The notes under the pieces are model-generated. The model saw only the letters and a program-made list of their open reading frames with translations, was not told the DNA's origin and made no database searches. From UHGV virus genome UHGV-0212646: a DNA stretch of 43,550 nucleotides; one strand, given 5' to 3'. Origin of the DNA: a virus. Positions 1 through 43,550 of the stretch are shown here, in pieces (positions within the stretch are counted from its first letter, which is position 1; the number at the start of each line of letters is the position of its first letter). The position numbers were made by a program, and so were the translations under genes.

Positions 1-135
1 TTGGGCCACTGCCATGACCTGTTCCTGCATGGCGTATGCGACCTTCTTAAGCTCCTCAGGGCTGAGGGAATCCATTGGGACATCCTGCCCTGTATTTCCT
101 ATGTCGATGTAATTTGTGAAGCCGTATTCCCTCAC
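1..135 (-). CDS. hypothetical protein, 5' part only (gene runs off the window start)
   Basis: GTG at 135 is preceded by a GGAGGTG SD (rc of 142-148). The frame stays open to position 1. The + ORF 1..432 is its antisense artefact. Confidence 0.3.
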   Translation of the reverse strand, partial: MREYGFTNYIDIGNTGQDVPMDSLSPEELKKVAYAMQEQVMAVAQ

Positions 136-198
136 TATAACCACCTCCTTCCTGATTCTATGCCTTATGGGCTGTACAACTTACGTTGTCCACCCTAC

Positions 199-933
199 CT
201 AAGCTACTCCAAAATTCATTTGGGCATTGGCTATTTCAATCAGTTCTTCCAAAAATGTAGGAGCCTCGTAGCAGTCAATCAGTTCATGGGCATCCGCTAT
301 GTACTTCCGTTTCAGCGCCTTATAAGACTTCGGCCGTCCGCTGTCATCATAAATACCGAACTCCCTCTTGATCTGATCGTAAATATCCCGGTACACCTTG
401 GAACGGATTTCTGTATCCTTATAAGCTTCTGACTGCTTTCCGCCTAATACAGACACGCCTTTGCGCTTAACATGACTGGACAGCTCGTCCGCTTCGGAAC
501 CATACAGAGGAATATCATATTCCAGCTTATCCATACGCTGCTCCATCTTAACCTGCTTCTGATCGATCATCAGAATGGCTTTCATTTCAGTGGACATATT
601 AGGCATTTCATATGTACCAGTCTTGCGCAGTGTCGGAAGGACCTCGGATGTTACCCAGTGCTTAAAGCGTTTGGCAGATTCCAGCTTGCTGCCGAAGATT
701 AAGGCGTAGAGGCCGGATTCGTTGATGATAGTCATTTGTTGAGTTCCCGAAGGGGTGTCCACGGAATGGACTCCCTTGTCTTCATCTGCTACATTTGTTG
801 CCAGTCCCTGCCTTGGATTTTTAAATCCCAGCGCTTCCGCAACATCCTTCCCCACGAACCACGGCTCGCCTTCAATCACCACTGTCCGGACTTCTCCGAA
901 CTCCTCATTGTTAAAAATTTGTAACTCGTGCAT
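199..933 (-). CDS. phage antirepressor, Bro-N N-terminal domain + KilA-C/ORF6C-type C-terminal domain
   Basis: The N-terminus (EFGEVRTVVIEGEPWFVGKDVAEALGF...SGLYALIFGSKLESAKRFKHWVTSEVLP) is a typical Bro-N region. The C-terminal ~110 aa is antirepressor KilAC-like. Confidence 0.8.
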   Translation of the reverse strand: MHELQIFNNEEFGEVRTVVIEGEPWFVGKDVAEALGFKNPRQGLATNVADEDKGVHSVDTPSGTQQMTIINESGLYALIFGSKLESAKRFKHWVTSEVLPTLRKTGTYEMPNMSTEMKAILMIDQKQVKMEQRMDKLEYDIPLYGSEADELSSHVKRKGVSVLGGKQSEAYKDTEIRSKVYRDIYDQIKREFGIYDDSGRPKSYKALKRKYIADAHELIDCYEAPTFLEELIEIANAQMNFGVA

Positions 934-960
934 TTTATGTGTCCTCCCTCCTAAATTTTA

Positions 961-1010
961 AACCAAGCTTGTCTTTCCTTCTCCTCTGTCCTATACTGTA
1001 CTCACAGGCG
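961..1010 (+). promoter_or_regulatory. promoter TTGTCT-N17-TATACT plus conserved 5'UTR/RBS, copy 1 of a duplicated ~75-bp unit
   Basis: cttgtctttccttctcctctgtcctatactgtactca ... caaaagaaaggaca-ATG. The unit recurs almost identically at 1948-2015. Confidence 0.5.
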
Positions 1011-1044
1011 TGCCAGCGCCGAGTACAAAAGAAAGGACATTATT

Positions 1045-1869
1045 ATGAACACTAATCACCAATCTTTCATAGCCGCAATATCTGCATTTCAAAGTTCTTT
1101 AGAAAAGATGAATGCAGATTTGACCGCCGCCTACTCTCCCATTATTCAATCTACTTCACAAATACAAAGTATACTTGCTTCTGCCATGTATCCACAGGCA
1201 ATCTTAACCACTCAAATGCAAGATATGCTGGATACTTTGTTGGCACCTATTCATGAAATGCAGTGTTCTATGAGTACGTCAATTACAAAAGAAATTGCTA
1301 ATTCTCTAGCCGCTAACAACTCTGTTATCCAAGATTTGGCAAAAGATATTCAAAACAACCTTGTTGATTTTAGTTCCCATATTTCAACTGTCTTTTCTTC
1401 GATATTGGAAAATATTTCGTTTCAGCAAGAATATGTGGAAGTACCTGAATACCTATACTCTTTTGTTGCCCATGAGAATGAAAATCCACAAGAAATTCCT
1501 CTTACCGTTGAGACCCCGCTTCCAAAGCGACGCATAACGCTGGAATTCTTTTTAAGTTGTATATTACCAAATATAATTGCTTTATTCGGCGTGTGGCTGA
1601 CCATCTACTATCACAACATAGATGCATCTTCTCAAAATACCGCCGCACAAGCTGAAGCCGCTATGTTCGAAAGTTACACTGAATCGTTGAATCGCCTTAA
1701 TGACTCTGTGTCTGCACTCAACGATTATTTAGTATCTCAGTCAAAGTTGTCTCCAGATTCATGTTCAACTGTTGCAACAAGTTCAAATGCTGTTCCTGTA
1801 GCAGCTGAATCTGATTCCGCAACTGCTGGTGAATCCGAAAATCTTGATATGCCCCAACAGCCTGATTAA
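1045..1869 (+). CDS. hypothetical membrane-anchored protein (P1), AT-rich
   Basis: ATG with AAAGGA SD. Single predicted TM helix (FFLSCILPNIIALFGVWLTIYY). Ser/Thr/Gln-rich low-complexity tail. GC well below the structural genes. Confidence 0.55.
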   Translation: MNTNHQSFIAAISAFQSSLEKMNADLTAAYSPIIQSTSQIQSILASAMYPQAILTTQMQDMLDTLLAPIHEMQCSMSTSITKEIANSLAANNSVIQDLAKDIQNNLVDFSSHISTVFSSILENISFQQEYVEVPEYLYSFVAHENENPQEIPLTVETPLPKRRITLEFFLSCILPNIIALFGVWLTIYYHNIDASSQNTAAQAEAAMFESYTESLNRLNDSVSALNDYLVSQSKLSPDSCSTVATSSNAVPVAAESDSATAGESENLDMPQQPD

Positions 1870-1939
1870 TTGATATAACCGCTATTGCTATCCAGACCAT
1901 AGTGATATGCGGTTTATTTTTTTCTTCCACCTCTCTCAC
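1718..1939 (-). CDS. possible small membrane protein overlapping P1 3' end on the opposite strand (doubtful)
   Basis: GTG start inside the repeated element tcttccacctctctcac with an upstream GGGAGG. One TM segment. Overlaps P1 by 150 nt, so likely spurious. Confidence 0.15.
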   Translation of the reverse strand: MREVEEKNKPHITMVWIAIAVISINQAVGAYQDFRIHQQLRNQIQLLQEQHLNLLQQLNMNLETTLTEILNNR

Positions 1940-1947
1940 CTCCCTTC

Positions 1948-2015
1948 CTCTTGTCTTTTCTTTCCCTCTGTCCTATACTGTACTCATACTAAATACAAAA
2001 GAGAGGGAGATTTCT
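1948..2015 (+). promoter_or_regulatory. promoter TTGTCT-N17-TATACT plus conserved 5'UTR/RBS, copy 2
   Basis: cttgtcttttctttccctctgtcctatactgtactca ... caaaagagagggaga-N6-GTG. Confidence 0.5.
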
Positions 2016-2588
2016 GTGTCTAACATAAAACCATTTTTACATCCTGTCCGTCCTAAAGAGGTTACTGATTCAGAACCTCAATCTGCTTTGAATTTATTTG
2101 TCAATTCCGGATTCACTCAGGCAGCTACTTTAAACACAGCTCCAAATACGAAGTTACCTGGCCTATCAGAAGAAGATAGACAAGCAATGCATGAATCCCT
2201 GAAGTCTGATTCGCAAAGAAGCATTGAATATTTCGGTCCAAAACTGCAAGAACATCAAACAGCTCTAATACAGCAAATAGAAGTTATTGAGAAAATCGCT
2301 CAATCAGCGATACTCCAGGCCGACCAGGCTATCAAGCAGACCCTTGCTTCCGAGGAAAGTCTCGCCCTATTTAAAGAACAGGTCGAATCTCTATCTTCCA
2401 TAGCTAAAGATGCAAAATCTCAAGCTGTAACTACCTGCAAAGAACTCGATGCCATGAAACAGCAACTGGACTTTGCTAAGTCTGAGGCCGAAAGCGCCAA
2501 GAACGACACCCTATGGACAAGAGGTATTTCTATTGTTGCGGTCATTGTTAGCATTGTTGCGATTATTGCGCCATTACTATACGGATAA
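2016..2588 (+). CDS. hypothetical C-terminally membrane-anchored coiled-coil protein (P2)
   Basis: GTG at 2016 sits 6 nt after a GAGGGAGA SD. Coiled-coil-like central region. C-terminal TM (ISIVAVIVSIVAIIAPLLYG). Confidence 0.55.
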   Translation: MSNIKPFLHPVRPKEVTDSEPQSALNLFVNSGFTQAATLNTAPNTKLPGLSEEDRQAMHESLKSDSQRSIEYFGPKLQEHQTALIQQIEVIEKIAQSAILQADQAIKQTLASEESLALFKEQVESLSSIAKDAKSQAVTTCKELDAMKQQLDFAKSEAESAKNDTLWTRGISIVAVIVSIVAIIAPLLYG

Positions 2589-2748
2589 TCAATGCAATTA
2601 CACTTAAAACCAACGCTATTGCCGAAAGAACCTTTGACTGTGAGTTATATTTGCGCGCAGATTTTAAATTCTCTTCTATTTCTTTGAAATCTGCACAAAA
2701 TTCCTCATAGTCTAATTGTTTTGTATTCTTATCTTCCACCTCTCTCAC
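2563..2748 (-). CDS. putative small tail-anchored membrane protein (57-61 aa)
   Basis: GTG start with an upstream GGAAGGGG SD. Charged N-terminus and a C-terminal TM (VLSAIALVLSVIALIIRIV). Start overlaps the stop of the upstream 55-aa ORF in a GTGA arrangement. Overlaps the P2 3' end by only 26 nt. Confidence 0.35.
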   Translation of the reverse strand: MREVEDKNTKQLDYEEFCADFKEIEENLKSARKYNSQSKVLSAIALVLSVIALIIRIVMAQ

Positions 2749-2912
2749 GCCCCTTCCTGCTCTGGCTCTCTCATTGCCTTATCCATGTCACACCTTGCCT
2801 TGAGCATATCCAAGCCAGTCTTTGCGATCACCAGACTCTGGGGATCGTTCTCAGCCAAATACTTCGCTGTTTTGACCATTTCCTGGATATCCCGTTTCTC
2901 TTTTTCACTCAC
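2745..2912 (-). CDS. hypothetical 55-aa protein, first gene of the operon divergent from the XRE repressor
   Basis: GGAGGTG SD (rc 2922-2928), 9-nt spacer, GTG at 2912. Falls below the ORF-track length cutoff. Product: MSEKEKRDIQEMVKTAKYLAENDPQSLVIAKTGLDMLKARCDMDKAMREPEQEGA. Confidence 0.4.
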   Translation of the reverse strand: MSEKEKRDIQEMVKTAKYLAENDPQSLVIAKTGLDMLKARCDMDKAMREPEQEGA

Positions 2913-2954
2913 TGCGATAATCACCTCCCATCTGTGTTTATGAGACTATTTTAA

Positions 2955-3040
2955 GTCCTAAAATCACATTTGTCAAGCACTTTTTTGTTGACAAACGCAC
3001 ATTATTGTATTATGATATTAACAGACAGGAGGTGACAACT
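2955..3040. promoter_or_regulatory. face-to-face divergent promoters (lysogeny-switch-like)
   Basis: Plus strand: TTGACA(2985-2990)-N17-TATGAT toward XRE. Minus strand: TTGACA (rc of tgtcaa ~2960)-N17-TAAAAT toward the 55-aa ORF. The two -35 boxes form an inverted repeat tttgtcaa/ttgacaaa. Confidence 0.5.
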
Positions 3041-3439
3041 TTGAAAGATAGGTTAAAGCTATTAAGAAAAGAATTAGGCATGACTCAGGAGAAATTTGCA
3101 GAACGTCTAAATATTAAGAGAAATACCCTTGCCAATTATGAAATAGGGCGAAATGAACCTATTGATGCCGTTATAGCACTAATTTGCAGAGAATATAATG
3201 TAAATGAAACTTGGCTCCGCACAGGAGAGGGAGAAATGTTTAGGCAGCTACTTCCTACTGATGAAGTAGCAGTTTATGTAGAAGATCTGCTTGAATATGA
3301 TGGGCACGGAAATGCTTTCTACGATATGATTATAGAAATGATGAAAGCCTACCACGGTATTGATGATAAGTCCAAAACTGTAATTAGGGACTACTTTGGA
3401 ATGATCAGGGAATCCATAAAAGAAAAAAAGGAGGATTAA
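3041..3439 (+). CDS. XRE-family helix-turn-helix transcriptional regulator (phage repressor-like)
   Basis: AGGAGGTG SD, then TTG start at 3041. HTH region LGMTQEKFAERLNIKRNTLANYEIGRNEP. No peptidase S24 domain. Confidence 0.85.
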   Translation: MKDRLKLLRKELGMTQEKFAERLNIKRNTLANYEIGRNEPIDAVIALICREYNVNETWLRTGEGEMFRQLLPTDEVAVYVEDLLEYDGHGNAFYDMIIEMMKAYHGIDDKSKTVIRDYFGMIRESIKEKKED

Positions 3440-3456
3440 ATCCTCCCCCTCTTTTC
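3430..3456 (+). terminator. palindrome GGAGGATT-A-AATCCTCC followed by a T-rich run, overlapping the XRE stop
   Basis: An A-run precedes it and ccctcttttct follows. Could work as a bidirectional terminator. Confidence 0.4.
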
Positions 3457-3692
3457 TAAATAGCGCAGCAGTAATGTATAAATGCGTCGTATGAATTGAA
3501 TGTCATCCTTATTTAATTTACTGCACATGAGATTTATTTCTTTTATGTATTCGTCCATATAGCACCCCTTTGAACATACGTTTGCTTTTGTTTGATTCAA
3601 TAATAGCACACAAGGAAATAAATATCAAGCAATTTTAGAACAAATGTTCTTTATTATATTGGCTTTGTAATAAAAGAGATGAGGGAATACAC

Positions 3693-4343
3693 ATGAGTAG
3701 CAAAATGAAAACTAAAATATTGTTTTTAATAATTTTTACATTTTTGGATATAGGTTTTCTTCCACGTTTTTCCAAATATAATACTGCTAATAAAATCACA
3801 GCAATTATTTCTTTTCTTATTACGCTTTGGCTTGTATTAGCTATAGTCAAAGAAAATAAGAAAAAGAGTCTTGAAGTTGCTCAACAGCAAGAACGTGTAC
3901 AGACATTGATTGCTAATATCCGATCTGGAGCAATTCCGAAGATAGAAAATTGTTCTCTGATCTTAAAAGATGGTGAGTTCGCCTGTAATGAAGTTCAGAC
4001 CTACATATCTGAAACCAAAAATAAAGTTGTTGGAAGTACAGGCTCTGGAGGCGGAGTTAGTGTCCGAGTTGCTAAGGGAGTCCGTGTCCATTCTAGTTCA
4101 GGAGGAAACAAAAAGGTTTACAGAGATGTTACAGAAAAATATTTCGGTAGCTTCATTATCACAAATCAGAGAATCGTATTCTTGAATAATCAAAAAGGAT
4201 TTGAGATTCCTTATATGAATCTGACCGGACTGTTTTCGTCGGGAAAAGATTTAATTGTACAATCAAAAAATAAATCTTATATAATTTTTGCAAATACTCC
4301 TACTGTATACGAAGAGTTGATTCGGGCAGTAGCAAAAAATTAA
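3693..4343 (+). CDS. AT-rich moron: membrane protein with two N-terminal TM helices and a C-terminal bPH (YdbS/YdbT)-like domain
   Basis: TM helices ILFLIIFTFLDIGFLP and ITAIISFLITLWLVLAIV. C-terminal beta-rich segment ...FIITNQRIVFLNNQKGFEIPYMNLTGLF...SYIIFANTP is typical of bacterial PH-like domains. Roughly 30% GC. Confidence 0.5.
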   Translation: MSSKMKTKILFLIIFTFLDIGFLPRFSKYNTANKITAIISFLITLWLVLAIVKENKKKSLEVAQQQERVQTLIANIRSGAIPKIENCSLILKDGEFACNEVQTYISETKNKVVGSTGSGGGVSVRVAKGVRVHSSSGGNKKVYRDVTEKYFGSFIITNQRIVFLNNQKGFEIPYMNLTGLFSSGKDLIVQSKNKSYIIFANTPTVYEELIRAVAKN

Positions 4344-4487
4344 ATAATAGAGAAAAACCAGCCCCTGCGCCAACAGGAACGGCTTTAAATTAAAGAAAGT
4401 AATCGGAAAAGTAATGTATTGAATCGCCTCTGGCGTTTTAATAAAGTAAACCAACGATTAGTGTTTTTACAGAATGGTGGTGACCTA

Positions 4488-4724
4488 TTGGAAATACAAT
4501 ATTCTAAACAAGCAATCAAATTTTTAAAGAAACAAGACCTGCCGACCAGAAAGCGTATCATAACTGCGATCAATGCACTTCCTGCCGGAGATGTAAAATC
4601 TTTGCAAGGACGCTCTGGATACCGCCTCCGGATTGGCGACTATAGAGTAATTTTCGATAAAGAAGGAAATATTCTCTATATTGAAAAAATTGATAACCGC
4701 GGACAAGTTTATAAAGGAGTGTGA
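4488..4724 (+). CDS. type II toxin, RelE/ParE family
   Basis: GGTGGTGA SD, then TTG at 4488. Product MEIQYSKQAIKFLKKQ...SGYRLRIGDYRVIFDKEGNILYIEKIDNRGQVY matches RelE/ParE core motifs. Confidence 0.8.
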   Translation: MEIQYSKQAIKFLKKQDLPTRKRIITAINALPAGDVKSLQGRSGYRLRIGDYRVIFDKEGNILYIEKIDNRGQVYKGV

Positions 4725-4729
4725 TTTAT

Positions 4730-4975
4730 ATGACTGCAATAAAAGAGCGTATTATAGGTGCTGTCTCCCTGATGAGTGATCAGGAGGCTGCTGTATTTTG
4801 GAAGTTAATCCAGAACCGCTATATTATCACTCCCAAGACCCAAGATGCCTGGGATAGTATTGAGGAAATCGAACCTGACGAATTTGATCTGGCTATGCTC
4901 AGAGAAATAGAAAATGATCCTGATTGCCACGAGTTTGTTTCCTCCAAAGATGTTATGGATGAGCTTGGTTTGTAG
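4730..4975 (+). CDS. putative cognate antitoxin (unclassified, acidic C-terminus), encoded after the toxin
   Basis: AAAGGAGTG SD, then ATG at 4730, 5 nt after the toxin stop. Acidic C-terminus EEIEPDEFDLAMLREIENDPD. Confidence 0.4.
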   Translation: MTAIKERIIGAVSLMSDQEAAVFWKLIQNRYIITPKTQDAWDSIEEIEPDEFDLAMLREIENDPDCHEFVSSKDVMDELGL

Positions 4976-4993
4976 TTGATTTTCAAAACAAAT

Positions 4994-5032
4994 AAAAACC
5001 GCCCGGTGTTACCAGCACCGAACGGCTTTCAC
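4994..5032 (+). terminator. imperfect hairpin after the TA operon
   Basis: aaaaaccgcccggtgttaccagcaccgaacggctttc. Confidence 0.3.
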
Positions 5033-5167
5033 ATAGATTCTCTTGCCGGATACTCCAGCCATGATAAATCCAGACCAAACATCTGAATTATATCATTTCT
5101 GGTACATCCTGGCAAGGGGTGTATTTTTTACACCCATTTTTCATACAATCCACAAGGAGATGATATA

Positions 5168-6646
5168 ATGCCGCCATTATCCACCAGTAATTCACAGACT
5201 TTGGAGATCGGCGCCGCCTACATCCGCGTCAGCACCGACGATCAGACAGAGCTTTCCCCGGATGCCCAGCTGCGTGTCATTCTTGATGCCGCCAAAGCGG
5301 ACGGGTTCGTGATCCCTAAAGAATATATCTTTGAAGAGAAGAAAGGCATATCCGGCCGGAAGGCTGACAACCGCCCGGAGTTCCAGCGTATGATCGCTAT
5401 TGCCAAGTCTCAGAAACCCGCTCCCTTCAAACGGCTGTACCTCTGGAAGTTTTCCCGATTCGCCCGGAATCAGGAGGAAAGCACCTTCTACAAGGGGATC
5501 TTACGAAAAAAGTGCGGAATCGAGATCAAAAGCATATCAGAGCCCATTATGGACGGAATGTTCGGCCGACTGATTGAAACGATTATCGAATGGTTTGACG
5601 AATACTATTCTTTTAACCTGTCCGGGGAGGTCATGCGCGGCATGACAGAAAAAGCCCTCCGGGAAGGCTATCAGACCTCCCCTTCTCTGGGATACAAGGC
5701 CGCCGGCGAGGGCAAACCATTTCTCATTGACGAGATGACTTACCCGATTGTGGAGTATATCTTCCGTACCTATCACGATGGCCGGGATATGACTGCCACT
5801 GCAAGGGCCGCCAACGCCATGGGCTACCGAACCCGCCACGGCAATCTCTTTGATCGTCGGGCAGTTTACCGCATTTTAACGAACCGTTTTTACAATGGAG
5901 AGGTTGTCTGGAACGGGATCACCTTTCAGGGATCGCATGAAACCCGCCCCGCCGTAACCTCCATTTACGAGAACGTCCAAAATCGGATAACATCTGAATA
6001 CCGCCCCCTCAAGCGCCGCGAGGCCTCTGCTAACGCGCATTGGCTGTCAGGGCTTTTAACCTGCAGCGTCTGTGGCAGCAGTCTGGGCTTTAACCGCTCC
6101 AACAATCAGAAAAAGCGTCCTGACTTCTTTCAATGCTGGAAGTACGCCAAGGGCGTCCACCCTGGTTCCTGCTGCGTATCTGCCCGGATTGCAGAGCAAA
6201 CCGTGCTGAGTTCGTTGGAAAATGCTATGGGGCAGAACTATCTTGAGTATGAATATATCCCGAAAACAGCTGTGGAAACACACGGAGAGGAGCTGGCTTT
6301 AAAAGAGGCTTTGGATCGGATCGCCATCAAAGAGCAGCGCATCCGGGAGGCATATGAAAATGAAATTGATACCCTGGAAGAATATAAGCAAAACAAAATC
6401 CGTCTGAATGTCGAACGGGAGCAGCTGACCGCCGCACTGGAACAACTTCGTCAGAAGATCCAGCAGTCCACATCCGCGCCGCCCAGTCAGGCCGAGGTCA
6501 TGGCCAAAATCTCCTGTGTGTATCAGGTGCTTTCTGATCAGGAAGTCGATAACGAAACCAAAGCCAATGCCCTCCGAGCCATCTGTAAACAGATCGTTTT
6601 TGACCGTGAAACCAGACGTTTTATCTTTTATTACTACACATCATAA
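5168..6646 (+). CDS. int: large serine recombinase (phage integrase type)
   Basis: Resolvase catalytic N-terminal domain (AAYIRVSTDDQ...), recombinase domain, Cys-rich zinc ribbon (CSVCGSS...CWKYAKGVHPGSC), and a C-terminal coiled coil. AAGGAGA SD. Confidence 0.9.
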   Translation: MPPLSTSNSQTLEIGAAYIRVSTDDQTELSPDAQLRVILDAAKADGFVIPKEYIFEEKKGISGRKADNRPEFQRMIAIAKSQKPAPFKRLYLWKFSRFARNQEESTFYKGILRKKCGIEIKSISEPIMDGMFGRLIETIIEWFDEYYSFNLSGEVMRGMTEKALREGYQTSPSLGYKAAGEGKPFLIDEMTYPIVEYIFRTYHDGRDMTATARAANAMGYRTRHGNLFDRRAVYRILTNRFYNGEVVWNGITFQGSHETRPAVTSIYENVQNRITSEYRPLKRREASANAHWLSGLLTCSVCGSSLGFNRSNNQKKRPDFFQCWKYAKGVHPGSCCVSARIAEQTVLSSLENAMGQNYLEYEYIPKTAVETHGEELALKEALDRIAIKEQRIREAYENEIDTLEEYKQNKIRLNVEREQLTAALEQLRQKIQQSTSAPPSQAEVMAKISCVYQVLSDQEVDNETKANALRAICKQIVFDRETRRFIFYYYTS

Positions 6647-6682
6647 GTTATTGCATTACGGGCCACCGGATAGCAATAACTT
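6645..6682. repeat. perfect 10-bp inverted repeat AAGTTATTGC-N18-GCAATAACTT abutting the int stop
   Basis: Seen directly in sequence. The AT-rich arms and 18-nt spacer are atypical for an intrinsic terminator, and the scale fits a serine-integrase att/binding site. Confidence 0.35.
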
Positions 6683-6728
6683 ATAGTGTTGTGAGTAAGT
6701 GGAGACAAAAAAAGGTTTTTATAGAATA

Positions 6729-6757
6729 TTGCATTTAGGAATTGCGTATGATATAAT
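6729..6757 (+). promoter_or_regulatory. promoter TTGCAT-N17-TGaTATAAT for sRNA-A
   Basis: Near-consensus -35, 17-nt spacer, extended -10. Confidence 0.6.
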
Positions 6758-6764
6758 GCCTGTA

Positions 6765-6840
6765 GGCAATAAAGGATATAGTTGTTCCATAGTGAGCGAC
6801 AACAAAAAACCCGGAGGTGTGCAAGACCTTCGGGTTTTTC
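6765..6840 (+). ncRNA. candidate antitoxin sRNA-A (RNA II-like) of a par/Fst-like type I TA locus
   Basis: Runs from its own promoter to the shared bidirectional terminator. Carries the direct-repeat segment ataaaggatata...ttccatagt, which is complementary to the toxin start region. Confidence 0.5.
6810..6839. terminator. bidirectional intrinsic terminator shared by sRNA-A and toxin-A mRNA
   Basis: cccggagg-tgtgcaaga-ccttcggg with T-runs on both strands. The stem covaries with copy B. Confidence 0.7.
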
Positions 6841-6891
6841 TATTCCTATTTTTCGGAGTGGGAAGGCTTAACCCCACAGGCTAGTTACCGA

Positions 6892-6978
6892 TTACTTATC
6901 GCCGTTTAACCATTTGATGATGTAGTGGCAAGCTACACCAGCCGCAACAGCGACGATAAAGGATATAATAAATTCCAT
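6892..6978 (-). CDS. 28-aa hydrophobic peptide, Fst/Ldr-like type I toxin candidate (copy A)
   Basis: GGGAGGTG SD, 6-nt spacer, ATG. Product MEFIISFIVAVAAGVACHYIIKWLNGDK: a TM helix followed by a charged KWLNGDK tail. The 5'UTR contains CGCCTCCCT, which can pair with the SD. Confidence 0.6.
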   Translation of the reverse strand: MEFIISFIVAVAAGVACHYIIKWLNGDK

Positions 6979-7212
6979 AGTAAGCACCTCCCTTCCTTAC
7001 CAGTATAGGAGGCGGTAACATCAGCATTATAGCACACTCATATCATCTCTGCTACTTCTTTTTCGACAATCTCCCCTATTTTTTACTTTCCCAGCCCCGG
7101 CCACAGCAGCGCCCCGTCCTGACTGGGCGTCAGTCTAACAGAATAAATCGACATCTAGATTCAAAGGATAACAATACATTCTTCCTTCTGTGGCGGAAGC
7201 TCCCACAGTACC

Positions 7213-7875
7213 TTAACCCGCCAGCATCTTCGTCGAGTTCTCCTGGATGAATCCCTTGATCTGGTCATATCCCCAACCGCAGCTTATAAGGCTACTCACC
7301 AGCATCTCCATGGATTCAATCTGTTTCAGTTCATCCGCTGTCACATATTCCCGAATACTTTCTTTCCTCTTCACCCCATACTGCTCCTGCAGTTCCTTCA
7401 TGGTCTTTCCGAAGATGGTCTTGTAGATAAGCTTGGTGTAATTGGGATACATGAATTTCTTATGGGGACTGTCAGTCACTTTCATTTTTATGGTATCGGT
7501 CAGGATATGGCGGACAATAATTCCCTTGTCCCTTTCAATCTGCCACTGTTGCCGTTCTGTATAGATTCTCTTGAGTTCTTTTTCCATAGCATTGAAAGCT
7601 TTGATATAGTCCAGTTTCCATCTTAAAGCTTTCTCGCCTGTAAATCCCATAGCAAGTAATGAAAATCCATCTCTGTCCATTTCATACATAGGATATTCTT
7701 TTCCACGGTTTTTGTATGTAGTCAGGGTGAAAAAACTGGCTGCCGAATTTTCGGCCGTGAGATTTCTAATAGCGTCCAATACATGCCTGTGTTCTTTCTC
7801 AAAATGTTCTGCCACTTTAAGGCTTGTGGTAATCAATCTTTCTTCATATCTTTTCCCGGTAATTTCTACTAACAT
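7213..7875 (-). CDS. phage regulatory protein Rha
   Basis: N-terminus TSLKVAEHFEKEHRHVLDAIRNL is the Rha family signature. GGAAGGA SD. Confidence 0.8.
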   Translation of the reverse strand: MLVEITGKRYEERLITTSLKVAEHFEKEHRHVLDAIRNLTAENSAASFFTLTTYKNRGKEYPMYEMDRDGFSLLAMGFTGEKALRWKLDYIKAFNAMEKELKRIYTERQQWQIERDKGIIVRHILTDTIKMKVTDSPHKKFMYPNYTKLIYKTIFGKTMKELQEQYGVKRKESIREYVTADELKQIESMEMLVSSLISCGWGYDQIKGFIQENSTKMLAG

Positions 7876-7971
7876 AAACTACATCCTTCCTATGCGTTTA
7901 TTTTTCGTACAATAAAAGCCCTGGGAAACATCCCAAGGCTGAACATTCCATATTCACTTGTTTGATCCGGT

Positions 7972-8763
7972 TTAAAACTCGCCCGGCCCCTGTACCCCGC
8001 TGGCGTCAGTTACATACAAGGCGCATTCCAACGGGTGGCCTGCCGCCGGCTCAAAGTAATACCATTTCCCATCGATCTGATGCCAGTCCGTTAATGCGTA
8101 GCCATCCTGGTTAAAATAATACTTGTGATGGTTAATCACCTGCCAGCAGGACTTATAATAGGTGTGGGGCGTGTCTGCGTACCACCATCCGTTACTGTCA
8201 TGGTGCCAGCCTAATACGTATTCTGATTGGCTGACAATCGACCAGTCCGGCAGCCCGTAGCCAAGAATTTTCCCATAAGACCGGCTGTAAGCCTTCCGGC
8301 ACACCCCGCCGCCGTTTTCAATCACACCGGATGCACCGGACGTATTGCCCTCAATGGTCTTGATCCGCGTTGCCGTCACCTCTGTAACGATCCCTGTATG
8401 ATAGGCTCTCTGGCCGTTGGTAAAGAAGATCACTGCCCCAGGCTCCGGCACCGCGGCCCACCGGCCTGCCTTTTTAAACTGGTTGACCCCTGTGGGGCAA
8501 TAATGGTACAGGCTGCCTCCCAGAAGTTTCTTAGCCTCCTCAAGCCCAAATGCCTGCACAAATACCTCTGATACGAACATGGCGCACCAGGGCTGGGCCT
8601 GCAGGTTCTGACCGGTATGTATCTTATAGTCCCTGGCAAAGCAGGTGAAATTGCCGCTGCCGGCATTGGCCGTAAAATCATCCAGCTGGGCGTTGCTTTT
8701 CTTTTCCAGATAGCCGTCCCAATGGGCGGTCTGATCAATGAGTTTCTTTACTGCGTTTTCCAT
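7972..8763 (-). CDS. endolysin: CHAP/NlpC-P60-type peptidase domain plus C-terminal cell-wall-binding (choline-binding-type) repeats
   Basis: ATG at 8763 follows a GGAGG SD. Catalytic Cys (PWCAMFVSE) and His (AYHTGIV). Repeats GWHHDSNGWWY..., KYYFNQDGYALTDWHQIDGKWYYF. Confidence 0.8.
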   Translation of the reverse strand: MENAVKKLIDQTAHWDGYLEKKSNAQLDDFTANAGSGNFTCFARDYKIHTGQNLQAQPWCAMFVSEVFVQAFGLEEAKKLLGGSLYHYCPTGVNQFKKAGRWAAVPEPGAVIFFTNGQRAYHTGIVTEVTATRIKTIEGNTSGASGVIENGGGVCRKAYSRSYGKILGYGLPDWSIVSQSEYVLGWHHDSNGWWYADTPHTYYKSCWQVINHHKYYFNQDGYALTDWHQIDGKWYYFEPAAGHPLECALYVTDASGVQGPGEF

Positions 8764-8826
8764 ATGTCTTTGCCTCCAAATAAAAAAGCCCGGTACAAAA
8801 CCGGACAAAAATCATTTTCAGGTATC

Positions 8827-8855
8827 TTGCTTTTAAAATCTGCATATGCTATAAT
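8827..8855 (+). promoter_or_regulatory. promoter TTGCTT-N17-TGcTATAAT for sRNA-B
   Basis: Same architecture as the copy A promoter. Confidence 0.6.
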
Positions 8856-8861
8856 GCCAGT

Positions 8862-8937
8862 AGGCTAAACGATAAAAGTTGTCCATTTCAGACAGCAAAA
8901 ATGAAAACCCCAAGGACCGCAATTCCTTGGGGTTTTC
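8862..8937 (+). ncRNA. candidate antitoxin sRNA-B
   Basis: Carries the direct repeat aaacgataaaagttgtccatttcagaca, whose near copy (rc) spans the SD/start of toxin-B. Ends at the shared terminator. Confidence 0.5.
8908..8936. terminator. bidirectional terminator, copy B
   Basis: ccccaagg-accgcaatt-ccttgggg plus T-run. Two compensatory base-pair changes relative to copy A. Confidence 0.7.
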
Positions 8938-8980
8938 TATTCCGTTTTTATGGTGGCTTAGACCATAGGCTGGTTACCGA

Positions 8981-9067
8981 CTATTTGTCGCCGTCCAACC
9001 ATTTGTTGATGAGGTGGCTAACCACACCAGCCGCAACGGCAACAATAAACGATAAAAGTGTATCCAA
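8981..9067 (-). CDS. 28-aa hydrophobic peptide, Fst/Ldr-like type I toxin candidate (copy B)
   Basis: GGGAGGTG SD, 6-nt spacer, TTG. Product MDTLLSFIVAVAAGVVSHLINKWLDGDK. Confidence 0.55.
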   Translation of the reverse strand: MDTLLSFIVAVAAGVVSHLINKWLDGDK

Positions 9068-9183
9068 TTCAGACACCTCCCTTCTGTCACCAGATTCGGA
9101 GGCGGTAACGTTAGCATTATAGCACAGCTGCAGTTATGCCGCAATCAAAATATAGACCTCAGGAATCCCCTGGGGCCTGTCTG

Positions 9184-9200
9184 CGTTGCGACGTCGCACG
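9184..9200. repeat. GTTGCGACGTCGCAC palindromic motif (copy 1 of 2; second copy at 27306-27322)
   Basis: Identical 15-17-nt palindrome seen in two late-region intergenic gaps. Confidence 0.4.
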
Positions 9201-9203
9201 ACT

Positions 9204-9428
9204 CTACTCCTGACTGTCATCTACACCGTTGTTATTACGATCAGATGGGCCACCTACGCCGCTCTGATGCTTGTCTGGATGCGGTACATCACATGGTGCA
9301 TCATGCAGATATGGGGTCGGCTCCTTAGGCTGCAGATCTGGCCCTGCGTTTACATAGCCTCCCATTCCAGGGATTTTATCCTGATGTTTTCCTGTTAATT
9401 TTGCCATAAATTTTGTCCTCTCTTTCAT
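9204..9428 (-). CDS. hypothetical Gly/Pro/Asp-rich hydrophilic protein (67-74 aa), doubtful
   Basis: Weak SD. Sits between the holin and toxin-B. The overlapping + ORF 9186..9398 is Trp-rich and unlikely to be real. Confidence 0.25.
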   Translation of the reverse strand: MKERTKFMAKLTGKHQDKIPGMGGYVNAGPDLQPKEPTPYLHDAPCDVPHPDKHQSGVGGPSDRNNNGVDDSQE

Positions 9429-9499
9429 TTTTATTATGTAATGGTAGTTGCTCCGGCTCTAACCCTGGCCGGACCGGGAGATAGATGGATCACCTCCTT

Positions 9500-9679
9500 C
9501 TATTTCTGTCTGCTTTTCTCTGTTTGAACGCCAAAGTAGAACCCCACAATCATCGTGAAGATTGTAAGGTATTCCTGCCCGGAAATTTCCCCAGTGCAGG
9601 TCAGACCCACGAATCCCGCAGTCAGCGCCAGAGTCATGATCGACTTAACATCGATCAGCTTAGCCAGTTTCTCTTTCAT
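9500..9679 (-). CDS. holin (59 aa, two TM helices)
   Basis: GGAGGTG SD, 6-nt spacer, ATG at 9679. Product MKEKLAKLIDVKSIMTLALTAGFVGLTCTGEISGQEYLTIFTMIVGFYFGVQTEKSRQK. Below the ORF-track length cutoff. Confidence 0.7.
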   Translation of the reverse strand: MKEKLAKLIDVKSIMTLALTAGFVGLTCTGEISGQEYLTIFTMIVGFYFGVQTEKSRQK

Positions 9680-9694
9680 TTATGTCACCTCCTT

Positions 9695-9976
9695 TCAAAA
9701 AAGCATTGAGGCCGCCGCACTCACGACCGCCCCAATCAACGCCCCGATTAGCATTTCCCACTGCCGCCCCGGCTTGGCTTTCAGTTCCGTCACATCGTCT
9801 GTCAGCTGCCGGATGGAGCTATTCATGTGCTTAATCTCCTCCGTCTGCCGGGCCATCTCCAAAGCAAGTGTGTGTACGGCATCCACAATCTTCCCTACAC
9901 TGTCCATGCGATGTTTCAAAGATGCTATTTCATGCTTATAGCCTTCGAGCACTACCACAATTTCTTCATCCGTCAT
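9695..9976 (-). CDS. XhlA-like hemolysin/holin-associated protein
   Basis: Coiled-coil N-terminus plus C-terminal TM (MLIGALIGAVVSAAASMLF). Position matches PBSX xhlA. Confidence 0.65.
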   Translation of the reverse strand: MTDEEIVVVLEGYKHEIASLKHRMDSVGKIVDAVHTLALEMARQTEEIKHMNSSIRQLTDDVTELKAKPGRQWEMLIGALIGAVVSAAASMLF

Positions 9977-10260
9977 GCCTGTTCCTCCTTAATCAGCATA
10001 GGTTCATCCATCAGTCCTGAATCCGCCGGCGGTTCATATACGCTGCCGTCATTGCTCAGGTAGATTGTCTGGCCGTCAGTGCGGTACAGTGTATCGTATC
10101 CGCTTATATTGCCTGCCTCCAAGCCTCCGATTGTAAATGTGGTAATATCCCCCCATTCCTTTGGGATATTATCTGCAAACACAATCTGCAGCACGTTGGG
10201 GGCAGCTGGCATGATACGGATAATTTCATACTCAGTATCCTGGATCTTGATTTTTTCCAT
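9973..10260 (-). CDS. XkdW-like hypothetical tail-associated protein
   Basis: AAGGAAGGA SD. A YEPP motif and a position between the fibre and lysis genes, as in PBSX. Confidence 0.45.
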   Translation of the reverse strand: MEKIKIQDTEYEIIRIMPAAPNVLQIVFADNIPKEWGDITTFTIGGLEAGNISGYDTLYRTDGQTIYLSNDGSVYEPPADSGLMDEPMLIKEEQA

Positions 10261-10283
10261 TTTGCATCCTTCCTTTCTAATAA

Positions 10284-10676
10284 TTTGTATTTTTATGTAT
10301 TATAAAAGGCCCTTTCAGGCCCGGAATTTTCTTACATATTGTGCGCAATACCAACTCCTCAAAAATCGGCCACGCTCATGATGAACGATACTATACTGAG
10401 GCTGAGGTAAATAATCTTTTCAATACTTATCAGGGACTTCCTCAATATAGTATGGATCTTTTCAATATACAGAGCGGCGGCCGTCTGCTATATTATGATG
10501 CCAATACGAAAAACACGCCATACAAGGCTGGTATTACACAGGCATCTGAAGGTGTGGCTATTACAGTAGGTGACTGGGGGAACTTTATTACGTCTTTGGC
10601 AATACCGAAAGGCGATTCAAGACTATACATATACAGCCGCGCAAACAGTATAATCACAGACTGGAAAATGCTTTAA
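10284..10676 (+). other. promoterless, RBS-less alternative tail-fibre C-terminal cassette (convergent with the fibre gene)
   Basis: Frame open from 10284, with no SD. Encodes (LHIV)RNTNSSKIGHAHDERYYT..., mirroring LYTVLNTKSSKIGHTHDDRYHT in the middle of the fibre gene. The downstream ~95 aa diverge. Confidence 0.5.
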
Positions 10677-11383
10677 GTCCTACCAGAAATTTCCTTCCAT
10701 TCTCCATAGGATACTCCTGGAGTATGGAGTGACACAAACAGCCGCAGATCGTTGCTGATGGCAATCCGTGTTGTCCACATCTTGAGGAAACCAAATGTCA
10801 GGATAACACCGCCGTTTCCTTCTCCCTCTACTGGCCTGTGTGTAGCGTTATCCGCATAGATGTATATTCCTGGCGAGTTTGTATCCACGAGGCAATCCGA
10901 GACACTGGTTGCATTTTTAGCATAGAAAAGTTCGCTATCCTCCTGCTTTGTGTGATACCTGTCATCATGGGTATGTCCAATCTTAGAGCTCTTGGTATTG
11001 AGCACAGTATAAAGATCCATCAATACCTTTCCCTGAGCCGCCGACAGGGGCAGATCTGTCCGGTCAGTAACACAGTTGTTTACGATCTGTCCGATCAGGC
11101 AGACGCCGGTCATCCAATTCCTAAAATCTTCCGTAAACTTCTTCATCTTCCCCCAGCGTGTCCGGGCCTTTTCTTTTGCGGCCGGTACCGGGAAACTGTC
11201 TGATGATGCATCAAAGGCAGAAACCAGAGTGTCCGCGGTGTCGCCTCCAATGGAATCTACCTTATCTTTGTCCAATTCTTTCATGGTCTTATCAACGGTA
11301 TCCATATTTTCATTGATGACCTCTATCGAAATATACTCATTACTTTCTGGCTTTTTCAGGCCATAATTTTCTGTTGTATTCAT
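10673..11383 (-). CDS. tail fibre / receptor-binding protein
   Basis: XkdV position in the tail module. ATGA overlap with the upstream gene. The C-terminal ~105 aa are the variable part. Confidence 0.6.
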   Translation of the reverse strand: MNTTENYGLKKPESNEYISIEVINENMDTVDKTMKELDKDKVDSIGGDTADTLVSAFDASSDSFPVPAAKEKARTRWGKMKKFTEDFRNWMTGVCLIGQIVNNCVTDRTDLPLSAAQGKVLMDLYTVLNTKSSKIGHTHDDRYHTKQEDSELFYAKNATSVSDCLVDTNSPGIYIYADNATHRPVEGEGNGGVILTFGFLKMWTTRIAISNDLRLFVSLHTPGVSYGEWKEISGRT

Positions 11384-11913
11384 AAACCCACCGTCCTTAT
11401 CCCTTCCCAGGTGTATGCCGAAGCCTGCTTCCAGGTCAACGCCGCCACATCACCCCATGTGTTATAAATATATTCATACTCCACCGCCAGGTGGGCAGGC
11501 TTGATTTCTTCTATTGTCAGTTTCAAATCTGCCACATTACCTGGAATCCCCAGCGTTCCGACAAAGCGGATTACAAAACGATAATTGGCCGCATCCTCGA
11601 TCACTTCCACTTCGCCATTAGAATAACTGCCAGCCACATTTTTCACCATTTCCTTGGTAGTAGTACCCACCCCTGATATCTTCGCCCTGATTCGTTCCCT
11701 CCGAAAGTCATCAGGCTTTGATACGTCCACCTCCAGCCCTAAAAGCTGTTCGTATCGTGACAATAGACCCGACGCTGTAGATGCAAAACATTCCGAAATT
11801 GTACTGCTCAATCCGTTTTCCAGATCATCCGTCACTTCGGACAGAAGCGTCTGCAGAGTTTGCATAGTCACATTTTTATCATAATAATCCGGGAGAAGCT
11901 TAATCAGTTCCAA
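11380..11913 (-). CDS. phage tail protein, DUF2313 (XkdU/YmfQ-like)
   Basis: Sequence family and gene order. Confidence 0.6.
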   Translation of the reverse strand: MELIKLLPDYYDKNVTMQTLQTLLSEVTDDLENGLSSTISECFASTASGLLSRYEQLLGLEVDVSKPDDFRRERIRAKISGVGTTTKEMVKNVAGSYSNGEVEVIEDAANYRFVIRFVGTLGIPGNVADLKLTIEEIKPAHLAVEYEYIYNTWGDVAALTWKQASAYTWEGIRTVGL

Positions 11914-12928
11914 GTGTATTCACCTCCGTCAAATCAATAGTCCCTACTATAGGAATCTGCCTTTCCCCGATTACAACGTTTCCAGTTCCTTCATTCAGGA
12001 GAAACCCTTCAAAATCTTCTATACCCTGAACATCTAACAGCAGGCTGCCAAGTTTTGCATAGCTGATCTTATAGGTAATAAATACCGTTTCGCGCAGGAA
12101 CATCTGCACTGCCGTTTTATATGCCTTCAAGATATCTGCCAGCGTCTTGCTCCCATCCCTTAAGACTTTGGCCTTGATATTGATCTTAACCGCCTCAGGG
12201 CTTTTGACTGTCACTGCAGCGCCGATCGGACGCACGGTTTCAATATACGCCGCCACCATATCTGGCAAAGAAGAAGATATCTGTTTATTGCTGTCCACGA
12301 CCAGCACCGTAACAGTACCGGGACCATCCGCCAAAGGGAATACTTTAACAGCACCAGTGCCCGAAACCTCCAGAGCCCACTGTTGGTAATGATAGACGTT
12401 CCCGGATGTAGCCGGTAACCGAATCTTGGTGTATAAGCGTTCCCTCAGCGCTTCATCCGTTTCTTCATCCGTGCCAAGCGTAACAATGTCACCCAGTGAT
12501 GCTGTCACGCCTGTGATGTTTGAAACAGGCTGCATGGATCCGCTGTACTGATTCCCGATCACTCCGTATGTTTCGCACTTTGCACAGTATTCCGTGTCGC
12601 TCCTTTTTTCCGTCACCACATAAACCAGATTATTTATTCCCCACCGGGTCCCGTTTTCTACCGGGCCTGACGTTGTCATCTTACGTACAGCCCTGGTGGC
12701 GGGTTTGCGGTAAATATTATAGGCATCTGCTGCCCGGTCCAGATACTCACCAAGGGCTGTATCAGGAAAGACCAGATCCACAAAATTGTCAAGTTGGAAG
12801 TTCTGTTGGGTCAGAAAATATGCACATGGTGCCAGAGCGTCATAAATAACACTGCCTTCCCGCTTGTCCACATCGTTTGGCACCTTATCAAGCATGGCCC
12901 GCAGCAATTCTTCATATGTCATTTTCAC
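11900..12928 (-). CDS. baseplate J-like protein (XkdT-like)
   Basis: Size, gene order and Baseplate_J-like sequence features. Confidence 0.75.
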   Translation of the reverse strand: MKMTYEELLRAMLDKVPNDVDKREGSVIYDALAPCAYFLTQQNFQLDNFVDLVFPDTALGEYLDRAADAYNIYRKPATRAVRKMTTSGPVENGTRWGINNLVYVVTEKRSDTEYCAKCETYGVIGNQYSGSMQPVSNITGVTASLGDIVTLGTDEETDEALRERLYTKIRLPATSGNVYHYQQWALEVSGTGAVKVFPLADGPGTVTVLVVDSNKQISSSLPDMVAAYIETVRPIGAAVTVKSPEAVKINIKAKVLRDGSKTLADILKAYKTAVQMFLRETVFITYKISYAKLGSLLLDVQGIEDFEGFLLNEGTGNVVIGERQIPIVGTIDLTEVNTLGTD

Positions 12929-13311
12929 ACCGTCATCTCCTTTTCTATCTGCAATTCCCCGTAAATACTTGATACATCAAAGGTACACCGGCATGTATCC
13001 CCGGAAAATTCAAACTCGAAGCCATCCACCTCGCGGATCCGGTCATCCTGCTGAAGCGCTTCTTCTACCATTCGCCGCAGTTCTGCCCTTACATATGACC
13101 GTTCCTCTCCGAGCAGTTCCTTCCAGGCAATCCCATACTTAAAGCTGTAGATGGGATATTCATACTGCTCTGTAGACAATATCTTGTAAATGGCCTGTTT
13201 TAAAGCCTCTAACTCATCCACAAATCCTTCTATTTTTGTATCTGACAGTTTATATGTCCTGGTCTCATATGTCTGCTCCTGAACTGCCAGATCGGTTGTT
13301 AGTCCTGCCAT
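12925..13311 (-). CDS. DUF2634 tail protein (XkdS-like)
   Basis: Gene order and size. Confidence 0.55.
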   Translation of the reverse strand: MAGLTTDLAVQEQTYETRTYKLSDTKIEGFVDELEALKQAIYKILSTEQYEYPIYSFKYGIAWKELLGEERSYVRAELRRMVEEALQQDDRIREVDGFEFEFSGDTCRCTFDVSSIYGELQIEKEMTV

Positions 13312-13313
13312 GG

Positions 13314-13589
13314 TCAGCCTCCTGTCTGGTACGGTTTTCCGATGATTTCCAAAATATAGTATTCCTTCCCCCGGTCATTGCGCAGGATCCGCACCTTATC
13401 CCCCGACACCAGACGGTCTTTCATATTTCCTGTAACCATACTCATTGGAACCGGGATCTTTCCAATCACAACCGCGCTTCCCGTGTATGTCCCCATAAGC
13501 ACCGCAGCCGGTTTCCGGCATTTCATATAGTTATCTACCACCGTCTTTACGAGATCAAAAAACTCCTGATACGCCCCTTTATCATTCAC
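13314..13589 (-). CDS. DUF2577 tail protein (XkdR-like)
   Basis: Gene order and size (~90 aa). Confidence 0.5.
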
Positions 13590-14559
13590 CCGTCATCACC
13601 TCCACCGACATTGTATGTGTGGGAAGAAAATCGTGCGTGACCTTTTTAACGATCAGTCTCTGGTTTAATGCAATATTCCCAATACTGCCATATATGCTAT
13701 TCCCTGCCCGCACCCGAAGATCACCCAGACAGTCCAGTTTCATAGTTTCCTTCTCATGGTTATACAGTTTCAATAGATTATTAGCCCGCTCCTGGGCTTT
13801 GGCCGCATTATCAATACCCGATGGGGATGTTTCCAAATACTGAAGCAGTCCATATCGATTCACCGCGTCCTGATCGTGGGCGGCTCCCACGTCAATCTGC
13901 CCGCCGCTTTCGTTCTTCCACACCACCTTGATCTGATTGTAATAATCATCGTCTATGGACTTTTCCCAGCTGTATCCTGTACATAGGCTATTATCACCCA
14001 GAATCAGCGGTAGCTGGAGGTTTCGCATATTCCACAGACACACCTTCCCATATTCATCACGCAGGCAATATTTCTCCTGCGTCCCAATCAGGGTATCCGA
14101 TGCTGCCTGTACAATATGATCCAACCATGATTTTTCATAGTCAGCAATCGTGGGAATGATAAAGCCGGGATCCTCGATGGTTCCCGGCGTCATACTCTGA
14201 AATGTACACATATTTTCCACTAAATTCTTCAGTGTTCCATTCTCCAGTACAATGATATCCTTGTTTTTTGCCCTCCGCAGTTGGTCGTATGCCTTAATAG
14301 TTATGGTCTGCCCCTCTCCGCCATCCCGGCTGTCCCCGGATACCTTATAAACGGATCCGAAGAAAATACCATCCACCTGGTTGTTTTCCGTCACGCGAAC
14401 AACATCCCCATTTTGCAGTACCAGCCCGTCACTGATATAGGAGATGTCCAGGCTGCTGGCTCCCTCATTCAGCGTTTCTGACCAGGAAACCTCTTTGCAC
14501 ATTTCCGAAATATCATAAATATATCCCTGGCTTTCTGCCAGAATTTCCATTCGCAACAC
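13582..14559 (-). CDS. XkdQ/YqbQ-like tail protein (late control D-like)
   Basis: Gene order, size, family-like sequence. Confidence 0.6.
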
Positions 14560-14562
14560 CTC

Positions 14563-15225
14563 CTATGCCGGGATCGTAAGCACCTGTCCAGGATAGATCA
14601 AGTTGGGGTTCTTGATTCCTGGATTAGCTGCCGCAATTTTCTTGTATTGGCTGCCATTTCCATAATACTTCTTTGCAATCCCCCAAAGGGTATCGCCAGA
14701 CTGGACGGCATGGGTCTTGTTTTCTGTCACTGCGGGATTGGTTTCTGCAGACGCAGACGTATCTTCCTGCTTTACTGTAGCTGCTGCCGTCTGTACCGCT
14801 ACATACCGTTTTCCCGGTGCCTTGTATTCCAAAAGCTTGATCGTCAGGTACTTATCCCCCTCTTCTCCAGCTTTTTCTACAGCCTCCACGCTTTTTACCA
14901 GTACCATAATACTGATATCATCTGTAATATCGTTAGAGGCAATAAAGCGGATTGGCTTTAAGTCCTTCTGGGCCTTACGAAACATTTTTTCATAGTAATC
15001 CGCATCGGCCTTTGCACCGGGGTTCATATAGTGATAATCCTGACTGGGAAATTCCGCTTCAAAACTAAATTCTTCCAGGCCATAATAAGATGGGACAGAA
15101 ACCTGTCCTGTCCCAAGTACCTGGTAAGTCTCTATATTCAATTCCCGATTCCTCTTGATCTCCTCTGGATTGACGGGGAGCTTGTATTTCTTATTCCCAT
15201 ATTTAAAATAAACTGAATATGACAT
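14563..15225 (-). CDS. LysM-domain tail protein (XkdP-like)
   Basis: C-terminal LysM: HAVQSGDTLWGIAKKYYGNGSQYKKIAAANPGIKNPNLIYPGQVLTIP. Confidence 0.75.
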   Translation of the reverse strand: MSYSVYFKYGNKKYKLPVNPEEIKRNRELNIETYQVLGTGQVSVPSYYGLEEFSFEAEFPSQDYHYMNPGAKADADYYEKMFRKAQKDLKPIRFIASNDITDDISIMVLVKSVEAVEKAGEEGDKYLTIKLLEYKAPGKRYVAVQTAAATVKQEDTSASAETNPAVTENKTHAVQSGDTLWGIAKKYYGNGSQYKKIAAANPGIKNPNLIYPGQVLTIPA

Positions 15226-17201
15226 TATCCCGGCACCCCCTCTGGAGCTGTGGCGATCACCTCTTTTAGACGATCAATCATATGACCCACCACACCGTCA
15301 GTGTCAGCTTCTTTTGTGATAGGACCGGTAAATTCCACCTTGATATTAGGCGCAAGGGTATTTTGGGCGATCCGGGCCACGTAATCCCGTTCTGCCAGTT
15401 TCCGCATCCACTCGATGTCCTCTTTATCTGTCTCAACCTTTACGGCACCGCCTTTACCTGTACCTTTTACAGTGGCAGGACTACCAGCAGTAGCAAACTG
15501 TGAAAGATCAATGCCGGATCCGCCAGCCCCATCCAAATTTGGATTGAAACCTGAAAACAGGTTTGAGGCTTTGTCCGCCAGACCGCTTCCTATCTCATAT
15601 CCTTTGTTGGCAAAATCAGCGCCATTAACAAAATCCTTTTTCTTCACGACTTCATTCCAGTCAGAAGCGGTTTTTGCAGAAGCTGCTGCTTTTTCAATTC
15701 CTGCCTTAAAATTATCCAATCCTGCTGAAATCTGAACCTCTACTCCTGGAATACGATTTATAATAGCTTCAACCGACCGGGCCATTTCTGTCATATATCC
15801 AACCACGGTTATGGCCAGATCATAAAAGAGGATTTTAACGGCAGCAACAGGGTGATTCCAAACATTGGCAAAGAAATTGACTACCTCTGCAATAACATTG
15901 TAGATGAATATAAAGCTATTTGTTGCAGATGCCGCAAGCGCGCCTAATGCTCCGCCAATTATTCCTGTTCCTGAAAGGGTTGCTCCCGTAAAATGATTGA
16001 CTGCTGCAACTCCGGCATAGAAAGCAGCTGCAAGTACTAAAACCAGCCCTACAATCCATACAATAGGGCACGCGTATAATGCAGAATTAAGTCCTAACTG
16101 CGCTGTTGTTTCTGCCCAAGTTGCTCCAGTTGTTGCCCACAATGATAATGCATATAACCCTGCACCTATTGCCTGAGCCCCAAATCGAGCCGCTGATATA
16201 AGTGCCAAACCATTTAAAGCCAACTGTGCTCCTGCATAAATTCCCAAAGCCACAGCCGCCGCCCAAATAAACGGTGATACCATCGGCCAGGCAGCAATGC
16301 AAAAATCTATAAATCCTTCTGTTGCTTCCCCTGCCAGATAAATCAAACCAATAAAGTTATTTAAGGCGGTTTGTACGCCTGCTGAATTCAAAGCGGTATT
16401 TACCTTTTCAAACACCTCTGCAAAAGCCTGTGTGCCTGCATTCTTAATTTTCTGCCAGGTATCTGCAAACGTAGGCGTCATCTGCGAAAATTTTCCATTA
16501 ATCTCATCTGCGGCTTGGAACATCGCCCCTTTGATGATATCTGCCGTAATTGCGCCGTCTGAGGACAGTTCTTTTAATTCTGCCTTAGTCTTTCCCATAT
16601 ACTGAGCGATTGCATCAGCTACCATAGGGGCGTTCTCCATTACGGCAACAAATTCATCACCTTGTAGTCTTCCAGACGTCATAGCCTGCGTCAGCTGGAG
16701 GAAAGCGGAGTTCTGTTCAGCCGTACCTGCCCCTGACACCTTGAGGGATTTGGTAAGCAGTTCTGTAAACCCTACTGCTTCCAGATTGCTCCCAAAGGTA
16801 TCGCCTGCCAGCATTTTAAGCTTTGCTGTCGCATTGGCCATCTCTGTATAATCGCCGCGAGATCGGTCCGCTGCCGCAAAAATATCTTTTTGGAGAGTCC
16901 TCTGTTCTTCCAGGCTTCCAGTGATCATAGCCAGTCTGGCGTTTGTATTGGTGTATGTATCTGTCAGGTCCATTCCCTTTTTTACCGCCGCCAGACTCAC
17001 TACTGTTTTAACGAGCCTTGATAGGCTTGAGTTGGCTACATCGGCAGCGGCTCCCGTACGTCCTAAAGAACCATTGAATCCATCCGTGTTTTTACTGGCT
17101 CCTAAAATAGCCTTAGCTGCCTTATCGGTGTTTTCAACAATCTTCTTGATCTGGCTGCTGTAACCATCCATCAGACGAAACATTGCGTTTAAAGTCGGCA
17201 T
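15225..17201 (-). CDS. tail tape measure protein
   Basis: 658 aa, Ala/Gly-rich hydrophobic central segment, position after the chaperone. GGAAGGTGGG SD. Confidence 0.8.
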   Translation of the reverse strand: MPTLNAMFRLMDGYSSQIKKIVENTDKAAKAILGASKNTDGFNGSLGRTGAAADVANSSLSRLVKTVVSLAAVKKGMDLTDTYTNTNARLAMITGSLEEQRTLQKDIFAAADRSRGDYTEMANATAKLKMLAGDTFGSNLEAVGFTELLTKSLKVSGAGTAEQNSAFLQLTQAMTSGRLQGDEFVAVMENAPMVADAIAQYMGKTKAELKELSSDGAITADIIKGAMFQAADEINGKFSQMTPTFADTWQKIKNAGTQAFAEVFEKVNTALNSAGVQTALNNFIGLIYLAGEATEGFIDFCIAAWPMVSPFIWAAAVALGIYAGAQLALNGLALISAARFGAQAIGAGLYALSLWATTGATWAETTAQLGLNSALYACPIVWIVGLVLVLAAAFYAGVAAVNHFTGATLSGTGIIGGALGALAASATNSFIFIYNVIAEVVNFFANVWNHPVAAVKILFYDLAITVVGYMTEMARSVEAIINRIPGVEVQISAGLDNFKAGIEKAAASAKTASDWNEVVKKKDFVNGADFANKGYEIGSGLADKASNLFSGFNPNLDGAGGSGIDLSQFATAGSPATVKGTGKGGAVKVETDKEDIEWMRKLAERDYVARIAQNTLAPNIKVEFTGPITKEADTDGVVGHMIDRLKEVIATAPEGVPG

Positions 17202-17204
17202 TCT

Positions 17205-17805
17205 TTCCCACCTTCCTAAGACAGTTTAGCCGCCTGTCTCTTTTCTTCTTTAATCCGTAGATCAATGCTCGCATAAATAAATGCCCGCTCCCTGGGGTCT
17301 ACCGGATCATCTGCCCCGCAGATTCCGGCGAGCACCCCGGGCCTGATATGAAGTCTTTGCAGGGCGAAATGAGCGTAATTCATCTCTCCATCGCCCTGCT
17401 CAATCAGTTTTTTGCCTCTTCGATATCCTCGTTGATATCTTTATCCAATCCAGAGAGGTCAAGAGCCGCCTGCATCAGAGTCGCGAACTCACCCACATAG
17501 AGCATTTTTGCCAGGGTTTTGGGAGCGCCTAAGGTTCCCCATCTTTTCTGAAGATCTGCATTGTTTAAGTCTGGCTCTACTACTGCTGTAGCCGTCAACT
17601 CACGATTGTAATTGATCCGGTCAAACACTTCATTACCCTTCTTATCCCTTTTCGTATGTTTCCGGATAAACTCCTCGTTTTCCTGCTGAGTAATGGGCCG
17701 GATTACAAAGGGAACCGGCTTGCCATTCTCCTGAAAACGGTTTGATACAATCACCTCTCTGTTTTCTGCCTGTACTGGGTGCAAAAATGCATTTAAACTA
17801 CTCAT
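17205..17805 (-). CDS. tail assembly chaperone; short form 17404..17805, long form via a -1 frameshift at A_AAA_AAC followed by TGA
   Basis: Slippery heptamer rc(17407-17413) sits directly before the stop. The -1 frame stays open for 66 more codons to 17205. Confidence 0.65.
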
Positions 17806-17821
17806 AATCTGTTTTCCTCGC

Positions 17822-17852
17822 TTTCTTAATTTTTGTATAAAAAGAACGCCCC
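17822..17852 (-). terminator. intrinsic terminator between the accessory block and the chaperone gene
   Basis: aagaacg-tcctccgggg-cgttctt then tttttataca on the minus strand. Confidence 0.6.
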
Positions 17853-17871
17853 GGAGGACGTTCTTTTAGGT

Positions 17872-18126
17872 TTATGCAGTTCTTCGTTCTTCATAGCCAC
17901 GAATAAAACAATATAACATTCTATTTAATTTCGGATCATTCATCCTTAAGACCTTCAAGACAAGCGACGCCTGTTCAAGTTCCAATTCTGACAATTCAGA
18001 AAATCTTTTACTATCATCCATCTTAGCGCAAATGTTAACTAATAGGCTAATATGCTCTAAAACCATTTTCCGTCGTACCCTGCGACAATTTTGAGTTATT
18101 TCCTCTCGTATTTCCATCATTTTCAT
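17872..18126 (-). CDS. small putative regulator (84 aa), translationally coupled to the antirepressor gene
   Basis: AGGAGGTG SD. TAATG stop/start overlap with the upstream gene. Confidence 0.4.
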   Translation of the reverse strand: MKMMEIREEITQNCRRVRRKMVLEHISLLVNICAKMDDSKRFSELSELELEQASLVLKVLRMNDPKLNRMLYCFIRGYEERRTA

Positions 18127-18956
18127 TACGCCACCTCCTGATAACAAACCCGGCACTTATTAACACTGCCATTTGCAAGCCGGAACTCGATCAATGAGGG
18201 ATAGCCGTTCTCTTCCAGCCATTCCTGAACCTTTTCGAGAACACTTTCTTTGTACTGAACGGTCACACCGTCATGGCCGTTCCGGCTGTAAGCTGTCTTT
18301 ACAATTTCATCTGTAAAAAGGTCGATTTTCTGGATGATGGCGCTTACTGCTTTATCATGTGGTCTACCGGACTCAGAATAGATGCCGAGTTTCTTTGCCA
18401 TAGTAGTGCAGTCCCATAACGTCTGTGTAGTGCTGTCTGTAATCAACGGAATCTGAATGTCAATGTCGGCCTGTTCCTTGTAAAGCCGTTTCGCCTCTGC
18501 CGCGATGAACATCGGGTCAACTCCTGCATCTTTGAAAATGCCGCTGACGGTCTTCACAAGCATGTTGGCGGCGGAGAGGTTCTTTTTCTTCTTTTCGGGC
18601 TTCTGGGTGATGCCCTCTCTGATCGTTTTCTCCTTATACTTCTTTTCCACCTGGATGAAGTAACGGCGTACTTGCTTGCCTTTCTCATTACGCTCCAACA
18701 TGGCCATTTCCTTGGCTGTATCAAGTTTAATGATATGGTCTATTTTAGTCTGTCCGGAAGGTGCTAAAATTTTAGCGGCTTCATAATCCTCTTTTTCTAC
18801 TGCCTCACAATCGCCCAAACGGTTGCGAATCCAATCGCGATAATTACTCTTTACTTCCAAAACTGAATGAAGTTCTGAACCATAAACTACTTTCTCGCCG
18901 GTGCTGGTTTCGTATACTGGTACTAACTCATTTTCAATTACTTTTAAATTCTGCAT
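18126..18956 (-). CDS. phage antirepressor, AntA N-terminal domain + KilA-C domain
   Basis: AAAGGAG SD, then ATG at 18956. LVPVYETSTGEKVVYGSELHSVLEV...RRYFIQVEKKY is AntA-like. Confidence 0.7.
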   Translation of the reverse strand: MQNLKVIENELVPVYETSTGEKVVYGSELHSVLEVKSNYRDWIRNRLGDCEAVEKEDYEAAKILAPSGQTKIDHIIKLDTAKEMAMLERNEKGKQVRRYFIQVEKKYKEKTIREGITQKPEKKKKNLSAANMLVKTVSGIFKDAGVDPMFIAAEAKRLYKEQADIDIQIPLITDSTTQTLWDCTTMAKKLGIYSESGRPHDKAVSAIIQKIDLFTDEIVKTAYSRNGHDGVTVQYKESVLEKVQEWLEENGYPSLIEFRLANGSVNKCRVCYQEVA

Positions 18957-18981
18957 AATAAAAACTCCTTTCAAAAAATAC

Positions 18982-19011
18982 TTGCCAAAAGGAGAAATAC
19001 AGTGCTATTAT
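18982..19011 (+). promoter_or_regulatory. promoter TTGCCA-N18-TGcTATTAT for the convergent sRNA-b
   Basis: Extended -10. Confidence 0.45.
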
Positions 19012-19017
19012 TTATAT

Positions 19018-19082
19018 ACTCCTTTTGGGGTGTGGAGCAACCATTTCACTTTGGTCGGTGGGGTTGCTCCTCTTTTTTTATT
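19018..19082 (+). ncRNA. candidate cis-antisense sRNA-b ending in the terminator hairpin ggagcaacc-N19-ggttgctcc-T9
   Basis: The + strand hairpin plus U-run overlaps the stop codon of RHH gene b on the minus strand. Confidence 0.4.
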
Positions 19083-19254
19083 TTAGGTCATCCTCCAGTT
19101 TTTTAATTCCCCGTCTTATTGCTTCTGTCTTTGCCACTTTTTCCTGTTCACAGTATCGTTCAAGAATATTGTTACTTTCAATATCAAGCCTTACATGAAT
19201 AGGTTTTGACTTTGGATTCTCTACTGGTGGTCTTCCTGTTCTTGGGCTCATCAT
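19078..19254 (-). CDS. ribbon-helix-helix (CopG/Arc-like) small DNA-binding protein with an RTGRP AT-hook-like N-terminus, paralogue b
   Basis: MMSPRTGRPPVENPKSKPIHVRLDIESNNILERYCEQEKVAKTEAIRRGIKKLEDDLK. Upstream TTGACT-N17-TATATT promoter on the minus strand. Confidence 0.55.
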   Translation of the reverse strand: MMSPRTGRPPVENPKSKPIHVRLDIESNNILERYCEQEKVAKTEAIRRGIKKLEDDLK

Positions 19255-19334
19255 ATCACCCACTTTCTGTAGCCCATAAATATAATATAATTGATGTAGC
19301 CCAATAAGTCAAGCACTGTTTTCTCAAATTCTTC

Positions 19335-19363
19335 TTGAAAGAGGCTTCCTTTGCTGATATACT
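19335..19363 (+). promoter_or_regulatory. promoter TTGAAA-N17-TATACT for the convergent sRNA-a
   Basis: Near-consensus. Confidence 0.5.
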
Positions 19364-19369
19364 ATATTT

Positions 19370-19441
19370 ATCAGAGAGAAACCTCTTTGGTGTATTAGAG
19401 ATTCGTGATACTTGGTAGGTGGAACGAATCTCTATTTTTTT
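19370..19441 (+). ncRNA. candidate cis-antisense sRNA-a ending in the terminator hairpin agagattcg-N19-cgaatctct-T7
   Basis: Overlaps the stop codon of RHH gene a. Loop ACUUGGUAGGUGG is conserved with sRNA-b, and the stems covary. Confidence 0.4.
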
Positions 19442-19605
19442 ATTTTGGCATATACTTCACGGATTCCTTGACGAATTACATCGGATTTTGACATTCCTGT
19501 TTCTTTACAGCAATACTCTAAAATCTCTATATCTTCATCTGACATTCTGATTCTAGTCTCGTGCTTTTTTGGATTATCCGTTGGTCTGCCTGTTCTTGGC
19601 GACAT
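19432..19605 (-). CDS. ribbon-helix-helix small DNA-binding protein, paralogue a (57 aa)
   Basis: GGAGGAGGG SD, then ATG at 19605. Product MSPRTGRPTDNPKKHETRIRMSDEDIEILEYCCKETGMSKSDVIRQGIREVYAKIKK. Below the ORF-track cutoff. Confidence 0.55.
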   Translation of the reverse strand: MSPRTGRPTDNPKKHETRIRMSDEDIEILEYCCKETGMSKSDVIRQGIREVYAKIKK

Positions 19606-19703
19606 TTTCTACCCTCCTCCTAATATATAAGTGTAGGGTTTCAGTACCCAACAGCCAGTTGGGACTTAATCCTCTCATTGTTTAAGCTGTATAATGATTA
19701 GGC

Positions 19704-19898
19704 ATTGGTATGACGACACCTCCTAGGACCACTTTAGGTGTCCGCAAGAAAGCCAGTCAGCCAGCCTATCATTTGCAGCCGTTCGATTTATGCAGGTTGG
19801 ACTGTCCTTGTACATGTCCGTTTGATACCCCAGGAGATTGAATAAGCAGTGAGGAATGCTGGATACCATGCAAATTCATTTTCAGGAGGTACATTAGG
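19704..19898 (+). ncRNA. candidate IS110 bridge/guide RNA region (5' flank of the transposase), downstream of a TGtATAAT -10
   Basis: Structured ~190-nt leader, e.g. gacacctcctaggaccactttaggtgtc. Assignment rests on knowledge of the IS110 family, not on homology. Confidence 0.3.
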
Positions 19899-21113
19899 AT
19901 GTACAACGCTGTCGGTATTGATGTCTCAAAGGGCAAGAGCACCATCGCAGTCCTGCAGCCCGGAGGCGTCATTGTCAGGAAACCCTTTGATGTTTTTCAC
20001 ACTTCCCAATCCTTAAAAGAACTATCAAATTATCTGGCTTCACTTGAAGGGGATACAAGGATTGTAATGGAGTGTACTGGCAGATACCATGAGTCCATGG
20101 CTAACTCCCTCTCTAATGCCGGGTTTTTTGTAACTGTCGTCAATCCGCATCTGATTAAAAACTTTGGTAACAATACGTTGCGCAAGGTCAAATCTGACCC
20201 TGCTGATGCTAAAAAGATAGCACGCTATACCCTTGACAACTGGGCTGAACTGCGGCAGTATTCATGTATGGACAATACACGTAACCAATTGAAAACCTTA
20301 AATTCACAATTCAGCTTCTTTATGAAGCAAAAGGTTGCCGCAAAGGCAAACCTGATTGCACTGTTGGATAATACATACCCCGGTGTAAATAAACTGTTCA
20401 ACAGCCCTGCCCGTGAAGATGGCAGTGAAAAATGGGTCGATTACGCTTACTCATTCTGGCATGTGGACTGTGTCCGTAAAACCGGCTTGAAAGCTTTTAC
20501 AGTGCGCTATGAAGCTTTCTGCAGGAAACACCATTATATTTATCAGCCTTCCAAACCAGAAGAACTGTTTAACGCCTCTAAAGAGCTTGTTGCCGTGTTC
20601 CCAAAGGAGACGTCCTATAAGCTTCTGATCCAGCAGAGTATCCAGCAGCTCAATCTTGCCTCTGCCCATATCGAACAGCTCCGCAGGGAGATGAATGCAC
20701 TTGCTTCCACGCTCCCAGAATACGAGGTTGTCATGGGCATGTATGGCGTGGGCAAAACTTACGGTCCCCAGCTCATTGCTGAGATTGGCGATGTTTCAAG
20801 ATTTACCCATCGGGAGGCAATCACTGCTTTTGCAGGTGTCGATCCCGGTGTGGAGCAGTCAGGGCAGCACAACTCAAAGAGCAACAAAGCTTCCAAATGT
20901 GGAACCGGCAGGCTCCGTAAGACCCTGTTCCAGGTCATGACCACCCTGCTCCAGAATGCCCCGGAGAATGAACCTGTCTACCAGTTTCTGAACCGGAAGC
21001 GTTCCGAAGGAAAACCTTACTATGTGTACATGACTGCTGGTGCGAATAAGTTCCTCCGCATCTACTACGGCAAGGTAAAAGCACATCTGCGCAGTCTGGA
21101 ACAAAACGAATAA
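19899..21113 (+). CDS. IS110 family transposase (DEDD N-terminal domain + Transposase_20 C-terminal domain)
   Basis: N-terminus AVGIDVSKGKSTIAVL. C-terminus GVGKTYGPQLIAEIGDVSRFTHREAITAFAGVDPGVEQSG. Confidence 0.9.
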   Translation: MYNAVGIDVSKGKSTIAVLQPGGVIVRKPFDVFHTSQSLKELSNYLASLEGDTRIVMECTGRYHESMANSLSNAGFFVTVVNPHLIKNFGNNTLRKVKSDPADAKKIARYTLDNWAELRQYSCMDNTRNQLKTLNSQFSFFMKQKVAAKANLIALLDNTYPGVNKLFNSPAREDGSEKWVDYAYSFWHVDCVRKTGLKAFTVRYEAFCRKHHYIYQPSKPEELFNASKELVAVFPKETSYKLLIQQSIQQLNLASAHIEQLRREMNALASTLPEYEVVMGMYGVGKTYGPQLIAEIGDVSRFTHREAITAFAGVDPGVEQSGQHNSKSNKASKCGTGRLRKTLFQVMTTLLQNAPENEPVYQFLNRKRSEGKPYYVYMTAGANKFLRIYYGKVKAHLRSLEQNE

Positions 21114-21367
21114 TCATTCCGTCTATTACGGCTTTCTTTTTGACCGGCTGATGAGGCGGTCTTAGAGTTGTGCCATAAAATCACTTCACAAAAATTTTCA
21201 AAAAGTGCTTGACTTTTTATTAGCAGGCTTTCTTTTGGTGACACATATATGATATTATATGGTGACACAAAAGTCAAGAGGTTTTTCATCTTCTTCACGC
21301 CTACCTCGTGAAATCAAAAAGGCCCAGCCTTTCGCTGAACCTCTTTCTCATTAAATATAATTGATTT

Positions 21368-22108
21368 TTATAATCCTAACAGCTGTTTCTTTTTTATTTC
21401 AAATTCCTCCTGCGTGATAATCTCCTCATCTAATAATTTCTTATACTTTAGTATTTCATCAGCTCCAGATACTACTTCTACATGATCCCCTTGTTTTTGT
21501 TCATTTTGGATTAATGTCAATTCTGTTAATATTTTCTGTAATGTCCCATAATAAACAGAATGCATCATACTTCCAGATTTTATATTCCCATTTGTTATTA
21601 TATTGATATATATTTCAGGATAAAGAGGGCTTTTCGTAATAAATTTTACTCTCAGTTCTTTTGTAACGCTTTTACTTCTTTTTTCTCCTGTAATTCCACC
21701 TACAATAGCCCCGACTCCGCCAAATAAAGCTCCCCCTACAACAGCACGTCCTATTCCCCCTTTACTTACTGTATCGCCATTCTCGATCACTTCATATCCT
21801 ACCATTTCATCAAAGGAAAACACTGTTCTATATGCTGGAATCTGCCATAAGTGATTCGCATAATCAATATATAAATATTTTTCTACCTTTTTATCTGGTA
21901 AAAATATTTTTGTGTATTCCTCTGACTTTTTTATTGCTTCTATGCATCTTCTAATTCTGTCAGACGAAACTTCTTTCCAATTGAGAAGAATTAAACCACT
22001 TCTCATTCGACAGTCTTTGCACACAAATCCATCTGCAATTTGCTTATCTCCCTTATGGCTTCCACAAATGCAACAAACTCCGCTCTTTGAAAATAATCCC
22101 ACACCCAT
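21368..22108 (-). CDS. AT-rich moron: zinc-ribbon + glycine-zipper + C-terminal SHOCT-domain protein
   Basis: CCICGSHKGDKQIADGFVCKDCRMRSG zinc ribbon. GGALFGGVGAIVGGITG glycine zipper. C-terminal ADEILKYKKLLDEEIITQEEFEIKKKQLLGL is SHOCT. Roughly 38% GC. Confidence 0.6.
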   Translation of the reverse strand: MGVGLFSKSGVCCICGSHKGDKQIADGFVCKDCRMRSGLILLNWKEVSSDRIRRCIEAIKKSEEYTKIFLPDKKVEKYLYIDYANHLWQIPAYRTVFSFDEMVGYEVIENGDTVSKGGIGRAVVGGALFGGVGAIVGGITGEKRSKSVTKELRVKFITKSPLYPEIYINIITNGNIKSGSMMHSVYYGTLQKILTELTLIQNEQKQGDHVEVVSGADEILKYKKLLDEEIITQEEFEIKKKQLLGL

Positions 22109-22110
22109 TT

Positions 22111-22162
22111 CCTCCTCTTATAAGATACAAGCATTATACTGCAAGAGGAGGAAAACAGCAAG
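22111..22162 (-). promoter_or_regulatory. TTGCTG-N17-TATAAT promoter embedded in a 10-bp-stem hairpin whose 3' arm is the moron SD
   Basis: tcctcctctt / aagaggagga arms, with -10 in the loop. Read-through transcripts from the tube gene would sequester the SD, while promoter-initiated ones would not. Confidence 0.4.
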
Positions 22163-22163
22163 C

Positions 22164-22643
22164 TTATCTCATATTCTCCGGCAATGTATAACTCTCCAGA
22201 TCGTCCAGGTCATCAAACGTAAAATCCGTATCCGTCGTGTTCAGATCCTCACTTCCATCCTCCAGATACGCAACAGGTACCTTTGCCAGGATACAGTCAC
22301 GCATTACCACCACACGCCGGCCAATGGTAGACGCCGGATCCTCATTTGTGGTCTGGATGCTGATCGTGGGAGTCTTCCCCTCTTTGACGTACTGCTGGTA
22401 AATCGCCAGAGCAGCCGGGCTTACATTATACATAGTTATGCTTCCCTTTCCCTCTGCCGCAACTACCTTATGCTGCTTCATCCGGTGGCCCAGAAGTTTC
22501 TTGCCTGTCACCGTAAATTCAATATTGGATTCAATCTTAGAGAGTTCAAAGAAGTACCGGTTCTGTCCGTCTACCGTGATGTAGGCGCTGCCCTCACTTC
22601 CAGTCACCAGGTCTTTGATTTTTGTGTAGTTCTTTCCTGACAT
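22164..22643 (-). CDS. tail tube protein (XkdM-like)
   Basis: Size and position after the sheath. Acidic C-terminus. Confidence 0.7.
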   Translation of the reverse strand: MSGKNYTKIKDLVTGSEGSAYITVDGQNRYFFELSKIESNIEFTVTGKKLLGHRMKQHKVVAAEGKGSITMYNVSPAALAIYQQYVKEGKTPTISIQTTNEDPASTIGRRVVVMRDCILAKVPVAYLEDGSEDLNTTDTDFTFDDLDDLESYTLPENMR

Positions 22644-22657
22644 ATTCTTTTCACCTC

Positions 22658-23707
22658 CTATGACAGATTTACGGTGATGTAAATCTTTTCTACACTGTCC
22701 ACTGGCTGAGTGAATACATCTACCACCACAGCATCGGAATCTGTTCCTGCATTCACTGTGATATCATCTGTTTCAAAATTCTGGATAGCAGCCATATTCT
22801 GAAGTGTGGTAAAATAATCCACCAATGCAGCTTTCAGCAGGGACCGTCCATCTGCGTTGTTATTGACTTTTCCCACATAGTTGCTTTCAAAGATAGTGGA
22901 GATATCGTTAGCAATATTATCGATCGTCCTGATAACCCGGTTCTTGGTGAACATCTTGCCTTTTTCTGCCGTTACTGTAGTCAGGGAATTGATATCATAC
23001 ACCACAGTTACGTTCTGGGCGCTGTCCGCTTTGAAGATCAACTTACCCGCTTTGACCGCATTCTCCATCTCTGCCTTTGTCATACGGGGATCCACATCGA
23101 TAGCACCCACATACTTCATGCCTGTGTTGGAAGTTGTAATGCTGGCCCCCGCTGTAGCTCCTGCTACCCACGCTGTAGTCTCCGCTGCAGTTAGGACTGT
23201 GCCGTCTGTCATGACAATCCCCTGTACCACATTGATGATTCCCTCTGAATCCGCCACATGGTTTGCCAGTACTGCCTGACACTTGACACCCTCGTCATCT
23301 CTCATAGCCTTAATCCATGTTGTAATCGCAGTCTTATTAGCAGACGCCGTTTCCGGCTCTGTATCGTAAGGGTAGCACAGTGTATTAAACTGCACTGTCT
23401 TCAGTTTCTCCAACGCCGTATTGACGGCTTCCGTATTGTGTGTTTCCGGCAGCTTGTAGATCAATACAGTTTTTGCCTTTTTAAGGGCCTCTGTAGCCAG
23501 TTTCTTATCATCCGCCGTAGCTTTTTCCGGATATGCCTGTTCTGTGGCTGTGATGGTATACATCTTTCCATCCTCGCCCACAGACATCTCCTGTAAAATC
23601 ACCACAATACCTCTGTCTCCCGGAGTGATCGACAAGGGCTCGTTTGTCTGGATGTTGATATAGGCCCCGGGTAGTACTTTGTTCTGAGATTCCCATGTGC
23701 CTGCCAT
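22658..23707 (-). CDS. contractile tail sheath protein (XkdK-like)
   Basis: 349 aa, PBSX-type sheath sequence features, position. Confidence 0.75.
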   Translation of the reverse strand: MAGTWESQNKVLPGAYINIQTNEPLSITPGDRGIVVILQEMSVGEDGKMYTITATEQAYPEKATADDKKLATEALKKAKTVLIYKLPETHNTEAVNTALEKLKTVQFNTLCYPYDTEPETASANKTAITTWIKAMRDDEGVKCQAVLANHVADSEGIINVVQGIVMTDGTVLTAAETTAWVAGATAGASITTSNTGMKYVGAIDVDPRMTKAEMENAVKAGKLIFKADSAQNVTVVYDINSLTTVTAEKGKMFTKNRVIRTIDNIANDISTIFESNYVGKVNNNADGRSLLKAALVDYFTTLQNMAAIQNFETDDITVNAGTDSDAVVVDVFTQPVDSVEKIYITVNLS

Positions 23708-23710
23708 AGG

Positions 23711-24166
23711 TTATTCCTCCTTTACATCTGCATTCTGAATCATGGACTGCATCTGCGGTGTGGAATCCTCTCTAAACTCCCGGTAATCCACATCAAACTG
23801 AAAATGCAGCACATTATCCTCGATTTTTAAGTTTCTATTTTTAATTTTAAAGCCAGGAGCCATAAATTTTCTTGTCAGCTCCTGGCCCACGCTCCAGCAT
23901 TCCTCCTGGAGTTCTGCCCGCCCCCCATTCTCTGGGAAATAGAGAACATCCAGGCTGACCGTATTTTTCAGTCGGCCATTGATACCGCGGGAGGGTTCCT
24001 GGTCATAGATTGTTACCATAAAACTGGGAACCTTAAAGTTCTGAGGAACATCTTCACGATATACCCTGCAGTTTTTTACTTCCTTTAGCCCCTCAGCAAT
24101 GGCTTTATACAGTTCACTGATCATGTCGATTCTGTACCGCCTCCACTTCTCTCTTAAAGCATTCAA
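23711..24166 (-). CDS. hypothetical phage structural protein (tail completion/terminator position)
   Basis: Gene order. Start uncertain (24166 or 24124). Confidence 0.4.
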   Translation of the reverse strand: MNALREKWRRYRIDMISELYKAIAEGLKEVKNCRVYREDVPQNFKVPSFMVTIYDQEPSRGINGRLKNTVSLDVLYFPENGGRAELQEECWSVGQELTRKFMAPGFKIKNRNLKIEDNVLHFQFDVDYREFREDSTPQMQSMIQNADVKEE

Positions 24167-24542
24167 TTAACCTTTTGGAAACATAGTTCTGCGTCTTTTC
24201 CAGCAGATGATCTCCCTGTTTGCTTTTAACGTACCCTGTAGTATTTCCATCCTGATCCACAGTGCGATGCCCGTAATTGACATAAGAGGCATAATCCGCA
24301 CTGTTGACAAGATTTTTAGTAACTCCTCCATCTTTAGAACGCACAGCCGGAGCCGATCGCCAGTTTTTTCGATAAAATCCCGTAATCACCGGTGAATTTT
24401 TCTTGGCATACCGCATCCCTTCATTGACTGCCTGATTTAAAACTCGGATGTCAATCTCTCGGATATCGTCCACCATACTCATCAGTTCTTTGCGATACTG
24501 GTCAATAAACGCTTTATTCCTTCTGTAATTACTGCTGCTCAT
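24114..24542 (-). CDS. HK97 gp10-family phage protein
   Basis: Family-like sequence (…YVNYGHRTVDQDGNTTGYV…). Confidence 0.6.
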   Translation of the reverse strand: MSSSNYRRNKAFIDQYRKELMSMVDDIREIDIRVLNQAVNEGMRYAKKNSPVITGFYRKNWRSAPAVRSKDGGVTKNLVNSADYASYVNYGHRTVDQDGNTTGYVKSKQGDHLLEKTQNYVSKRLIECFKREVEAVQNRHDQ

Positions 24543-24874
24543 GCATTATCATCCCTCTTCACTTCGCACTGCCACTGATAGGTATATGGATGGCACTCTC
24601 CCAAGGAGACCTCGACTGTCTTTCCAGTTCTCATCGTGATCACCAACTGATCGCCTTCCTGCACATCCTCATCCAGACCGCAGAAAAGCTTATAACTGTT
24701 CTGTATGGATGGGTTCGGTGTACCAGTCTGAACCTGTCCGGAAGAACTGTAGCGGCATGGGCGGCCCTCTGCCACCAGAAACAGTTCACTTCTGGTATAA
24801 CCGTCCTTTTCTACTTCGTGCCAGCGTTTCACTGTCATTTTTGCATCATACATCACTGCATATGGATTAAACAT
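24539..24874 (-). CDS. head-tail adaptor / head closure protein
   Basis: Size and gene order. Confidence 0.55.
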   Translation of the reverse strand: MFNPYAVMYDAKMTVKRWHEVEKDGYTRSELFLVAEGRPCRYSSSGQVQTGTPNPSIQNSYKLFCGLDEDVQEGDQLVITMRTGKTVEVSLGECHPYTYQWQCEVKRDDNA

Positions 24875-25220
24875 AGCCCCTCAACCTCCTGTGGCGCCTC
24901 AAGGCTGCTTTATCACTGTCAGACAGTCCATAAATACTGGCTTTTGTATTTCCATCCGTCTGCGCCCAGGTAATGCTCCCATCCCCTTCCTTGATGCTGG
25001 CTACCTCCGGCTGATATCCGGTTCCATTGGCCGCTTCATAATCCAGGATACCTTTTACCTTTCTTCGTATAATCGGTTCCAGGATATCTGGGATACATTC
25101 GCGAGGCAGGTTACAGTAATCACATACCATCAGGACCATATCAGAAATTAAAATAGTGTGCTCCCCTGAGCCTAAGGCCAGATTCCTTTCCACTGCCCCC
25201 AACATCTCAGAAAACGTCAT
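24867..25220 (-). CDS. gp6-like head-tail connector protein
   Basis: AAGGAGG SD, then ATG at 25220 (MTFSEMLGAVER...). The longer upstream extension in the ORF track is unlikely. Confidence 0.55.
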   Translation of the reverse strand: MTFSEMLGAVERNLALGSGEHTILISDMVLMVCDYCNLPRECIPDILEPIIRRKVKGILDYEAANGTGYQPEVASIKEGDGSITWAQTDGNTKASIYGLSDSDKAALRRHRRLRGYV

Positions 25221-25230
25221 GGCAGCCTCC

Positions 25231-25422
25231 TTATTTTGCAATGATCCCGGCATCCCGGAGAGACTTAAGCAAGGCATTAAACTCTGTCTGGGTCGGAGCG
25301 GCAGCCGCATCTGCCACAGCAGCTCCCTGTTTCATCCCGGATGCAGGGATCCTTCCATCAAAATCTTCCAGGATCTCCCGCACTTTTGGCGGGATCCCGG
25401 ACATATCAAAATTCTTCTTCAT
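25231..25422 (-). CDS. hypothetical small phage protein (63 aa)
   Basis: Compact ORF between capsid and connector with an Ala-rich linker. Confidence 0.4.
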   Translation of the reverse strand: MKKNFDMSGIPPKVREILEDFDGRIPASGMKQGAAVADAAAAPTQTEFNALLKSLRDAGIIAK

Positions 25423-25431
25423 GTGCTCACC

Positions 25432-26382
25432 TTATCCTTTCAGGCCAGTGATCGCACCATGCATAAATGCAGGGCCATGATCCAGACCAAACTGCCCAAA
25501 AATCTGGCCTTCCTCAGACGCGCCCGTCTTGGCCAGCTCCTCATAGAAAAAGTTGCCTTTCCCTGGAACTGGCTGGAATACAGGAGCAAGCACGGACATC
25601 TCAGCTGCCAACACCGCTGTCTGAGGCATAAAACGATCAAGAGCAATACCAATGTTGCCAAAATCTGTTTCAATCTGCTTGATATTGGTGCCGCCCACGT
25701 TCCGATCCTCTGGAGCATAGGAATAAATATCGGTAATGATCTGCTTCTGGGTACTGCCTACATACAGAACCATGTTAGAGAACACAGCGCCAGCATCATA
25801 CATAGCCTTAAAAAGCTGCTGCATCAGTGCCTTGGTAAGAGCTGCGTTCTTACCATCAACCTTAGTACCACCATCGCCGCCGCAAAGGGCCAGAAGACCG
25901 CGGGTTTTATTGGCGGTTGCCGCACTGTCCGCTTTCTGATACACACCGTTGATAATGGTGTATTCAACATCACGGGCAATCTTCTCCAGTTTCCTCGCAA
26001 TCTGCCAGTCCTTCTCCGTAGTCTGGACATTGCTCTGCTGTCCGGCAGTATTCAGGCCGCTCATCCGACCGCGGTTACTTTCCCTCACATAGGAGATAGA
26101 TACCTTCTCGTGGAAGATCTGGGTCACATTAGTGTTCTGCGTCCTGACGATCTCCTCTGCCGTCGGAGCTGTCAAAGATGCCGTCTCTGTAATTTCCGGC
26201 TGCTTCGCCTCCGGAAGGCTGTACTGAGAGTCCGTAGAAAATTCAAAGTTTTCCGTCTGCACGCCTCCGGTCAGTCCGCCAATGGCGCTTAAAATAGGGG
26301 TATTGGTGGAATCAGCGGTAAAAAGGTCTCCCGCGTAATTAGGAAGATTCCACACTGTTCCTGTTCCACTTACATTTGCCAT
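25432..26382 (-). CDS. major capsid protein
   Basis: 316 aa, directly after the scaffold gene. Confidence 0.7.
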   Translation of the reverse strand: MANVSGTGTVWNLPNYAGDLFTADSTNTPILSAIGGLTGGVQTENFEFSTDSQYSLPEAKQPEITETASLTAPTAEEIVRTQNTNVTQIFHEKVSISYVRESNRGRMSGLNTAGQQSNVQTTEKDWQIARKLEKIARDVEYTIINGVYQKADSAATANKTRGLLALCGGDGGTKVDGKNAALTKALMQQLFKAMYDAGAVFSNMVLYVGSTQKQIITDIYSYAPEDRNVGGTNIKQIETDFGNIGIALDRFMPQTAVLAAEMSVLAPVFQPVPGKGNFFYEELAKTGASEEGQIFGQFGLDHGPAFMHGAITGLKG

Positions 26383-26385
26383 AGA

Positions 26386-27015
26386 TTATTCCTCACTTCC
26401 TGCCTGTTCCAGGCTAAATAATTCATTTCTTGCTGCGATACGATCCGCAAGACGGGTCTTCGGATCATTGATCAACTTTTCCAGTTCTGCCTTTCGGTCG
26501 GCGCCGGCCGCACCCTGGGGAGGAGTCTTGCCGTTGTTGGGTGGGGTCTTGCCGGATACCGGCGGAGTAAAGAGCTCCTTGTAGGTCTCCTTCACCGTCT
26601 TAAGCTGCTCTGTCAATCCGGACACGCTGCCATCTTCTGCCAAGATCAGCTTAGACCGGTCGAACTTGTCAGCCATTAGATCCGGATATTTGCAGTCTGT
26701 CAGCTGATTCTTAATGGCACTGGTCAACTTCATATCACGGATTTTTGCCTCGTACTCCTTTTTCGTCTGCTTATTGGCCTCCTCCAGCTCCGTGATCTTG
26801 TTCTGAAGGGCCTCACTGTCCTTGGCCTCATCCTTTAAACTTTTCAGCTGCTTGTCCCGGTCGGCCACCTGTTTTTCCAGATCAGCTTTAGCCGTATTCA
26901 CTTCATCAAAACGGCTCTTGGGAATAAATCCCTTCATTTCCTCTGTGTAGATGTCAATGACGGACGTAGCCTGCTCTTCGGTCAGCCCTTTTGCCACTAA
27001 CTCTTCCTTCTTCAT
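26386..27015 (-). CDS. scaffolding protein (GP20-like)
   Basis: Coiled-coil, Lys/Glu-rich, position. Confidence 0.7.
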   Translation of the reverse strand: MKKEELVAKGLTEEQATSVIDIYTEEMKGFIPKSRFDEVNTAKADLEKQVADRDKQLKSLKDEAKDSEALQNKITELEEANKQTKKEYEAKIRDMKLTSAIKNQLTDCKYPDLMADKFDRSKLILAEDGSVSGLTEQLKTVKETYKELFTPPVSGKTPPNNGKTPPQGAAGADRKAELEKLINDPKTRLADRIAARNELFSLEQAGSEE

Positions 27016-27305
27016 ATTGCTGCTCCTTTCGTTTCATCTTCGCTTGTTATCCCGGTCGCGCCCGGTGATGTCCCGTTCTTTTTCGCCTGCGGTACCGGAA
27101 AGGCGAAAAAAAAATAACACCCAGGCCCCGCCTGCGTGCTTATGACTAATTCTATAACTTGCTATGACTTATTCGATTTTTCCACACCTCACGCACCGCC
27201 ACACATACCCGCCAGCCTCCCGGCTCCAATGCTTACGGTACCTGTGCTGACAGCGCCTCTGCCGAAACCACCGAATCATACATTCAATCAATTGCCTCAC
27301 CTCCC

Positions 27306-27322
27306 TGTTGCGACGTCGCACA
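27306..27322. repeat. GTTGCGACGTCGCAC palindromic motif (copy 2)
   Basis: Identical to 9184-9200. Lies in the 480-bp noncoding gap between the minor-head and scaffold genes. Confidence 0.4.
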
Positions 27323-27496
27323 ACCTAAAAATGCGTACAAAAAACCACCGGCCATTACTGACTGGTGGTTTTAAATGCGTCCTTCTTTTTTTAACTGTTC
27401 TATTTCTTCTGCTGTTAACTTAAATGCTTTTATCTGTTCCTCTCTCCACGCTTTTTCACGTTCTTCTAAGTCCTTATCGTAATCTGTTTTTGTCAA

Positions 27497-29188
27497 TCAG
27501 ACCACCTCCAATTCAATGGTATTCCCTTTCCTTGATAATACTCTATAAATACATTCCTTGTCAAGCAATAGCTCTCTTTGTTTTTCAAAATGACTTAGCT
27601 TTTCAATATATGCTGCGTTAGCTCCCTTTTTCACATAAATAACAATTCTATATTTTGCATTAAATGAACGATTCTCAATAACTGACGTACTAAAAAACTG
27701 CTTCGGTCTAAATAGGCCATTTTCTGCTATACCTGAAGATGGGTCTATATCCATTCCTCTATATGCAATAACATCATACTTTAGCCTATTTTTCTTCAGT
27801 CCTCTTGATATAGCTTCGGCATATTCTTGTAATTTCGCATTTTCTGGAGCATCTCCCCGGAGCATAGCATTTAATCTCTCAAAGAAACGATTCGGCTTTT
27901 TATCCCCAGAATTATATGCATACTTCTGGATTGCTCTCTTTTCCTTATCTGTTAGCTCTTGAATCCACCCTTCTGAATCTTTTCTTAATATCTGTACTAC
28001 CTGTCCTGATGGTACAGCTTTAAAATTTGCAAGTGGCCTCTTTGAATCTACATATTCTCCACTGGTCATTCCGCCAGTCTTGAATCTGAGATTTTTCCAT
28101 TTCCTTGCCTTTATTCCATATTTTTTCTGGTTTTCTTCATCCAACGAATGCTCTGCCAATCGCTCATACTTCTCTGCCTGTCGCTGTACATACTGCTGTC
28201 TCCATTCCTTCCAAGTCATACCTTCCGAAACCTCAATAGGATTTCCATCCGTATCTCTGGCTGCCCGGGTCAAATCTTCTGTAGGAGTATCATCATAGTG
28301 CGGGACTGTTGTACATCGGCACAGCGGATGGAATGGTGGCATATTTATCCCGATAATTTCTTTCCCCACCTCGTACACCTTATTGTCCAGTTCCCCACAG
28401 ACACCGCAGGTCTTGCTGTCCAATGTGGCGAGGATCTCATATTTTTCTACGCCGTCCTCTTTATAGCCTGCATGGGCAGCCTGACTCATCAGGAAGGAAC
28501 TCTCTGTATGCAGGAGTCGGTACGCATCAAACTTCTTCGAGTTCATTTTCTTGGCAAACTCATTCGTCAGCATAGATGGATGCTTGCCCTGAATCAGCAT
28601 CGTGGTCACCGCCTCCATCAGCTGGGCCTGCAGGTGATCCTTCTGTCTCCACAAACGCTCTGAAAATACCGCACCGTTGAATGGATATTCCAGCAGTTTT
28701 TCCACAACTGTAGGGTTGATTTGTGCAAACGCCGCGTGAAAACCGTGATACTGGTCAATATTGTACCAAGTACGGTAATACGCCTCCCCATAGACCTCAT
28801 ACATGGTCTTTTCTGCCTCTGCCTGATAATCTGTGACATACAGCTGCCTGAGAAGAGCATCTATCTGGGCCTCCAGGGCCTGGTAGCGGGTAATCCGAGC
28901 CTTGATGGACATATTATTGACCGTCTGGTTGTACCTGCCAATATTTTGCATTACCAGATTGATATACTCTTTCAACTCCCCCACCTGCTCCGCGTCCAGC
29001 TTTTTCTGGGCTGAGGCATAGGAGAGGCCGTTTTCCTCTGCATAGCGGAAATAGAACGCCTCAATGATCTTCTGCAGTTCCCGCCTCGTCTGATTAAATG
29101 CCTTTTCCAACCGGGTGAAATACTGATTCATCTTCATTTCCCCCGCTTGGTACATGAGTTCCTGACGTTTCTGCCAATAATTCGCCAT
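27497..29188 (-). CDS. SPP1 gp7 / Mu F-like minor head protein fused to a C-terminal ADP-ribosyltransferase (exoenzyme-type) domain
   Basis: N-terminal ~340 aa are Phage_Mu_F-like. The C-terminal ~220 aa carry the ART triad: R (VIAYRGMD), STS (FFSTSV), QxE (EKQRELL). Confidence 0.7.
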   Translation of the reverse strand: MANYWQKRQELMYQAGEMKMNQYFTRLEKAFNQTRRELQKIIEAFYFRYAEENGLSYASAQKKLDAEQVGELKEYINLVMQNIGRYNQTVNNMSIKARITRYQALEAQIDALLRQLYVTDYQAEAEKTMYEVYGEAYYRTWYNIDQYHGFHAAFAQINPTVVEKLLEYPFNGAVFSERLWRQKDHLQAQLMEAVTTMLIQGKHPSMLTNEFAKKMNSKKFDAYRLLHTESSFLMSQAAHAGYKEDGVEKYEILATLDSKTCGVCGELDNKVYEVGKEIIGINMPPFHPLCRCTTVPHYDDTPTEDLTRAARDTDGNPIEVSEGMTWKEWRQQYVQRQAEKYERLAEHSLDEENQKKYGIKARKWKNLRFKTGGMTSGEYVDSKRPLANFKAVPSGQVVQILRKDSEGWIQELTDKEKRAIQKYAYNSGDKKPNRFFERLNAMLRGDAPENAKLQEYAEAISRGLKKNRLKYDVIAYRGMDIDPSSGIAENGLFRPKQFFSTSVIENRSFNAKYRIVIYVKKGANAAYIEKLSHFEKQRELLLDKECIYRVLSRKGNTIELEVV

Positions 29189-30687
29189 TATTCTTCACCA
29201 CCTTGGCCGTCCTCTCCCGCATTCTGCTCTGGGAACATATCGGAGAGTTCTTTCTGCGCCGCTTCTTCCTGGGCTTTCAAACGCTCCAGTTCCTCATCGG
29301 CATCTTCCACCCACGGATGGTTCTTCACAATTGTTTCGTCAGAGATCACCCCTTTACTGTTCTGGCAGTCTGTAATTGCTTGGCTTTCATTGATCGCAAT
29401 ATCCCTGTTAAAGGTAACATCAATCTCCTGGTCATAGAAGCTGCCGGTCCCGGTCAGTTCCAGATAGCGGTTGACGAACCAGAACAGCTGATCCATACCA
29501 TCCTTGAATGCATTCTCCATCCGGTTGCATTTCAGATCCAAGCCGGAATAAATAAATTTAAGGGCAATTCCAGAAGGGCTGTTTCCCAGCTTGTCACTGT
29601 TCTTGTCCACACCCTGGCCAAAGTCATAGATATCCTTTTTCAGGGTTTCAAAGTCATCCTTTGCTGCAGCGATATCTATCGGGGCCGTAATCGCCTCCGC
29701 CCCGCCGTCCTCATCCAGGGAAATAGCACGGAAGTAGTTCAGCTCCTGCATGAACTCTCCCAGATCATGCCCCCCATAACCTTTCAAAGCATACACGATG
29801 GAACGTGCCTCGTCCAAGAAGTTCGCCACATCTGATCGGGCCTTGTCATACCCATCAATCAGAGTTTTCACAAATTTCAGATCTGGAAGTTCATAATCGT
29901 TATTTTTAAAGGCTATGAATGGCACTTTCCCCCAGTTTCCCGGAGCATTTCCTACCTGAAAATGCTCCATAAACTCACTATCTTCGTCTACCGCAGCGTC
30001 CAGATACCGCTCTGAATCCAGCCGTAGGTCCTGTCCCTCGCCCTCTGAATCTGATGTGTAATAGGCCACTCCCTCCGGCGTCCAGTATTCCACCTTCGTG
30101 ATGATCTTCTGTTCTTGGCCTTCGATGGTATCCACATCGTAGAACCAGATAAAACCATTCATATCTTCATGGTCATTGTCTGTCCACAGAGGAATCCCCT
30201 GCCCCGGCTTAATGATCATAGTCCGAAATGCTCCATTCTCATCGATGTACGGATGCAACCAAGAGAGTCCTCCGTTAGATGCATCCACACCCAAGCGCAT
30301 CAAGCGCTTTGCCTGGAATGTCTTTCCAATCGCATCCTTTACCATTTGCAAGTAATCTTCTGAACCCTCGCACGATAATGTGAACGGCTTTGAAAGAAGG
30401 TAGTTGACCTTATCCTCTACCAGGATATGCATAAACCCATGGGCCCGGCGGTTGTTGGGTTTCGCCAGATCCAGAATACGATCGATCCTGCCTGTAGCTT
30501 TGTTCTCCTGGTATCGGTACATTTTCCGGTTCATGATTGCTGGATTGTCCACTGCATAGTAGGCTTCTCCGTCCAGCATCCACTTCCGCTCCCTGGACTT
30601 TATGAACTCGTCCATATACAACCGGCACAGCTGCATATGGGTCATTCGATTTTTGTTGGGATCAAAAATAATATCCATCTTCCTCAC
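29188..30687 (-). CDS. portal protein (SPP1 family)
   Basis: 499 aa, position between TerL and the minor head gene. Confidence 0.8.
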   Translation of the reverse strand: MRKMDIIFDPNKNRMTHMQLCRLYMDEFIKSRERKWMLDGEAYYAVDNPAIMNRKMYRYQENKATGRIDRILDLAKPNNRRAHGFMHILVEDKVNYLLSKPFTLSCEGSEDYLQMVKDAIGKTFQAKRLMRLGVDASNGGLSWLHPYIDENGAFRTMIIKPGQGIPLWTDNDHEDMNGFIWFYDVDTIEGQEQKIITKVEYWTPEGVAYYTSDSEGEGQDLRLDSERYLDAAVDEDSEFMEHFQVGNAPGNWGKVPFIAFKNNDYELPDLKFVKTLIDGYDKARSDVANFLDEARSIVYALKGYGGHDLGEFMQELNYFRAISLDEDGGAEAITAPIDIAAAKDDFETLKKDIYDFGQGVDKNSDKLGNSPSGIALKFIYSGLDLKCNRMENAFKDGMDQLFWFVNRYLELTGTGSFYDQEIDVTFNRDIAINESQAITDCQNSKGVISDETIVKNHPWVEDADEELERLKAQEEAAQKELSDMFPEQNAGEDGQGGEE

Positions 30688-30688
30688 C

Positions 30689-32137
30689 TCACTTTAATAT
30701 CCGGATCCCCGGTTTCATCCTGATAATTGTCATACAAAAATACCGGAGCGCATCCAGCGCATGGTCATGTTCCTTTACTGGCTTGTCCTCGCCCTTATCT
30801 GCCGCCTTCGCATCCCAGATATAAGACGCAAACTCCTTGATCAGATTTTCGCAAGAATTATCTATAAAAATAGAACCCGTAAGCAGCAGCGTAGCTACAA
30901 ATCGGATTCCATCCAAAACATCATTTTTTGCTTTTTTGACTTTGAAGCCGTCTTTTTCTAACTGCGCCTTAAAGGATGCGGCAGCAGGATCCAGGATTAC
31001 AGCTCTGATTTCGGTATTTCCCAGCCAGCTTTTCAGATCCGCAGAATACTCCGCATCTGTCTTTTGTCGACCTTTGTCCCGACCAGAGTAGTAATACTCC
31101 CGCCGGCAGTACCATTTTTTATCATCTCCCTGTTGACACAGGAGGAAAGCCGTGGGGTTTTGGGTACCATAATCACAGCTGACATACTTATCACCAGTCC
31201 AGAAGTCATGCCCTGTCTGTGCTTTATATGCAGCAGCCAGAGACTCCGTATCAACGGTGTGCTTGTCTGGATCAAACATATCATAGATAACACCCTCGGC
31301 CATCGCCCAAAGGCCCATGATATAGCGCTTGAAGAATACGCCGGTATACATACTCCGGTACCTGGCTTTGATTTCTTCCGATAAACTCAGGTTATCGTCC
31401 ATGGTAAAATGGACGTACAGCAGCTTTTTAAGATCCGGTTCCTTCCCGGCGGCTTTGGATTCCTCCCGGAGCTTCGCGACCTTTTTCTTTCCCAGGTAGC
31501 CGATAGCCTTATCAATCCAGTTGACCTTAAACCAGTGATAGGGGCCATCTGGGTTGCAGTTAAACCAATATTTTGATCCAGTTACAGAACAGCGGCCGGT
31601 TGCCTGGTTCACAAAGCTCTCCGGCATCAGTGCAACCTCATCGCAAAAAAGCCCCGCCAGAGTGATACCCTGAATCAGGTCCTGACTGCGCTCGTCCTTG
31701 CCGCCGAAGATGTAAAAGTAGTTAGTAACCTGACCGCGGCTAATCTCCACCATATTGTCGGCGCGGTGGTCTGACACGCGGTACCCCCGGCTTTTTAACA
31801 TCAGCTTAAGCCAAAACAGGACATTACGCCGGAAAGAGCCGATGGTCTTGCCGCACATGGCAAAGTTCTGTCCAGAGAAGGTTGACATGGCCCACATCAC
31901 AAAGGATAAAGACATACAGACCGTTTTACCGGATCGGATGGCCCCATCTGCGATAATGCCGTCATAATACTTTACAGGACTGTTCGGCACCCACCATGTA
32001 AGAATCTGCTTTTGCTTGCGAGAGAAGGGCTGAAACTTAAAGATCTGGACCTTTGTCAGGATATTCCGCTGGCTTTTCAGTTTCTCCAGTTTCTGCTTGG
32101 TTTGGCTGATCCGTTCCTTAATCGTCATTGGAACCAC
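30689..32137 (-). CDS. terL: terminase large subunit (PBSX family)
   Basis: Walker A GAIRSGKT, followed by a nuclease domain. Confidence 0.85.
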   Translation of the reverse strand: MVPMTIKERISQTKQKLEKLKSQRNILTKVQIFKFQPFSRKQKQILTWWVPNSPVKYYDGIIADGAIRSGKTVCMSLSFVMWAMSTFSGQNFAMCGKTIGSFRRNVLFWLKLMLKSRGYRVSDHRADNMVEISRGQVTNYFYIFGGKDERSQDLIQGITLAGLFCDEVALMPESFVNQATGRCSVTGSKYWFNCNPDGPYHWFKVNWIDKAIGYLGKKKVAKLREESKAAGKEPDLKKLLYVHFTMDDNLSLSEEIKARYRSMYTGVFFKRYIMGLWAMAEGVIYDMFDPDKHTVDTESLAAAYKAQTGHDFWTGDKYVSCDYGTQNPTAFLLCQQGDDKKWYCRREYYYSGRDKGRQKTDAEYSADLKSWLGNTEIRAVILDPAAASFKAQLEKDGFKVKKAKNDVLDGIRFVATLLLTGSIFIDNSCENLIKEFASYIWDAKAADKGEDKPVKEHDHALDALRYFCMTIIRMKPGIRILK

Positions 32138-32864
32138 CCCACAAATCTCCGGACTCGGTATTCAGTGCCTCTAAAAATCCATCCTCTTCCACTTCCGTCT
32201 CCTGTCCGCCCAGTTTCAGTGCTGCCATATCCAGTTTCATGATCTCAATCTCCAGACGAGCATCATCCACGCCAAACCGATGCAGAGAATCAATGGCAGC
32301 CTGCTTTCGGGCCTGTACCCGAGTCAGGGCATCCTCAATGGCCTGGATCTGTCCAAGCGTTGCGTGTTCCTCATTCAGATCCGTCCATTTATCCTTCTCG
32401 GTTCCTTTTTTCTTTTTTACGGTGGTGAAATCCGCCTGCCGCAGGTTCTCAATACGCCGTAGCATTCGGCGTTCCCTGACAGTCAGCAGCTGAATCTCCT
32501 GGAAGAGAAGCTGCTCCTTATCCTTCGGGACTGTCTCGGCTAACCGGCGCTCATCTGAATCCAGACAATCAAAAAGGAGAGTCTCGAACTCTCCCGTGGT
32601 GACTGCGTTTTTATTTCCCGGTGGGCCTGTACCACCATGGCCTACAGCATTTTGATTGCCTGGCTGACCGCCTTTTGCTTTCGCAACGTTGCGTTTTTTC
32701 TTTTGCAACGCTGCATTACAATTCTCATCCCAGTTATATCGGTTCTTCCAGCTCCGGATCGTCCCTACAGGAACTTCCAAAGCCTTTGAAATATCAATCA
32801 ATTTCGTGCCTTGCAGGAACAGTTCCTTTGCCTGCTCCTGACGCTCATCTGGTGCTCTTGCCAA
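32118..32864 (-). CDS. terS: terminase small subunit
   Basis: N-terminal HTH (LFLQGTKLIDISKALEVPVGTIRSWKNRYNWD). Overlaps the terL start. Confidence 0.75.
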   Translation of the reverse strand: MARAPDERQEQAKELFLQGTKLIDISKALEVPVGTIRSWKNRYNWDENCNAALQKKKRNVAKAKGGQPGNQNAVGHGGTGPPGNKNAVTTGEFETLLFDCLDSDERRLAETVPKDKEQLLFQEIQLLTVRERRMLRRIENLRQADFTTVKKKKGTEKDKWTDLNEEHATLGQIQAIEDALTRVQARKQAAIDSLHRFGVDDARLEIEIMKLDMAALKLGGQETEVEEDGFLEALNTESGDLWGGSNDD

Positions 32865-32894
32865 GCCTCACCACCTCTCATTCGTTTCGTTTTT

Positions 32895-32925
32895 TGGGTA
32901 TAGAAAAAGAGCCGCACGGGGCGGC
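32895..32925 (-). terminator. intrinsic terminator after the ParA-like gene
   Basis: agagccgccccgtgcggctct followed by tttttct on the minus strand. Confidence 0.5.
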
Positions 32926-32942
32926 TCTGATAAAATGACTTT

Positions 32943-33971
32943 TTAATCAATTTTGTTTGTAATTTCTTTAATTGTGTCTCTACAATTTTCCAAATAATCT
33001 TTTTTTACAACAACACGACGACCTTGAATTACATACGTTCTGCTTTCAAGTATATAAAATGGACATCCTCTCGCTGTGGAAACGATACCTGTAGTCTGAA
33101 AATCTCTTGCCTCTACTATTAAACTCTCTTTATCCAATGTTGAAAAAATATACTCATTTTCTTTGTCAGATAACAAACTTTCAACGACTCCATCTATCGT
33201 TCTCAATACCGCGCCATACGCAGAAGCAGCCCCCATATACTGTGTCAATCTATTTTTTATAATACAATGAATAACCGGTAACGATTTCCCTGCTTTTCTC
33301 ATTTTAGTAGAAAATGCAAATTCCTGATAAATCGGATGGGGCAATTTAAAACCATATATTAACGAGAAAGCATTCTGAATAGCTCTTCTAGAAGAATCAT
33401 CTGCCATGACAGGAAGAATTAATCTGTTTGATGCTGCTAACGCCATTTGAGTAAATATGGAAAAACTGGGGTTCATATCAAAAAAGGCCGTATCGTACTG
33501 ATTTTTTCCAGATTTCATTAACTCATCAATCCATTCAATTACTCTAATCCATGTGTCTGTTCCAGGAATTTGAGTATTTGCCAATGTAGATACAGCATTC
33601 GATTGCAATTCTAACATTGGGTCTCCACAAATCAATAAAATATTTGATGGTATATTTTCATTATATTGATTTGGTATTGTTACATAATCAAAAAAATTAA
33701 TATTTAAGCTAGAATACGGATTTGGTAATTTGTCTTGAATATATCCGCCGATCGTTGCCCTTTTGGCTTGCCCTTGAATTTTCATTAGATTGTCACTTCC
33801 AGATCCAACTAATCCACCAAGCAAAAGCTCAGATAAGTTAGCCTGCGGGCATACATCTACCACTAAAACTCTTTTGTCTGGATGATCTATTGCATACTGA
33901 CATAATAACTGAAAACACAAGGTCGTCTTCCCTGTTCCACCTTTATTGTTCCAAAAAGCATATTTATTCAT
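32943..33971 (-). CDS. AT-rich orphan ParA/MinD-like P-loop ATPase (342 aa)
   Basis: Deviant Walker A KGGTGKTT, Walker A' VLVVDVCPQAN, Walker B AFFDMNPS, extra C-terminal ~100 aa. Own promoter TTGACA-N17-TAAAAT. No ParB partner. Confidence 0.7.
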   Translation of the reverse strand: MNKYAFWNNKGGTGKTTLCFQLLCQYAIDHPDKRVLVVDVCPQANLSELLLGGLVGSGSDNLMKIQGQAKRATIGGYIQDKLPNPYSSLNINFFDYVTIPNQYNENIPSNILLICGDPMLELQSNAVSTLANTQIPGTDTWIRVIEWIDELMKSGKNQYDTAFFDMNPSFSIFTQMALAASNRLILPVMADDSSRRAIQNAFSLIYGFKLPHPIYQEFAFSTKMRKAGKSLPVIHCIIKNRLTQYMGAASAYGAVLRTIDGVVESLLSDKENEYIFSTLDKESLIVEARDFQTTGIVSTARGCPFYILESRTYVIQGRRVVVKKDYLENCRDTIKEITNKID

Positions 33972-34049
33972 TTCAATTTCCCCTTTCCTCTAAATTTTAT
34001 GGTATTTTTTTTACTTTGTCAAGTAATTTTTTTACCTGTTTCATCATTA

Positions 34050-34078
34050 CAAAAAGACACCCTCTATCAAGGATGTCT
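34050..34078 (-). terminator. intrinsic terminator downstream of the tRNA
   Basis: agacatcc-ttgataga-gggtgtct followed by ttttt on the minus strand. Confidence 0.5.
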
Positions 34079-34114
34079 GGAACGTCTGGGTGGAGATCCC
34101 TAAACCAGGCTAAC

Positions 34115-34186
34115 GGATCCTACAGGAATCGAACCTGTGACACGGTGGTTAACAGCCACCTGCTCTGCCAGCTGAGCTAAGGATCC
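34115..34186 (-). tRNA. tRNA-Asn (anticodon GTT), phage-encoded, no encoded CCA
   Basis: Cloverleaf hand-folded: acceptor GGATCCT/AGGATCC, D-stem GCTC/GAGC, anticodon stem GGTGG/CCACC with loop CTGTTAA, T-loop TTCGATT. Confidence 0.8.
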
Positions 34187-34348
34187 ATAAGGGGAGCGTC
34201 CAGCCCTGATCCGGAACCAGAGCCAGACGATCCGGCCGCGGGGCTGTGACACCCGGCGGCCGACTGGGGCTAAGTGCAAGCCGTCGGCTGTATGCCTTTG
34301 GCTTCGGATTTTATTATAAAACGACTTTTCCGACATAAACGACCTTTT

Positions 34349-34756
34349 TTACTTAATTCCACAACTTTTTAGATACTTATCTCGGATATGTAACCTCGGA
34401 TAGTCTGGGTTATCCCGATACCCCAGTCTTTTTGCAACCTCTTTCCATGGCAGCCCATCCAGATAGAAATATTCAAATACTTTCCTGGTAGCCGTATCCT
34501 CGATTGCCTCAACCCACTTTCTAATTTCTTCTGCTTCTGCCTCTTTCTGATCCAGAAGCCGGCGCTTTCTTCTATATCGTTCATCATCAAAGCCCACCAC
34601 TGCCTGCGGACGTTCAAAGCCCTTACTATAGTCTTTTATGACGCTGCTCCCCAGCCCTGCATCTGTTGTATTCATTTCATTCAGTTCCCACCTCAGGATC
34701 GCAATTTCCTGCATCAGTCTCTTGTAGCTTTCCAAGCGCTTTATTGTCATTTCCAA
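34349..34756 (-). CDS. phage late transcriptional activator (sigma-70 region-4-like; RinA/ArpU-class)
   Basis: AGGAGGTG SD, then TTG. C-terminus KVFEYFYLDGLPWKEVAKRLGYRDNPDYPRLHIRDKYL. Located upstream of terS. Confidence 0.5.
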   Translation of the reverse strand: MEMTIKRLESYKRLMQEIAILRWELNEMNTTDAGLGSSVIKDYSKGFERPQAVVGFDDERYRRKRRLLDQKEAEAEEIRKWVEAIEDTATRKVFEYFYLDGLPWKEVAKRLGYRDNPDYPRLHIRDKYLKSCGIK

Positions 34757-34855
34757 CGGTATCACCTCCTGTATCTCTCATCCGGGCATAATGACGTATA
34801 CGCATAGGCCGGCATCCGGGCTGACCACTCGTCCAGCCTCGGCCCCCGGATCGCC

Positions 34856-34999
34856 TCTGCGTCACTGGCCGCTACTGCCCGCTCTCTCCGCAGCCGGTTC
34901 GCCTTCCTTTGGGCCTCCGTTTTTACAATCCCCATTATGTATCCCTTCTTTCTGGCCCCGCAGCAGGGCTATGGCGTATTCCAGGTATGGATTTTTCTT
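34856..34999 (-). CDS. possible 47-aa ORF in a GC-rich spacer (doubtful)
   Basis: Strong AGGAGGAAACA-ATG, but the composition is atypical. Confidence 0.2.
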
Positions 35000-35034
35000 C
35001 TGCCACATTGTTTCCTCCTGGGCTATATGTCAGT

Positions 35035-35265
35035 TTAGTCAGCTTCATATTCGACAACAGTACCACTGGTATCTTTTATAAATTTTACATTCGCCTCCCC
35101 AAATGCCTCTTTAAACTTCCTTAAAGCCATATCTGTTCCATCATCACAACCAGCATACATTTCTTCAGCAATGTCCTCCGTAATTTCCTCAAACAACTCT
35201 TCATCTTTTGTATCTACTTCGATGCTGTGATTAAATCCCACTTTTTCCATATAACTAAATACCAT
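35035..35265 (-). CDS. hypothetical acidic protein (76 aa)
   Basis: GGAGGTG SD. Confidence 0.5.
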   Translation of the reverse strand: MVFSYMEKVGFNHSIEVDTKDEELFEEITEDIAEEMYAGCDDGTDMALRKFKEAFGEANVKFIKDTSGTVVEYEAD

Positions 35266-35287
35266 TTTCTCACACCTCCACTAAGTT

Positions 35288-36085
35288 TTAATTTTCGTGT
35301 CTCAACTCTACTGGAAATTCCTGTATCAACGGTTCTCCCCAAATATCCGCAAGACTAGATTTCATAAAAACAGGAATGTTAAACTTTCGGCACTCATTCG
35401 CAATGTCCCCAATCCATTTCCTTTCCGGCACAACTCGGTTCTTTCTGCGCCCGGTTTCTGCGCCGATAATCACCCAATCAATACCTCTGATATGGAATTC
35501 TTTGAATGGCTCCAGTAAAGGCTCAATGCTGATAAAAGTCTTTATGGAATGGTGTGTTGTAAAGTCACATTTATTCCCCATTGGGCCGGTTTGCGACCAT
35601 CCAAACCACATATTCGGCGGCATGTACCGGTCAATAACTTTTTCATATCGTTTCGGATTTTTCGTAAGAAACAAGTAATTGTGCTGTGGCGCATTATCAC
35701 AAGCCTCAAACACTTCCTCTATCCATTCATCAGGCACCCATTCACCAAATAAATCCGCCATGCTACACACAAAGATATTTCTGCTTTTCTTATTCTGGTA
35801 TTCATTTAGGCGGTATTTATGGAATGTTGGCATGAATCCGAACGGATACGGCACTCTCTTTCCGTCAATTGTATCCACAGGATAACGAAGAACACGGTTC
35901 CCTGCTCCGCTCCTTACTGAATCCATAATCCATCTTCTTTGCAATTCCGGTGGAGCATCAAGCGTTGTTCCCTCATACGAAAATCGTTTTGCAATCCCTC
36001 TGGCATAGCAGTATTCGCACCCATGCAGGCAACCTGTTACTGGATTCCATGTACTGTCACACCAATCTATCTTTGTTTTATCCAT
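35288..36085 (-). CDS. phage Gp37/Gp68-family protein (DUF5131)
   Basis: N-terminus MDKTKIDWCDSTWNPVTGCLHGCEYCYA is the family hallmark. Confidence 0.7.
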   Translation of the reverse strand: MDKTKIDWCDSTWNPVTGCLHGCEYCYARGIAKRFSYEGTTLDAPPELQRRWIMDSVRSGAGNRVLRYPVDTIDGKRVPYPFGFMPTFHKYRLNEYQNKKSRNIFVCSMADLFGEWVPDEWIEEVFEACDNAPQHNYLFLTKNPKRYEKVIDRYMPPNMWFGWSQTGPMGNKCDFTTHHSIKTFISIEPLLEPFKEFHIRGIDWVIIGAETGRRKNRVVPERKWIGDIANECRKFNIPVFMKSSLADIWGEPLIQEFPVELRHEN

Positions 36086-36099
36086 ATTCCCTCCAAATC

Positions 36100-36288
36100 T
36101 CAATTTTCTTCATTCAGCCAGTCACGTATAAAATCCCGGCCAGCATCATGCGTACACGTTCCAAGGCAGCCATTCCCAAAATTAGGACATCTTTCCGCAC
36201 AATCAAATGGAATTTCATGAAATAATTCCGTCAGCTCTTCTTCGCTCATGCTTTTTATGCGATCTATGTTTTTCATCTTCTCCTCCAA
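36100..36288 (-). CDS. small Cys-rich hypothetical protein
   Basis: GGAGGAG SD. Cys motifs CAERCPNFGNGCLGTC. Confidence 0.45.
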   Translation of the reverse strand: MEEKMKNIDRIKSMSEEELTELFHEIPFDCAERCPNFGNGCLGTCTHDAGRDFIRDWLNEEN

Positions 36289-36344
36289 AGGCTAAATTTG
36301 TTCTATCCATGATATCAACACATATACTGTCCTGAGGTGATATC

Positions 36345-36515
36345 ATGGATTCTTGTGAACTTACAGTAACGATTTCTGCTCTGGCCTGCTGTATCGCGGA
36401 TGGCAAGTCTCCGGAAGAGATCGCCCTGCTCAGTTCCATTTTTATGCAGCTTGGTGACTCTCTGGCCACTATGGCTGCACATCAGGCCCTCTGTGCTCCC
36501 AAGGATACCAAGTAA
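36345..36515 (+). CDS. small + strand hypothetical protein (56 aa) in an otherwise minus-strand block
   Basis: GAGGTGA SD, 5-nt spacer, ATG. A perfect 13-bp inverted repeat (36305-36317 / 36338-36350) encloses the -10, SD and start. Confidence 0.35.
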   Translation: MDSCELTVTISALACCIADGKSPEEIALLSSIFMQLGDSLATMAAHQALCAPKDTK

Positions 36516-36530
36516 TTCCTTGGGAGAAAC

Positions 36531-36935
36531 TCACTCCTCTGGCCGGTATGGCTCCGGCAGCGGCTGCCAGGCGGCAATATCTTCATGAATCATGCACGCA
36601 TCTGATAGCGCTATATGCCACCTTTTTCCCCTAGGGCCATACCATGCTACCAAAATCCACCCCTTTTTCGTGCAAACCAAAACATCTTCTCTATCTTCCG
36701 GCAGCCTCTCCTCCACTGGGATCCAGCGGTGCTCCGATGTTTTTCCGTTCGCGTTTAACGCCTTGATTTCTTCCGGCGCCAGACCGGTATCCTCATACTC
36801 CATCAACTTCCAGAGAGCTCCATACAGCCGCTCCCGTAAATACTTGGTGATTACCTGTCCTTCATGCAGCTGTTCCCATGGCACTCCCTCCAAGCACCAA
36901 TTTCCCTGCTCATCTTTCTGTGTTAATCTCTTCAT
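36531..36935 (-). CDS. DUF551-domain phage protein
   Basis: C-terminal WQPLPEPY. GGAGGAAGG SD, then ATG at 36935. Confidence 0.6.
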   Translation of the reverse strand: MKRLTQKDEQGNWCLEGVPWEQLHEGQVITKYLRERLYGALWKLMEYEDTGLAPEEIKALNANGKTSEHRWIPVEERLPEDREDVLVCTKKGWILVAWYGPRGKRWHIALSDACMIHEDIAAWQPLPEPYRPEE

Positions 36936-37065
36936 TCTCGCCTTCCTCCTCCCACTCAAGTGCCTCGCCGCATATCTGGCAGTATTTCTGCCCCGGCTCA
37001 ATCCTCTCATTCTCACATACAGGGCACATAAATCTTTCTTTTCCCTGCATCAAAATCTTAGCCAT
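36910..37065 (-). CDS. small zinc-ribbon protein (51 aa), missed by the ORF track
   Basis: MAKILMQGKERFMCPVCENERIEPGQKYCQICGEALEWEEEGENEEINTER. CxxC-N12-CxxC. Overlapping ATGGCTAA start/stop with the upstream gene. Confidence 0.45.
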   Translation of the reverse strand: MAKILMQGKERFMCPVCENERIEPGQKYCQICGEALEWEEEGENEEINTER

Positions 37066-37309
37066 ATCTATTCTCCTTCCTCTCACTCTTCAAAACACCA
37101 TCATCATTCTGGTGTCTATATTGATCCTTCGGCAGCCTCTGGATCTTAAACCTGTATTTTCGGGCATCGTCTCCTATTCGCTGAAACAATCTGGCTTCGG
37201 CCAGCATCGGCGTATCCTCGCAGATGCCAAACTGGAATTCCCGGCGGACACTATTCCAGACGCCATATTTTTCTCCCTCACAACCATAAATCCATTCAAA
37301 ATGCTTCAT
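37058..37309 (-). CDS. hypothetical phage protein
   Basis: ORF in the operon. Confidence 0.45.
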   Translation of the reverse strand: MKHFEWIYGCEGEKYGVWNSVRREFQFGICEDTPMLAEARLFQRIGDDARKYRFKIQRLPKDQYRHQNDDGVLKSERKENRYG

Positions 37310-37332
37310 TCTGTATCCTCCAACATCTCTAT

Positions 37333-37614
37333 CTATTCAATCCCATCTATTTTCTTATTCTCCCACATCTGACGAAAACGTTCCCCTGCTGCTACCCGCT
37401 GCTCCTCTGAAACCTTCCTTGGAGGACTGCATTTAATCCAGGCAACTGGTACATGAAAAAATGCTGAACCATCTTCATTAACCGCTATAATCTTTACATC
37501 CTCTGGATGTGATTCTGCATATCGGAGGAGTTTCGTTTTCCAAGCTGTACCACTGGGAACCGTCACACCTGCATAGTCCCGATCCTTTGTCCATTCAATC
37601 GCATATTCATTCAT
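37333..37614 (-). CDS. hypothetical phage protein
   Basis: ORF in the operon. Confidence 0.45.
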   Translation of the reverse strand: MNEYAIEWTKDRDYAGVTVPSGTAWKTKLLRYAESHPEDVKIIAVNEDGSAFFHVPVAWIKCSPPRKVSEEQRVAAGERFRQMWENKKIDGIE

Positions 37615-37750
37615 GACTCTTTTCCTTTCCTCGGCCTTATCAGTGCAATAATCTTTCCTGTCGCACTCAAATTTTTGTAATACACATTTGTCCCATAATA
37701 ATAAAATCCTCTTATTCCCGGGCGGCCTTCATTGCGTATGTATTTTATCT

Positions 37751-38017
37751 TCATCGCTGCCCCTTTCTGCTTCTGGCCTCCAGTTCATCCATAACAAAAT
37801 TAACAAGTGGAGACGCTACCGGCTCTTCCTCCGTTGTAGGGGATGTACCTTCCCACTTCCGAACCATATGGTTCCCATACTTTTCCTTGATTGCATCCGC
37901 TTCCGCTCTCAGTACATCCCATTCCCCTGAATCTTCTGGCGGCACACGGTCGCGCCATTTCATCCAGAACCGGTTATAGACATCCACGAAGATATTTGAT
38001 ATAGTTTTATTATCCAT
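37751..38017 (-). CDS. hypothetical phage protein
   Basis: AGGAGGAAAA SD, then ATG at 38017. Confidence 0.45.
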   Translation of the reverse strand: MDNKTISNIFVDVYNRFWMKWRDRVPPEDSGEWDVLRAEADAIKEKYGNHMVRKWEGTSPTTEEEPVASPLVNFVMDELEARSRKGQR

Positions 38018-38039
38018 TTTTCCTCCTGTCGTCACAATG

Positions 38040-38336
38040 CGTTACAGCTTCATGTAACCAAATGATAGGTCTCAAACCTGCATAAATACTGGTTTTTTTA
38101 TGACCGGTTACAAGGTTACAAGGTTACAACACTTTTTTCCCTATACGCGCGAGGCACATAGATGATTAAATTGTCTGACTTCTTTTACATACATATGCCT
38201 TCCTATAAGCTTATAAAAAACCTGTAACTTTTGTAACTTTGTAACCGCACCCCTCAAACCCGCATAAACACTGGATTTTTCGGTTACAAAATACGCTTTT
38301 TAAATTGTAACCCTGCCTCAGGATTCTGTAACGGCT
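38040..38336. repeat. putative replication origin: GGTTACAA/TTGTAAC iterons plus two ~28-bp direct repeats
   Basis: ggttacaaggttacaaggttacaa, ctgtaacttttgtaactttgtaacc, cggttacaaaa, ttgtaacc, ctgtaacgg. ctcaaacc(t/c)gcataaa(t/c)actgg at 38069 and 38253. Confidence 0.55.
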
Positions 38337-40178
38337 TCATTTAAACGGCAGTTCGCCGTCCTCCACAGGGATAAATTCTTCCTGCGGGTAAATCTTCTCA
38401 GCCATGTTGATACACGCACACCGGGCCGCCTTTCCGTTGACCTTGGCAGATTTATACAGGTTATCCTTCCCTTTTGACAGCCTTCCCGCCTGATCCAGCC
38501 ATGACAGCAACGCTCTGGGATTGTATCCCCCTTCTTCACAGATGCGCTCAAACACGCTCTTGATTATACGCACCTCATCACCGGATACAGAGCCGTAGCA
38601 GGGATCTGCGCTGGGGTCAAACCTGGCAGCATTGCTGACATAAAAATCCTGGATATATTCATATCCGCGGGCACCGATATCTACCGCCTCCCTGGAATGG
38701 AGGTATGGTTCTATATCCCCAACCGTCAAACCCCTGCCATCGCAGAAGATCCATTCCGTAGCCAGCGCATCGGCTGTCAGCAGGATTGCAGCTGCCATGG
38801 TCTGTTTTTCCGTGCTGGATGTCCCTATATCACGGTAAAACTGCTTATAGAGGCCGGCTGCCTTTTCTTTTGCCTGATCGGTGGACATAAATGCCATGAA
38901 CAGTTTCCCGGCATACCCATAGTTAGACCGGATCACATCCAATACCTCAACTGCATCCTCAAACAGCATCTCCCTGCACTCAATTTCTATGATACGGTTT
39001 ACCGCACCCGCACCGGATGCAGCATGGGTAATGGGGGATTCTCCTGATGTAATAGTGCAGTTCTTCCATGTAGGGGTCTTCTGTAAGCCTCCGGCTTTTG
39101 CCCCTCTTGTCTTCCCAATTCCTTCACACAGCATATATACGGTTTGTTCAAAGGATTTTTTATCTTTCACAAGCTGGAATTCATCCAGTATCAGGGGCAG
39201 GTTGTTCACAAAACCGGCCAGCTGCTCCAGGCCTACAAGGGTGCCGTTAAATGTCTGGAGATACCCGGCCCCGTCATTTGGGTCAGCCCATACAGAAACT
39301 GCCAGAAGCTGTGCCACTGTCTTTCCTGTTCCAGATCCGCCCCACAAATGCAGGAGGAAATTCAGCTTTCCAATGGCTTTAATGACGATTGATGCAAAGG
39401 CTGCTGCCAGAGCGATCCTCGCCGCCGATCCTGCCTGCCTGACTTTTCTTGCCATGCCGAGCCATTTCTCATAATCTCCATAAGGGTGCACCGATTCAAA
39501 CACTTTCCGAAAGTTCTCCAGGCCGTCAAACTCCAGGTTTTCCATATACGGACTGAACAGCCCGTTGGATGTCCATCCCAGATGGCTCACGGACTGGGCC
39601 TCCGGGATGGTGTTATGGTTCAGATCCTCCAAGTCCTGAAGGTATTCCACCAGGAAGGCTGCATTCTTGTCCGAGACCGAAATGTCCTTATCTGCCAGCT
39701 TCTTGATCTCCCTGGAACTGAAAAGGGTGCTTTTATTGGCAATCACCTCCCGCCAGCCGCGGAAATCCCTCCGAAACATAATCCGCAGCCGCACGGTCCC
39801 GTCATCAATATTTACCAGGCGCTGCACGGGCAGGATCGGGTGCACACAGGCAACATCCATCCCCTGTTCGCCGTTCCTCCGGAGGATCCCGTCATCATTG
39901 GCAATCCAGTCTCCGGTCAGCAGTTCAATGGGCTGGTCCTTAAAATCCGTCAGGTTATTTACCACGCTGCTCAGCCCGCTCCTGCGTTCTTCGTGCTGTT
40001 TCATATATGCCTTTACCATGGTCCCGAAACGCCTGAACCCGACACGTTCTGCGTTTGCATTCAAGTCATTATAAAGCTGCAGGTATGCAAACCCATTGTC
40101 CTTATGTTCAAACAGGAGACGGTATGGCTCTTCTGTATTAAATTCTTCCCTGCTGTACTCCTTCCTGATCTCATCCAT
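38337..40178 (-). CDS. DNA primase/helicase (DUF927 / D5-VirE-like, SF3 helicase Walker A)
   Basis: HLWGGSGTGKTVAQLL, 613 aa. Confidence 0.75.
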   Translation of the reverse strand: MDEIRKEYSREEFNTEEPYRLLFEHKDNGFAYLQLYNDLNANAERVGFRRFGTMVKAYMKQHEERRSGLSSVVNNLTDFKDQPIELLTGDWIANDDGILRRNGEQGMDVACVHPILPVQRLVNIDDGTVRLRIMFRRDFRGWREVIANKSTLFSSREIKKLADKDISVSDKNAAFLVEYLQDLEDLNHNTIPEAQSVSHLGWTSNGLFSPYMENLEFDGLENFRKVFESVHPYGDYEKWLGMARKVRQAGSAARIALAAAFASIVIKAIGKLNFLLHLWGGSGTGKTVAQLLAVSVWADPNDGAGYLQTFNGTLVGLEQLAGFVNNLPLILDEFQLVKDKKSFEQTVYMLCEGIGKTRGAKAGGLQKTPTWKNCTITSGESPITHAASGAGAVNRIIEIECREMLFEDAVEVLDVIRSNYGYAGKLFMAFMSTDQAKEKAAGLYKQFYRDIGTSSTEKQTMAAAILLTADALATEWIFCDGRGLTVGDIEPYLHSREAVDIGARGYEYIQDFYVSNAARFDPSADPCYGSVSGDEVRIIKSVFERICEEGGYNPRALLSWLDQAGRLSKGKDNLYKSAKVNGKAARCACINMAEKIYPQEEFIPVEDGELPFK

Positions 40179-40713
40179 CCCTGTTTCTCATTTCCTCCTG
40201 TTCCTGTTTCGTTCCAAATGCCAGTATCTCGTAATAATAGCGGTTCCTCTCCCTCAGGCTGACTGCTGCCTCCCAGACCTCCGAATACGGCTCCATACCA
40301 GGGATCAGCCTGTCCAGCATCCGGAGGGTCCGGCAGACTTCGCCCAGACGGCTCCATTTCCAGGCGGTTCTTTCCCGCTCCGCCTCACGCTGCTCTTCCC
40401 GTTCCCTTTTTATCTGTTCCCTCCGCCTCTGGGATGCAATCCGGCTGCAGGGCCGGTATGTGCCTCCCAGGCTCAGGAATGCTTCTTTGAATGAAACGCC
40501 CTCCATTTCCTGAACAAATGTAAAAATATCCCCGTTTGCCCCGCAGGCATGGCAGTGGTAGTCTTTTTCATACACCTTCAAGGACGGGGTTCTGTCCCCC
40601 TGGTGGAATGGGCAGCTGATAAAGCCGGCCCGGTTCGGATGGAACCCATAACGCTCCACGATATCGCGCATACTGTATGTATTCTTAATCTCACTGCAAT
40701 CCACATCTATCAC
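40171..40713 (-). CDS. DnaG-type CHC2 zinc-finger protein (primase-associated)
   Basis: CPFHQGDRTPSLKVYEKDYHCHACGANGD. GTG start chosen to limit overlap with the upstream gene. Confidence 0.55.
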   Translation of the reverse strand: MIDVDCSEIKNTYSMRDIVERYGFHPNRAGFISCPFHQGDRTPSLKVYEKDYHCHACGANGDIFTFVQEMEGVSFKEAFLSLGGTYRPCSRIASQRRREQIKREREEQREAERERTAWKWSRLGEVCRTLRMLDRLIPGMEPYSEVWEAAVSLRERNRYYYEILAFGTKQEQEEMRNRDG

Positions 40714-41203
40714 CGCCCAAAAGCTCAATGATCCGTTTTCCCGTATCCTTCTTATCGCAGAACAGAAAAAGGCATCCATACTTTTCCTGGAATGTGCGCA
40801 ATATCTTATACAGCTTGTCCCCTGTGATTGCTTTTGTCTCACGCTCCGTCCACTGGCCTGTCTCTGGATCTACAAACCGCTTATGCCGGCGTGGATTATC
40901 CCACCATATCACATCCTCCAGCTGTTCAATCCCTTTCCCATGTTCACACAGGATTATCATTTGTATTCCATGCTCCTGTGCCCGCAGTATTTCATTCCGA
41001 AACCGGCTGTGTCCCTGGCACACATTGCTGCACAGCTCTGTCAGGTTCTGTTTCCTGTCTATAATCAGACGGGGATTATCATAATTCATATAATCCCCCA
41101 CATACAGCTTTGATACGAAATGATCCACGCCCCGGCGGTCAAATTCCTCTACAATCACTCGGATTGCCCTCGCTTTTTCCCTTGAGTCAATCTGTATATT
41201 CAT
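40691..41203 (-). CDS. ERCC4-type nuclease (possible Holliday-junction resolvase)
   Basis: IQIDSREK...LYVGDY ERCC4 motifs. Confidence 0.6.
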   Translation of the reverse strand: MNIQIDSREKARAIRVIVEEFDRRGVDHFVSKLYVGDYMNYDNPRLIIDRKQNLTELCSNVCQGHSRFRNEILRAQEHGIQMIILCEHGKGIEQLEDVIWWDNPRRHKRFVDPETGQWTERETKAITGDKLYKILRTFQEKYGCLFLFCDKKDTGKRIIELLGGDRCGLQ

Positions 41204-41213
41204 GCAGCCACCT

Positions 41214-41639
41214 CTAGTTAAACGGCAATTCTTCGTCTTCTACATCATCCGGAATATCCATGAACCCATCTCCTATATCTTTTCCCTGGGATTGGGCCTG
41301 CCTGTCCCCCTGTTTACTGGATCCACTCCTGCTTTCTACAAATTCTGCTGTGTCCACCACAACATCTGTTGTATAGACTTTTTTTCCTTCCTGATTTGTA
41401 TAAGATCCTGTCTGTATCCGGCCAGTCAGGCCCAGCCGCTGGCCTTTAAAGAACCATTTTTCCAGAAATTCCGCTGTTTTTCCAAATGCTACACAGGAAA
41501 TAAAATCAGCGTTTTCTCCCCCTTCCTTTTTTATTCTTCGGTCCACTGCAAGGGTAAATCTTGTTACTGTAGATCCATTGTCCAAGTAACGGACTTCCGG
41601 GTCTCTGGTCAATCTCCCGACCAACTGAACATTATTCAT
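41214..41639 (-). CDS. ssb: single-stranded DNA-binding protein
   Basis: OB-fold sequence and an acidic C-terminal tip DEELPFN. Confidence 0.85.
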   Translation of the reverse strand: MNNVQLVGRLTRDPEVRYLDNGSTVTRFTLAVDRRIKKEGGENADFISCVAFGKTAEFLEKWFFKGQRLGLTGRIQTGSYTNQEGKKVYTTDVVVDTAEFVESRSGSSKQGDRQAQSQGKDIGDGFMDIPDDVEDEELPFN

Positions 41640-42291
41640 TCTTTGGCTCCTCCCTCTTTTTCGTATAACTTCAACTTTTCCATGCAGTCCTTATACTGCT
41701 CTGTATCCATATCCGTAATTGCAGTCAACTTATACATGGAAAGGATTTTATCCATCTTAAGGCCCTTGGCACTGTAACGTTCTGTCATAGACTGCAACGT
41801 ACGTATCATAGCTTCCGTAACCTTTCCTGCCTGTCCCTGGACTTTCCGTGTGTCATTTTTCCTGCTGCCCTTAGATGTCCCTTTCCCCGTTCCCCCGGAG
41901 GCATTATTCTGATTATCTGCATCCTTTACATCATCAATACAAAACAGGCCATTCAGTGCATATTTCCTGGCATAGCTGCTCGTACTGCCAGTAACCTGTG
42001 AAACGTCCATACCTTTTTTTCCTGTTCTTCACGGGCATATGCCGTATTTTCCACAGTTTCTCCAGATTCGCAGTCTATGAACCTAGCAGTGGCCTTTATG
42101 TAATACCGATCTCCAATCAATACTAACTCATCCCCCACCACCAGCGCCGCCTTCACTGCTTTCAGGAGCGGCTTCACTGCCTCCTGGATATCTTCACAAT
42201 TCCGATAATTATAACCGCCAAATTTGTTGTACTGGTTCTTGGGAGCCTTCAAATCGGATTGTACCTGCTGCAGTTTCTCATGTATGTTCAT
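41636..42291 (-). CDS. ERF-family single-strand annealing protein, split by a frameshift at an A7G tract (N part 41953..42291, C part 41636..42010)
   Basis: N part: LQQVQSDLKAPKNQYNKFGGYNYRNCEDIQEAVKPLL. C part: TGSTSSYARKYALNGLFCIDD. A -1 slip on A_AAA_AAG joins them in frame. Confidence 0.6.
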
Positions 42292-42506
42292 TCCATATCC
42301 TCCTCAATCTTAATGATTGTGTCATTGGACGCATATTTAATCATGCTGGATGCCAGTTCCTTTACTGACAGGCTTCCCCGCGCTTCACGGAGGAGCCGCT
42401 CCAGGGTATCCGCCGCTTCTGAGTTGATCTTTATCACTGCATCCCCGTGTACATCCCGATTGATTTTCACGCCCTTGGGCTTCCTGACCATAATCACGTT
42501 AGGCAT
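42288..42506 (-). CDS. hypothetical early protein
   Basis: ORF with a 4-nt overlap to its neighbours. Confidence 0.4.
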   Translation of the reverse strand: MPNVIMVRKPKGVKINRDVHGDAVIKINSEAADTLERLLREARGSLSVKELASSMIKYASNDTIIKIEEDME

Positions 42507-42699
42507 TTTCCACTACCTCCACAATCTCTTCCGGCTCCAACGCCAGGGTTGTATATATGCTGCCTGCGTGGCAGTCCACATTGATATATCTTCCATCCGG
42601 TTTTACCGCATCTATCTGGAACTTAACCCAGTTCCCGTAATCACCATACTCCACCCGGATCGTCTGCCCTGAGATCAGTTCTTTTGCCTTTACTTTCAT
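42499..42699 (-). CDS. hypothetical early protein
   Basis: ORF. Confidence 0.4.
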   Translation of the reverse strand: MKVKAKELISGQTIRVEYGDYGNWVKFQIDAVKPDGRYINVDCHAGSIYTTLALEPEEIVEVVENA

Positions 42700-42893
42700 T
42701 CTGCTTTTCCTCCCTGTTCGTTGTCTTTATTCTCAGCCAGTTCAAAGCCCAGCGCCGCCGCAACCACTTCACGGTCAACGAAATACTTGCTTGCCTGGAT
42801 AATCCCTGCCAGCGCATTGACCCGGCCCATAAGCATCAGGGCCTCCTCATACTGATTTTCAGCGCAAAATACATCATTTTTTCGATTTGCCAT
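42696..42893 (-). CDS. hypothetical early protein (start taken at internal ATG)
   Basis: Avoids a 50-nt overlap with the upstream gene. Confidence 0.35.
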   Translation of the reverse strand: MANRKNDVFCAENQYEEALMLMGRVNALAGIIQASKYFVDREVVAAALGFELAENKDNEQGGKAE

Positions 42894-42906
42894 CTTGTTT
42901 CCTCGC

Positions 42907-43263
42907 TCATTCTCCCTTATAATAAGGGTGGATTGTATTTGTTTTGGACCCGTCACAGTTCCCGCTGTGCAGGTCCTTTTTCAGTTGCTTAAGATCCTTG
43001 AACAGCTTGTCCATCTGGCCTGGGCTGTCCAGATATGCATCAAGGTACTTACCTACATCCATACCAGGCTCCCAGCCAGTCGCATAAGTTTCCACCGTCA
43101 CCCCTGCGACATGACCGTTAAAAAGAAAGAACGCTGTAGGGTGATCCCCTGTAAGCTCCCGCTTACTTTCCTGCAGCCCGTTGATCTGCAAGCACAGATC
43201 CAAGGCCTCACATATCTGCTGCCTCCTGCGTTTCTCTGCCTTACGCTTCAATCTCTGATTCAT
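42907..43263 (-). CDS. hypothetical early protein
   Basis: ORF. Confidence 0.4.
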   Translation of the reverse strand: MNQRLKRKAEKRRRQQICEALDLCLQINGLQESKRELTGDHPTAFFLFNGHVAGVTVETYATGWEPGMDVGKYLDAYLDSPGQMDKLFKDLKQLKKDLHSGNCDGSKTNTIHPYYKGE

Positions 43264-43279
43264 CCTTCCTCACCTCCCT

Positions 43280-43501
43280 TCACAGCGCGATCACGCCATA
43301 TGCCACCAGAAACAGCACCACTGATTCCGCTCCCAGCAGGAACGCCATCGCCGTGGCCAGGTTCCACGCCCAGCGGTTATCCTGGCGGTATCTCTGAAGC
43401 TCATCCCCTACCAGGCCGCCCAGTGCCAGGATGTCGTCATATTCCTCCGGGGTGATGGTGATGGGGGCCTCTGGCTGGGGGTTATGTTTGATTACTTCCA
43501 T
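43280..43501 (-). CDS. hypothetical protein with a C-terminal TM helix
   Basis: AAAGGA SD. AFLLGAESVVLFLVAYGVIAL. Confidence 0.4.
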   Translation of the reverse strand: MEVIKHNPQPEAPITITPEEYDDILALGGLVGDELQRYRQDNRWAWNLATAMAFLLGAESVVLFLVAYGVIAL

Positions 43502-43550
43502 AGCTTGTCCTTTCTGACCGCTCTCAGGCGGTCTTAGCCTTTTTTCTCAT

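Follow-up and report, generated by a model that had tools for sequence, protein, structure and literature searches.

The window analysed here, the whole 43,550-nt stretch of viral DNA (UHGV virus genome UHGV-0212646), contains at positions 6729-7034 two convergent transcription units, a toxin mRNA on the minus strand and an sRNA on the plus strand, with one common bidirectional terminator. This cassette (copy A) is located 60-80 bp 3' of a serine-recombinase integrase gene. The neighbouring serine recombinase, Rha and CHAP lysin genes are each supported by Pfam, in agreement with the placement of copy A between the integrase and Rha given by an earlier reading of the DNA (the sequence-only reading). 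A diverged paralogous cassette (copy B) lies 2.1 kb away. The features of both copies, with the evidence for them, are as follows.

6729-6757, plus strand: sRNA promoter of copy A, TTGCAT, 17-nt spacer and extended -10 TGaTATAAT (sequence, pattern count)
6764-6841, plus strand: antitoxin sRNA (RNA II analogue), ~78 nt, with inferred ends (fold, relatives)
6769-6793, plus strand: sRNA-side repeat blocks, DRa-like at 6769-6780 and DRb-like at 6785-6793 (repeats, duplex energy)
6805-6839, both strands: bidirectional intrinsic terminator of both RNAs (inverted repeat I5, folds)
6798-7019, minus strand: toxin mRNA (RNA I analogue), ~222 nt, from 7019 to ~6798, with inferred ends (Rfam RF02442, fold)
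6858-6877, minus strand: conserved 3'UTR hairpin GUGGG/CCCAC with a UUAAGCC-type loop (folds of copies A and B)
6884-6890, minus strand: CGGUAAC, 1 nt past the stop codon, 3' strand of the long-range helix (MFE fold, covariation)
6892-6978, minus strand: toxin ORF, ATG at 6978 and stop at 6892, encoding the 28-aa peptide MEFIISFIVAVAAGVACHYIIKWLNGDK (KWL conservation, codon pattern, hhalign)
6956-6981, minus strand: toxin-side repeat blocks, 6956-6967 and 6973-6981, the predicted sRNA target (repeats, duplex energy)
6985-6992, minus strand: Shine-Dalgarno sequence (SD) GGGAGGUG, 6 nt 5' of the ATG
7008-7014, minus strand: anti-SD CGCCUCC (pairs with the SD in folds, covariation)
7013-7019, minus strand: extreme 5' end GUUACCG, 5' strand of the long-range helix, the 5'-UH analogue (MFE fold, covariation)
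7026-7034, minus strand: toxin promoter, extended -10 TGcTATAAT, with a weak -35 in copy A (sequence, conserved in relatives)
8827-9144, both strands: paralogous copy B, 73-87% identical to copy A (repeat families D1-D3)
8827-8855, plus strand: sRNA promoter of copy B
~8862-8939, plus strand: sRNA of copy B
8903-8937, both strands: terminator of copy B
9109 to ~8896, minus strand: toxin mRNA of copy B (fold, Rfam 40.9 bits)
8981-9067, minus strand: toxin ORF of copy B, TTG at 9067 and stop at 8981, encoding MDTLLSFIVAVAAGVVSHLINKWLDGDK
9144-9116, minus strand: toxin promoter of copy B, with TTG at -35

The sequence-only reading had taken copy A for a par/Fst-like type I toxin-antitoxin locus, and this is supported, every element that it listed being found at, or a few bases from, the position given. 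The 28-aa peptide with its transmembrane (TM) helix and charged tail and the strong SD 6 nt before the ATG are all present. The peptide has the Fst-like layout, with an acidic residue near the N-terminus, a hydrophobic helix with AxxxG, an invariant KWL and a charged tail; the Fst/Ldr hallmark of a TM helix with Trp at its C-terminal edge, followed by a charged tail, was found as MEFIISFIVAVAAGVACHYII-KWL-NGDK. K22, W23 and L24 do not vary among 46 relatives. The start codon of the relatives (ATG, TTG or GTG) occupies one conserved position behind the SD, and the ORF, SD, start position and length of 27-32 aa are kept across 64 distinct peptide variants. Codon position 2 is the least variable (entropy 0.35 against approximately 0.8 for positions 1 and 3). 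Within the helix, where the Fst/Ldr superfamily has P/D/S/TxxxG(C) as its motif, the window copies carry AVAAG (AxxxG), the relatives TxxxG, SxxxG or SxxxS, and the plasmid clade SxxxS; hhalign places the AxxxG position against the PxxxG of Fst/PepA1/LdrD.

In the profile-profile comparison by hhalign, the consensus peptide of RF02442 aligned at a probability of 97.6%, Fst/PepA1/LdrD at 85.5% and LdrD alone at 67%, against 0.2-0.6% for TisB, Hok and SprG1; such values for short TM peptides are to be read with caution. At the profile level, the similarity thus appears specific to Fst/Ldr in comparison with other type I toxins. At the same time, the profile search that had been suggested for the peptide failed with curated models: neither window peptide matched Pfam PF13955 (Fst_toxin), PF13940 or the NCBIfam models, while weak Fst_toxin matches were obtained for 3 of 46 relatives and Ldr_toxin matches for 2 of 46 (Pfam). 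The positive controls, Fst (22.8 bits) and PepA1 (24.3 bits), also fell below the curated cut-off of 36. Since the Pfam/NCBIfam Fst models miss the window peptides, membership in the family is based on RNA homology, profile-profile comparison and architecture. A profile search of PDB sequences gave no match, a PHROGs search with the peptides gave insignificant matches only, and the exact peptides are mostly missing from a 15-billion-protein collection. A 32-aa variant is deposited as "MAG TPA: toxin". A literature search found no report of a KWLDG type I toxin.

The predicted fold of the toxin mRNA of copy A (-69.4 kcal/mol, z -2.8) contains two helices at its 5' side. The 5'UTR carries CCGCCUCCU, paired with the SD in this fold, as in the SD-sequestering hairpin proposed earlier; the string quoted for it, CGCCUCCCU, has one C too many. 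In alignment A2, the SD-sequestering helix (8-12/32-37) is 88.6% paired, with pair 10-34 being C-G in 45 rows and U-A in 31. The second, long-range helix joins 7019-7013 to 6890-6884. It was tested with an explicitly specified structure and a per-sequence table of relatives: 91% of cells are paired, against 33-55% in slid controls, and both sides change in 4 of the 7 pairs (for example, A-U in 60 and G-C in 24 at one pair, C-G in 63 and U-A in 19 at another). The matched types of 5' end and partner in the relatives include GUUACCG/CGGUAAC, GUUGUCCU/AGGACAAC, GUUGUCAU/AUGACAAC, GCUACCG/UGGUAGC and GUUGCCU/AGGCAAC, plus others. Note that the MFE structure shows this helix in no more than 39 of 89 relatives, so that its support comes from covariation and not from thermodynamic prediction. 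As the subgroups do not line up over the 3'UTR in a MAFFT alignment, RNAalifold returned no more than a weak consensus from it (-8.65 kcal/mol), in which the long-range helix is absent. This helix at the extreme 5' end is a par hallmark that the sequence-only reading had overlooked.

Several further elements of the mRNA were considered. TGnTATAAT is conserved 5' of the GUUACC 5' end in the relatives, and in the 3'UTR hairpin the stem sequence varies among relatives with the loop motif UAAGCC constant. A local 5' hairpin GUUACC/GGUAAC beside the SD was rejected, being the MFE structure in only 1 of 89 relatives and having an A.C mismatch in several; it is a possible co-transcriptional intermediate. 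Rfam model RF02442 (SpF66) aligns with copy A over its full length (6794-7019, 19.7 bits, E 0.08; gathering score 42) and with copy B at 8893-9109 (40.9 bits, E 1e-7), slightly under the gathering score. On the relatives it gives 32.4-45.9 bits, always at full length, with 3 of the 15 loci scanned reaching the gathering score.

On the plus strand, the convergent sRNA promoter TTGCAT-N17-TGaTATAAT is present as had been described, except that it is not near-consensus, its -35 matching the consensus in TTG only. The window contains 4 matches to TTG-N17-TGnTATAAT, where 0.05 would be expected, and three of them are promoters of cassettes A and B. The predicted sRNA of copy A (-28.2 kcal/mol, z -4.6) has a single-stranded 5' tail, a small hairpin with the anti-start-codon in its loop, and the terminator hairpin; among 75 distinct relatives the sRNA has a median length of 75 nt, and the two-hairpin shape recurs in 69. 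The direct repeat by which the sRNA was said to become complementary to the toxin start-codon region was located as two blocks, a 12-mer and a 9-mer: ATAAAGGATATA at 6769-6780 and 6956-6967 (2 matches against 0.01 expected) and TTCCATAGT at 6785-6793 and 6973-6981, across the start codon. On the toxin side, the blocks span the start codon (6976-6978) and codons 1-8, and few stretches of the mRNA alignment vary as much as this region. The single bidirectional terminator was likewise confirmed, with 14-nt arms (6805-6818/6826-6839, 93% complementary) flanked by an A-run and a T-run; on either strand the predicted fold ends in this hairpin, with a U-run behind it. The two RNAs overlap there over approximately 6800-6841 (about 40 nt) and, as both are read from the same DNA, they are perfectly complementary across the terminator. 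The terminator loop of copy A, CUUGCAC, contains the YUNR U-turn CUUG, and that of copy B has none; the U-turn is not conserved, occurring in the terminator loops of 12 of 75 relatives, about the level of chance, and it is not found in all par homologues (PMC7472228). An additional trans contact between AGGC in the sRNA 5' region and AGCCU in the toxin 3'UTR was discarded, as the sRNA motif shifts to AGAC in relatives and the mRNA motif does not follow.

Hallmarks of par-like loci are convergent promoters, a common bidirectional terminator, a direct-repeat pair, an SD stem and a 5'-end helix (Weaver 2020 review, PMC7472228), and all five were found at copy A. Through the direct repeats of such loci, the sRNA can pair with the region where translation of the toxin starts (PMC7472228). 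The RNA-RNA fold of the sRNA against the toxin 5' region, which had been suggested as a check, gave -42.7 kcal/mol for the cognate duplex of copy A and -42.2 kcal/mol for that of copy B, with -22.4 kcal/mol for AxB and -15.8 kcal/mol for BxA. Copy B has its own repeat, TAAACGATAAAAGT, at 8866-8879 and 9046-9059 (expected 0.00), and both the recognition blocks and the terminators differ between the copies. Since the AxB and BxA duplexes are far weaker than AxA and BxB, the two copies are predicted not to cross-react and would act independently of each other.

The same relationship was observed outside the window. Peptide relatives were gathered via back-translated patterns, giving 182 in IMG/VR (confirmed by tblastn) and at least 375 in species-representative genomes, mostly of Lachnospiraceae; a pattern linking the sRNA promoter with the KWL codons had at least 118 matches. 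The cassette architecture was aligned across six loci, and it is constant with differing repeat blocks in more than 150 distinct related loci. Among the related loci, cognate sRNA/start-region duplexes have a mean energy of -39.4 kcal/mol against -20.1 kcal/mol for non-cognate ones, the cognate being the best partner in 58 of 70. In an independent set of 70 genome loci chosen by peptide similarity only, an extended -10 on the antisense strand stands at the same place in 65, and 62 of the 70 cognate pairs have direct repeats of 10 nt or more, against 3.4% of the non-cognate pairs. The cassette is also carried by small plasmids, four records of which have no annotation at the match, and in several plasmids of 3.7-7 kb it is the sole accessory-looking element; one plasmid carrier is a 6.9-kb plasmid of M. 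gnavus. Contig 23 of Enterocloster alcoholdehydrogenati C5-48 has both cassettes, at 98% identity. Relatives without annotation are very common on gut Lachnospiraceae phages and small plasmids.

What these data support directly is the presence and conservation of the sequence elements, covariation in each of the two intramolecular helices, and a co-variation of sRNA and start-region blocks that is specific to each locus. In the mechanism proposed, the weak extended -10 promoter would yield a ~222-nt mRNA encoding the 28-residue membrane peptide. Alone, this mRNA would adopt a closed form, with its first 7 nt paired with the 7 nt just past the stop codon and CGCCUCC beside the 5' end paired with the SD. 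The stronger convergent promoter would produce the ~78-nt sRNA, stopping at the terminator common to both. The sRNA could then contact the mRNA at the common terminator (about 40 nt) and, via the two direct repeats, from just 3' of the SD to about toxin codon 8, where pairing would mask the start codon and so block ribosome loading.

Three other explanations of the locus were weighed. The one of practically negligible probability is that the promoter-, terminator- and repeat-like elements arose by chance in an AT-rich intergenic spacer. Short two-copy repeats are frequently random matches, and a generic promoter/terminator scan of 6600-7250 gave nothing significant and missed all four elements; the promoters were missed because their -35 matches in TTG only, and the terminators because the A/T runs lengthen the stem. 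Against this, the exact 12-mer repeat has an expected count of 0.01 and the exact 14-mer repeat one of 0.00, a diverged paralogue with compensating repeats lies 2.1 kb off, and hundreds of related loci have the same layout; chance assembly is refuted by the cognate duplex energies, the helix covariation and the repeats in the independent genome set. It is also very improbable, if somewhat less so, that both transcripts are non-coding regulatory sRNAs with an untranslated small ORF. The Rfam class of RF02442 is indeed "Gene; sRNA" with the label "Streptococcus sRNA SpF66", and the first report on the pneumococcal transcript described it as an sRNA for which a Tn-seq screen gave a colonisation phenotype. 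The 64 peptide variants that keep ORF, SD, start and length, the invariant KWL and the coding-type substitutions argue for translation, as do the toxicity of the pneumococcal homologue Fst-B upon expression and the D39V annotation of these pneumococcal loci as Fst-family toxin/antitoxin.

The third explanation leaves the type I toxin/antisense identity in place and assigns the cassette another job than addiction, namely abortive infection, superinfection exclusion or lysis timing; we consider this unlikely, at a distinctly higher probability than the two preceding ones. The setting invites it: copy B is flanked on one side by the CHAP endolysin gene (7972-8808) and on the other by a small ORF of holin-like membrane type (9500-9679), which has no Pfam family match, copy A adjoins Rha, and many IMG/VR matches are within 2 kb of a contig end, the usual place of moron or accessory genes. 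The peptides also have weak PHROG matches to a holin family (E about 0.1), which are not significant. The cassette occurs, however, on 3.7-7 kb plasmids with replication and mobilisation genes only and no lysis genes, and a near-identical Enterocloster prophage has a different gene between the copies, so a fixed functional partner is absent. Moreover, plasmid stabilisation is the sole verified function of the par family (PMC7472228).

The locus is therefore very probably a par/Fst-family type I toxin-antitoxin cassette on a Lachnospiraceae (Enterocloster-like) prophage. It would be a cassette of the ordinary addiction kind, from the known Fst/par family, with a small antisense RNA that keeps a membrane toxin gene silent. 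By analogy with the relatives for which such properties are known, pAD1 par (PMC7472228) and pneumococcal Fst-B, the peptide would be toxic and neutralised by the sRNA, and the sRNA would decay faster than the mRNA. The most likely biological role, judged from the family and context, would be to stabilise the prophage or plasmid through post-segregational killing.

The understanding of how type I systems work is not changed by these results. The cassettes are invisible to standard annotation, yet Lachnospiraceae species, gut phage contigs and small plasmids carry them by the hundreds. Their recognition explains conserved "intergenic" blocks beside integrases and lysis genes, flags sequences that may be toxic or difficult to clone, and relabels Rfam RF02442 as a toxin mRNA and not a plain sRNA. 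With so large a set of natural variants, the covariation in favour of the two closed-state helices and the two-site par antisense mechanism is unusually clean, and the set offers natural orthogonal sRNA/target sets and possible counter-selection markers for genetically intractable gut anaerobes. More speculatively, and with rather little confidence, the KWLDGDK/AxxxG clade could be a very large Fst branch, uncharted as a group, that belongs to gut Lachnospiraceae mobile elements and has fast-diversifying private addresses. If so, each element would have one such address, made of two hypervariable recognition blocks and the terminator, several orthogonal copies could coexist on one phage, and the cassettes would act in inter-element competition, excluding related phages or plasmids, beyond simple maintenance.

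Among known systems, hok/sok and AapA1/IsoA1 have full-length toxin mRNAs whose 5' and 3' parts pair over a long distance, which prevents translation. The long-range pairing that closes the toxin mRNA is shared with the window cassette; their antisense RNA is located at the 5' side or over the ORF, unlike here, their toxins are unrelated to the window peptide (hhalign to Hok 0.6%), and their activation needs 3' processing, of which there is no sign at the window cassette. The toxins of the Clostridioides difficile prophage type I systems measure about 50 aa and have no sequence relationship to the window peptide, and the antisense overlap is arranged differently. These systems are likewise modules of gut clostridial prophages, with a reported contribution to mobile-element maintenance (Peltier et al. 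2020). The Staphylococcus aureus SprA1/SprA1AS pair has an Fst-family toxin (PepA1), and SprA1AS overlaps the 3' end and yet acts in trans on the initiation region, beyond the overlap (PMC8594479). Unlike the window peptide, that of SprA1 has the motif PxxxGC, and similarity at the RNA level was not detected.

The pAD1 par locus of Enterococcus faecalis (Fst, RNA I/RNA II) is alike in its convergent promoters, one bidirectional terminator, two direct repeats complementary to the translation-initiation region, SD stem, extreme 5'-end helix and toxin of about 30 aa with a TM helix and charged tail. In par loci, the repeat blocks are poorly conserved, which allows co-resident systems without cross-talk (PMC7472228). 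The similarity of pAD1 Fst to the window peptide is visible at the profile-profile level only (85.5%): the window motif is AxxxG against PxxxG, and the tail is the acidic/mixed KWLDGDK. The YUNR U-turn with which pairing begins at pAD1 par is no conserved feature of the terminator loops here, and the 5'-end partner differs in lying just past the stop codon or, in 32-aa variants, within the last codons.

The closest relative found is Fst-A/Fst-B of Streptococcus pneumoniae (RF02442 SpF66; F66/F67; srf-27/28 in D39V); a literature search on the name SpF66 returned malaria vaccine papers only. F66 lies between SP2168 and SP2169, which we take to be fcsR and adcA, the genes flanking Fst-A/B. Fst-B has been shown to be toxic, and the pneumococcal antisense RNA is 65-75 nt. 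These loci are chromosomal and encode a peptide of about 32 aa with DxxxG, while the window cassettes are on a prophage. The RF02442 match spans the toxin mRNA with its 5' GUUACCG, KWLDG codons and 3'UTR motifs, the peptide of its consensus ends in CKWLDGKE (97.6% to the window-clade peptides), and tandem copies are found in the pneumococcal Fst-A/B loci as well.

The par/Fst-type locus proposed by the sequence-only reading (cassette A, or copy A, window 6729-7034) is correct and was well observed, and the cassette belongs to an already known kind. Its elements and neighbours are as follows.

Elements of cassette A and neighbouring genes
6892-6978, minus: toxin ORF, MEFIISFIVAVAAGVACHYIIKWLNGDK
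6992-6985, minus: SD GGGAGGUG, 6-nt spacer to the ORF
7034-7026, minus: toxin promoter TGcTATAAT, upstream of the SD
6729-6757, plus: sRNA promoter TTGCAT-N17-TATAAT, TGa preceding the -10 box, directed at the toxin gene
6805-6818 and 6826-6839: inverted repeat, 14-nt arms, between both promoters, A-run on one side and T-run on the other
6769-6780 and 6956-6967: direct repeat ATAAAGGATATA, 2 matches against 0.01 expected
6785-6793 and 6973-6981: direct repeat TTCCATAGT, second copy across the start codon
7213-7875: Rha, between copies A and B (Pfam)
7972-8808: CHAP lysin with cell-wall-binding repeats, neighbour of the copies (Pfam)
9500-9679: small holin-like membrane ORF, neighbour of the copies (no matching Pfam family)

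The 28-aa ORF with its SD 6 nt ahead, the bidirectional terminator and the direct repeat, which proved to be a 12-mer, were thus all recovered, and the A-run and T-run make termination of both transcripts possible. The sRNA promoter, described earlier as near-consensus, holds in its N17 spacer and TGaTATAAT, but its -35 box matches the consensus in TTG only. A generic promoter/terminator scan reported neither the cassette A promoters nor the terminator, because the -35 boxes fit the consensus in TTG only and the A/T runs lengthen the terminator stem. A pattern search of the window found TTG-N17-TGnTATAAT four times in 43.5 kb, where 0.05 occurrences would be expected; three of the four are promoters of copies A and B. 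Judging from the position of TGcTATAAT, the toxin mRNA likely begins near 7019 with GUUACCGCCUCC.

The fourth occurrence (5115-5087, minus strand) is followed about 55 nt downstream by a GC-rich hairpin and U-run, CCGUUCGGUG...CACCGGGCGGUUUUUAUUU, and window 5000-5115 (-), between a ParE-family ORF (4419-4724) and the recombinase gene, looks like a candidate gene for an sRNA of about 85 nt. A 24-nt inverted repeat (6638-6689, 79% complementary, 4-nt gap) straddles the serine recombinase stop codon just upstream of cassette A and may serve as a terminator or as a recombinase/att-related site. The prophage body carries a tRNA-Asn (GTT) gene at 34113-34187 (-).

Judged by sequence comparison, the toxin peptide is conserved as a coding sequence. 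The start codon occupies a single position after an SD in 89 distinct toxin mRNAs (ATG in 47, TTG in 22, GTG in 20), and the encoded peptide has 27-32 aa; 64 distinct peptides have in common x5-S-[FL]-(hydrophobic)3-[AST]-V-x-A-G-V-x-C-H-Y-I-I-K-W-L-D-G-D-K, with K, W and L invariant in 46/46 aligned peptides. The entropy was 0.35 bits at codon position 2 versus about 0.8 at positions 1 and 3, the pattern expected when hydrophobic residues replace each other. The suggested search with Fst/Ldr profiles was negative, as no Pfam or NCBIfam model matched the peptides of copies A and B, and Pfam Fst_toxin matched only 3/46 relatives, weakly; the Fst and PepA1 control sequences themselves scored 23-24 bits, below the 36-bit cut-off. 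Profile-profile comparison (hhalign) gave 97.6% to the peptide encoded by the consensus of Rfam RF02442, 85.5% to an Fst/PepA1/LdrD alignment and 67% to LdrD alone, setting AxxxG onto PxxxG and KWL onto xWL, and 0.2-0.6% to the unrelated type I toxins TisB, Hok and SprG1. One 32-aa variant is present in NCBI nr as "MAG TPA: toxin [Caudoviricetes sp.]".

By itself, the toxin mRNA is predicted to adopt a closed state. In the MFE folds of both copies, nt 1-6/7 pair with the bases that directly follow the stop codon (in copy A, 7019-7013 with 6890-6884), and CGCCUCC, next after the 5' end, pairs with the SD. When both helices were counted in an alignment of the 89 relatives, 91% of cells of the long-range helix were paired, falling to 33-55% when the partner was slid by 1-3 columns, and both sides had changed at 4/7 pairs (A-U 60/G-C 24; C-G 63/U-A 19; U-A 75/C-G 5; G-C 56/A-U 9). 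Matched 5'-end/partner types in a per-sequence table were GUUACCG/CGGUAAC, GUUGUCCU/AGGACAAC, GUUGUCAU/AUGACAAC, GCUACCG/UGGUAGC, GUUGCUCA/UGAGCAAC, GUUGCCAU/AUGGCAGC and GUUGCCU/AGGCAAC; a score of at least 6.5 was reached by 87% of cognate combinations versus 13% with a different 5' heptamer. In 45 rows one pair of the SD helix is C-G, and in 31 it is U-A. This long-range helix, on which the earlier reading was silent, is the counterpart of the "upstream helix" in par RNA I.

Two further features of the mRNA were observed. A helix within the coding region (~6893-6960 (-); columns 76-84 with 124-135 of the toxin mRNA alignment A2) joins codons ~8-11 to the final codons, stop codon included, and has both-side changes at several pairs, e.g., G-C 39/A-U 18/U-A 9. 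The 32-aa variants (related loci L019, L025, L031, L039, L064, L104 and others) have a 4-residue C-terminal extension, ...DGDHKDNK, and their 5'-end partner lies within the extra codons (AAGGACAAC = K-D-N), so the same bases encode the tail and close the mRNA.

Across loci, the sRNA varies together with its target. In a set of 70 distinct sRNA/target pairs, which came from viral contigs and plasmids and had been selected by a pattern in the sRNA promoter, the mean duplex energy was -39.4 kcal/mol for cognate and -20.1 kcal/mol for non-cognate pairs, and the cognate target was best or tied-best for its sRNA in 58/70. Because of this selection, the analysis was repeated on 70 genome loci picked by peptide alone: an extended -10 was found on the antisense strand in 65/70, and a direct repeat of at least 10 nt linked the start region to its own downstream region in 62/70 cognate cases and in 3.4% of non-cognate combinations. 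Few parts of the mRNA alignment vary as much as the target stretch, which extends from the post-SD spacer through the first codons. The predicted sRNA fold comprises a free 5' tail, a small hairpin and a terminator hairpin, a shape predicted in 69/75 distinct relatives (median length 75 nt), with the start-codon complement in the loop of the first hairpin in 34/46 exactly locatable cases. Just after the sRNA -10 box, GCCnnnnGGC is nearly invariant (window 6758-6767 and 8856-8865), with a compensatory change to GTCnnnnGAC in five or six genomes (L203, L210, L257, L267, L278); its first GCC is expected upstream of the transcription start, and testing for a trans contact with the toxin 3'UTR led to its rejection.

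Copy B (8827-9144) shares three blocks with copy A at 73-87% identity and encodes MDTLLSFIVAVAAGVVSHLINKWLDGDK from a TTG at the position equivalent to the copy A start; the GTG start listed by the ORF finder falls within the SD. Its internal direct repeat TAAACGATAAAAGT (8866-8879 and 9046-9059) is unlike that of copy A, and therefore sRNA and target changed together; the terminators differ too. The duplex prediction that had been proposed, run with the first 48 nt of the sRNA against -12..+33 of the toxin ORF, gave -42.7 kcal/mol for A with A and -42.2 for B with B, versus -22.4 for A with B and -15.8 for B with A, and the copies are predicted not to cross-react.

Relatives are numerous. By blastn, the cassette was found on a 225-kb Clostridium perfringens plasmid and on 3.7-7 kb plasmids of Mediterraneibacter gnavus, Waltera intestinalis and uncultured bacteria, with no annotation under the match on any of these plasmid records. 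Back-translated peptide patterns gave 182 relatives in IMG/VR, confirmed by tblastn, and at least 375 in bacterial genomes (one genome per species), almost all Lachnospiraceae (Enterocloster, Blautia, Dorea, Mediterraneibacter, Roseburia, Hungatella and others); at least 118 viral contigs match a DNA pattern linking the sRNA promoter to the KWL codons. In IMG/VR, most matches are no more than about 2 kb away from a contig end, consistent with the window, where copy A begins ~60-80 bp past the serine-recombinase gene (5168-6646; Pfam). Contig 23 of Enterocloster alcoholdehydrogenati C5-48 (L201) is 98% identical to window 6660-7173 and 7962-9176, covering both cassettes and the CHAP lysin without the intervening Rha gene; the window therefore derives from a closely related prophage. 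The integrase side of L201 is unlike that of the window.

Other observations concern individual relatives. A sequence with 77% identity to the coding region of the toxin occurs at 2010-2120 in bajarodino virus 68 (L281; PQ006100.1), whose 7-kb circular, Inovirus-like genome comes from rodent faeces; the sequence borders a CDS with the annotation "DNA binding protein". On the C. perfringens plasmid p21-D-5b (L001), an ordinary THF riboswitch (2232-2333, 91 bits) precedes a folate ECF transporter S component, ~450 bp from the cassette. L097, L052 and L061 (IMGVR_UViG_3300006141_000489 and relatives) carry tandem cassettes ~520 nt apart, resembling the tandem Fst-A/Fst-B of S. pneumoniae.

The cassette elements are present and conserved, and three independent covariation signals join the sRNA to the start region, the 5' end to the post-stop segment and the anti-SD to the SD. 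By analogy with par, the peptide would be membrane-toxic; the sRNA would first meet the mRNA via the complementary terminator, or via its own free 5' tail and loop, and would next cover the toxin initiation region. The sRNA would also decay faster than the mRNA, so that loss of the element would release toxin translation. An addiction role is most likely, since tiny plasmids have the cassette as their sole accessory-looking element; the phage copies may instead serve in defence or in a lysis-linked role.

All structural features that a review gives for par-like loci are found in the window cassette (PMC7472228). According to the same review, such loci are frequent on phages, islands and plasmids of Firmicutes, commensal Clostridia among them, their direct repeats are poorly conserved, so that co-resident systems do not interfere, and the U-turn motif is missing from some par homologues (PMC7472228); in the window clade, a U-turn in the terminator loop is not conserved (12/75 loops). 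The alignment figure of Fozo et al. already held a Clostridium bolteae sequence. The strongest link at the sequence level is Rfam RF02442, "Streptococcus sRNA SpF66", whose full-length alignment scored 40.9 bits with copy B (E 1e-7) and 19.7 bits with copy A against a gathering score of 42, and which aligned to 11/15 related loci scanned at 32-46 bits, three above the gathering score. Its consensus encodes a peptide ending in CKWLDGKE. In TIGR4, F66 lies at 2086087-2086325, between SP2168 and SP2169, which we take to be fcsR and adcA. The pneumococcal Fst-A/Fst-B pair is located between fcsR and adcA, and Fst-B was shown to be toxic, with a 65-75-nt antisense RNA detected over its 3' end (Fozo et al.). 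The D39V annotation gives these loci as Fst-family toxin/antitoxin, as a 2025 survey does for the neighbouring F67. Given this peptide, map position and annotation, RF02442 almost certainly represents the fst toxin mRNA of the pneumococcus, with the window RNA as its homologue. Three points go further than the textbook case: how large this Lachnospiraceae phage/plasmid clade is, although unannotated; the clean evidence that paralogues inside one prophage are orthogonal; and the reinterpretation of an "sRNA" in Rfam as a toxin mRNA.

Follow-up and report, generated by a model that had tools for sequence, protein, structure and literature searches.

Two modules around an endolysin gene

The window, that is, the whole stretch of 43,550 nt analyzed here, contains a Rha-family regulator gene and an endolysin gene placed between two short modules, A and B (Table 1). 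Judging from its identity and regulatory architecture as read in the DNA, each of the two intervals very probably represents a complete type I toxin-antitoxin (TA) module of the par/Fst-like kind; no third copy was found in the window by nhmmer. Inverted repeat I2 joins the toxin A promoter to the sRNA-A promoter and, in the other module, the toxin promoter is 100% complementary with the sRNA-B -10 (inverted repeat I7). The GTG at 9076, which the ORF finder took as the start of toxin B, overlaps the SD. A peptide identical to toxin B is encoded in Enterocloster alcoholdehydrogenati (L096).

In each module, a weak extended -10 promoter on the minus strand would give a toxin mRNA of ~215 nt for a 28-aa membrane peptide, and a convergent, better promoter on the plus strand would give a sRNA of ~80 nt. 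Both transcripts are predicted to end at the common bidirectional terminator, with the toxin SD sequestered by an upstream anti-SD and the extreme 5' end of the mRNA paired with the sequence just past the stop codon.

Table 1. Predicted features of modules A and B and of the genes between them (positions in the window)
Feature	Position	Strand	Details
sRNA-A promoter (predicted)	6729..6757	+	-35 TTGCAT 6729-6734, 17-nt spacer, extended -10 TGaTATAAT 6749-6757
sRNA-A TSS (putative)	~6763-6765	+	
sRNA-A	6764..6845	+	RNA II-like antitoxin, ~80 nt; unstructured 5' recognition domain with DRa and DRb, then terminator hairpin
Module A DRa	6769-6780 = 6956-6967		
Module A DRb	6786-6798 ~ 6974-6986		repeat copies in toxin mRNA-A span the start codon
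Module A bidirectional intrinsic terminator	6805..6839	.	inverted repeat I4, 14-nt arms, 93% complementary; common to sRNA-A and toxin mRNA-A
Toxin mRNA-A	6800..7021	-	RNA I-like, ~220 nt
Toxin A ORF	6892..6978	-	MEFIISFIVAVAAGVACHYIIKWLNGDK, 28 aa + stop; ATG at 6978
mRNA-A 5' upstream helix	7019-7013 x 6890-6884		5' GUUACCG x CGGUAAC, directly past the stop codon
mRNA-A 5' stem-loop	7015-7009 x 6991-6985		anti-SD CGCCUCC x SD GGAGGUG
Toxin A promoter (predicted)	7026..7055	-	extended -10 TGCTATAAT (+ strand 7026-7034), weak -35
Endolysin C-terminus remnant	7083..7154	-	choline-binding type (...LTPSQDGALLWPGLGK*), directly upstream of module A; tblastx
Rha-family regulator	7213..7875	-	Pfam Phage_pRha, E 3e-29
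Endolysin	7972..8763	-	CHAP domain and choline-binding repeats (Pfam)
sRNA-B promoter (predicted)	8827..8855	+	-35 TTGCTT 8827-8832, 17-nt spacer, extended -10 TGcTATAAT 8847-8855
sRNA-B TSS (putative)	~8861-8863	+	
sRNA-B	8862..8945	+	DRa and DRb, then terminator hairpin
Module B DRa	8866-8879 = 9046-9059		
Module B DRb	8880-8894 ~ 9061-9075		
Module B bidirectional terminator	8903..8937	.	inverted repeat I3, 100% complementary; detected on both strands
Toxin mRNA-B	8898..9110	-	~213 nt
Toxin B ORF	8981..9067	-	MDTLLSFIVAVAAGVVSHLINKWLDGDK, 28 aa + stop, if TTG at 9067 is the start
mRNA-B 5' upstream helix	9109-9103 x 8979-8973		5' GUUACCG x CGGUAAC
mRNA-B anti-SD x SD	9105-9099 x 9080-9074		
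Toxin B promoter (predicted)	9116..9145	-	extended -10 TGCTATAAT (+ strand 9116-9124)

The original prediction, made from the window alone, had put the identity of the two intervals at roughly 75%. This was confirmed by pairwise alignment of 6745-7042 with 8843-9135, which gave 73.9% identity over 307 columns (79.9% ungapped), against 47.5 +/- 1.4% in a shuffled-sequence control. The likeness spans the sRNA promoter, the sRNA body, the terminator, the 3' UTR, the peptide ORF, the SD, the 5' UTR, and the toxin promoter. Also as predicted, both peptides have the same length (28 aa) and both start codons lie 6 nt after GGAGGTG, while the ORFs differ by 10 synonymous and nine non-synonymous codons. 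Identity to modules in four other genomes (L012, L031, L084, and L179) is 90-93% for copy A, whereas copy B reaches 78-82% with those in three (L002, L136, and L184). Because each copy is nearer to the modules of other phages than to its partner (74%), a recent duplication in situ was rejected; the copies are old paralogs with differing repeat sequences.

RNA structure and antitoxin specificity

Relatives were found by a scan with the back-translated tail KWL[DN]GDK*, and the family alignments rest on these loci. The related loci number 68 in IMG/VR and at least 120 in GTDB genomes, ~190 altogether among the matches listed, nearly all of those listed being in Lachnospiraceae genomes and gut phage contigs, and nearly all carrying the same 28-29-aa ORF. 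The convergent TGnTATAAT extended -10 elements of copies A and B are conserved in 44 modules, and the TTG..TGnTATAAT arrangement of the sRNA promoter is kept in all aligned modules. A generic sigma-70 scan misses the sRNA-A promoter because its -35 is weak.

The terminator stems of the two copies had been said to differ at two strictly compensatory base pairs, which was taken as proof of a conserved RNA structure. This is correct for pair 4 (G-C in A, C-G in B) but not for pair 5, where the change is one-sided (G.U in A, A-U in B); an additional compensatory pair at the top of the stem (U-A to A-U) had been overlooked. Two sequences alone are insufficient as proof of the structure, but the counts across the family do provide it. 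In the RNA alignment of 44 modules, 95.9% of the cells were paired, against 37-51% with slid partners, double-sided changes occurred in 21 of the 41 RNA pairs, against 4-11 in the slid controls, and none of 500 shuffles reached the observed covariation values. Compensatory pairs were found in nine of the 12 pairs of the terminator (10 of 13 in the sRNA alignment) and in four of the seven pairs of the 5' upstream helix. The SD/anti-SD helix, in which the SD is sequestered by CGCCUCC x GGAGGUG, is conserved, with ~98% of its cells paired across the family, although double-sided covariation was not found in it. The terminator loop of copy A contains CUUG, and that of copy B (AUUGCGG) is without the YUNR U-turn motif, which is absent from some par homologs as well (Weaver 2020, PMC7472228). 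A third candidate pairing site, between UAGGC at the sRNA 5' end and GCCUA of the mRNA past the upstream helix, was dropped because no co-variation was seen by eye in the alignments.

The original prediction overlooked direct repeats within the modules: each sRNA shares two of them, DRa and DRb, with the translation start region of its own toxin. Since the repeats differ between A and B, each sRNA should control its own toxin alone. The predicted duplex of sRNA-A reached -42.5 kcal/mol with its own toxin start region and -22.1 with that of toxin B, and sRNA-B reached -42.7 kcal/mol with the cognate toxin and -20.7 with toxin A. Among the 44 modules, the mean was -42.3 kcal/mol for cognate and -25.0 +/- 6.0 for non-cognate duplexes, and for 44 of the 44 sRNAs the cognate toxin ranked first or was beaten by at most three apparently near-identical modules. 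Similarly, differing repeats are the reported reason why RNA II of pAD1 fails to protect against the RNA I made by EF0409 (Weaver 2020, PMC7472228). A trans target of sRNA-B in the Rha ORF (a 14-of-15-nt match at 7674-7688) was rejected, since its duplex energy was reached by 7% of the shuffles; it is also disfavored by the equally good pairing of sRNA-A and by the relative L003, where the Rha sequence is retained next to another B allele. Complementarity of the sRNAs to the Rha or endolysin mRNAs was no better than chance.

The peptide family and its known relatives

The family peptide combines a helix of hydrophobic residues with an invariant K-W-L and a tail that is acidic. Among the peptides of 28 aa that have canonical SD and start signals, 94 are distinct (at least 94 overall), and entropy at codon position 2 is 0.49, against 1.0 at positions 1 and 3. 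K22-W23-L24 followed by D/N-G-D-K is present in all 89 distinct peptides aligned, as imposed by the search pattern; outside this pattern, the KWL tail occurs in L003 (KWLDSGDDDN) and in SpF66 (KWLDGKE). In the Fst/Ldr toxin superfamily, the TM helix bears a P/D/S/T-xxx-G(C) motif; at its first residue (position 10), 50 of these 89 peptides have A, 22 have S, 16 have T, and none has proline, and G14 is present in 76. Both peptides of the window carry AxxxG. Neither Pfam Fst_toxin (PF13955) nor NCBIfam recognized the two window peptides, and among 30 family members only three gave weak, sub-threshold matches to Fst_toxin (best E 0.025) and none matched NCBIfam. A PDB profile search did not retrieve Fst or PepA1. 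Gapless, in-register alignments were obtained with hhalign for both PepA1 (P 5.8e-4, with G14 and W23-L24 coinciding) and Fst (P 8.7e-3).

A described homolog is found in Streptococcus pneumoniae. The Rfam family RF02442 (SpF66) matched copy B on the minus strand over its full length, in sequence and structure (8893-9109, 40.9 bits, E 1.4e-7), slightly below the gathering score of 42, and copy A weakly (6794-7019, minus strand, 19.7 bits); three relatives passed it (L070, L053, and L045 with 52.2, 48.4, and 47.2 bits, respectively). SpF66 is the F66 RNA of S. pneumoniae, located between SP2168 and SP2169 (PMC3395615). This site corresponds to the fcsR-adcA intergenic region, where toxicity and an antisense sRNA were demonstrated for an Fst homolog (Fozo et al. 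2010, PMC2887945), and RF02442 maps to the pneumococcal fst locus. F67, the neighbor of F66, is annotated as an Fst-family toxin (PMC12323649). The Rfam consensus itself encodes ...AGIILYFVCKWLDGKE, a peptide of the same family as those of our modules, and the pneumococcal fst-A and fst-B are also duplicated in tandem. RF02442, filed by Rfam as a Streptococcus sRNA, is thus really the toxin mRNA of this Fst-like family. Unlike the modules described here, which are carried by a prophage, the pneumococcal locus is chromosomal and lies between housekeeping genes, and whereas toxicity and the antisense sRNA have been shown for the pneumococcal homolog (Fozo et al. 2010), those of the Lachnospiraceae modules are predicted from sequence. 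Comparative evidence and homology to this validated locus uphold the view that A and B are homologous modules of the type I TA kind, with selection acting on both the RNA structure and the peptide.

The published list of features of par-like loci was matched point by point (Weaver 2020, PMC7472228). [quoted passage not shown] Orthogonality of paralogs through divergent repeats is likewise common to par-like loci and the two copies. The differences are that A, S, or T takes the place of the PxxxG proline on which the toxicity of Fst depends, that the peptides have a short fixed tail, KWLDGDK, not recognized by PF13955, that copy B has no U-turn motif, and that par of pAD1 is on a plasmid whereas our modules are in Lachnospiraceae prophages. 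SprA1/SprA1AS of Staphylococcus aureus also encodes an Fst-family toxin on a mobile element, PepA1, with the in-register alignment mentioned above; however, its antitoxin acts in trans via a non-overlapping region, and PepA1 has PxxxGC and a basic tail. The type I TA systems of Clostridioides difficile, in prophages and at CRISPR-adjacent loci, have unrelated toxins of ~50 aa and a different gene arrangement. With our modules they have in common their occurrence on prophages in a clostridial species of the gut and specific cognate antitoxins (PMC6563280, PMC5961336).

No new mechanism is revealed by these comparisons and the kind of module is well known, but the subfamily of gut Lachnospiraceae prophages is essentially unannotated. 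The string KWLDGDK was not found in the literature searched, and blastn of 6700-9140 against an annotated phage collection yielded a single module match, of 77%, between the peptide ORF of copy A and an odd record of 7 kb; the remaining matches were to the Rha gene. The locus offers a clean, fully annotated example of a large Fst-type subfamily, nearly unannotated so far, that is carried by dominant Firmicutes of the human gut and by their prophages.

Placement, recombination, and possible roles

The bracketing of the lysis and Rha genes had been regarded as unusual, which did not prove to be the case. Two direct module copies, 14 to 2816 nt apart, were present in 15 of the 190 loci among the matches listed. 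Relatives with other cargo were found: in the 98%-identical L096, the two modules are the same but enclose only the endolysin, Rha being absent, and pairs elsewhere surround an XhlA-like gene or, on a chromosome, a citrate-transporter gene. Modules recurrently adjoin endolysin genes and integrases, endolysin domains being the most recurrent neighbors on both sides (~15% of the non-redundant neighbors). Copies A and B occupy the usual accessory-gene spot of Firmicutes prophages, at the lysis-cassette/integrase end. Exchange within a module was observed in L003, where the sRNA-B promoter is 97-100% identical up to 8867 and the cassette then diverges, the transcribed core of copy B having been swapped between conserved promoters. 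This core swap, together with the family-wide co-variation of sRNA and toxin start, constitutes a natural data set for the evolution of RNA antitoxin specificity.

It had also been proposed that the copies provide handles for homologous recombination, or that they stabilize or regulate the lysis-Rha segment. They are indeed direct repeats flanking a gene block whose content varies among close relatives (Rha present or absent), and the exchange in L003 is bounded by conserved promoters, yet no specific support was obtained and both proposals appear very improbable. The copies are only 74-80% identical, and their longest exact shared run is ~15 nt (by eye, from the pairwise alignment), below the usual RecA-type requirement, which makes them ill suited to homologous recombination inside a single genome; moreover, recombination between them would delete the endolysin. 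The boundaries of the Rha indel relative to L096 (7174 and 7961) lie outside the modules, pairs elsewhere enclose unrelated genes or none (14-nt tandem spacing), and the sRNAs pair with the Rha and endolysin mRNAs at chance level. Junctions inside modules, with cargo always delimited by the modules, were not seen among the relatives compared. The visible recombination is between phages, as in L003, and not between copies in one genome. The endolysin remnant upstream of copy A matched by tblastx the 3' ends of the endolysin genes (Amidase_2 and choline-binding repeats) that precede A-like modules in L031 and L136, which points to mosaic recombination between the ends of two lysis modules as the origin of the double arrangement.

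In the most likely mode of action, modeled on that of pAD1 par, an excess of sRNA would bind first through the complementary terminator loops and second through the repeats, blocking translation and storing an inactive pool of toxin mRNA. Upon loss of the DNA or arrest of sRNA synthesis, the unstable sRNA would decay and the peptide would be made, damaging the membrane or cell division. The modules may accordingly serve prophage addiction or stabilization, possibly with an exclusion function; for addiction itself the case seems about evenly balanced, and the chromosomal location of some family members, such as those of L087 around a transporter gene, counts against it.

RNA-antitoxin systems are known to be triggered when transcription is shut off. 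As a defense against phages or competitors, the modules could act through abortive infection or superinfection exclusion: when infection by another phage stops host transcription, the labile sRNA would decay and the toxin would kill the cell while the invader's cycle was still incomplete. The variety of swappable cassettes would then reflect an arms race. The highly diverse recognition repeats (44 modules, each with its own specificity), the core exchange between otherwise near-identical phages (L003), and the frequency of multiple orthogonal copies per element are in line with such a defense, which we nevertheless consider rather unlikely as the main role. Repeat diversity is also expected from co-resident paralogs avoiding cross-talk, and the defense is compatible with addiction.

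The peptides could instead assist lysis, as holin-like or pinholin-like proteins silenced by the sRNA in the lysogen and made by late read-through to help time or complete it. Module B occupies precisely the place between holin region and endolysin, with a Phage_holin_4_1 gene immediately upstream of it in L096; in L031, L012, and L084, an A-like module comes directly after an endolysin gene; and the toxin was on the same strand as the lysis genes in all the modules examined near them. The recurrence of endolysin domains among the neighbors and the faint Pfam holin matches of four of 30 peptides agree with this. We regard such a lysis function as unlikely: a holin-like protein with two TM segments is already encoded at 9500-9679 in the window, many modules stand beside integrases or host genes where no lysis gene is close by, the pneumococcal homolog is on the chromosome and has no link to lysis, and each module, with its own promoters and strong terminator, is an autonomous unit. 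Accessory genes are, in addition, classically found at the prophage end next to the lysin gene, which accounts for the adjacency without a functional link. It is similarly doubtful that the modules are promoter-bounded, exchangeable specificity cassettes tied functionally to the flanked lysis genes, either as a second, otherwise silent effector that damages the membrane and is expressed by late read-through or as an addiction device guarding the endolysin end against deletion or replacement; if they were, two orthogonal cassettes around the endolysin would have been selected, rather than being an accident of recombination. Matches to Pfam holins were faint (4/30 and 1/30 members, E 0.02 or worse), and the peptides differ from members of the holin profiles in having one TM segment, a length of 28 aa, their own promoters, and an antisense RNA.

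Anatomy and surroundings of the two modules

The prophage in the window is read on the minus strand, and rightward of its large serine recombinase lie, also on that strand, a Rha-family regulator, an endolysin, small lysis-region genes, tail genes and head genes. Two homologous type I toxin-antitoxin modules had been predicted to bracket Rha and the endolysin; this observation and its core reading stand, while the extras attached to it proved wrong or unsupported. Module A (6745-7042) and module B (8843-9135) are 73.9% identical over 307 columns (79.9% ungapped), compared with 47.5 ± 1.4% for shuffled sequence, and nhmmer with the family profile located these two copies and no other in the window (6726-7052 and 8824-9132, each on the minus strand).

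In each copy, a plus-strand sRNA promoter (TTG at -35, extended -10 TGnTATAAT) is followed by about 45 nt without conserved structure and then by a terminator hairpin, which a simple terminator scan calls on both strands only in B. The facing minus-strand promoter, with a second extended -10, would yield an RNA of about 215 nt terminating at the same hairpin as the sRNA. In both copies, this RNA holds a 28-codon ORF 6 nt past GGAGGUG. The toxin A peptide is MEFIISFIVAVAAGVACHYIIKWLNGDK, starting with ATG at 6978, and the toxin B peptide is MDTLLSFIVAVAAGVVSHLINKWLDGDK, starting with TTG at 9067; the GTG at 9076 listed by the ORF finder for toxin B, which overlaps the Shine-Dalgarno (SD) sequence, is an unlikely start.

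Coordinates of the modules' elements and of neighboring genes in the window
Feature	Copy	Coordinates	Strand	Remark
Large serine recombinase		5168-6646	+	
sRNA promoter -10	A	6752-6757	+	
Direct repeats	A	6769-6780 = 6956-6967; 6786-6798 ~ 6974-6986		
Terminator hairpin	A	6805-6839		G+C-rich; T runs on both strands
Toxin promoter, second extended -10	A	7026-7034 (+ strand numbering)	-	Faces sRNA promoter
Choline-binding endolysin C-terminus remnant		7083-7154	-	Last 23 codons; just upstream of module A
Rha-family regulator		7213-7875	-	Right of recombinase
Endolysin		7972-8763	-	CHAP + choline-binding; right of recombinase
sRNA promoter -10	B	8850-8855	+	
Direct repeats	B	8866-8879 = 9046-9059; 8880-8894 ~ 9061-9075		
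Terminator hairpin	B	8903-8937		G+C-rich; T runs on both strands
Toxin promoter, second extended -10	B	9116-9124 (+ strand numbering)	-	Faces sRNA promoter

Overlooked in the original prediction were two direct repeats per module, one set in the 5′ part of the sRNA and the other over the start codon and initial ten codons of the toxin ORF. The repeat sequences are unlike between A and B, and the predicted cognate duplexes reach -42.5 and -42.7 kcal/mol, compared with -22.1 and -20.7 for the crossed pairs. In the toxin RNA folds of both copies, CGCCUCC pairs with the SD sequence GGAGGUG, and the 5′ terminal GUUACCG pairs with CGGUAAC right past the stop codon. The sRNA of module B also has a 14/15-nt match, through its repeat DRb, to 7674-7688 (plus strand) inside the Rha ORF; pairing with the Rha mRNA is probably due to chance, since the duplex energy was reached by 7% of shuffles and no co-variation was seen in the related locus L003.

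The endolysin remnant occupies the position at which the relatives L031, L012 and L084 keep an intact amidase-type endolysin ahead of an A-like module, which indicates that an earlier endolysin was replaced or deleted. A terminator-like hairpin at 8788-8806 (minus strand; GTCCGGTTTTGTACCGGGC then TTTTTTATTT), kept in L002 and L003, stands directly before the SD sequence and start of the present endolysin. Because this gene is preceded on its own strand by two terminators, this one and that of module B, with no space for a promoter between them, its expression may need read-through or antitermination. A further terminator (7917-7940, minus strand) separates the endolysin and Rha, and Rha therefore looks like a separately acquired unit. 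The prophage also carries a tRNA-Asn (GTT) gene at 34113-34187 (minus strand).

Conservation of the peptide and RNA structures across relatives

Relatives were sought in IMG/VR and GTDB genomes by scanning for the tail KWL[DN]GDK, back-translated and followed by a stop codon, which detected 68 loci in IMG/VR and at least 120 in GTDB genomes. Nearly all matches fell at the 3′ end of one recurring ORF of 28 or 29 codons, with GGAGG or GGGGG as SD sequence. Among the matches listed, about five look unrelated and about 10 are disrupted copies, and the genomes belong almost exclusively to Lachnospiraceae (Blautia, Enterocloster, Dorea, Mediterraneibacter, Coprococcus, Roseburia), with a few from Oscillospiraceae; L076 is from C. 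asparagiforme. At least 94 distinct 28-aa peptides follow a canonical SD sequence and start codon. Narrowed by stricter criteria to 89 peptides, the set gave the logo M-[ED]-x-[ILF]-x-S-F-[IL]-[VI]-[AST]-V-x-A-G-V-x-C-H-[YL]-I-x-KWLDGDK, the tail of which is imposed by the search pattern. Outside the imposed part, codon position 2 is far less variable than positions 1 and 3 (entropy 0.49 vs. 1.0), the pattern that selection on a hydrophobic peptide should produce.

Some matches depart from this pattern. The toxin ORFs of L024, L064 and three further matches have ACG at the start-codon position at the usual distance from the SD sequence, so that either translation begins at a non-canonical codon or the toxins are silenced. 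In L013, L044, L056, L104 and L157, the toxin gene is disrupted by 5′ truncation or an internal stop, and in L013 and L044 the sRNA side is kept despite this; such copies may be orphan antitoxins or decaying modules.

Covariation was evaluated on an alignment of 44 non-identical toxin RNAs, from which RNAalifold recovers the 5′-3′ helix, two in-ORF helices and the terminator. Pairs were counted on this structure, to which the SD helix was added manually, and compared with partners slid by 1-3 columns and with 500 shuffles. Standard pairs filled 95.9% of the cells (37-51% with slid partners), double-sided changes occurred in 21 of the 41 pairs (4-11 in the slid controls), and none of the 500 shuffles reached the observed values. 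Four compensatory pairs are in the 5′ helix, including an A-U to G-C change in seven sequences, and nine are in the terminator; the SD helix is conserved, yet shows no double-sided change across the 44 RNAs. In the sRNA alignment, the terminator is the only conserved structure, with 10 of its 13 pairs compensatory, and the 5′ domain varies freely.

The earlier claim that both RNA structure and peptide are under selection was right, and its proof lies with the family as a whole, not with the pair of copies in the window. Between A and B, the terminator had been said to differ at two strictly compensatory pairs; one is indeed a double-sided G-C to C-G change, but the other is one-sided (G·U to A-U), and an additional double change, U-A to A-U, is present at the top of the stem.

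When all sRNAs were paired with all toxin start regions, cognate duplexes averaged -42.3 kcal/mol, compared with -25.0 ± 6.0 for non-cognate ones. The cognate partner ranked first, or behind no more than three other modules, in every case (44/44), and the modules that outranked it appeared to be near-identical copies. On predicted pairing, modules A and B would be orthogonal.

Relationship to par/Fst loci

The modules share with par-like loci the conserved features listed by Weaver (2020; PMC7472228): convergent promoters, a bidirectional terminator, repeats DRa and DRb over the initiation region, an SD-hiding 5′ stem-loop, a 5′ upstream helix, and a peptide tryptophan between the transmembrane helix and the charged tail. 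At the RNA level, the copy B toxin RNA matches the Rfam family RF02442 (SpF66_sRNA) over its full length with 40.9 bits, where the gathering score is 42 (E 1.4e-7); the match of copy A is weak, and the toxin RNAs of L070, L053 and L045 are above the threshold with 47-52 bits. The consensus of RF02442 encodes MSLILELVLTIIADVIAGIILYFVCKWLDGKE. SpF66 is the sRNA F66 of Streptococcus pneumoniae TIGR4, located between SP2168 and SP2169 and lying in tandem with F67 (PMC3395615). This site is the fcsR-adcA region, which has two tandem Fst homologs, with an antisense sRNA and toxicity for one of them (Fozo et al. 2010, PMC2887945); F67 is annotated as an Fst-family toxin (PMC12323649).

Evidence from the peptides is weak, though consistent. 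Pfam Fst_toxin gave sub-threshold matches in three of 30 family members, and neither NCBIfam nor a profile search of the PDB yielded a match. The hhalign alignments are gapless and in register with both PepA1 of Staphylococcus aureus (P 5.8e-4; G14 and W23-L24 coincide) and Fst (P 8.7e-3), which is weakly consistent with a link to Fst toxins; the proline of PxxxG, essential in Fst, is A, S or T in the family. By architecture and RNA homology, the modules are classed as par/Fst-like, with a divergent peptide subfamily overlooked by current protein profiles, and are largely unannotated members of an established kind. The 7-kb viral record PQ006100.1 (bajarodino virus 68), obtained from a rodent sample, matches the region of the copy A peptide ORF (window 6898-7009) at 77% over its positions 2010-2120, a stretch that the record labels as a DNA binding protein; it probably contains a family member that escaped annotation, or the contig derives from a bacterium or phage.

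These comparisons show the architecture, its conservation and co-variation, and homology with a validated Fst locus. For the mechanism, pAD1 par suggests that the sRNA would pair with the toxin mRNA at the terminator loops and at the repeats and so block its translation. We infer a role in prophage addiction or stabilization, and possibly in the exclusion of other phages.

Origin and setting of the two copies

A recent duplication giving A and B is ruled out, as each is nearer to modules of other phages than to its partner: copy A is 90-93% identical to those of L012, L031, L084 and L179, and copy B 78-82% identical to those of L002, L136 and L184. The prophage of Enterocloster alcoholdehydrogenati C5-48 (L096) matches window 7962-9208 and 6660-7173 at 98% identity. 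Both of its peptides are unchanged, module B has a Phage_holin_4_1 gene immediately upstream, and about 90 nt (6285-6375) stand in place of window 7174-7961, the Rha gene and flanks. L003 matches window 6979-9208 at 94% identity and retains both Rha and the endolysin; between its module B promoters (L003 1846-2148 vs. window 8868-9131), identity falls to 47-73%, compared with 93-100% in the promoters and flanks. Its allele is MTEFVVSLLTTILGGVACHYIIKWLDSGDDDN, with the tail KWLDSGDDDN and its own matching repeats, and the transcribed core with both RNAs has been exchanged as a promoter-bounded cassette. L002 and L136 have a tRNA, an endolysin and a B-like module, and no second copy. From these comparisons, the endolysin remnant and the intact endolysins of L031, L012 and L084, the arrangement is best explained by a recombination that brought the ends of two lysis modules together, [module B - endolysin (- Rha)] and [endolysin remnant - module A - recombinase].

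The suggestion that the copies act as recombination handles within one genome is unsupported: the longest identical A/B run seen spans about 15 nt, and both boundaries of the Rha indel fall outside the modules. From phage to phage, exchange at the conserved promoters does occur, at least in L003.

Two full modules occur in 15 of 190 loci among the matches listed, always in direct orientation and 14 to 2816 nt apart. They bracket nothing (tandem), an XhlA-like gene (L020, L044), an endolysin (L096) or a CitMHS transporter (L087). Type I loci are known to be duplicated in tandem (PMC2887945).

Among the listed matches made non-redundant, peptidoglycan-hydrolase domains are the commonest nearest neighbors on both sides (roughly 15%), integrases are next, and the remainder are host genes. 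This fits the known tendency of Firmicutes prophages to gather accessory genes at their end, next to the lysin gene. The recurrent proximity to endolysins leaves room for a lysis-linked role, against which speak the autonomy of the modules, the many family members that lack a lysis neighbor and the chromosomal location of the pneumococcal homolog; addiction or stabilization is the role we prefer. In L087 (3539-6861), from an uncultured Firmicutes genome, the modules bracket the CitMHS-family transporter gene with a LuxR/MalT-type regulator adjoining, a non-phage, chromosomal setting for the family. L002, L004, L005 and L006 have tRNA genes no more than about 1 kb away from the modules, consistent with modules at prophage ends by tRNA attachment sites.

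Follow-up and report, generated by a model that had tools for sequence, protein, structure and literature searches.

Positions 8827 to 9144 of the virus genome UHGV-0212646 (43,550 nt; the whole stretch is called the window here) hold a small self-contained cassette, which comprises the putative gene of a membrane peptide toxin and an antisense RNA predicted to silence it, and which we regard as real and well supported. The setting is a gut Clostridia prophage. The locus had been read from its letters as a second, diverged par/Fst-like type I toxin–antitoxin (TA) locus next to an endolysin gene. This original prediction passes every computational test that we applied, and the parts it described for the cassette, here called copy B (promoters, terminator, open reading frame, SD and anti-SD, repeats), are all found in the sequence. 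The paralogous copy A is located at 6729-7040 on the minus strand, 2.1 kb from copy B and beyond the endolysin gene and a Rha gene; it encodes the peptide MEFIISFIVAVAAGVACHYIIKWLNGDK with an ATG start and scores 209 bits with model R1.

The endolysin gene (minus strand, 7972-8763; Pfam CHAP and Choline_bind) is co-oriented with the toxin gene. Its ATG (8763) lies 63 nt past the -35 element of the divergent sRNA promoter, in agreement with the expected distance of about 60 bp. Directly upstream of the endolysin SD we find on the minus strand a hairpin followed by a T-run, which resembles a terminator (8788-8806); the matching stretch of a copy-B-like relative (L017) reads ...CCCGGTTTTGTACCGG. 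We searched the 63-nt gap between cassette and endolysin gene for a promoter-like site and found none, the gap holding only this minus-strand hairpin with its T-run and the endolysin SD. The claim that sRNA transcription runs head-to-head with the promoter region of the lysis gene is therefore unsupported, since the gap has no recognisable endolysin promoter.

The two predicted promoters of copy B converge, one for the toxin mRNA and one for the small RNA, as is the case in par. The sRNA promoter is present on the plus strand at 8827-8855 in the form TTGCTT-N17-TGcTATAAT, just as described, with the -35 element at 8827-8832 and the extended -10 element at 8847-8855. Its -10 block TATGCTATAATGCC is nearly invariant in about 50 related loci. 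The toxin promoter (minus strand, 9116-9144) has TTGCGG as -35 element (9144-9139), a spacer of 17 nt and the anticipated extended -10 element TGcTATAAT (9124-9116), and a TG-N-TATAAT/TATACT box is kept at the same position in the relatives. The string TGCTATAAT occurs three times in the window against an expectation of 0.43, and all three occurrences are predicted promoters of copies A and B. A generic promoter scan of the window listed neither copy B promoter because each -35 element agrees with TTGACA at only three of six positions. The case for both putative promoters rests on the extended -10 elements and on their conservation in the relatives.

The toxin promoter is predicted to give rise to an RNA I-like mRNA of about 213 nt (minus strand, 8897-9109), which extends from GUUACCG to the terminator. 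This RNA folds with z = -4.1, and our own covariance model scores 219 bits on it. In the minimum-energy fold the CGCCUCC of the 5′ untranslated region (9104-9098) pairs with the SD GGGAGGUG (9081-9074; GGGAGGTG in DNA letters), which bears out the proposed anti-SD and yields a stem–loop at 9074-9104 of the minus strand. A 5′ stem–loop sequestering the toxin ribosome binding site is a feature of par, and for copy B it is found in the fold as well as in the consensus, where eight sequences carry a compensatory C-G to U-A change in the anti-SD/SD helix. The extreme 5′ end, GUUACCG (9109-9103), pairs with CGGUAAC just past the stop codon (minus strand, 8979-8973; inverted repeat I3), and thus forms a counterpart to the 5′ upstream helix of par. 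Here three of 24 sequences show a compensatory change from U-A to C-G. RNAalifold, applied to 24 mRNAs, recovered both the anti-SD/SD and the 5′-end/post-stop helices and the terminator, together with a helix inside the coding sequence; 19 of 46 consensus pairs show compensatory changes. By analogy, the 5′-end/post-stop helix would stabilise the mRNA.

The RNA II-like antitoxin, sRNA-B, is predicted on the plus strand at 8862-8945, with its start derived from the -10 box and its end from the terminator. A small RNA had been proposed here and is indeed predicted, but its length is more likely 78-88 nt than the suggested 75 nt or so. It would have an unstructured 5′ region for targeting and, after this, the terminator hairpin, and it folds with -29.7 kcal/mol (z = -5.5). 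A comparison of the sRNA with Rfam gave only chance-level matches on the terminator hairpin (His_leader, rli40). The hairpin at 8903-8937 has a 14-bp stem with seven G-C pairs and is flanked by T-runs on both strands, so that the expected bidirectional intrinsic terminator shared by the two RNAs is present; its stem covaries in the relatives. The two predicted transcripts overlap at about 8897-8945 and are fully complementary there. The terminator loop of copy B (AUUGCGG) has no YUNR motif in either RNA. The motif is not conserved in the relatives either, being found in the mRNA terminator loop of only 11 of 30 distinct ones.

Both transcripts cross direct repeats. The sRNA copies lie at 8866-8894 of the plus strand (8866-8879 and 8882-8894), and their RNA is complementary to the toxin start region. 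The target sites on the toxin mRNA lie at 9046-9075 of the minus strand, namely DRa at 9046-9059 (codons 3-7) and DRb at 9063-9075, the latter spanning the TTG and the last two SD bases. As in par, the sRNA is thus predicted to pair with the SD and the start codon. The repeats agree at 14 of 14 positions (8866-8879 and 9046-9059) and at 12 of 13 (8882-8894 and 9063-9075). In copy A the corresponding values are 12/12 and 12/13; the repeat of copy B is therefore longer, as was stated, but the difference (14/14 against 12/12) amounts to only 2 nt. The duplex of sRNA-B with the start region reaches -42.2 kcal/mol compared with -14.6 ± 3.2 for 500 shuffles. Over 32 distinct loci, cognate sRNA–mRNA duplexes have a mean of -39.8 kcal/mol and non-cognate ones of -20.8, and in 28 of the 32 the best target of the sRNA is its own mRNA. 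The pairing between the two RNAs also covaries. In 24 loci 76% of the cells are paired, compared with 44-51% for slid partners, double-change cells number 111 as against 18-50, and the observed covariation was attained by none of 500 shuffles. The non-cognate duplexes between copies A and B reach only -15.9 and -21.5 kcal/mol. Since the repeat sequences of the two copies have diverged, each sRNA should control only its own toxin, and copies A and B are predicted to be mutually insulated.

The toxin open reading frame occupies 8981-9067 of the minus strand, with a TTG start at 9067-9065, 28 codons and a stop codon at 8983-8981, and encodes the peptide (M)DTLLSFIVAVAAGVVSHLINKWLDGDK. The expected 28-residue peptide with a TTG start 6 nt after the SD (9081-9074) is thus present. 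The TTG start has support, as copy A has an ATG at the same codon and the relatives alternate between ATG, GTG and TTG: the 28-codon frame with one of these starts at the same codon is kept in 48 of 50 full-length loci (ATG 20, GTG 18, TTG 10), with an SD 5-9 nt upstream, and is disrupted in the other two. Gene callers either omit this frame or call a spurious version of 45-77 residues that runs through the SD (11 matches). When we extended the frame in phase to 50 codons and searched for protein homologues, what we retrieved were these 11 over-extended, unannotated open reading frames, with no Pfam domain. One could imagine that the frame, very short and with its TTG start, is not translated at all and that the locus provides RNA structures only, for instance an antisense RNA and, between the holin and endolysin genes, a terminator or attenuator. 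The coding region does form conserved helices and no protein family model matches it. Selection, however, is specific for the frame: pN/pS is 0.39 in frame and 1.07 and 1.26 out of frame, which indicates purifying selection. Together with the conserved start codon and SD of the 48 loci, the rarity of disruption, the invariant residues and the profile similarity described below, this makes an untranslated frame extremely improbable.

Residues 4-21 of the peptide are hydrophobic and its C-terminal end is KWLDGDK; K22, W23, L24 and G26 are invariant in 26 family members. The peptide has a transmembrane helix, a conserved tryptophan and a charged C-terminus, the features of Fst/Ldr toxins. Both window copies have AVAAG at the site of the Fst motif [P/D/S/T]xxxG(C), where it aligns with the PxxxG of Fst; of 29 family peptides 25 retain Gly14, and the motif begins with A in 18, with S in 6 and with T in 5. 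In Fst the proline and the glycine of this motif are essential (PMC7472228). With hhalign, 26 family peptides aligned with Fst, PepA1, PepA2 and LdrD over 26 ungapped columns (probability 84.7%, E = 6.7e-6), G14 being placed on the Fst glycine and W23 on the signature tryptophan. Of the four reference sequences, Fst, PepA1 and PepA2 pass the NCBIfam model NF033608. Existing models miss the family. Neither window peptide matched Pfam Fst_toxin (PF13955) or NF033608 at E ≤ 10. In control searches NF033608 gave 34.7 bits for Fst, 58.3 for PepA1, 55.8 for PepA2, 18.9 for the SpF66 consensus and 13.8 for LdrD, and even Fst and PepA1 fall below the gathering threshold of the Pfam model. PHROGs returned nothing usable for the window peptides, and the family profile met only chance transmembrane matches among PDB sequences, where it found neither Fst nor PepA1.

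We also considered that the peptides might belong to the type I toxins of Clostridioides difficile prophages (NCBIfam NF047374) and not to Fst/par. Five plasmid relatives match this model weakly (12.9-21.3 bits, best E = 2.7e-4), and host class (Clostridia) and prophage setting are held in common (PMC6563280). These scores are far below the 60-bit cut-off of the 51-position model and cover the hydrophobic stretch only, and neither copy A nor copy B matches. The C. difficile toxins are moreover 34-59 residues long with lysine-rich tails (PMC6563280). The RNA links of the present family point to streptococcal SpF66 loci and its profile links to Fst-family toxins. We have thus rejected this assignment as very improbable.

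The architecture of the par locus of pAD1 has been defined by Weaver (2020; PMC7472228). Copy B resembles it in the convergent promoters and the common bidirectional terminator, in the repeats DRa and DRb that make the sRNA complementary to SD and start codon, in the SD-sequestering 5′ stem–loop and in the helix between 5′ end and post-stop sequence (PMC7472228). The sizes of the RNAs, about 210 nt for the mRNA and 65-85 nt for the sRNA, and the non-ATG start are alike too. These features, including the 5′-end/post-stop geometry, are visible in the E. faecalis par locus (L194). Like Fst, the peptide has about 30 residues, one transmembrane helix and a charged tail, with a glycine eight residues ahead of the W/V-L position. 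It differs from Fst by AxxxG in place of PxxxG and by a short, nearly neutral tail (DGDK), and the locus differs from par by its Clostridia hosts, its location in a phage lysis module and a terminator loop lacking YUNR. Nucleotide homology to par RNA I was considered and dropped. The Rfam model RefB11 scores 53.6 bits on the toxin-mRNA stretch of E. faecalis par but only 17.5 bits on the window, and our own RNA model gives only 17.7 bits on par RNA I; both low scores are at the level of terminator hairpins alone, and we therefore claim no homology to par at the nucleotide level.

A closer RNA relative is Rfam RF02442 (SpF66). The model matches the toxin mRNA over its full length (model positions 1-239 on window positions 9109-8893) with 40.9 bits, that is 1.1 bits under the gathering threshold of 42 (E = 2.4e-8 for the region, 1.9e-6 for the whole window). 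Copy A has no match at E ≤ 0.01. With the score below threshold and copy A unmatched, we consider the family a related but distinct clade. The two share the 5′ GUUACCG, the SD stem, a CGGUAAC-like arm after the stop codon and the terminator, and SpF66 peptides end in ...CKWLDGKE or ...CKWLDSKEDDRD where copy B ends in ...NKWLDGDK. Unlike copy B, the streptococcal peptides have 32-37 residues and D/ExxxG. A locus of the same architecture in a satellite prophage of S. sanguinis, whose peptide ends in CKWLDSKEDDRD, scores 102.9 bits with the SpF66 model and is found reciprocally by our own model (42.5 bits, E = 3e-11). The Javan542 locus shares the convergent sRNA promoter and the repeats and adjoins an integrase gene. 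RF02442, filed by Rfam as 'Streptococcus sRNA SpF66' and hence as an sRNA, is thus shown to be the mRNA of a par-like toxin, carried by prophage-like elements of streptococci. A literature search on SpF66 and the KWLDG peptide end returned only malaria-vaccine and unrelated papers.

Other type I systems are more distant. SprA1/SprA1AS and SprA2/SprA2AS of S. aureus encode PepA1 and PepA2, which likewise have an xxxG followed by W-L and a charged tail, and their antisense RNAs overlap at the 3′ end and are aimed at the translation start. PepA1 and PepA2 differ in having PxxxGC or SxxxGC, an Arg/Lys-rich tail and 56-58 bits with NF033608, to which the window peptides are unmatched. The hok/sok systems, hokW-sokW included, are also type I and may be prophage-borne, with a small membrane peptide and a long-range closure of the mRNA from 5′ to 3′ end. 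They have a different toxin family, an sRNA antisense to the 5′ leader, mok coupling and activation by 3′ processing, none of which is found in copy B. C. difficile CD0956.2-RCd10 and B. subtilis bsrG/SR4 and txpA/RatA are further type I systems of Firmicute prophages or prophage-like elements. Such systems are sometimes present several times per prophage, and element stabilisation has been proposed or shown for them (PMC6563280). Repeats pairing a 3′-overlapping sRNA with SD and start codon are not described for the C. difficile systems (PMC6563280). The toxins of the C. difficile and B. subtilis prophages are unrelated, or only compositionally similar, to the window peptides. To our knowledge, no such repeats have been described for the B. 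subtilis prophage systems.

With one strict DNA pattern we gathered at least 190 related loci from gut phages, small plasmids and Lachnospiraceae genomes, and the par-type architecture, with compensatory changes, is kept across them. They comprise 67 viral contigs, at least 120 stretches in species genomes, mostly of Lachnospiraceae, and five plasmid loci, all unannotated. One of the relatives, L091 from Enterocloster alcoholdehydrogenati C5-48, is 98% identical over the region. An 'Fst-like' sequence of Clostridium bolteae was reportedly noted by Fozo et al. in 2010. In the INPHARED phage collection blastn found no match to the locus, and tblastn with the peptide gave only weak matches, in small 'bajarodino virus' and uncultured records. 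Plasmids of 3.7-7 kb carry the cassette alone, without lysis genes. A comparison of phages with endolysins 90-91% identical to one query shows the cassette as a clean presence/absence indel of about 330 nt at the same holin–endolysin junction. Copy B is thus very probably an autonomous par/Fst-like type I TA system, an optional 'moron' of the prophage, inserted between its holin and endolysin genes.

The comparison of sequences brings out the RNA elements with their covariation, purifying selection on the frame, the specificity of cognate pairing and the presence or absence of the cassette. We suggest that the system works as follows. A constitutive extended -10 promoter would produce the toxin mRNA of about 213 nt, whose extreme 5′ end pairs with the bases after the stop codon and presumably protects the RNA. 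The SD would be locked in a stem by the upstream CGCCUCC, so that the free mRNA should be poorly translated. From the convergent promoter an sRNA of about 80 nt would be made, its 3′ end overlapping the mRNA over the common terminator. Its 5′ end could then pair through the two repeats with the SD, the TTG and codons 3-7 and block the entry of the ribosome. Should the sRNA disappear faster than the mRNA, because the element is lost or the sRNA promoter is shut off, the peptide of 28 residues would be made, insert with its single transmembrane helix and KWLDGDK end into the membrane and arrest or kill the cell. Loss of the prophage or plasmid would thereby be penalised. For the translation block, the relative stabilities of the RNAs, membrane toxicity and post-segregational killing, we infer from par, SprA1 and related literature that they may hold here as well.

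The position of the cassette is a hint that there may be more to it than stabilisation, as co-orientation with and adjacency to endolysin genes are strict. An endolysin gene lies within 3 kb at 52 of the 195 loci listed, in all 52 cases on the toxin strand and in 38 of them downstream of the toxin gene, with a median of 269 nt between toxin start and lysin start among the loci listed. This holds over three unrelated catalytic types (GH24, CHAP and M15), and holins of several types are encoded about 75 nt upstream. It is possible, though in our judgement unlikely, that the cassette functions within the lysis module, instead of or in addition to acting as an addiction module, and that late read-through expresses the toxin. 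During lysogeny the toxin would be silenced by the sRNA and the terminators, which might also suppress any read-through reaching the endolysin gene. Once the prophage is induced, late transcripts started ahead of the holin gene would cross the cassette in sense direction. Given the position between holin and endolysin genes, always co-oriented, this read-through would carry the toxin frame and be antisense to the sRNA; as the full complement of the sRNA, the late transcript would collide with it and titrate it. The membrane peptide made together with the holin might then speed or secure lysis. There is a precedent in hokW-sokW of the E. coli O157 prophage Sp5, reported to assist phage-mediated lysis (PMC8621323). 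Where the endolysin is of the GH24 type, its gene starts only 24-28 nt from the sRNA -35 element, so that endolysin transcription must cross the cassette, and the 63-nt gap of the window, which has no promoter-like site, fits this picture. On the other hand, the small plasmids carry the cassette without any lysis genes. It is also absent from phages with related holins and endolysins (the latter matching the same query at 83-92%), where 50-82 nt separate the two genes; the cassette is thus dispensable for lysis. Copy A, moreover, lies downstream of the endolysin gene beside a recombinase gene, and morons are usually co-oriented with late genes anyway. We therefore give only a low probability to the cassette being a recurrent add-on of the lysis module in Lachnospiraceae phages and not a passive passenger. 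If this were true, the toxin and leaky endolysin expression would be locked in the state of lysogeny by the sRNA together with the bidirectional terminator, to which the window adds a second terminator. Induction would flip the module, a holin-independent membrane peptide would help lysis, and a role of the hokW-sokW type would extend to Gram-positive Fst-like systems.

A type I TA system could also be selected for protecting the lysogen, by abortive infection, superinfection exclusion or a stress response. A moron-like position with own promoters and terminator and the two insulated copies within one prophage would be in line with this, as would the unclear, possibly stress-linked roles of chromosomal Fst-family loci (PMC7472228). 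The sequence, however, contains no link to infection sensing, and post-segregational killing best accounts for a cassette so often found on very small plasmids. Protection of the lysogen is in our view rather doubtful, and we prefer to see copy B as an autonomous system that stabilises its element.

In summary, the type of system is already known from Fst and par, and the clade itself is large and unannotated in every record checked. Among abundant Lachnospiraceae of the human gut it is spread, with at least 190 loci, over phages, small plasmids and chromosomes, and the current Pfam, NCBIfam and PHROG models all fail on its peptide. The 'SpF66 sRNA' of Rfam turns out to be a toxin mRNA. In the comparative set nature provides a library of sRNA/mRNA pairs whose specificities match, two insulated copies in one prophage among them, and these pairs are candidate orthogonal regulators or counter-selection markers for Clostridia. 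Because the cassette is cleanly present or absent at the holin–endolysin junction, its effect on prophage stability or lysis should be easy to test.

We examined positions 8400-9600 on both strands and located each motif exactly. The sRNA promoter of copy B on the plus strand consists of TTGCTT (8827-8832), 17 nt and TGcTATAAT (8847-8855); from its position the sRNA is predicted to start near 8862. The toxin promoter on the minus strand is made up of TTGCGG (9144-9139), again 17 nt and TGcTATAAT (9124-9116), which places the predicted toxin mRNA start at the G of GUUACCG (9109). Both transcripts converge at a hairpin of 14 bp (seven G-C) with a T-run on each strand (8903-8937). On the minus strand, the toxin SD GGGAGGUG (9081-9074) is followed by six bases and the TTG (9067) of an ORF of 28 codons with the peptide (M)DTLLSFIVAVAAGVVSHLINKWLDGDK and its stop at 8983-8981. 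Two direct repeats connect the RNAs: 8866-8879 is identical to 9046-9059 (14/14) and 8882-8894 matches 9063-9075 at 12 of 13 positions. Since the RNAs are transcribed from opposite strands, the 5′ end of the sRNA is complementary to the TTG, the last SD bases and codons 3-7. [quoted passage not shown] A generic promoter scan listed neither promoter because each −35 fits the consensus at just three of six positions. The sequence TGCTATAAT, however, occurs three times in 43.5 kb versus 0.43 expected, each time at a predicted promoter of copies A and B. The toxin mRNA is predicted to fold with -77.5 kcal/mol (z = -4.1) and CGCCUCC paired with the SD, and the sRNA with an open 5′ region and a terminator (z = -5.5).

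A search with blastn against plasmids retrieved five loci (M. gnavus, Waltera, Butyricicoccus, a C. perfringens plasmid and an uncultured 3.7-kb plasmid), none of which is annotated at the cassette position. With a strict pattern of KWL(D/N)G, a stop codon and GGTARYYAGCCT, we found 67 viral contigs and at least 120 stretches in species genomes; among the matches listed, the latter are nearly all from Lachnospiraceae and other gut Clostridia, many of them contigs of 4-7 kb. Copy B is part of a large clade in gut Clostridia. The pattern also occurs in a Bacteroides thetaiotaomicron MAG (L128) and a 542-bp contig of Streptomyces cinnamoneus (L147), far outside the Clostridia; both records most likely reflect errors of binning or contamination and not true hosts. 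In the whole-locus alignment every intact locus keeps both promoters, the SD stem, the ORF, the post-stop element, the terminator and the downstream repeat, and visible decay is limited to 2 of the 50 full-length loci from viruses and plasmids.

The evidence for translation of the toxin ORF is evolutionary and not direct. The start codon lies at the same codon in 48 loci (ATG 20, GTG 18, TTG 10), pN/pS is 0.39 in frame versus 1.07 and 1.26 in the other two frames (33 distinct coding sequences), and K22, W23, L24 and G26 are invariant among the family peptides.

The RNA interactions are conserved as well. The RNAalifold consensus of 24 diverse toxin mRNAs contains a helix that joins the extreme 5′ end to the bases directly behind the stop codon, in which three sequences have U-A replaced by C-G, the anti-SD/SD helix, in which eight have C-G replaced by U-A, a long helix within the coding region and the terminator; compensatory changes are present at 19 of 46 pairs. 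For the intermolecular pairing, each start region was joined to its own sRNA 5′ end, aligned with MAFFT and scored with the pairing scheme of copy B. Of the cells, 76% were paired versus 44-51% when the partners were slid by 1-3 columns, 111 versus 18-50 cells had changed on both sides, and none of 500 shuffles reached the observed values. An alignment-free duplex test of 32 distinct loci agrees: cognate duplexes average -39.8 kcal/mol versus -20.8 for non-cognate ones, and 28 of the 32 sRNAs pair best with their own mRNA. Within the window, sRNA-B pairs with toxin-B at -42.2 kcal/mol and with toxin-A at just -15.9, sRNA-A with toxin-A at -42.5 and with toxin-B at just -21.5. No cross-talk between the copies is therefore expected, as has been shown by experiment for the pAD1 par locus and its paralogue on the chromosome (PMC7472228).

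At the Rfam gathering thresholds the sole match in the window is a tRNA (34114-34186, minus strand, 66.6 bits, within the apparent phage region). With reporting by E-value, RF02442, "Streptococcus sRNA SpF66", and the predicted toxin mRNA (9109-8893) align over their full lengths at 40.9 bits versus a threshold of 42 (E 1.9e-6 for the whole window). The SpF66 consensus contains an SD, an AUG and an ORF ending in CKWLDGKE. A locus of the S. sanguinis satellite prophage Javan542, adjoining the integrase, scores 102.9 bits with SpF66 and, like copy B, has a convergent TGATATAAT sRNA promoter, repeats over the start codon and a terminator; its peptide has 37 residues (...EVIAG...CKWLDSKEDDRD). By this consensus and this layout, SpF66 is a par-like toxin mRNA. 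The Rfam description is silent on this nature; the mRNA that RF02442 covers has a conserved ORF of 32-37 codons (...CKWLDGKE), with a convergent antisense sRNA gene further downstream (example L193, 1141-1381). The link is reciprocal at the RNA level, since a covariance model of the clostridial family finds the Javan542 locus at 42.5 bits (E 3e-11).

The relation to Fst is more distant. In E. faecalis, a genuine par locus with the annotation "Fst family toxin" has the layout of copy B, including the pairing of its 5′ end with the bases behind the stop codon and the stem CGCCUC/GGAGGUG. Nucleotide similarity to it (17.5 and 17.7 bits) is no more than that of the terminators alone, and the curated Fst models do not match the window peptides. 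The SpF66 consensus peptide gives weak matches to NF033608 (18.9 bits) and Pfam Fst_toxin (14.9 bits). A profile of 26 family peptides, aligned with one of Fst, PepA1, PepA2 and LdrD, yields 84.7% probability (E 6.7e-6) over 26 ungapped columns, and the family's glycine and tryptophan align with superfamily positions. Departing from the Fst family definition, both window copies have AxxxG in place of [P/D/S/T]xxxG, with S or T at the first motif position in 11 of 29 relatives, and the YUNR motif is absent from the terminator loop. Copy B is unannotated; its sisters are the streptococcal SpF66 loci, and its kinship with Fst is distant. The Clostridium bolteae "Fst-like" sequences of Fozo et al. 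may belong to the same clade.

Copy B is located in the lysis/accessory end of the prophage, as the gene order indicates: an XhlA-like ORF (9695-9976), a small two-helix holin-like ORF (9500-9679), a hydrophilic 74-codon ORF (9204-9428), copy B, a CHAP/choline-binding endolysin (7972-8763), a Rha regulator (7213-7875) and copy A (6729-7040), all on the minus strand, and a large serine recombinase (5168-6646) on the plus strand. Copy A has an ATG at the position of the TTG and the peptide MEFIISFIVAVAAGVACHYIIKWLNGDK. The 74-codon ORF has no match in Pfam and PHROG searches; the copy-B-like phage L017 carries an ORF in the same place with a similar start, MKVRTKIMA... versus MKERTKFMA... A contig of Enterocloster alcoholdehydrogenati C5-48 (L091) is 98% identical across both copies and the endolysin; the Rha-family gene is absent from it (compared stretch 7173-7962). 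Just outside the recombinase end of the prophage lies an ORF with a ParE toxin domain (4419-4724, plus strand; type II, Pfam E 2.5e-6).

An endolysin catalytic domain is encoded within 3 kb in 52 of the 195 loci listed (GH24 lysozyme 23, CHAP 8, peptidase M15 21), always on the toxin strand. It is downstream of the toxin gene in 38 loci, with a median of 269 nt between the start codons, and upstream in 14, as for copy A. Holin genes, of at least three kinds, stop about 75 nt ahead of the cassette. In two related phages (L196, L200) an ORF of 185-209 codons (MQLPQTVEVKEIRVL...) separates cassette and endolysin. Among phages with GH24 endolysins at least 77% identical, some carry the cassette directly upstream of the endolysin; others have the same holin 50-82 nt from the endolysin and no cassette. 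Alignment of one such pair reveals a clean insertion of about 330 nt, which begins at the toxin −35, ends shortly beyond the sRNA −35 and is flanked by a conserved palindrome and the endolysin SD. As a discrete, self-contained and optional module with promoters and a terminator of its own, the cassette fits the classical image of a phage moron.

Some 45 nt before the toxin-B −35 there is a perfect palindrome of 12 nt, TGCGACGTCGCA (9187-9198), with one further occurrence in the window (27309-27320; 0.04 expected). It is present in 71 of 272 retrieved loci. Related phages have it between holin and endolysin with or without the cassette, which makes it a part of the phage backbone; where the cassette is missing, it stops about 17 nt short of the endolysin start codon. 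Its function could be that of an operator for a protein, or of a small RNA hairpin in the late/lysis transcript.

The cassette also occurs alone on tiny plasmids, and addiction or stabilisation fits best as its role. A less likely, accessory function in the control of lysis has a precedent in hokW-sokW (PMC8621323). Two observations leave room for it: the strict co-orientation with the endolysin, and the need for endolysin transcription to cross the cassette, with only 24-28 nt between the sRNA −35 and the lysin start in the GH24 group. In the window this gap is 63 nt, without a promoter-like site and with an extra hairpin with a T-run (8806-8788, minus strand) immediately upstream of the endolysin SD, the second terminator-like site on this strand between toxin promoter and endolysin. 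As the endolysin apparently lacks a promoter of its own, its expression would need read-through or antitermination.

At the level of the sequences, the parts of copy B and their conservation, the covariation of three RNA interactions, the selection on the peptide, the cognate specificity and the presence or absence of the cassette are established, and the locus is real. By analogy with par, SprA1 and Fst-Sm (PMC7472228), the sRNA would keep ribosomes from binding, the SD stem together with the 5′ helix would delay translation and stabilise the toxin mRNA, this mRNA would outlive the sRNA and the peptide would be membrane-toxic. Such a mechanism will not surprise a specialist. That the cassette recurs beside the endolysin is an interesting habit, and specialists may find use for the size of an overlooked clade, its natural orthogonal pairs of sRNA and toxin, and the synteny of holin, cassette and endolysin.

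Follow-up and report, generated by a model that had tools for sequence, protein, structure and literature searches.

The question raised by this locus is whether the tail-fibre gene of a prophage can exchange its receptor-binding tip by DNA inversion when no invertase gene lies beside it and, if so, where the recombinase would come from. The window, i.e. the whole 43,550 nt stretch of UHGV virus genome UHGV-0212646 that was analysed, is a prophage of a gut Lachnospiraceae bacterium, and its fibre is of the myovirus type, belonging to the baseplate of a contractile tail. The domain scan found Mu Gp48-like and Baseplate_J genes upstream of the fibre gene. In our view, the region is very probably a site-specific inversion switch that exchanges the receptor-binding fibre tip and belongs to a family of tyrosine-recombinase shufflons found in Lachnospiraceae prophages (Enterocloster, Hungatella and relatives), with the window representing an array that lacks 1,842 bp.

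The fibre gene, its silent partner and the inverted repeat

The features of the locus are listed in Table 1. Codons 1 to approximately 130 of the fibre gene make up the constant part, and the approximately 104 C-terminal residues are the expressed tip, tip A. Facing it, a frame on the plus strand is open from 10332 (LHIVRNTNSSKIGHAHDERYYT...) to the stop codon at 10674–10676, which overlaps that of the fibre gene (10673–10675) with a 1 nt offset. The sole start codon of this ORF (10332–10676) is a GTG within the repeat, and no SD-like or promoter-like site was found upstream of it. An earlier note, made from the sequence alone, had described a fibre gene with a convergent start-less ORF and an inverted repeat with 14 of 16 positions identical. 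Both descriptions hold, and the repeat extends to 17 of 19 positions, ATA[T/C]TGTGC[G/T]CAATACCAA, when 10336–10354 is directly aligned with the reverse complement of 10992–11010. The pair was established by this alignment together with shuffling, the automatic repeat listing having given each arm a weaker partner; no other inverted pair with at least 17 of 19 identities is present in 9900–11500, and there were none in 200 shuffles. Beyond the repeat, similarity is found inward, at the codon level only and for approximately 50 bp, and there is none outward. A 15 nt core, TGTGC[G/T]CAATACCAA, has exactly two copies in the 43.5 kb window, at 10992–11006 (minus strand) and 10340–10354 (plus strand), i.e. 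inverted.

Table 1. Features of the fibre locus in the window
Feature	Position	Strand	Remarks
Conserved 95-aa gene	9973..10260	-	Fixed downstream flank of the switch; collinear in all related loci
Terminator-like hairpin	10307..10322	-	Just past the distal site, on the fibre strand; consensus match only
Distal site, R4-type outer flank	10336..10354	+	Core TGTGCGCAATACCAA
Invertible interior	10355..10991		637 bp; 675 bp with both sites
Tip cassette B, silent in the window	10355..10676	+	Convergent to the fibre gene; without its own start codon or SD
Tip cassette A, ON in the window	10673..10991	-	ON or OFF in relatives
Tail-fibre gene	10673..11383	-	236 aa; contains ...LMDLYTVLNTKSSKIGHTHDDRYHT
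Proximal site R1	10992..11010	-	Within coding sequence; TAT ACT GTG CTC AAT ACC AA = Y T V L N T; core TGTGCTCAATACCAA

The two convergent tips with their overlapping stop codons take up the interior, which includes no chaperone ORF. Tips A and B share 35 % identity (E = 7e-11), and the tip B protein matches the expressed C-terminus of P0001 with 100 % identity. Among the loci, the variant codons of tip A are 8 synonymous and 1 non-synonymous and those of tip B are 3 synonymous and 2 non-synonymous; pooled, this gives 11 against 3 whether the tip is ON or OFF, a pattern that would be expected from selection on the cassettes and that lends support to a switch.

The AlphaFold2 model of the full-length fibre is of low quality except in the tip (mean pLDDT 53), and the tip domain (residues ~157–233) has a pLDDT of ~80–86. 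Fold comparison revealed that this tip model weakly resembles the tips of fibres and receptor-binding proteins of pyocins, phi11 and phage K; the E-values are weak, and the top matches are all fibre or receptor-binding proteins. Neither the fibre nor tip B had a meaningful match among PDB sequences. The tips probably set host receptor specificity.

Flipped states and the four-site array in related genomes

Positions 10336–11010 of the window are inverted between collinear flanks in L001–L006, L027 and L058, with 97.4–98.8 % identity (98.4–98.7 % for the inverted segment of L001–L006 alone). One of these, L058, is from the window's own phage lineage. Its backbone is 98.9 % identical over 4.1 kb, the segment is inverted with tip B ON, and the contig stops inside the distal core. 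Its 237 aa product (P0257) consists of the window's own 130 aa N-terminus followed by tip B. Hence, the in-frame fusion that had been forecast upon inversion of approximately 10339–11007 is seen in nature, in P0257, and the junction ...LYTVLNT/NSSKIGHAHDERYYT... is exact in P0001, P0002, P0004 and P0257. The recombinase-less two-cassette form was also found in both orientations on one backbone, in L054 versus L001 and L027 (99.5 % identical over 3.7 kb upstream), L027 being a two-site form with tip B ON that is flipped relative to L054. The window's close relatives with readable context (L007–L010, 99.6–99.9 % identity) have the window orientation in four of four cases. L023 and L024, which carry a different tip, match the window exactly up to 10991 and resume at 10354, and L023–L025 are further decayed, retaining one full tip plus a remnant of its partner cassette and having a mutation in the R1 spacer. 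A scan of IMG/VR with the R1 junction returned four contigs only, with L061 another recombinase-less copy with tip A ON. The occurrence in nature of inversion of a window-type segment, with breakpoints at the repeats, is thus supported by comparison of natural contigs.

In all related loci, the junction between the constant and variable parts is made up of the R1 sequence, whose T variant stays on the constant side whatever tip is attached; the T is specific to R1 in every state examined, the other cores all having G there. The cassette sequence starts directly after CAATACCAA, and in more than 25 loci every breakpoint falls inside the same 9 bp, while the T/G difference 1 bp away never moves. 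Strand exchange would, on this evidence, be restricted to these 9 bp. The conserved arm (TGTGCGC and some outer bases) is present on the outer side only and the inner arm is cassette-specific; hence, the site is asymmetric, like sfx of plasmid R64. In L032, the spacer covaries among partner sites (CAATACTAA).

At the same position, L011–L018 and L026 contain four cores, three independently inverting segments and four tip cassettes (A–D). The order is the constant part of the fibre, R1(+), tips A and B facing one another, R2(-), the gene for a 331 aa recombinase, R3(+), tips C and D facing one another, R4(-) and the lysis genes. The same core heads tips A–D in L011–L018, and the outer flank of the window's distal site, GGAATTTTCTTACATA, is identical to the R4 flank of these arrays. 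Each of the three segments was found in both orientations, with 99–100 % identity; L011 and L014 differ in S1 and S3, and L014 and L015 in the recombinase segment only (100 % identity). The sites flanking the recombinase segment and tips C and D have only the 15 nt core in common, yet they recombine. Recombination of oppositely oriented cores would flip the whole array or any one of its three segments, so that any of the four tips could be joined in frame after ...LMDLYTVLNT. Database proteins include in-frame fusions of all four, with fibre N-termini of four different kinds.

The 331 aa protein in the middle segment is a tyrosine recombinase (PF00589 and PF13495) with XerA, XerD and XerC as its best NCBIfam matches, and the R...HxxR...H...Y motifs are visible in its sequence, though public sources label it merely integrase or XerD. 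Judging by its position, family and co-occurrence with the array, it is probably the invertase. Homologues sharing 65–97 % identity with it are common in Enterocloster and Hungatella genomes. The 10 kb downstream flank of L014 includes no serine recombinase.

The constant region of the fibre has approximately 2,000 homologues or fibre clusters with one common junction, and dozens of unrelated tips are attached at one ...LMDLYTVLNT(K/N) junction. A homologous recombinase lies 0.3–2 kb downstream of the fibre gene in 11 of 27 Lachnospiraceae genome loci, and L045 has four cores in the order + - + -, the second and third of which enclose the recombinase. The ends of contigs were also examined. 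Five of the 27 contigs of the Lachnospiraceae loci end within ~110 nt of the junction, and in 24 of the top 120 recombinase clusters the longest contig measures 1.13–1.28 kb, matching the recombinase segment in length. Both ends of L057 (1,226 bp) are exactly at inverted cores, and only one end of L063 is at a core. Such ends are hints of heterogeneity within a sample, or could alternatively be due to several related prophages co-existing in one sample. Searches of 50,697 deposited phage genomes at the DNA and protein levels found no record of the fibre. Two cultured phages, TPELB_ph1 and phiCp-D, include genes for XerD-like "integrases" between the tail and holin genes but these are not flanked by convincing inverted repeats, and they were set aside.

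The orphan form and rival explanations

The window is equivalent to L015 minus 1,842 bp, core to core, and has one segment, two cassettes and two sites against the three segments and four cassettes of its relatives. The 1,842 bp would have been lost between R2 and R4, which are direct repeats, taking the recombinase gene and tips C and D and leaving R1, tip A (ON), tip B (silent) and an R4-type site, with both sites and both cassettes intact. This precise 1.84 kb site-to-site deletion accounts for the missing recombinase and makes the window switch an orphan, with its sites and cassettes intact. Pfam scans detected neither a tyrosine recombinase nor a small serine invertase in the 43.5 kb window, in agreement with the earlier note, which had seen no Gin/Hin-type invertase there, and tblastn with the 331 aa recombinase found no remnant of it in the window. 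That note was mistaken in naming a 492 aa large serine integrase (5168–6646, 4 kb from the switch) as the sole recombinase of the window. This is its only Resolvase-domain protein, but genes for an IS110-family transposase (19899–21113) and a split ERF gene (two ORFs, 41636–42291) are also present, neither of them implicated in the switch. The IS110 gene lies in a 3.4 kb island (17865–21289) that is absent from the 98–99 % identical L023, and an exact look-up of the gene beside the IS110 element gave no record. Rfam identified one tRNA only and no RNA tied to the switch.

The window copy would flip only with a recombinase supplied in trans, e.g. by a co-resident related prophage, and would otherwise be frozen with tip A ON. 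Supply in trans is plausible because homologues of the recombinase are common in Enterocloster and Hungatella genomes. A further proposal, which we regard as speculative and rather unlikely, is that the orphan switch is still flipped by the recombinase of a co-resident shufflon prophage and that, in addition, an excised circle carrying the recombinase and two tips re-integrates at the cores of other phages. If true, one prophage would set the host range of another, and there would be an integron-like traffic of tips among Lachnospiraceae phages. That the switch in the window is instead a relic, locked with tip A ON after loss of the recombinase and with tip B a leftover, is a real possibility to which we give somewhat less than even weight; the differences in orientation would then reflect independent deletions in ancestors of differing state. 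The lack of a candidate invertase in the 43.5 kb window, the uniform orientation of L007–L010 and the existence of the further decayed forms L023–L025 are all consistent with a relic. However, cassette B is intact and encodes the same protein as expressed copies, the two cores do not differ from those of active arrays, and recombinase homologues are common in Enterocloster and Hungatella genomes. The recombinase-less form also exists in both orientations on one backbone (L054 versus L001/L027), and the window's own lineage includes a member with tip B ON (L058).

The remaining explanations dispense with the array's recombinase or with the switch itself. General homologous recombination by host RecA or phage ERF across the ~60 bp of partly similar inverted coding stretches is very improbable. 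Though there is codon-level similarity for ~50 bp inward of the core and the window encodes an ERF-family annealing protein, the ERF gene is split into two ORFs, the breakpoints in >25 loci are confined to the same 9 bp with the T/G difference never moving, the sites of the recombinase segment and of tips C and D recombine with only the 15 nt core in common, and in the relatives a tyrosine recombinase lies inside the array. Piv, the pilin invertase of Moraxella, is a member of the IS110 family, and large serine recombinases are able to invert DNA flanked by inverted sites. Both the serine integrase and the Piv-like, RNA-guided IS110-family transposase are encoded in the window, but catalysis by either is extremely improbable and both candidates were rejected, the transposase as its island is missing in L023 and the shuffling relatives use a tyrosine recombinase, and the integrase as L011–L018 carry the tyrosine recombinase in the array instead, with no serine recombinase in the 10 kb flank examined in L014. 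The asymmetric 15 nt core with its 9 bp exchange zone also fits the sites of tyrosine recombinases. Finally, gene callers give a 111 aa product starting from the GTG inside the repeat (also P0256), as would be the case if the ORF on the plus strand were an ordinary separate gene and the repeat a coincidence of common peptide motifs. We give this practically no credence, as the ORF has no SD or promoter, the repeat is beyond chance, and in-frame fusions of the same cassette with the constant region exist on four different fibre backbones.

Enterocloster and Hungatella are abundant gut Lachnospiraceae whose phages are almost uncultured, and an inversion switch of this kind would mean that programmed diversification of host range is widespread in Lachnospiraceae prophages. 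Recognising the system would improve annotation, because the silent cassettes are now called as small hypothetical genes. The switch would also explain assembly breaks at the fibre locus, and it bears on the prediction of host range from metagenomes. The system offers a compact tyrosine recombinase with a 15 nt site and, in its interchangeable receptor-binding tips, a natural panel, and the orphan form in the window is a concrete test case for invertases that act in trans between prophages.

Comparison with known systems

The switch shares a constant N-terminus, convergent C-termini between inverted repeats and host-range switching with the segments inverted by Gin (Mu G), Cin (P1 C), Pin (e14) and Min (p15B). 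The likeness to the G segment of Mu pointed out previously stands for the geometry but is an analogy only, as the enzyme in the relatives is a tyrosine recombinase and not Gin-like. In the serine-invertase systems, a small serine invertase is next to the segment and the chaperone genes U and U' are in it, whereas neither the window nor its shuffling relatives have an invertase of ~190 aa beside the segment, and no chaperone genes are found in the segment. Their sites are 26 bp long and dyad-symmetric, with a Fis-dependent enhancer. The conserved part of the present site is 15 nt and one-sided, unlike the dyad-symmetric ones.

The R64/IncI1 shufflon uses the tyrosine recombinase Rci, which is encoded outside the shufflon, with sfx sites and pilV tips. 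Like the present system, it combines a tyrosine recombinase with asymmetric sites made up of a short conserved spacer and one conserved arm, its segments invert singly or in groups, and the in-frame swap of an adhesin C-terminus sets partner or host specificity. The earlier remark that the repeat loosely resembles sfx cores thus pointed in the right direction, the relatives using a tyrosine recombinase on an asymmetric core. However, the target in R64 is a pilus adhesin (PilV) of a conjugative plasmid and here it is a phage baseplate fibre, and the best matches of the present recombinase are to XerA, XerD and XerC. Moreover, Rci reportedly avoids deleting DNA between direct repeats, whereas here a precise deletion product, the window, exists.

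Among published systems, the nearest is the Rin shufflon of Bifidobacterium breve and Bifidobacterium longum prophages (Mavrich et al. 2018, PMC6109161), which has also been reported from prophages of Eggerthella lenta (PMC8778435). The invertase proposed for Rin is an XerD-like tyrosine recombinase of the armless kind, and the inversions were recognised by comparing prophages and virion DNA (PMC6109161). Both systems are phage-encoded, have an XerD-like tyrosine recombinase and exchange alternative C-termini of a receptor-binding protein at short asymmetric repeats (the 11 bp rix in Rin) located at the constant/variable junction and before each cassette. They differ in host (Actinobacteria for Rin, Lachnospiraceae, i.e. 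Firmicutes, here) and in target, Rin acting on siphovirus receptor-binding proteins with TP901-1-like tips and the present system on the baseplate fibre of a contractile tail. The Rin recombinase flanks the cassette array, whereas that of the window's relatives occupies a separate invertible segment with a pair of convergent cassettes on either side, and the core sequences are unrelated (TTCCCTAACCC in Rin versus TGTGCGCAATACCAA here). The window itself lacks a recombinase in or next to the array and has neither multiple segments nor more than two cassettes. It shares with Rin the start-less C-terminal cassettes, a crossover site at the junction and at the cassette heads, and inversions at the repeats, as seen in natural contigs. 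A second, two-cassette inversion without an adjacent recombinase is described in the Bifidobacterium study, where a trans-acting invertase was proposed (PMC6109161), and this is the situation of the window.

Fibre gene, silent cassette and inverted repeat

The tail-fibre gene lies directly downstream of the Baseplate_J and Mu Gp48-like genes and is followed by a 95-aa gene, an XhlA-like gene, a holin gene and a CHAP endolysin gene. Its product reads ...AAQGKVLMDLYTVLNTKSSKIGHTHDDRYHT... and then runs into a tip of about 90 aa (tip A). The earlier note had described a convergent, promoterless alternative C-terminus beside this gene and an inverted repeat at the switch point, and both descriptions were borne out. 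The plus-strand ORF encodes LHIVRNTNSSKIGHAHDERYYT... followed by a different tip (tip B), its stop codon overlaps that of the fibre gene with a 1-nt offset, its sole start codon is a GTG within the repeat, and there is no SD-like or promoter-like element upstream of that GTG. By direct alignment, the copies of the repeat, ATA[T/C]TGTGC[G/T]CAATACCAA, are identical at 17 of 19 positions; inward of it similarity is seen at the codon level only, and outward there is none. An inverted pair of this quality is unique within 9900-11500 and did not arise in 200 shuffles, and the 15-nt core is present exactly twice in the entire window, in inverted orientation.

Positions of features in the window and in related contigs
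Sequence	Feature	Position	Strand	Size
Window	Inverted repeat, distal copy	10336-10354		19 nt
Window	Inverted repeat, proximal copy (reverse complement)	10992-11010		19 nt
Window	Silent cassette ORF	open from 10332 to stop 10674-10676	plus	
Window	Tail-fibre gene	10673..11383	minus	236 aa
Window	Mu Gp48-like gene	11380..11913		
Window	Baseplate_J gene	11900..12928		
Window	Accessory island	17865-21289		3.4 kb
Window	AntA-like antirepressor gene	18126-18974		
Window	IS110-family RNA-guided transposase gene	19899-21113		
Window	tRNA gene	34114-34186	minus	
Window	ERF-family gene, two overlapping ORFs	41636-42291 (41953-42291 and 41636-42010)		
L015	R2 and R4 cores	11531 and 13373		
L019	Region of inserted element	11131-15970		
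L023	Switch with mutated R1	8370-8930		
L032	Three variant cores	6264-6943		
L045	Second-class array	6144-9286		
L054	Recombinase-less copy and neighbours	1-1800		
L055	XerD-like gene	3908-4903		
L056	XerD-like gene	3833-4810		

Homology between tips A and B is distant (35% identity, E = 7e-11). The predicted tip structure is a small beta domain (pLDDT ~80-86), and its best structural matches, all weak, were to the fibre and receptor-binding proteins of the R1 and R2 pyocins and of phages phi11, K and phi812. Across loci, the variant codons are 8 synonymous to 1 non-synonymous in tip A and 3 to 2 in tip B, and as this excess is independent of the ON or OFF state, silent cassettes are kept functional.

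Elsewhere in the window, a tRNA gene lies in the early/regulatory region, and the gene for an ERF-family single-strand-annealing protein is split into two ORFs, each matching half of the Pfam model, which is likely to reflect a frameshift or a pseudogene. The accessory island, located between the tail-tube side and the tail-chaperone genes, holds a 94-aa ORF, the antirepressor gene, two small RHH-like ORFs and the transposase gene, which is preceded by ~280 nt of non-coding DNA; it is missing from L023, a relative that is 98-99% identical.

Natural inversion and the four-site array of relatives

The fusion protein expected from inversion was constructed and searched against the protein collection. 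The exact junction, ...LMDLYTVLNT/NSSKIGHAHDERYYTEAEV..., is present in P0001 (414 aa, Enterocloster alcoholdehydrogenati), P0002 (404 aa) and P0004 (362 aa), which differ in their N-terminal module and carry a tip B identical or near-identical to the silent cassette of the window. In the contigs encoding P0001 (L001-L006), window 10336-11010 is found in the opposite orientation (98.4-98.7% identity), while the flanks, 11263..10962 and 10384..9900, are both collinear with the window; the two bases at which the repeat copies differ remain with the flanks, and the side swap is limited to sequence inward of CAATACCAA. A further member of the P0001 cluster, P0257 (237 aa), joins the window's own N-terminus (130 aa identical) to tip B, and in its contig, L058, a 98.9% match to window 15108..10962 is followed by 10336..11000 inverted. 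In L007-L010, which are 99.6-99.9% identical to the window, the segment is oriented as in the window. Thus, the exact event proposed in the earlier note, an inversion fusing the fibre in frame to the alternative tip, separates natural members of the same phage lineage, and the overall reading of a tail-fibre tip switch by inversion is supported.

A longer arrangement was found on the MAWSGL... backbone, where an identical 290-aa N-terminal part is joined to tip A (P0044, 403 aa), tip B (P0002) or tip C (P0062). In its contigs (L011-L018), ~2.2 kb between the fibre gene and the 95-aa gene encodes, on either strand depending on the contig, a 331-aa protein with PF00589 and PF13495. The top-scoring models are XerA, XerD and XerC, and the R...HxxR...H...Y residues expected of a tyrosine recombinase are visible; public sources name it only "tyrosine-type recombinase/integrase" or "XerD". 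Core mapping revealed four sites, namely R1(+) at the end of the constant fibre part, R2(-) and R3(+) flanking the recombinase segment, and R4(-) before the 95-aa gene. Pairwise contig comparison identified three independently inverting segments, S1 (tips A and B), S2 (~1.2 kb, the recombinase) and S3 (tips C and D): S1 and S3 are the differences between L011 and L014. Between L014 and L015, whose blocks are all 100% identical, S2 is the sole difference.

Cassette identity was read from the sequence following each core (A, ...K SSKIGHTHDD; B, ...N SSKIGHAHDE; C, ...K AAKTDKINTF; D, ...K LINKSITATYD). Each tip is found as the expressed C-terminus of database proteins, also on the short MNTTEN (P0008, A; P0257, B; P0030, C; P0033, D), MGVYKK (P0039, A; P0001, B; P0057, C) and MATGKG (P0045, A; P0004, B; P0075, D) backbones, and L026 carries the window's own backbone with tip C on, then a convergent cassette, then the recombinase.

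In L019-L022, from a MAWSGL-backbone phage, the tip C cassette (P0062) is truncated by an inserted element that encodes three large serine recombinases in tandem (507, 547 and 539 aa), with non-phage genes after them. Three truncated fibre products with the junction in another frame (...LYCAQYQAK...), P0037 (on a 1.4-Mb contig), P0058 and P0070, may reflect a frameshift or an aberrant junction at the core.

Probable recombinase loss and the crossover site

L015 aligns with the window in two blocks, collinear and overlapping by the repeat, and nothing between its R2 and R4 cores is covered (1,842 bp core to core). The distal site of the window combines the R2 inner side (tip B) with the R4 outer flank (GGAATTTTCTTACATA). 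As R2 and R4 are in the same orientation, the window is what a site-specific deletion between direct repeats would leave or, taken the other way round, what existed before a circle with the recombinase and tips C and D was integrated. No recombinase remnant was detected in the window by tblastn with the recombinase, and Pfam scans of its ORFs turned up neither another tyrosine recombinase nor a small serine recombinase, in agreement with the earlier claim that no Gin/Hin-type invertase is nearby. The feature in the window appears to be a two-tip orphan derived from a tail-fibre shufflon of the tyrosine-recombinase type.

The recombinase-less two-cassette form was also found in L001-L006, L027, L054 and L061. 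Both of its orientations are seen on the MGVYKK backbone, with tip A on in L054 and tip B on in L001 and L027, to which L054 is 99.5% identical over 3.7 kb upstream. This pair fits inversion after the recombinase was lost, and hence in trans, though the rival explanation is two independent deletions. Whether the window's own copy flips in trans or is frozen is close to an even choice. The copy in L054 adjoins an MFS transporter gene and a truncated YQBQ-like baseplate gene, and this contig may be a degraded prophage or chimeric.

R1 always includes TGTGCTC and all other cores TGTGCGC, whichever cassette is attached (>25 loci), and cassette-specific sequence begins right after CAATACCAA. Judged from this fixed T/G difference and the cassette start, both strand exchanges must fall within these 9 bp, which matches the 6-8 bp spacers of tyrosine recombinases. 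As conservation is confined to the outer side, the site is asymmetric, like the sfx site of R64. All three cores of L032 carry CAATACTAA in place of CAATACCAA; hence, partner sites covary in the exchange zone. In L023-L025, the R1 spacer is mutated, the distal core is not and the partner cassette is a remnant (in L023, CAATACTAA, CAATACCAA and 80 nt, respectively), and these switches look locked.

Contig ends fall no more than ~110 nt from the junction in 5 of the 27 genome contigs surveyed, and inside a core in L017 and L058. The longest contig is 1.13-1.28 kb, the size of S2, in 24 of the top 120 recombinase clusters; both ends of L057 (1,226 bp), and one end only of L063, lie at cores, those of L057 being exactly at inverted cores. 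Breaks of this kind in the assemblies suggest that a single sample can contain more than one arrangement.

Breadth of the family and known systems

The constant region ending LPLSAAQGKxLMDLYTVLNT(K/N) is common to ~2,000 protein clusters, and dozens of unrelated C-termini join at the LMDLYTVLNT(K/N) point. A survey of one genome per species yielded 27 loci, in Enterocloster, Hungatella, Lachnoclostridium, Pilosibacter and unnamed Lachnospiraceae, and in 11 of them a homologue of the recombinase lies 0.3-2 kb downstream. The + - + - layout recurs in L045 with a second core class, ACTCAATTGTATAGTGA (encoding YTQLYSD); four copies of TCAATTGTATAGTGA, also encoding YTQLYSD, are present there, and sites 2 and 3 enclose a tyrosine recombinase that is 30% identical. 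L045 has the same architecture with another site sequence.

In the cultured Clostridia phages TPELB_ph1 (Terrisporobacter, L055) and phiCp-D (C. perfringens, L056), a XerD-like gene, 33-36% identical and annotated "integrase", sits with the last tail gene on one side and the holin gene on the other. No convincing inverted repeats were found around either gene, and a large integrase is encoded separately in TPELB_ph1.

The Mu, P1 and p15B systems have geometry and purpose in common with the switch in the window, but they include serine invertases and chaperone genes, neither of which is present here. Literature searches turned up no account of such a system in Clostridia or Lachnospiraceae phages. 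Among published systems, the Rin shufflon of Bifidobacterium prophages comes closest; it pairs an armless XerD-like tyrosine invertase with asymmetric rix sites of 11 bp and swaps alternative C-termini of a receptor-binding protein (PMC6109161); Rin is also found in Eggerthella lenta prophages (PMC8778435). The paper on the Bifidobacterium system likewise records a two-cassette inversion without an adjacent recombinase, for which a trans-acting invertase was proposed (PMC6109161). The kind of system is already described; the host group and the fibre family are new, and the recombinase is placed in its own invertible segment.

Follow-up and report, generated by a model that had tools for sequence, protein, structure and literature searches.

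Antirepressor genes placed among structural genes have been described in P22-like phages, whose late operon contains an 'ant moron' (mnt, arc, sar, ant) that is crossed by late transcription (PMC2629481). Two plasmid systems offer further points of comparison: repB of pMV158 is controlled by the autorepressor CopG and the countertranscript RNAII (PMC5717011), and pT181 uses kissing-hairpin attenuation (PMC3753616), without a Cop protein (PMC5717011). Here we describe a swappable cargo block in a gut-bacterium prophage (UHGV-0212646; the 43,550-nt stretch analysed is called the window) that is interposed between the tail-tube and tail-chaperone genes (Table 1). By analogy, its cassette logic resembles P22 Arc/Mnt-sar-ant and pMV158 CopG-RNAII: two small repressor proteins, each accompanied by a predicted small antisense RNA, appear to keep an antirepressor-like gene, ant, switched off. 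We consider the block a probable mosaic 'ant moron' in a tube/chaperone cargo hot-spot of a temperate Lachnospiraceae myophage, a reading that includes the mechanism we infer below from predicted RNAs, promoters and terminators.

Table 1. Features of the tube/chaperone junction and its cargo, in window coordinates.
Feature	Position	Strand	Basis
Tail tube gene, left anchor of junction	22164..22643	-	Pfam DUF2001 E=1.4e-32, phrog_365
Promoter-like site of first moron, TTGCTG-17-TATAAT, right after tube stop codon	22133..22161	-	sequence reading
Moron gene, Zn-ribbon/PH-Gly-zipper/SHOCT protein	21368..22108	-	phrog_888 E=9e-60
Intrinsic-terminator-like hairpin and U-run ending SHOCT moron	21305..21350	-	fold
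P1/O1, promoter TTGACT-17-TATCAT, two exact TGTGTCACC repeats flanking -10	21237..21277	-	promoter scan
IS110-family insertion sequence, 1,610 bp	19622..21231	+	Pfam DEDD_Tnp_IS110 and Transposase_20
RHH1, CopG/Arc-type ribbon-helix-helix protein	19432..19605	-	Pfam RHH_1 E=1e-5, phrog_876 E=2e-17
Antisense RNA gene 1 (predicted)	19335..19447	+	CM R1 82.6 bits
P2/O2, promoter TTGACT-17-TATATT, two exact TGGGCTACA repeats flanking -10	19268..19312	-	promoter scan
RHH2, second RHH protein	19078..19263	-	phrog_876 E=5e-17
Antisense RNA gene 2 (predicted)	18982..19086	+	CM R1 56.7 bits
AntA-domain antirepressor-like protein, 276 aa from ATG 18956	18126..18956 (ORF to 18974)	-	Pfam AntA E=3e-16
ORF, 84 aa (84-94 aa by start), ATG overlapping ant stop (TAATG)	17872..18126 (to 18156)	-	sequence, public gene calls
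Intrinsic-terminator-like hairpin and U-run just before chaperone SD	17835..17867	-	fold
XkdN-type tail assembly chaperone, right anchor of junction	17404..17805	-	Pfam Phage_TAC_5 E=1e-33

The block spans 4.3 kb, and its named genes all follow the direction of the late operon, the IS110 transposase lying on the opposite strand. The original prediction of lower-GC accessory cargo with its own promoters agrees with what we find: GC is 38.4% without the insertion sequence versus ~47% in adjoining structural genes, promoter-like sites are predicted within the block, and close relatives have the empty junction that had been proposed as a check. Among the 30 related IMG/VR phages that show both tube and chaperone genes, 18 (tube identity up to 94%) have an empty junction with a tube-chaperone gap of just 17-68 nt; cargo at this position is, on sequence comparison, beyond chance. 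The other 12 carry one of three unrelated single genes, and a 50%-identical SHOCT homologue is the sole cargo in L014, L015 and L040. Contig L053 (tube 83% identical) has both junction arms in common with the window and a different cargo, including RHH, antisense RNA and Ant; its promoter arm for the first moron is near-identical, and the TATAAT lies at the same place in other cargo types too. Even L077, a distant myophage (tube 30%), carries a cI/cro-like pair and two Ant genes at this junction, and the cassette of RHH, antisense RNA and Ant recurs in Lachnospiraceae prophages. The P22 immI region, which precedes the tailspike gene and has sieA nearby, likewise combines an independently regulated antirepressor cassette among morphogenesis genes, an accessory gene alongside, high cargo turnover at one fixed junction and a block that must be read through by late transcription (PMC2629481), whereas the setting here is the tube/chaperone junction of a Lachnospiraceae myophage.

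A terminator before the chaperone Shine-Dalgarno sequence (SD) had been placed at 17822-17852 and thought to seal the cargo. Such a hairpin is indeed predicted (12 bp, -17.3 kcal/mol, z=-5.74), but at ~17867-17840 with a U-run to ~17835, and sealing is contradicted by its distribution: of 11 distinct empty junctions, 7 have a hairpin and T-run directly before the chaperone SD, as do all cargo-bearing ones, after every other cargo type. The hairpin of L053 is homologous, and analogous ones occur in empty and cargo-bearing junctions. On these sequences, the terminator is an ancestral, family-wide feature of the junction and not a product of the present cargo. Transcription that partly stops, or reads through, behind the tube gene would therefore be the family's normal design, rather than a special need of the downstream tail genes as first suggested. 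Late transcripts would have to cross the whole block and the terminator, and in most relatives the terminator too, with cargo or without.

The first reading missed that the two RHH genes belong to complete regulatory cassettes, or units, each with a promoter bearing unit-specific repeats, an RHH gene and a predicted convergent antisense RNA gene whose terminator adjoins the RHH stop codon. RHH2 is 40% identical to RHH1 and probably starts at ATG 19254, giving 58 aa as in the public gene call; a Pfam search matched it to no family. RHH1 recalls pMV158 in a weak precomputed match to RepB-RCR_reg and in CopG as best natural PDB match, although this similarity is not significant (E=0.8). In the whole window, TGTGTCACC occurs exactly only at 21237-21245 and 21261-21269, and TGGGCTACA only at 19268-19276 and 19295-19303. 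Operator-like repeats are thus exact only at each unit's own promoter, and other units have different repeats at the same positions. Presumably, each RHH protein binds the 9-nt repeats of its unit and represses its own promoter.

Our main new result is a conserved antisense RNA gene of ~65-85 nt predicted after each RHH gene. The first would be transcribed from TTGAAA-17-TGnTATACT (19335-19363) into two hairpins from ~19370 to 19447 (-28.9 kcal/mol, z=-5.4), with a terminal U-run overlapping the RHH1 stop codon. The second, from TTGCCA-18-TGnTATTAT (18982-19011), would run from ~19018 to 19086 (-28.1 kcal/mol, z=-5.2), antisense to the ant leader. This architecture is common to 23 distinct units; a sigma-70-like promoter lies on the antisense strand in every one (score 9-12/12), at a fixed distance from the U-run, with 17-nt spacing in 21 and a TG extension in 16. 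Tandem units also occur in L132, L134, L165 and L169. Of 22 independent hits, 18 have the end of an RHH gene no more than 40 nt from the RNA 3' end, and 15 have an Ant gene beginning no farther than 400 nt downstream. All 10 pairs of the terminator helix show compensatory changes (covariation score 0.599 versus 0.224 in shuffles and <=0.20 in slid controls), as do 16/16 pairs in an independent set from bacterial genomes, where the terminator helix is 97.7% paired (0.754 versus 0.234).

These hairpins could instead be mere terminators or insulators after the RHH genes, leaving no functional antisense RNA and ant under RHH control alone. Their covariation is equal on both strands, hairpins are frequent after short genes, and the Rfam matches are sub-threshold. 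Even so, we regard this explanation as unlikely. The T-run is exclusive to the antisense side, the sense side having A-runs ahead of the hairpin but no U-run behind it, and the 23 antisense promoters, nearly all with 17-nt spacing, lie at a fixed distance. The loop sequence is conserved though the stem varies, G-U exceeds A-C by 16:7 in antisense orientation, and another hairpin on the 5' side, in many cases with a GAAA tetraloop, covaries too (6/6 pairs in the independent set). Functional antisense RNAs are further suggested by likeness to the pT181 countertranscript (RF00242), a two-hairpin antisense RNA of ~70-90 nt: five members, including RNA 1 (39.7 bits), give full-length matches to ctRNA_pT181 of 39.7-45.1 bits, short of the gathering score (GA) of 56, and share a nearly identical large loop in the terminator hairpin, AAACUUUGGUC.GGG. 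In pT181, however, the RNA is not paired with an RHH gene, and here no rep gene is linked. Rfam gave no other match, and no sequence relationship to sar was detected.

We propose that in the lysogen RHH2 would close P2, and that constitutive antisense RNA would pair with the ant leader, making contact by a kissing loop and along the 5' arm of a long leader hairpin. Once released by this pairing, an anti-SD segment would fold over the SD of ant; many family members have a U-run behind this hairpin, which could then terminate transcription as well. The capacity of the RNA-bound leader to form an SD-containing hairpin followed by U's would be shared with the pT181 mechanism (PMC3753616). The gene would thus be doubly locked, by RHH protein and antisense RNA. 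Upon entry into a cell without RHH and RNA, Ant produced in a burst could inactivate cI-type repressors; the regulated genes would be the AntA-type antirepressor and the translationally coupled 84-aa ORF. In refolding computations, masking the RNA target makes an unpaired SD less probable in most units; for the window's ant leader the probability falls from 0.58 to 0.00. Against this, the SD is already paired in the minimum-energy fold of the free leader in several units, and conservation of the anti-SD lends refolding no independent support, since the anti-SD and the antisense promoter's -35 box overlap.

In P22, too, ant is controlled by two small RHH repressors and a small antisense RNA (here predicted), but here both RHH genes point in the same direction as ant and have one predicted RNA apiece. 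Relative to the ant SD, the RNA is placed upstream without the overlap known from sar and RNAII, which we count against the model. As in pMV158, an RHH autorepressor is predicted to be cotranscribed with the regulated downstream gene, an intergenic countertranscript would run towards the RHH gene 3' end, and protein and RNA may form a dual lock (PMC5717011; here inferred); the regulated gene, however, is an antirepressor in a prophage late operon, not a Rep initiator. The RHH-Ant pairs might alternatively be toxin-antitoxin (TA)-like addiction modules that stabilise the prophage, with Ant as toxin and RHH and/or RNA as antidote, rather than an immunity/antirepressor switch. RHH proteins are often antitoxins, an antisense RNA beside a potentially toxic gene resembles type I logic, and a genomic screen for TA-like pairs returned repressor-antirepressor pairs, some Ant-domain proteins being toxic (PMC2701414). 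Yet, according to the same paper, antirepressors are without toxin-type domains and probably act via repressor complexes (PMC2701414), the RHH genes show autoregulated-promoter architecture with operator-like repeats and no protein-protein pairing signal was seen, and PADLOC gave no match. Genes downstream of units vary (Ant, ImmA-like HEXXH peptidase, small ORFs), so a general expression-control cassette fits better than a fixed toxin partner; we judge addiction to be quite improbable.

The expected recent IS110 insertion, with separation of block parts, is upheld by an empty site in contig L054, where the P1 promoter is directly joined to a 96%-identical RHH1. In the window, the element entered later, exactly into the RHH1 SD region (SD 19611-19620), and places RHH1 1.6 kb from its own promoter/operator; judged by sequence, P1/O1 is the ancestral promoter/operator of RHH1, now severed. 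The ends of the element were set by alignment with 9 further copies, which come from two genomes and encode an identical transposase; since target and IS end are alike, the left end is uncertain within 8 nt (19614-19622). The flank check that had been suggested revealed a CT dinucleotide on each side. The element is typical of the family in the DEDD_Tnp_IS110 and Transposase_20 domains of bridge/seek-RNA-guided DEDD recombinases, a long non-coding left end (277 nt) upstream of the transposase (19899-21113), the absence of inverted repeats, flanking CT, strict target preference and many identical copies. It differs in its target (ACCTCCTC-CT-T), which is a strong Shine-Dalgarno sequence in reverse complement; for this preference we found no description in the IS110 literature searched.

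Such damage might mean that the block is junk, decaying within a prophage that is domesticated or defective, its control circuit disabled by IS110 and without current function. Besides the parting of RHH1 from its promoter, unit 1 no longer has a downstream SD and gene of its own, which also counts against our main reading, and other elements have inserted in near-identical copies: L005 has one IS256-like and one ISL3 element, L007 a Mu-like element within its SHOCT gene and L003 a serine-recombinase element within its tape-measure gene. We nonetheless find decay unlikely: the window encodes a full prophage gene set, with every ORF of the block and of the tail module intact, and unit 2, which would directly control ant, is complete. 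The collection lists the unchanged tube protein in 512 blocks, and the IS-bearing block follows it in every place examined that extends far enough; the IS-bearing version therefore persists and spreads.

For the AntA-domain protein, an antirepressor role is putative, the domain by itself not being proof; it matches phrog_5817, phrog_377 and phrog_2011 ('anti-repressor Ant'), and its SD, GAAAGGAG, lies at 18965-18972. The KilAC domain once assigned to it was not detected at E<=0.01. It was rightly noted as additional to the antirepressor at 199-933 (Bro-N/ORF6C), but Rha at 7213-7875 raises the number of antirepressor-type genes in the window from two to three. The 84-aa ORF has no credible match in Pfam, PHROG or PADLOC, leaving its label of 'small regulator' unsupported. 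The SHOCT moron (GC 34.6%), whose protein reaches 26 bits with Pfam SHOCT (cut-off 27), has a precomputed match to PF27000 PH_gly_zipper and gave no match in PADLOC, seems to be self-contained, with a predicted promoter, whose -35 falls below the promoter-scan threshold, and a predicted terminator, a hairpin of -19.3 kcal/mol (z=-3.96) followed by UUUUUGAUUU.

We read the junction between the tail tube and XkdN-type chaperone genes, from comparison of sequences, as a cargo hot-spot, and the low-GC block in it as one mosaic occupant and not conserved core, because among relatives this junction is empty, holds a single gene or is itself mosaic. A search with the chaperone protein gave 33 related IMG/VR loci, onto which the window's proteins were mapped and in which the junctions were read; both genes are visible in 30. 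The tube-chaperone gap is only 17-68 nt in 18 of the 30, with tube identity of up to 94%, an empty arrangement that bears out the original prediction of an accessory insertion. The remaining 12 have exactly one gene there, which encodes a Zn-ribbon/transmembrane protein, a SHOCT homologue (50% identical) or a 230-aa CxxC protein, three kinds unrelated to one another. The complete block was seen only in near-identical contigs retrieved via the exact tube protein, so that relatives do not share it as core. One related contig, L053 (tube 83% identical), has both junction arms in common with the window (promoter-like sequence after the tube stop; terminator and chaperone Shine-Dalgarno sequence, SD), and its interior is unlike the window's: a 150-aa protein, one RHH gene, a 69% identical Ant and two small ORFs. 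In a distant myophage, L077 (tube 30%; 3381-6471), the same position holds a switch-like module, in which a cI/cro-like HTH pair in divergent orientation is accompanied by a lipoprotein and two Ant-type genes. Against 50,697 GenBank phages, the 9-kb region had no Megablast matches other than IS110-like ones, which lie in two faecal contigs without annotation and did not inform on the junction.

Features of the tail region and of the wider phage genome
Feature	Coordinates	Strand	Evidence
Sheath	23707-22658	-	Pfam sheath domains
Tube	22643-22164	-	DUF2001, E=1.4e-32
Zn-ribbon/Gly-zipper/SHOCT protein	22108-21368	-	phrog_888, E=9e-60; Pfam SHOCT 26 bits, cut-off 27
IS110 transposase	19899-21113	+	DEDD_Tnp_IS110 and Transposase_20
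RHH1	19605-19432	-	RHH_1, E=1e-5
RHH2	19263-19078	-	phrog_876; 40% identity with RHH1
AntA-domain protein (Ant)	18974/18956-18126	-	AntA, E=3e-16
Small ORF overlapping ant	18126-17872	-	no family match
XkdN-type chaperone	17805-17404	-	E=1e-33
Tape measure	17201-15225	-	TMP_3
Bro-N/ORF6C protein	199-933		
cI-like HTH	3005-3439		
Serine integrase	5168-6646		
Rha	7213-7875	-	
CHAP lysin	7972-8808		

The block contains the AntA gene, two RHH genes, SHOCT moron and IS110 that had been predicted between tube and chaperone, and without the insertion sequence its GC content is 38.4%, compared with about 47% for the flanking structural genes. Two of the assigned functions found no support. The antirepressor was thought to end in a KilAC domain, and in a Pfam search at E<=0.01 its sole match is AntA (residues 31-96), with no KilAC/ANT C-terminal domain; the label of antirepressor is a domain-level annotation (AntA, phrog 'anti-repressor Ant'). 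The supposed small regulator is an ORF of 84 aa from an ATG at 18126 (the longest ORF, 94 aa, starts from GTG at 18156), for which we found no credible family match. PADLOC defence models run against SHOCT, RHH1, RHH2, Ant and the small ORF returned nothing credible, the sole match of 13.5 bits being at chance level.

The SHOCT gene has the features of a moron, as judged from its sequence: it is missing at this position in relatives, and it has its own predicted promoter (TTGCTG-17-TATAAT, 22161-22133), a putative terminator (21350-21305, -19.3 kcal/mol) and deviant composition (34.6% GC against about 47%). The Pfam match (PF09851, 26 bits against a cut-off of 27) lies at the extreme C-terminus of the protein, and phrog_888 covers its full length. 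Three of the four junction cargo types, namely SHOCT, the 230-aa CxxC protein and the L053 150-aa protein, have in common a TATAAT-containing arm and a protein start of MG(V)GLF/MGLF (window 22100-22166, and L014, L016, L018 and L053 among the related loci); the Zn-ribbon type in L010 starts MALIK instead. This pattern suggests that cargo cassettes are exchanged by recombination in the common promoter and 5' coding arm.

A strong terminator before the chaperone gene had also been predicted, together with a special need for read-through created by the block. The terminator appears real, some 15 nt from where it had been placed: a G+C-rich hairpin at 17867-17835 (12-bp stem, -17.3 kcal/mol, z=-5.74) is followed by the U-run UUUUUAUAC, as expected of a Rho-independent terminator. 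The read-through problem was not borne out. A hairpin with T-run stands immediately 5' of the chaperone SD in 7 of 11 distinct empty junctions (L024, L031, L032, L033, L035, L036 and L037) and also follows each cargo type, with the cargo upstream of it; the need for read-through past the tube gene would thus be the ordinary design of this phage family and not an effect of insertion. That the cargo imported the terminator is rejected by the same empty junctions, which have one too. The original prediction is thus supported on the accessory insertion and on IS110, and not supported on the KilAC domain, the small regulator and the terminator's role. Plausibly, the terminator keeps expression of chaperone and tape measure below that of sheath and tube. 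Sequence reading and a promoter scan revealed no sigma-70-like promoter between terminator and chaperone gene. The late activator is likely a small sigma-70-region-4-like protein (34349-34765), whose gene adjoins a tRNA gene (34114-34186, - strand; Rfam 66.6 bits).

The IS110 transposase has both family domains, DEDD_Tnp_IS110 at the N-terminus (E=2e-28) and Transposase_20 at the C-terminus (E=1.6e-18); its sequence is extremely common, with 12,367 blocks of the protein collection indexing it and multiple identical copies in two ~5-Mb genomes. Alignment with nine other copies (loci L043-L052) sets the element at 19622-21231 (1,610 bp), with ends common to all ten copies and a 277-nt non-coding region 5' of the transposase. 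CT dinucleotides flank it on either side, and the suggested check of both flanks yielded a target: the left flank has the consensus ACCTCCTCCT and the right flank is CTT, or, written out, ACCTCCTC-CT on the left and CT-T on the right. The element is thus discrete, with a sequence-specific target and without long duplications. Read from these flanks, the target is a strong Shine-Dalgarno sequence, AAGGAGGAGGT, in reverse complement, and this abundant element preferentially lands on such sequences. Six of the nine other copies precede an oppositely oriented gene, 13-22 nt ahead of its start codon; insertion keeps the SD with the gene and severs the promoter. One copy, L044, is nested within another copy of the same element.

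In the window, IS110 sits between the RHH1 SD (19611-19620) and a promoter at 21277-21249. The empty site is found in the related locus L054, where that promoter, with the same two TGTGTCACC repeats, is joined straight to a 96%-identical RHH1 (...GTGTCACCAAAAGAGAGGAGGGTAGGAAATG), so IS110 has moved RHH1 1.6 kb from its promoter/operator, a separation of block parts that had been foreseen as possible. An outward promoter in the left end of the element that could drive RHH1 was considered and found unconvincing, being weak (TTGGGT-N17/18-TATAT(A/T)) with its start site within the SD. We also examined the left end for a bridge RNA by a k-mer check and one MFE fold. The 7-nt ACCTCCT at 19718-19724, in the left non-coding end (19622-19898) where IS110-type guide RNAs are encoded, matches the left half of the target and could be a target-binding guide. 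At the right end, a -35-containing stretch (21200-21217, + strand; AAAAAGTGCTTGACTTTT) is 83-89% complementary to the -35 regions GTGCTTGACTT of the predicted RHH2 and RHH1 promoters, P2 and P1 (19303-19321 and 21269-21286), which is probably mere promoter similarity. Circularised ends of the element would give TTGACT-18-TAATAT.

The two RHH genes each appear to belong to a complete cassette that includes a predicted antisense RNA gene. The Ant protein, used as query, retrieved 80 viral loci, many with an RHH homologue just 5' of Ant, and 23 distinct units were aligned after reading the intergenic regions. In each, the promoter has two 8-10-nt repeats on either side of its -10 box, with a sequence that varies between units; there follow an SD, the RHH gene ending in an A-run, a hairpin 1 whose stem varies and whose loop is conserved as CCACCTACCAAG or variants of it, then the long hairpin 2 and the SD of the next gene. 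All 23 units have a sigma-70-like promoter on the opposite strand (9-12 of 12 positions matched), with 17-nt spacing in 21 and a TG extension in 16. The predicted RNA, 62-88 nt long, crosses the complement of hairpin 1 and terminates in a U-run at the RHH stop codon. A covariance model, R1, matches the window exactly twice, both times on the + strand (19364-19447, 82.6 bits; 19005-19086, 56.7 bits), and both RNAs fold as two hairpins (-28.9 and -28.1 kcal/mol; z about -5.3). The predicted transcripts would begin near 19370 and 19018 and end near 19447 and 19086, and the second has its putative -10 box, TATTAT, at 19006-19011.

Covariation argues for this structure. Among viral loci (set A2), 10 of 10 terminator-helix pairs are compensatory, with a score of 0.599 against 0.224 for shuffled and <=0.20 for slid alignments. 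Set A3, consisting of 23 matches (22 distinct) from bacterial genome loci kept out of model building, has 16 of 16 pairs compensatory overall and a score of 0.754 (shuffled 0.234; slid <=0.164), and 97.7% of its terminator-helix cells are paired. Since both alignments were fitted to the model structure, so that pair counts lean its way, the slid controls and the independent A3 served as safeguards. An alignment by MAFFT alone (A1) mis-registered several stems and was replaced by these model-guided sets. In the antisense orientation, G-U and A-C pairs stand at 16:7. Rfam RF00242, ctRNA_pT181, matches window unit 1 (the RHH1 unit) over its full length at 39.7 bits and four relatives, likewise full length and on the predicted RNA strand, at 42.6-45.1 bits, all short of the gathering score of 56; the large loop is nearly the same (AAACUUUGGUC.GGG). 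Of the 22 cases in the independent set, 18 have an RHH gene that ends <=40 nt from the RNA 3' end and 15 have an Ant gene that starts <=400 nt away. Nearly all relatives of the Ant cassette are from Lachnospiraceae and other Clostridia, and tandem units like the window's occur also in L132, L134, L165 and L169. In four loci (L109, about 4665-5000; L113; L129; L132) the gene directly 3' of the unit is not Ant: a small ImmA/IrrE-like HEXXH protein or some other small ORF stands there instead, with Ant farther downstream. The cassette may gate varied early genes.

How such a lock could work is suggested by its layout. The exact repeats TGTGTCACC and TGGGCTACA occur in the window only at the promoters of their own units, within 21237-21277 for RHH1 and 19268-19312 for RHH2; elsewhere in the window there are no exact copies, and counts at one mismatch are at chance level. 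This restriction suggests that each RHH protein represses its own promoter alone, like CopG and Arc. The antisense RNA is complementary to leader hairpin 1 and the 5' arm of hairpin 2, and could engage it through a kissing interaction between the loop CUUUGGUCGGUGG and its complement. When binding was imitated in folding by forcing the target stretch of the leader to be unpaired, the probability of an unpaired SD fell in most units, from 0.58 to 0.00 in the window's ant leader and from 0.53-0.68 to 0.00-0.01 in L084, L100 and L116, because the freed 3' arm of hairpin 2 (CUCCUUU/CUUCUUUC) pairs with GAAAGGAG. RNA binding would then let this arm fold onto the downstream SD. As one caveat, the minimum-energy fold of the free leader already pairs the SD in some units. 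A U-rich stretch follows the SD-occluding hairpin in about two thirds of units, so the hairpin could terminate transcription too, as in pT181. A second caveat is that the anti-SD and the antisense promoter's -35 box overlap. Unit 1 lacks the SD and the gene that follow it in L054; its sequence diverges past AATTTGAGAAA and continues into the promoter of unit 2, the RHH2 unit, which would therefore be the direct controller of ant, with unit 1 as an upstream layer now disturbed by IS110 as well.

By analogy, the closest functional counterpart of the block is the 'ant moron' of P22, which comprises the RHH repressors mnt and arc, the antisense RNA sar, ant and the exclusion gene sieA, sits in the late operon before the tailspike gene, varies highly in content among relatives and is read through by late transcription (PMC2629481). 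Common to both are an antirepressor and RHH genes inside a late operon, here between tube and chaperone. They differ in that sar overlaps the ant SD, whereas the predicted RNA (about 19018-19086) stops 46 nt upstream of it (18965-18972). Complementarity of the sar type to the ant ribosome-binding site is absent, and Rfam offers no match for the RNA besides ctRNA_pT181. The closest wiring appears to be that of pMV158, in which the autorepressor CopG is cotranscribed with the regulated gene and a countertranscript, RNAII, exerts a second control (PMC5717011). The gene architecture, known here from sequence, matches, but the regulated gene is a plasmid replication initiator in pMV158 and an AntA-domain protein in the window, and in a PDB sequence search with RHH1 CopG was the best natural match at E=0.8, no evidence of relationship. 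In RNA sequence and predicted structure the closest system is the kissing-hairpin attenuator of pT181 (PMC3753616). The block belongs to none of the three and is like them only.

We take the block to be a Gram-positive counterpart of the P22 ant moron, assembled from exchangeable parts. It lies in a tail-operon hot-spot that, in this Gram-positive myophage lineage, behaves like the classical example. Its main new element would be a conserved lock of RHH protein and antisense RNA, apparently a CopG/Arc-like protein with a pT181-like countertranscript, a combination familiar from plasmid copy control. We raise, tentatively and at somewhat less than even confidence, the broader reading that such units form an undescribed, widespread family of plug-in locks in prophages of Clostridia, mainly Lachnospiraceae, akin to plasmid copy control through a pT181-type ctRNA joined to a CopG-type repressor. 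Each having its own operator repeats and RNA stem, they would be mutually orthogonal and so stackable in tandem, and stacked units, as in the window, would gate antirepressors and other early genes. The literature searched, which was limited in extent, did not turn up a Firmicutes phage for which an RHH-countertranscript-antirepressor cassette had been described; this absence is no proof of novelty. Antirepressor modules decide prophage induction by incoming phages and so shape phage-phage and phage-host dynamics in the gut, and if the reading is true the units are a second, exchangeable immunity layer in Gram-positive phages. With its varied operators and stems, the cassette is also a natural source of protein-plus-RNA switches that are potentially orthogonal, and it represents an RNA family that Rfam detects only below threshold.

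The window as a whole looks like a complete temperate phage, with tail, head, terminase and replication genes beside those tabulated. Ant was predicted to be a second antirepressor in addition to the Bro-N/ORF6C protein; the AntA gene is there, and with Rha the antirepressor-type genes total three. The Rha-domain protein, encoded just after the lysin gene, matches the PADLOC candidate defence model PDC-S22 (E=3.5e-10). Public gene calls on identical contigs give the Mu F-like minor head protein (27497-29188, - strand) an ADP-ribosyltransferase toxin domain (Phage_Mu_F and ADPrib_exo_Tox). Four near-identical prophage copies have further insertions or breakpoints: IS256-like and ISL3 elements at window positions about 21251 and 21207 (L005, 11393-14674), a Mu-like transposable phage in the SHOCT gene at about 21734 (L007, from 6303), an element with a serine recombinase inside the tape-measure gene, at about 17113 (L003, from 15531), and unrelated DNA past the IS110 left end (L006, from 13031).
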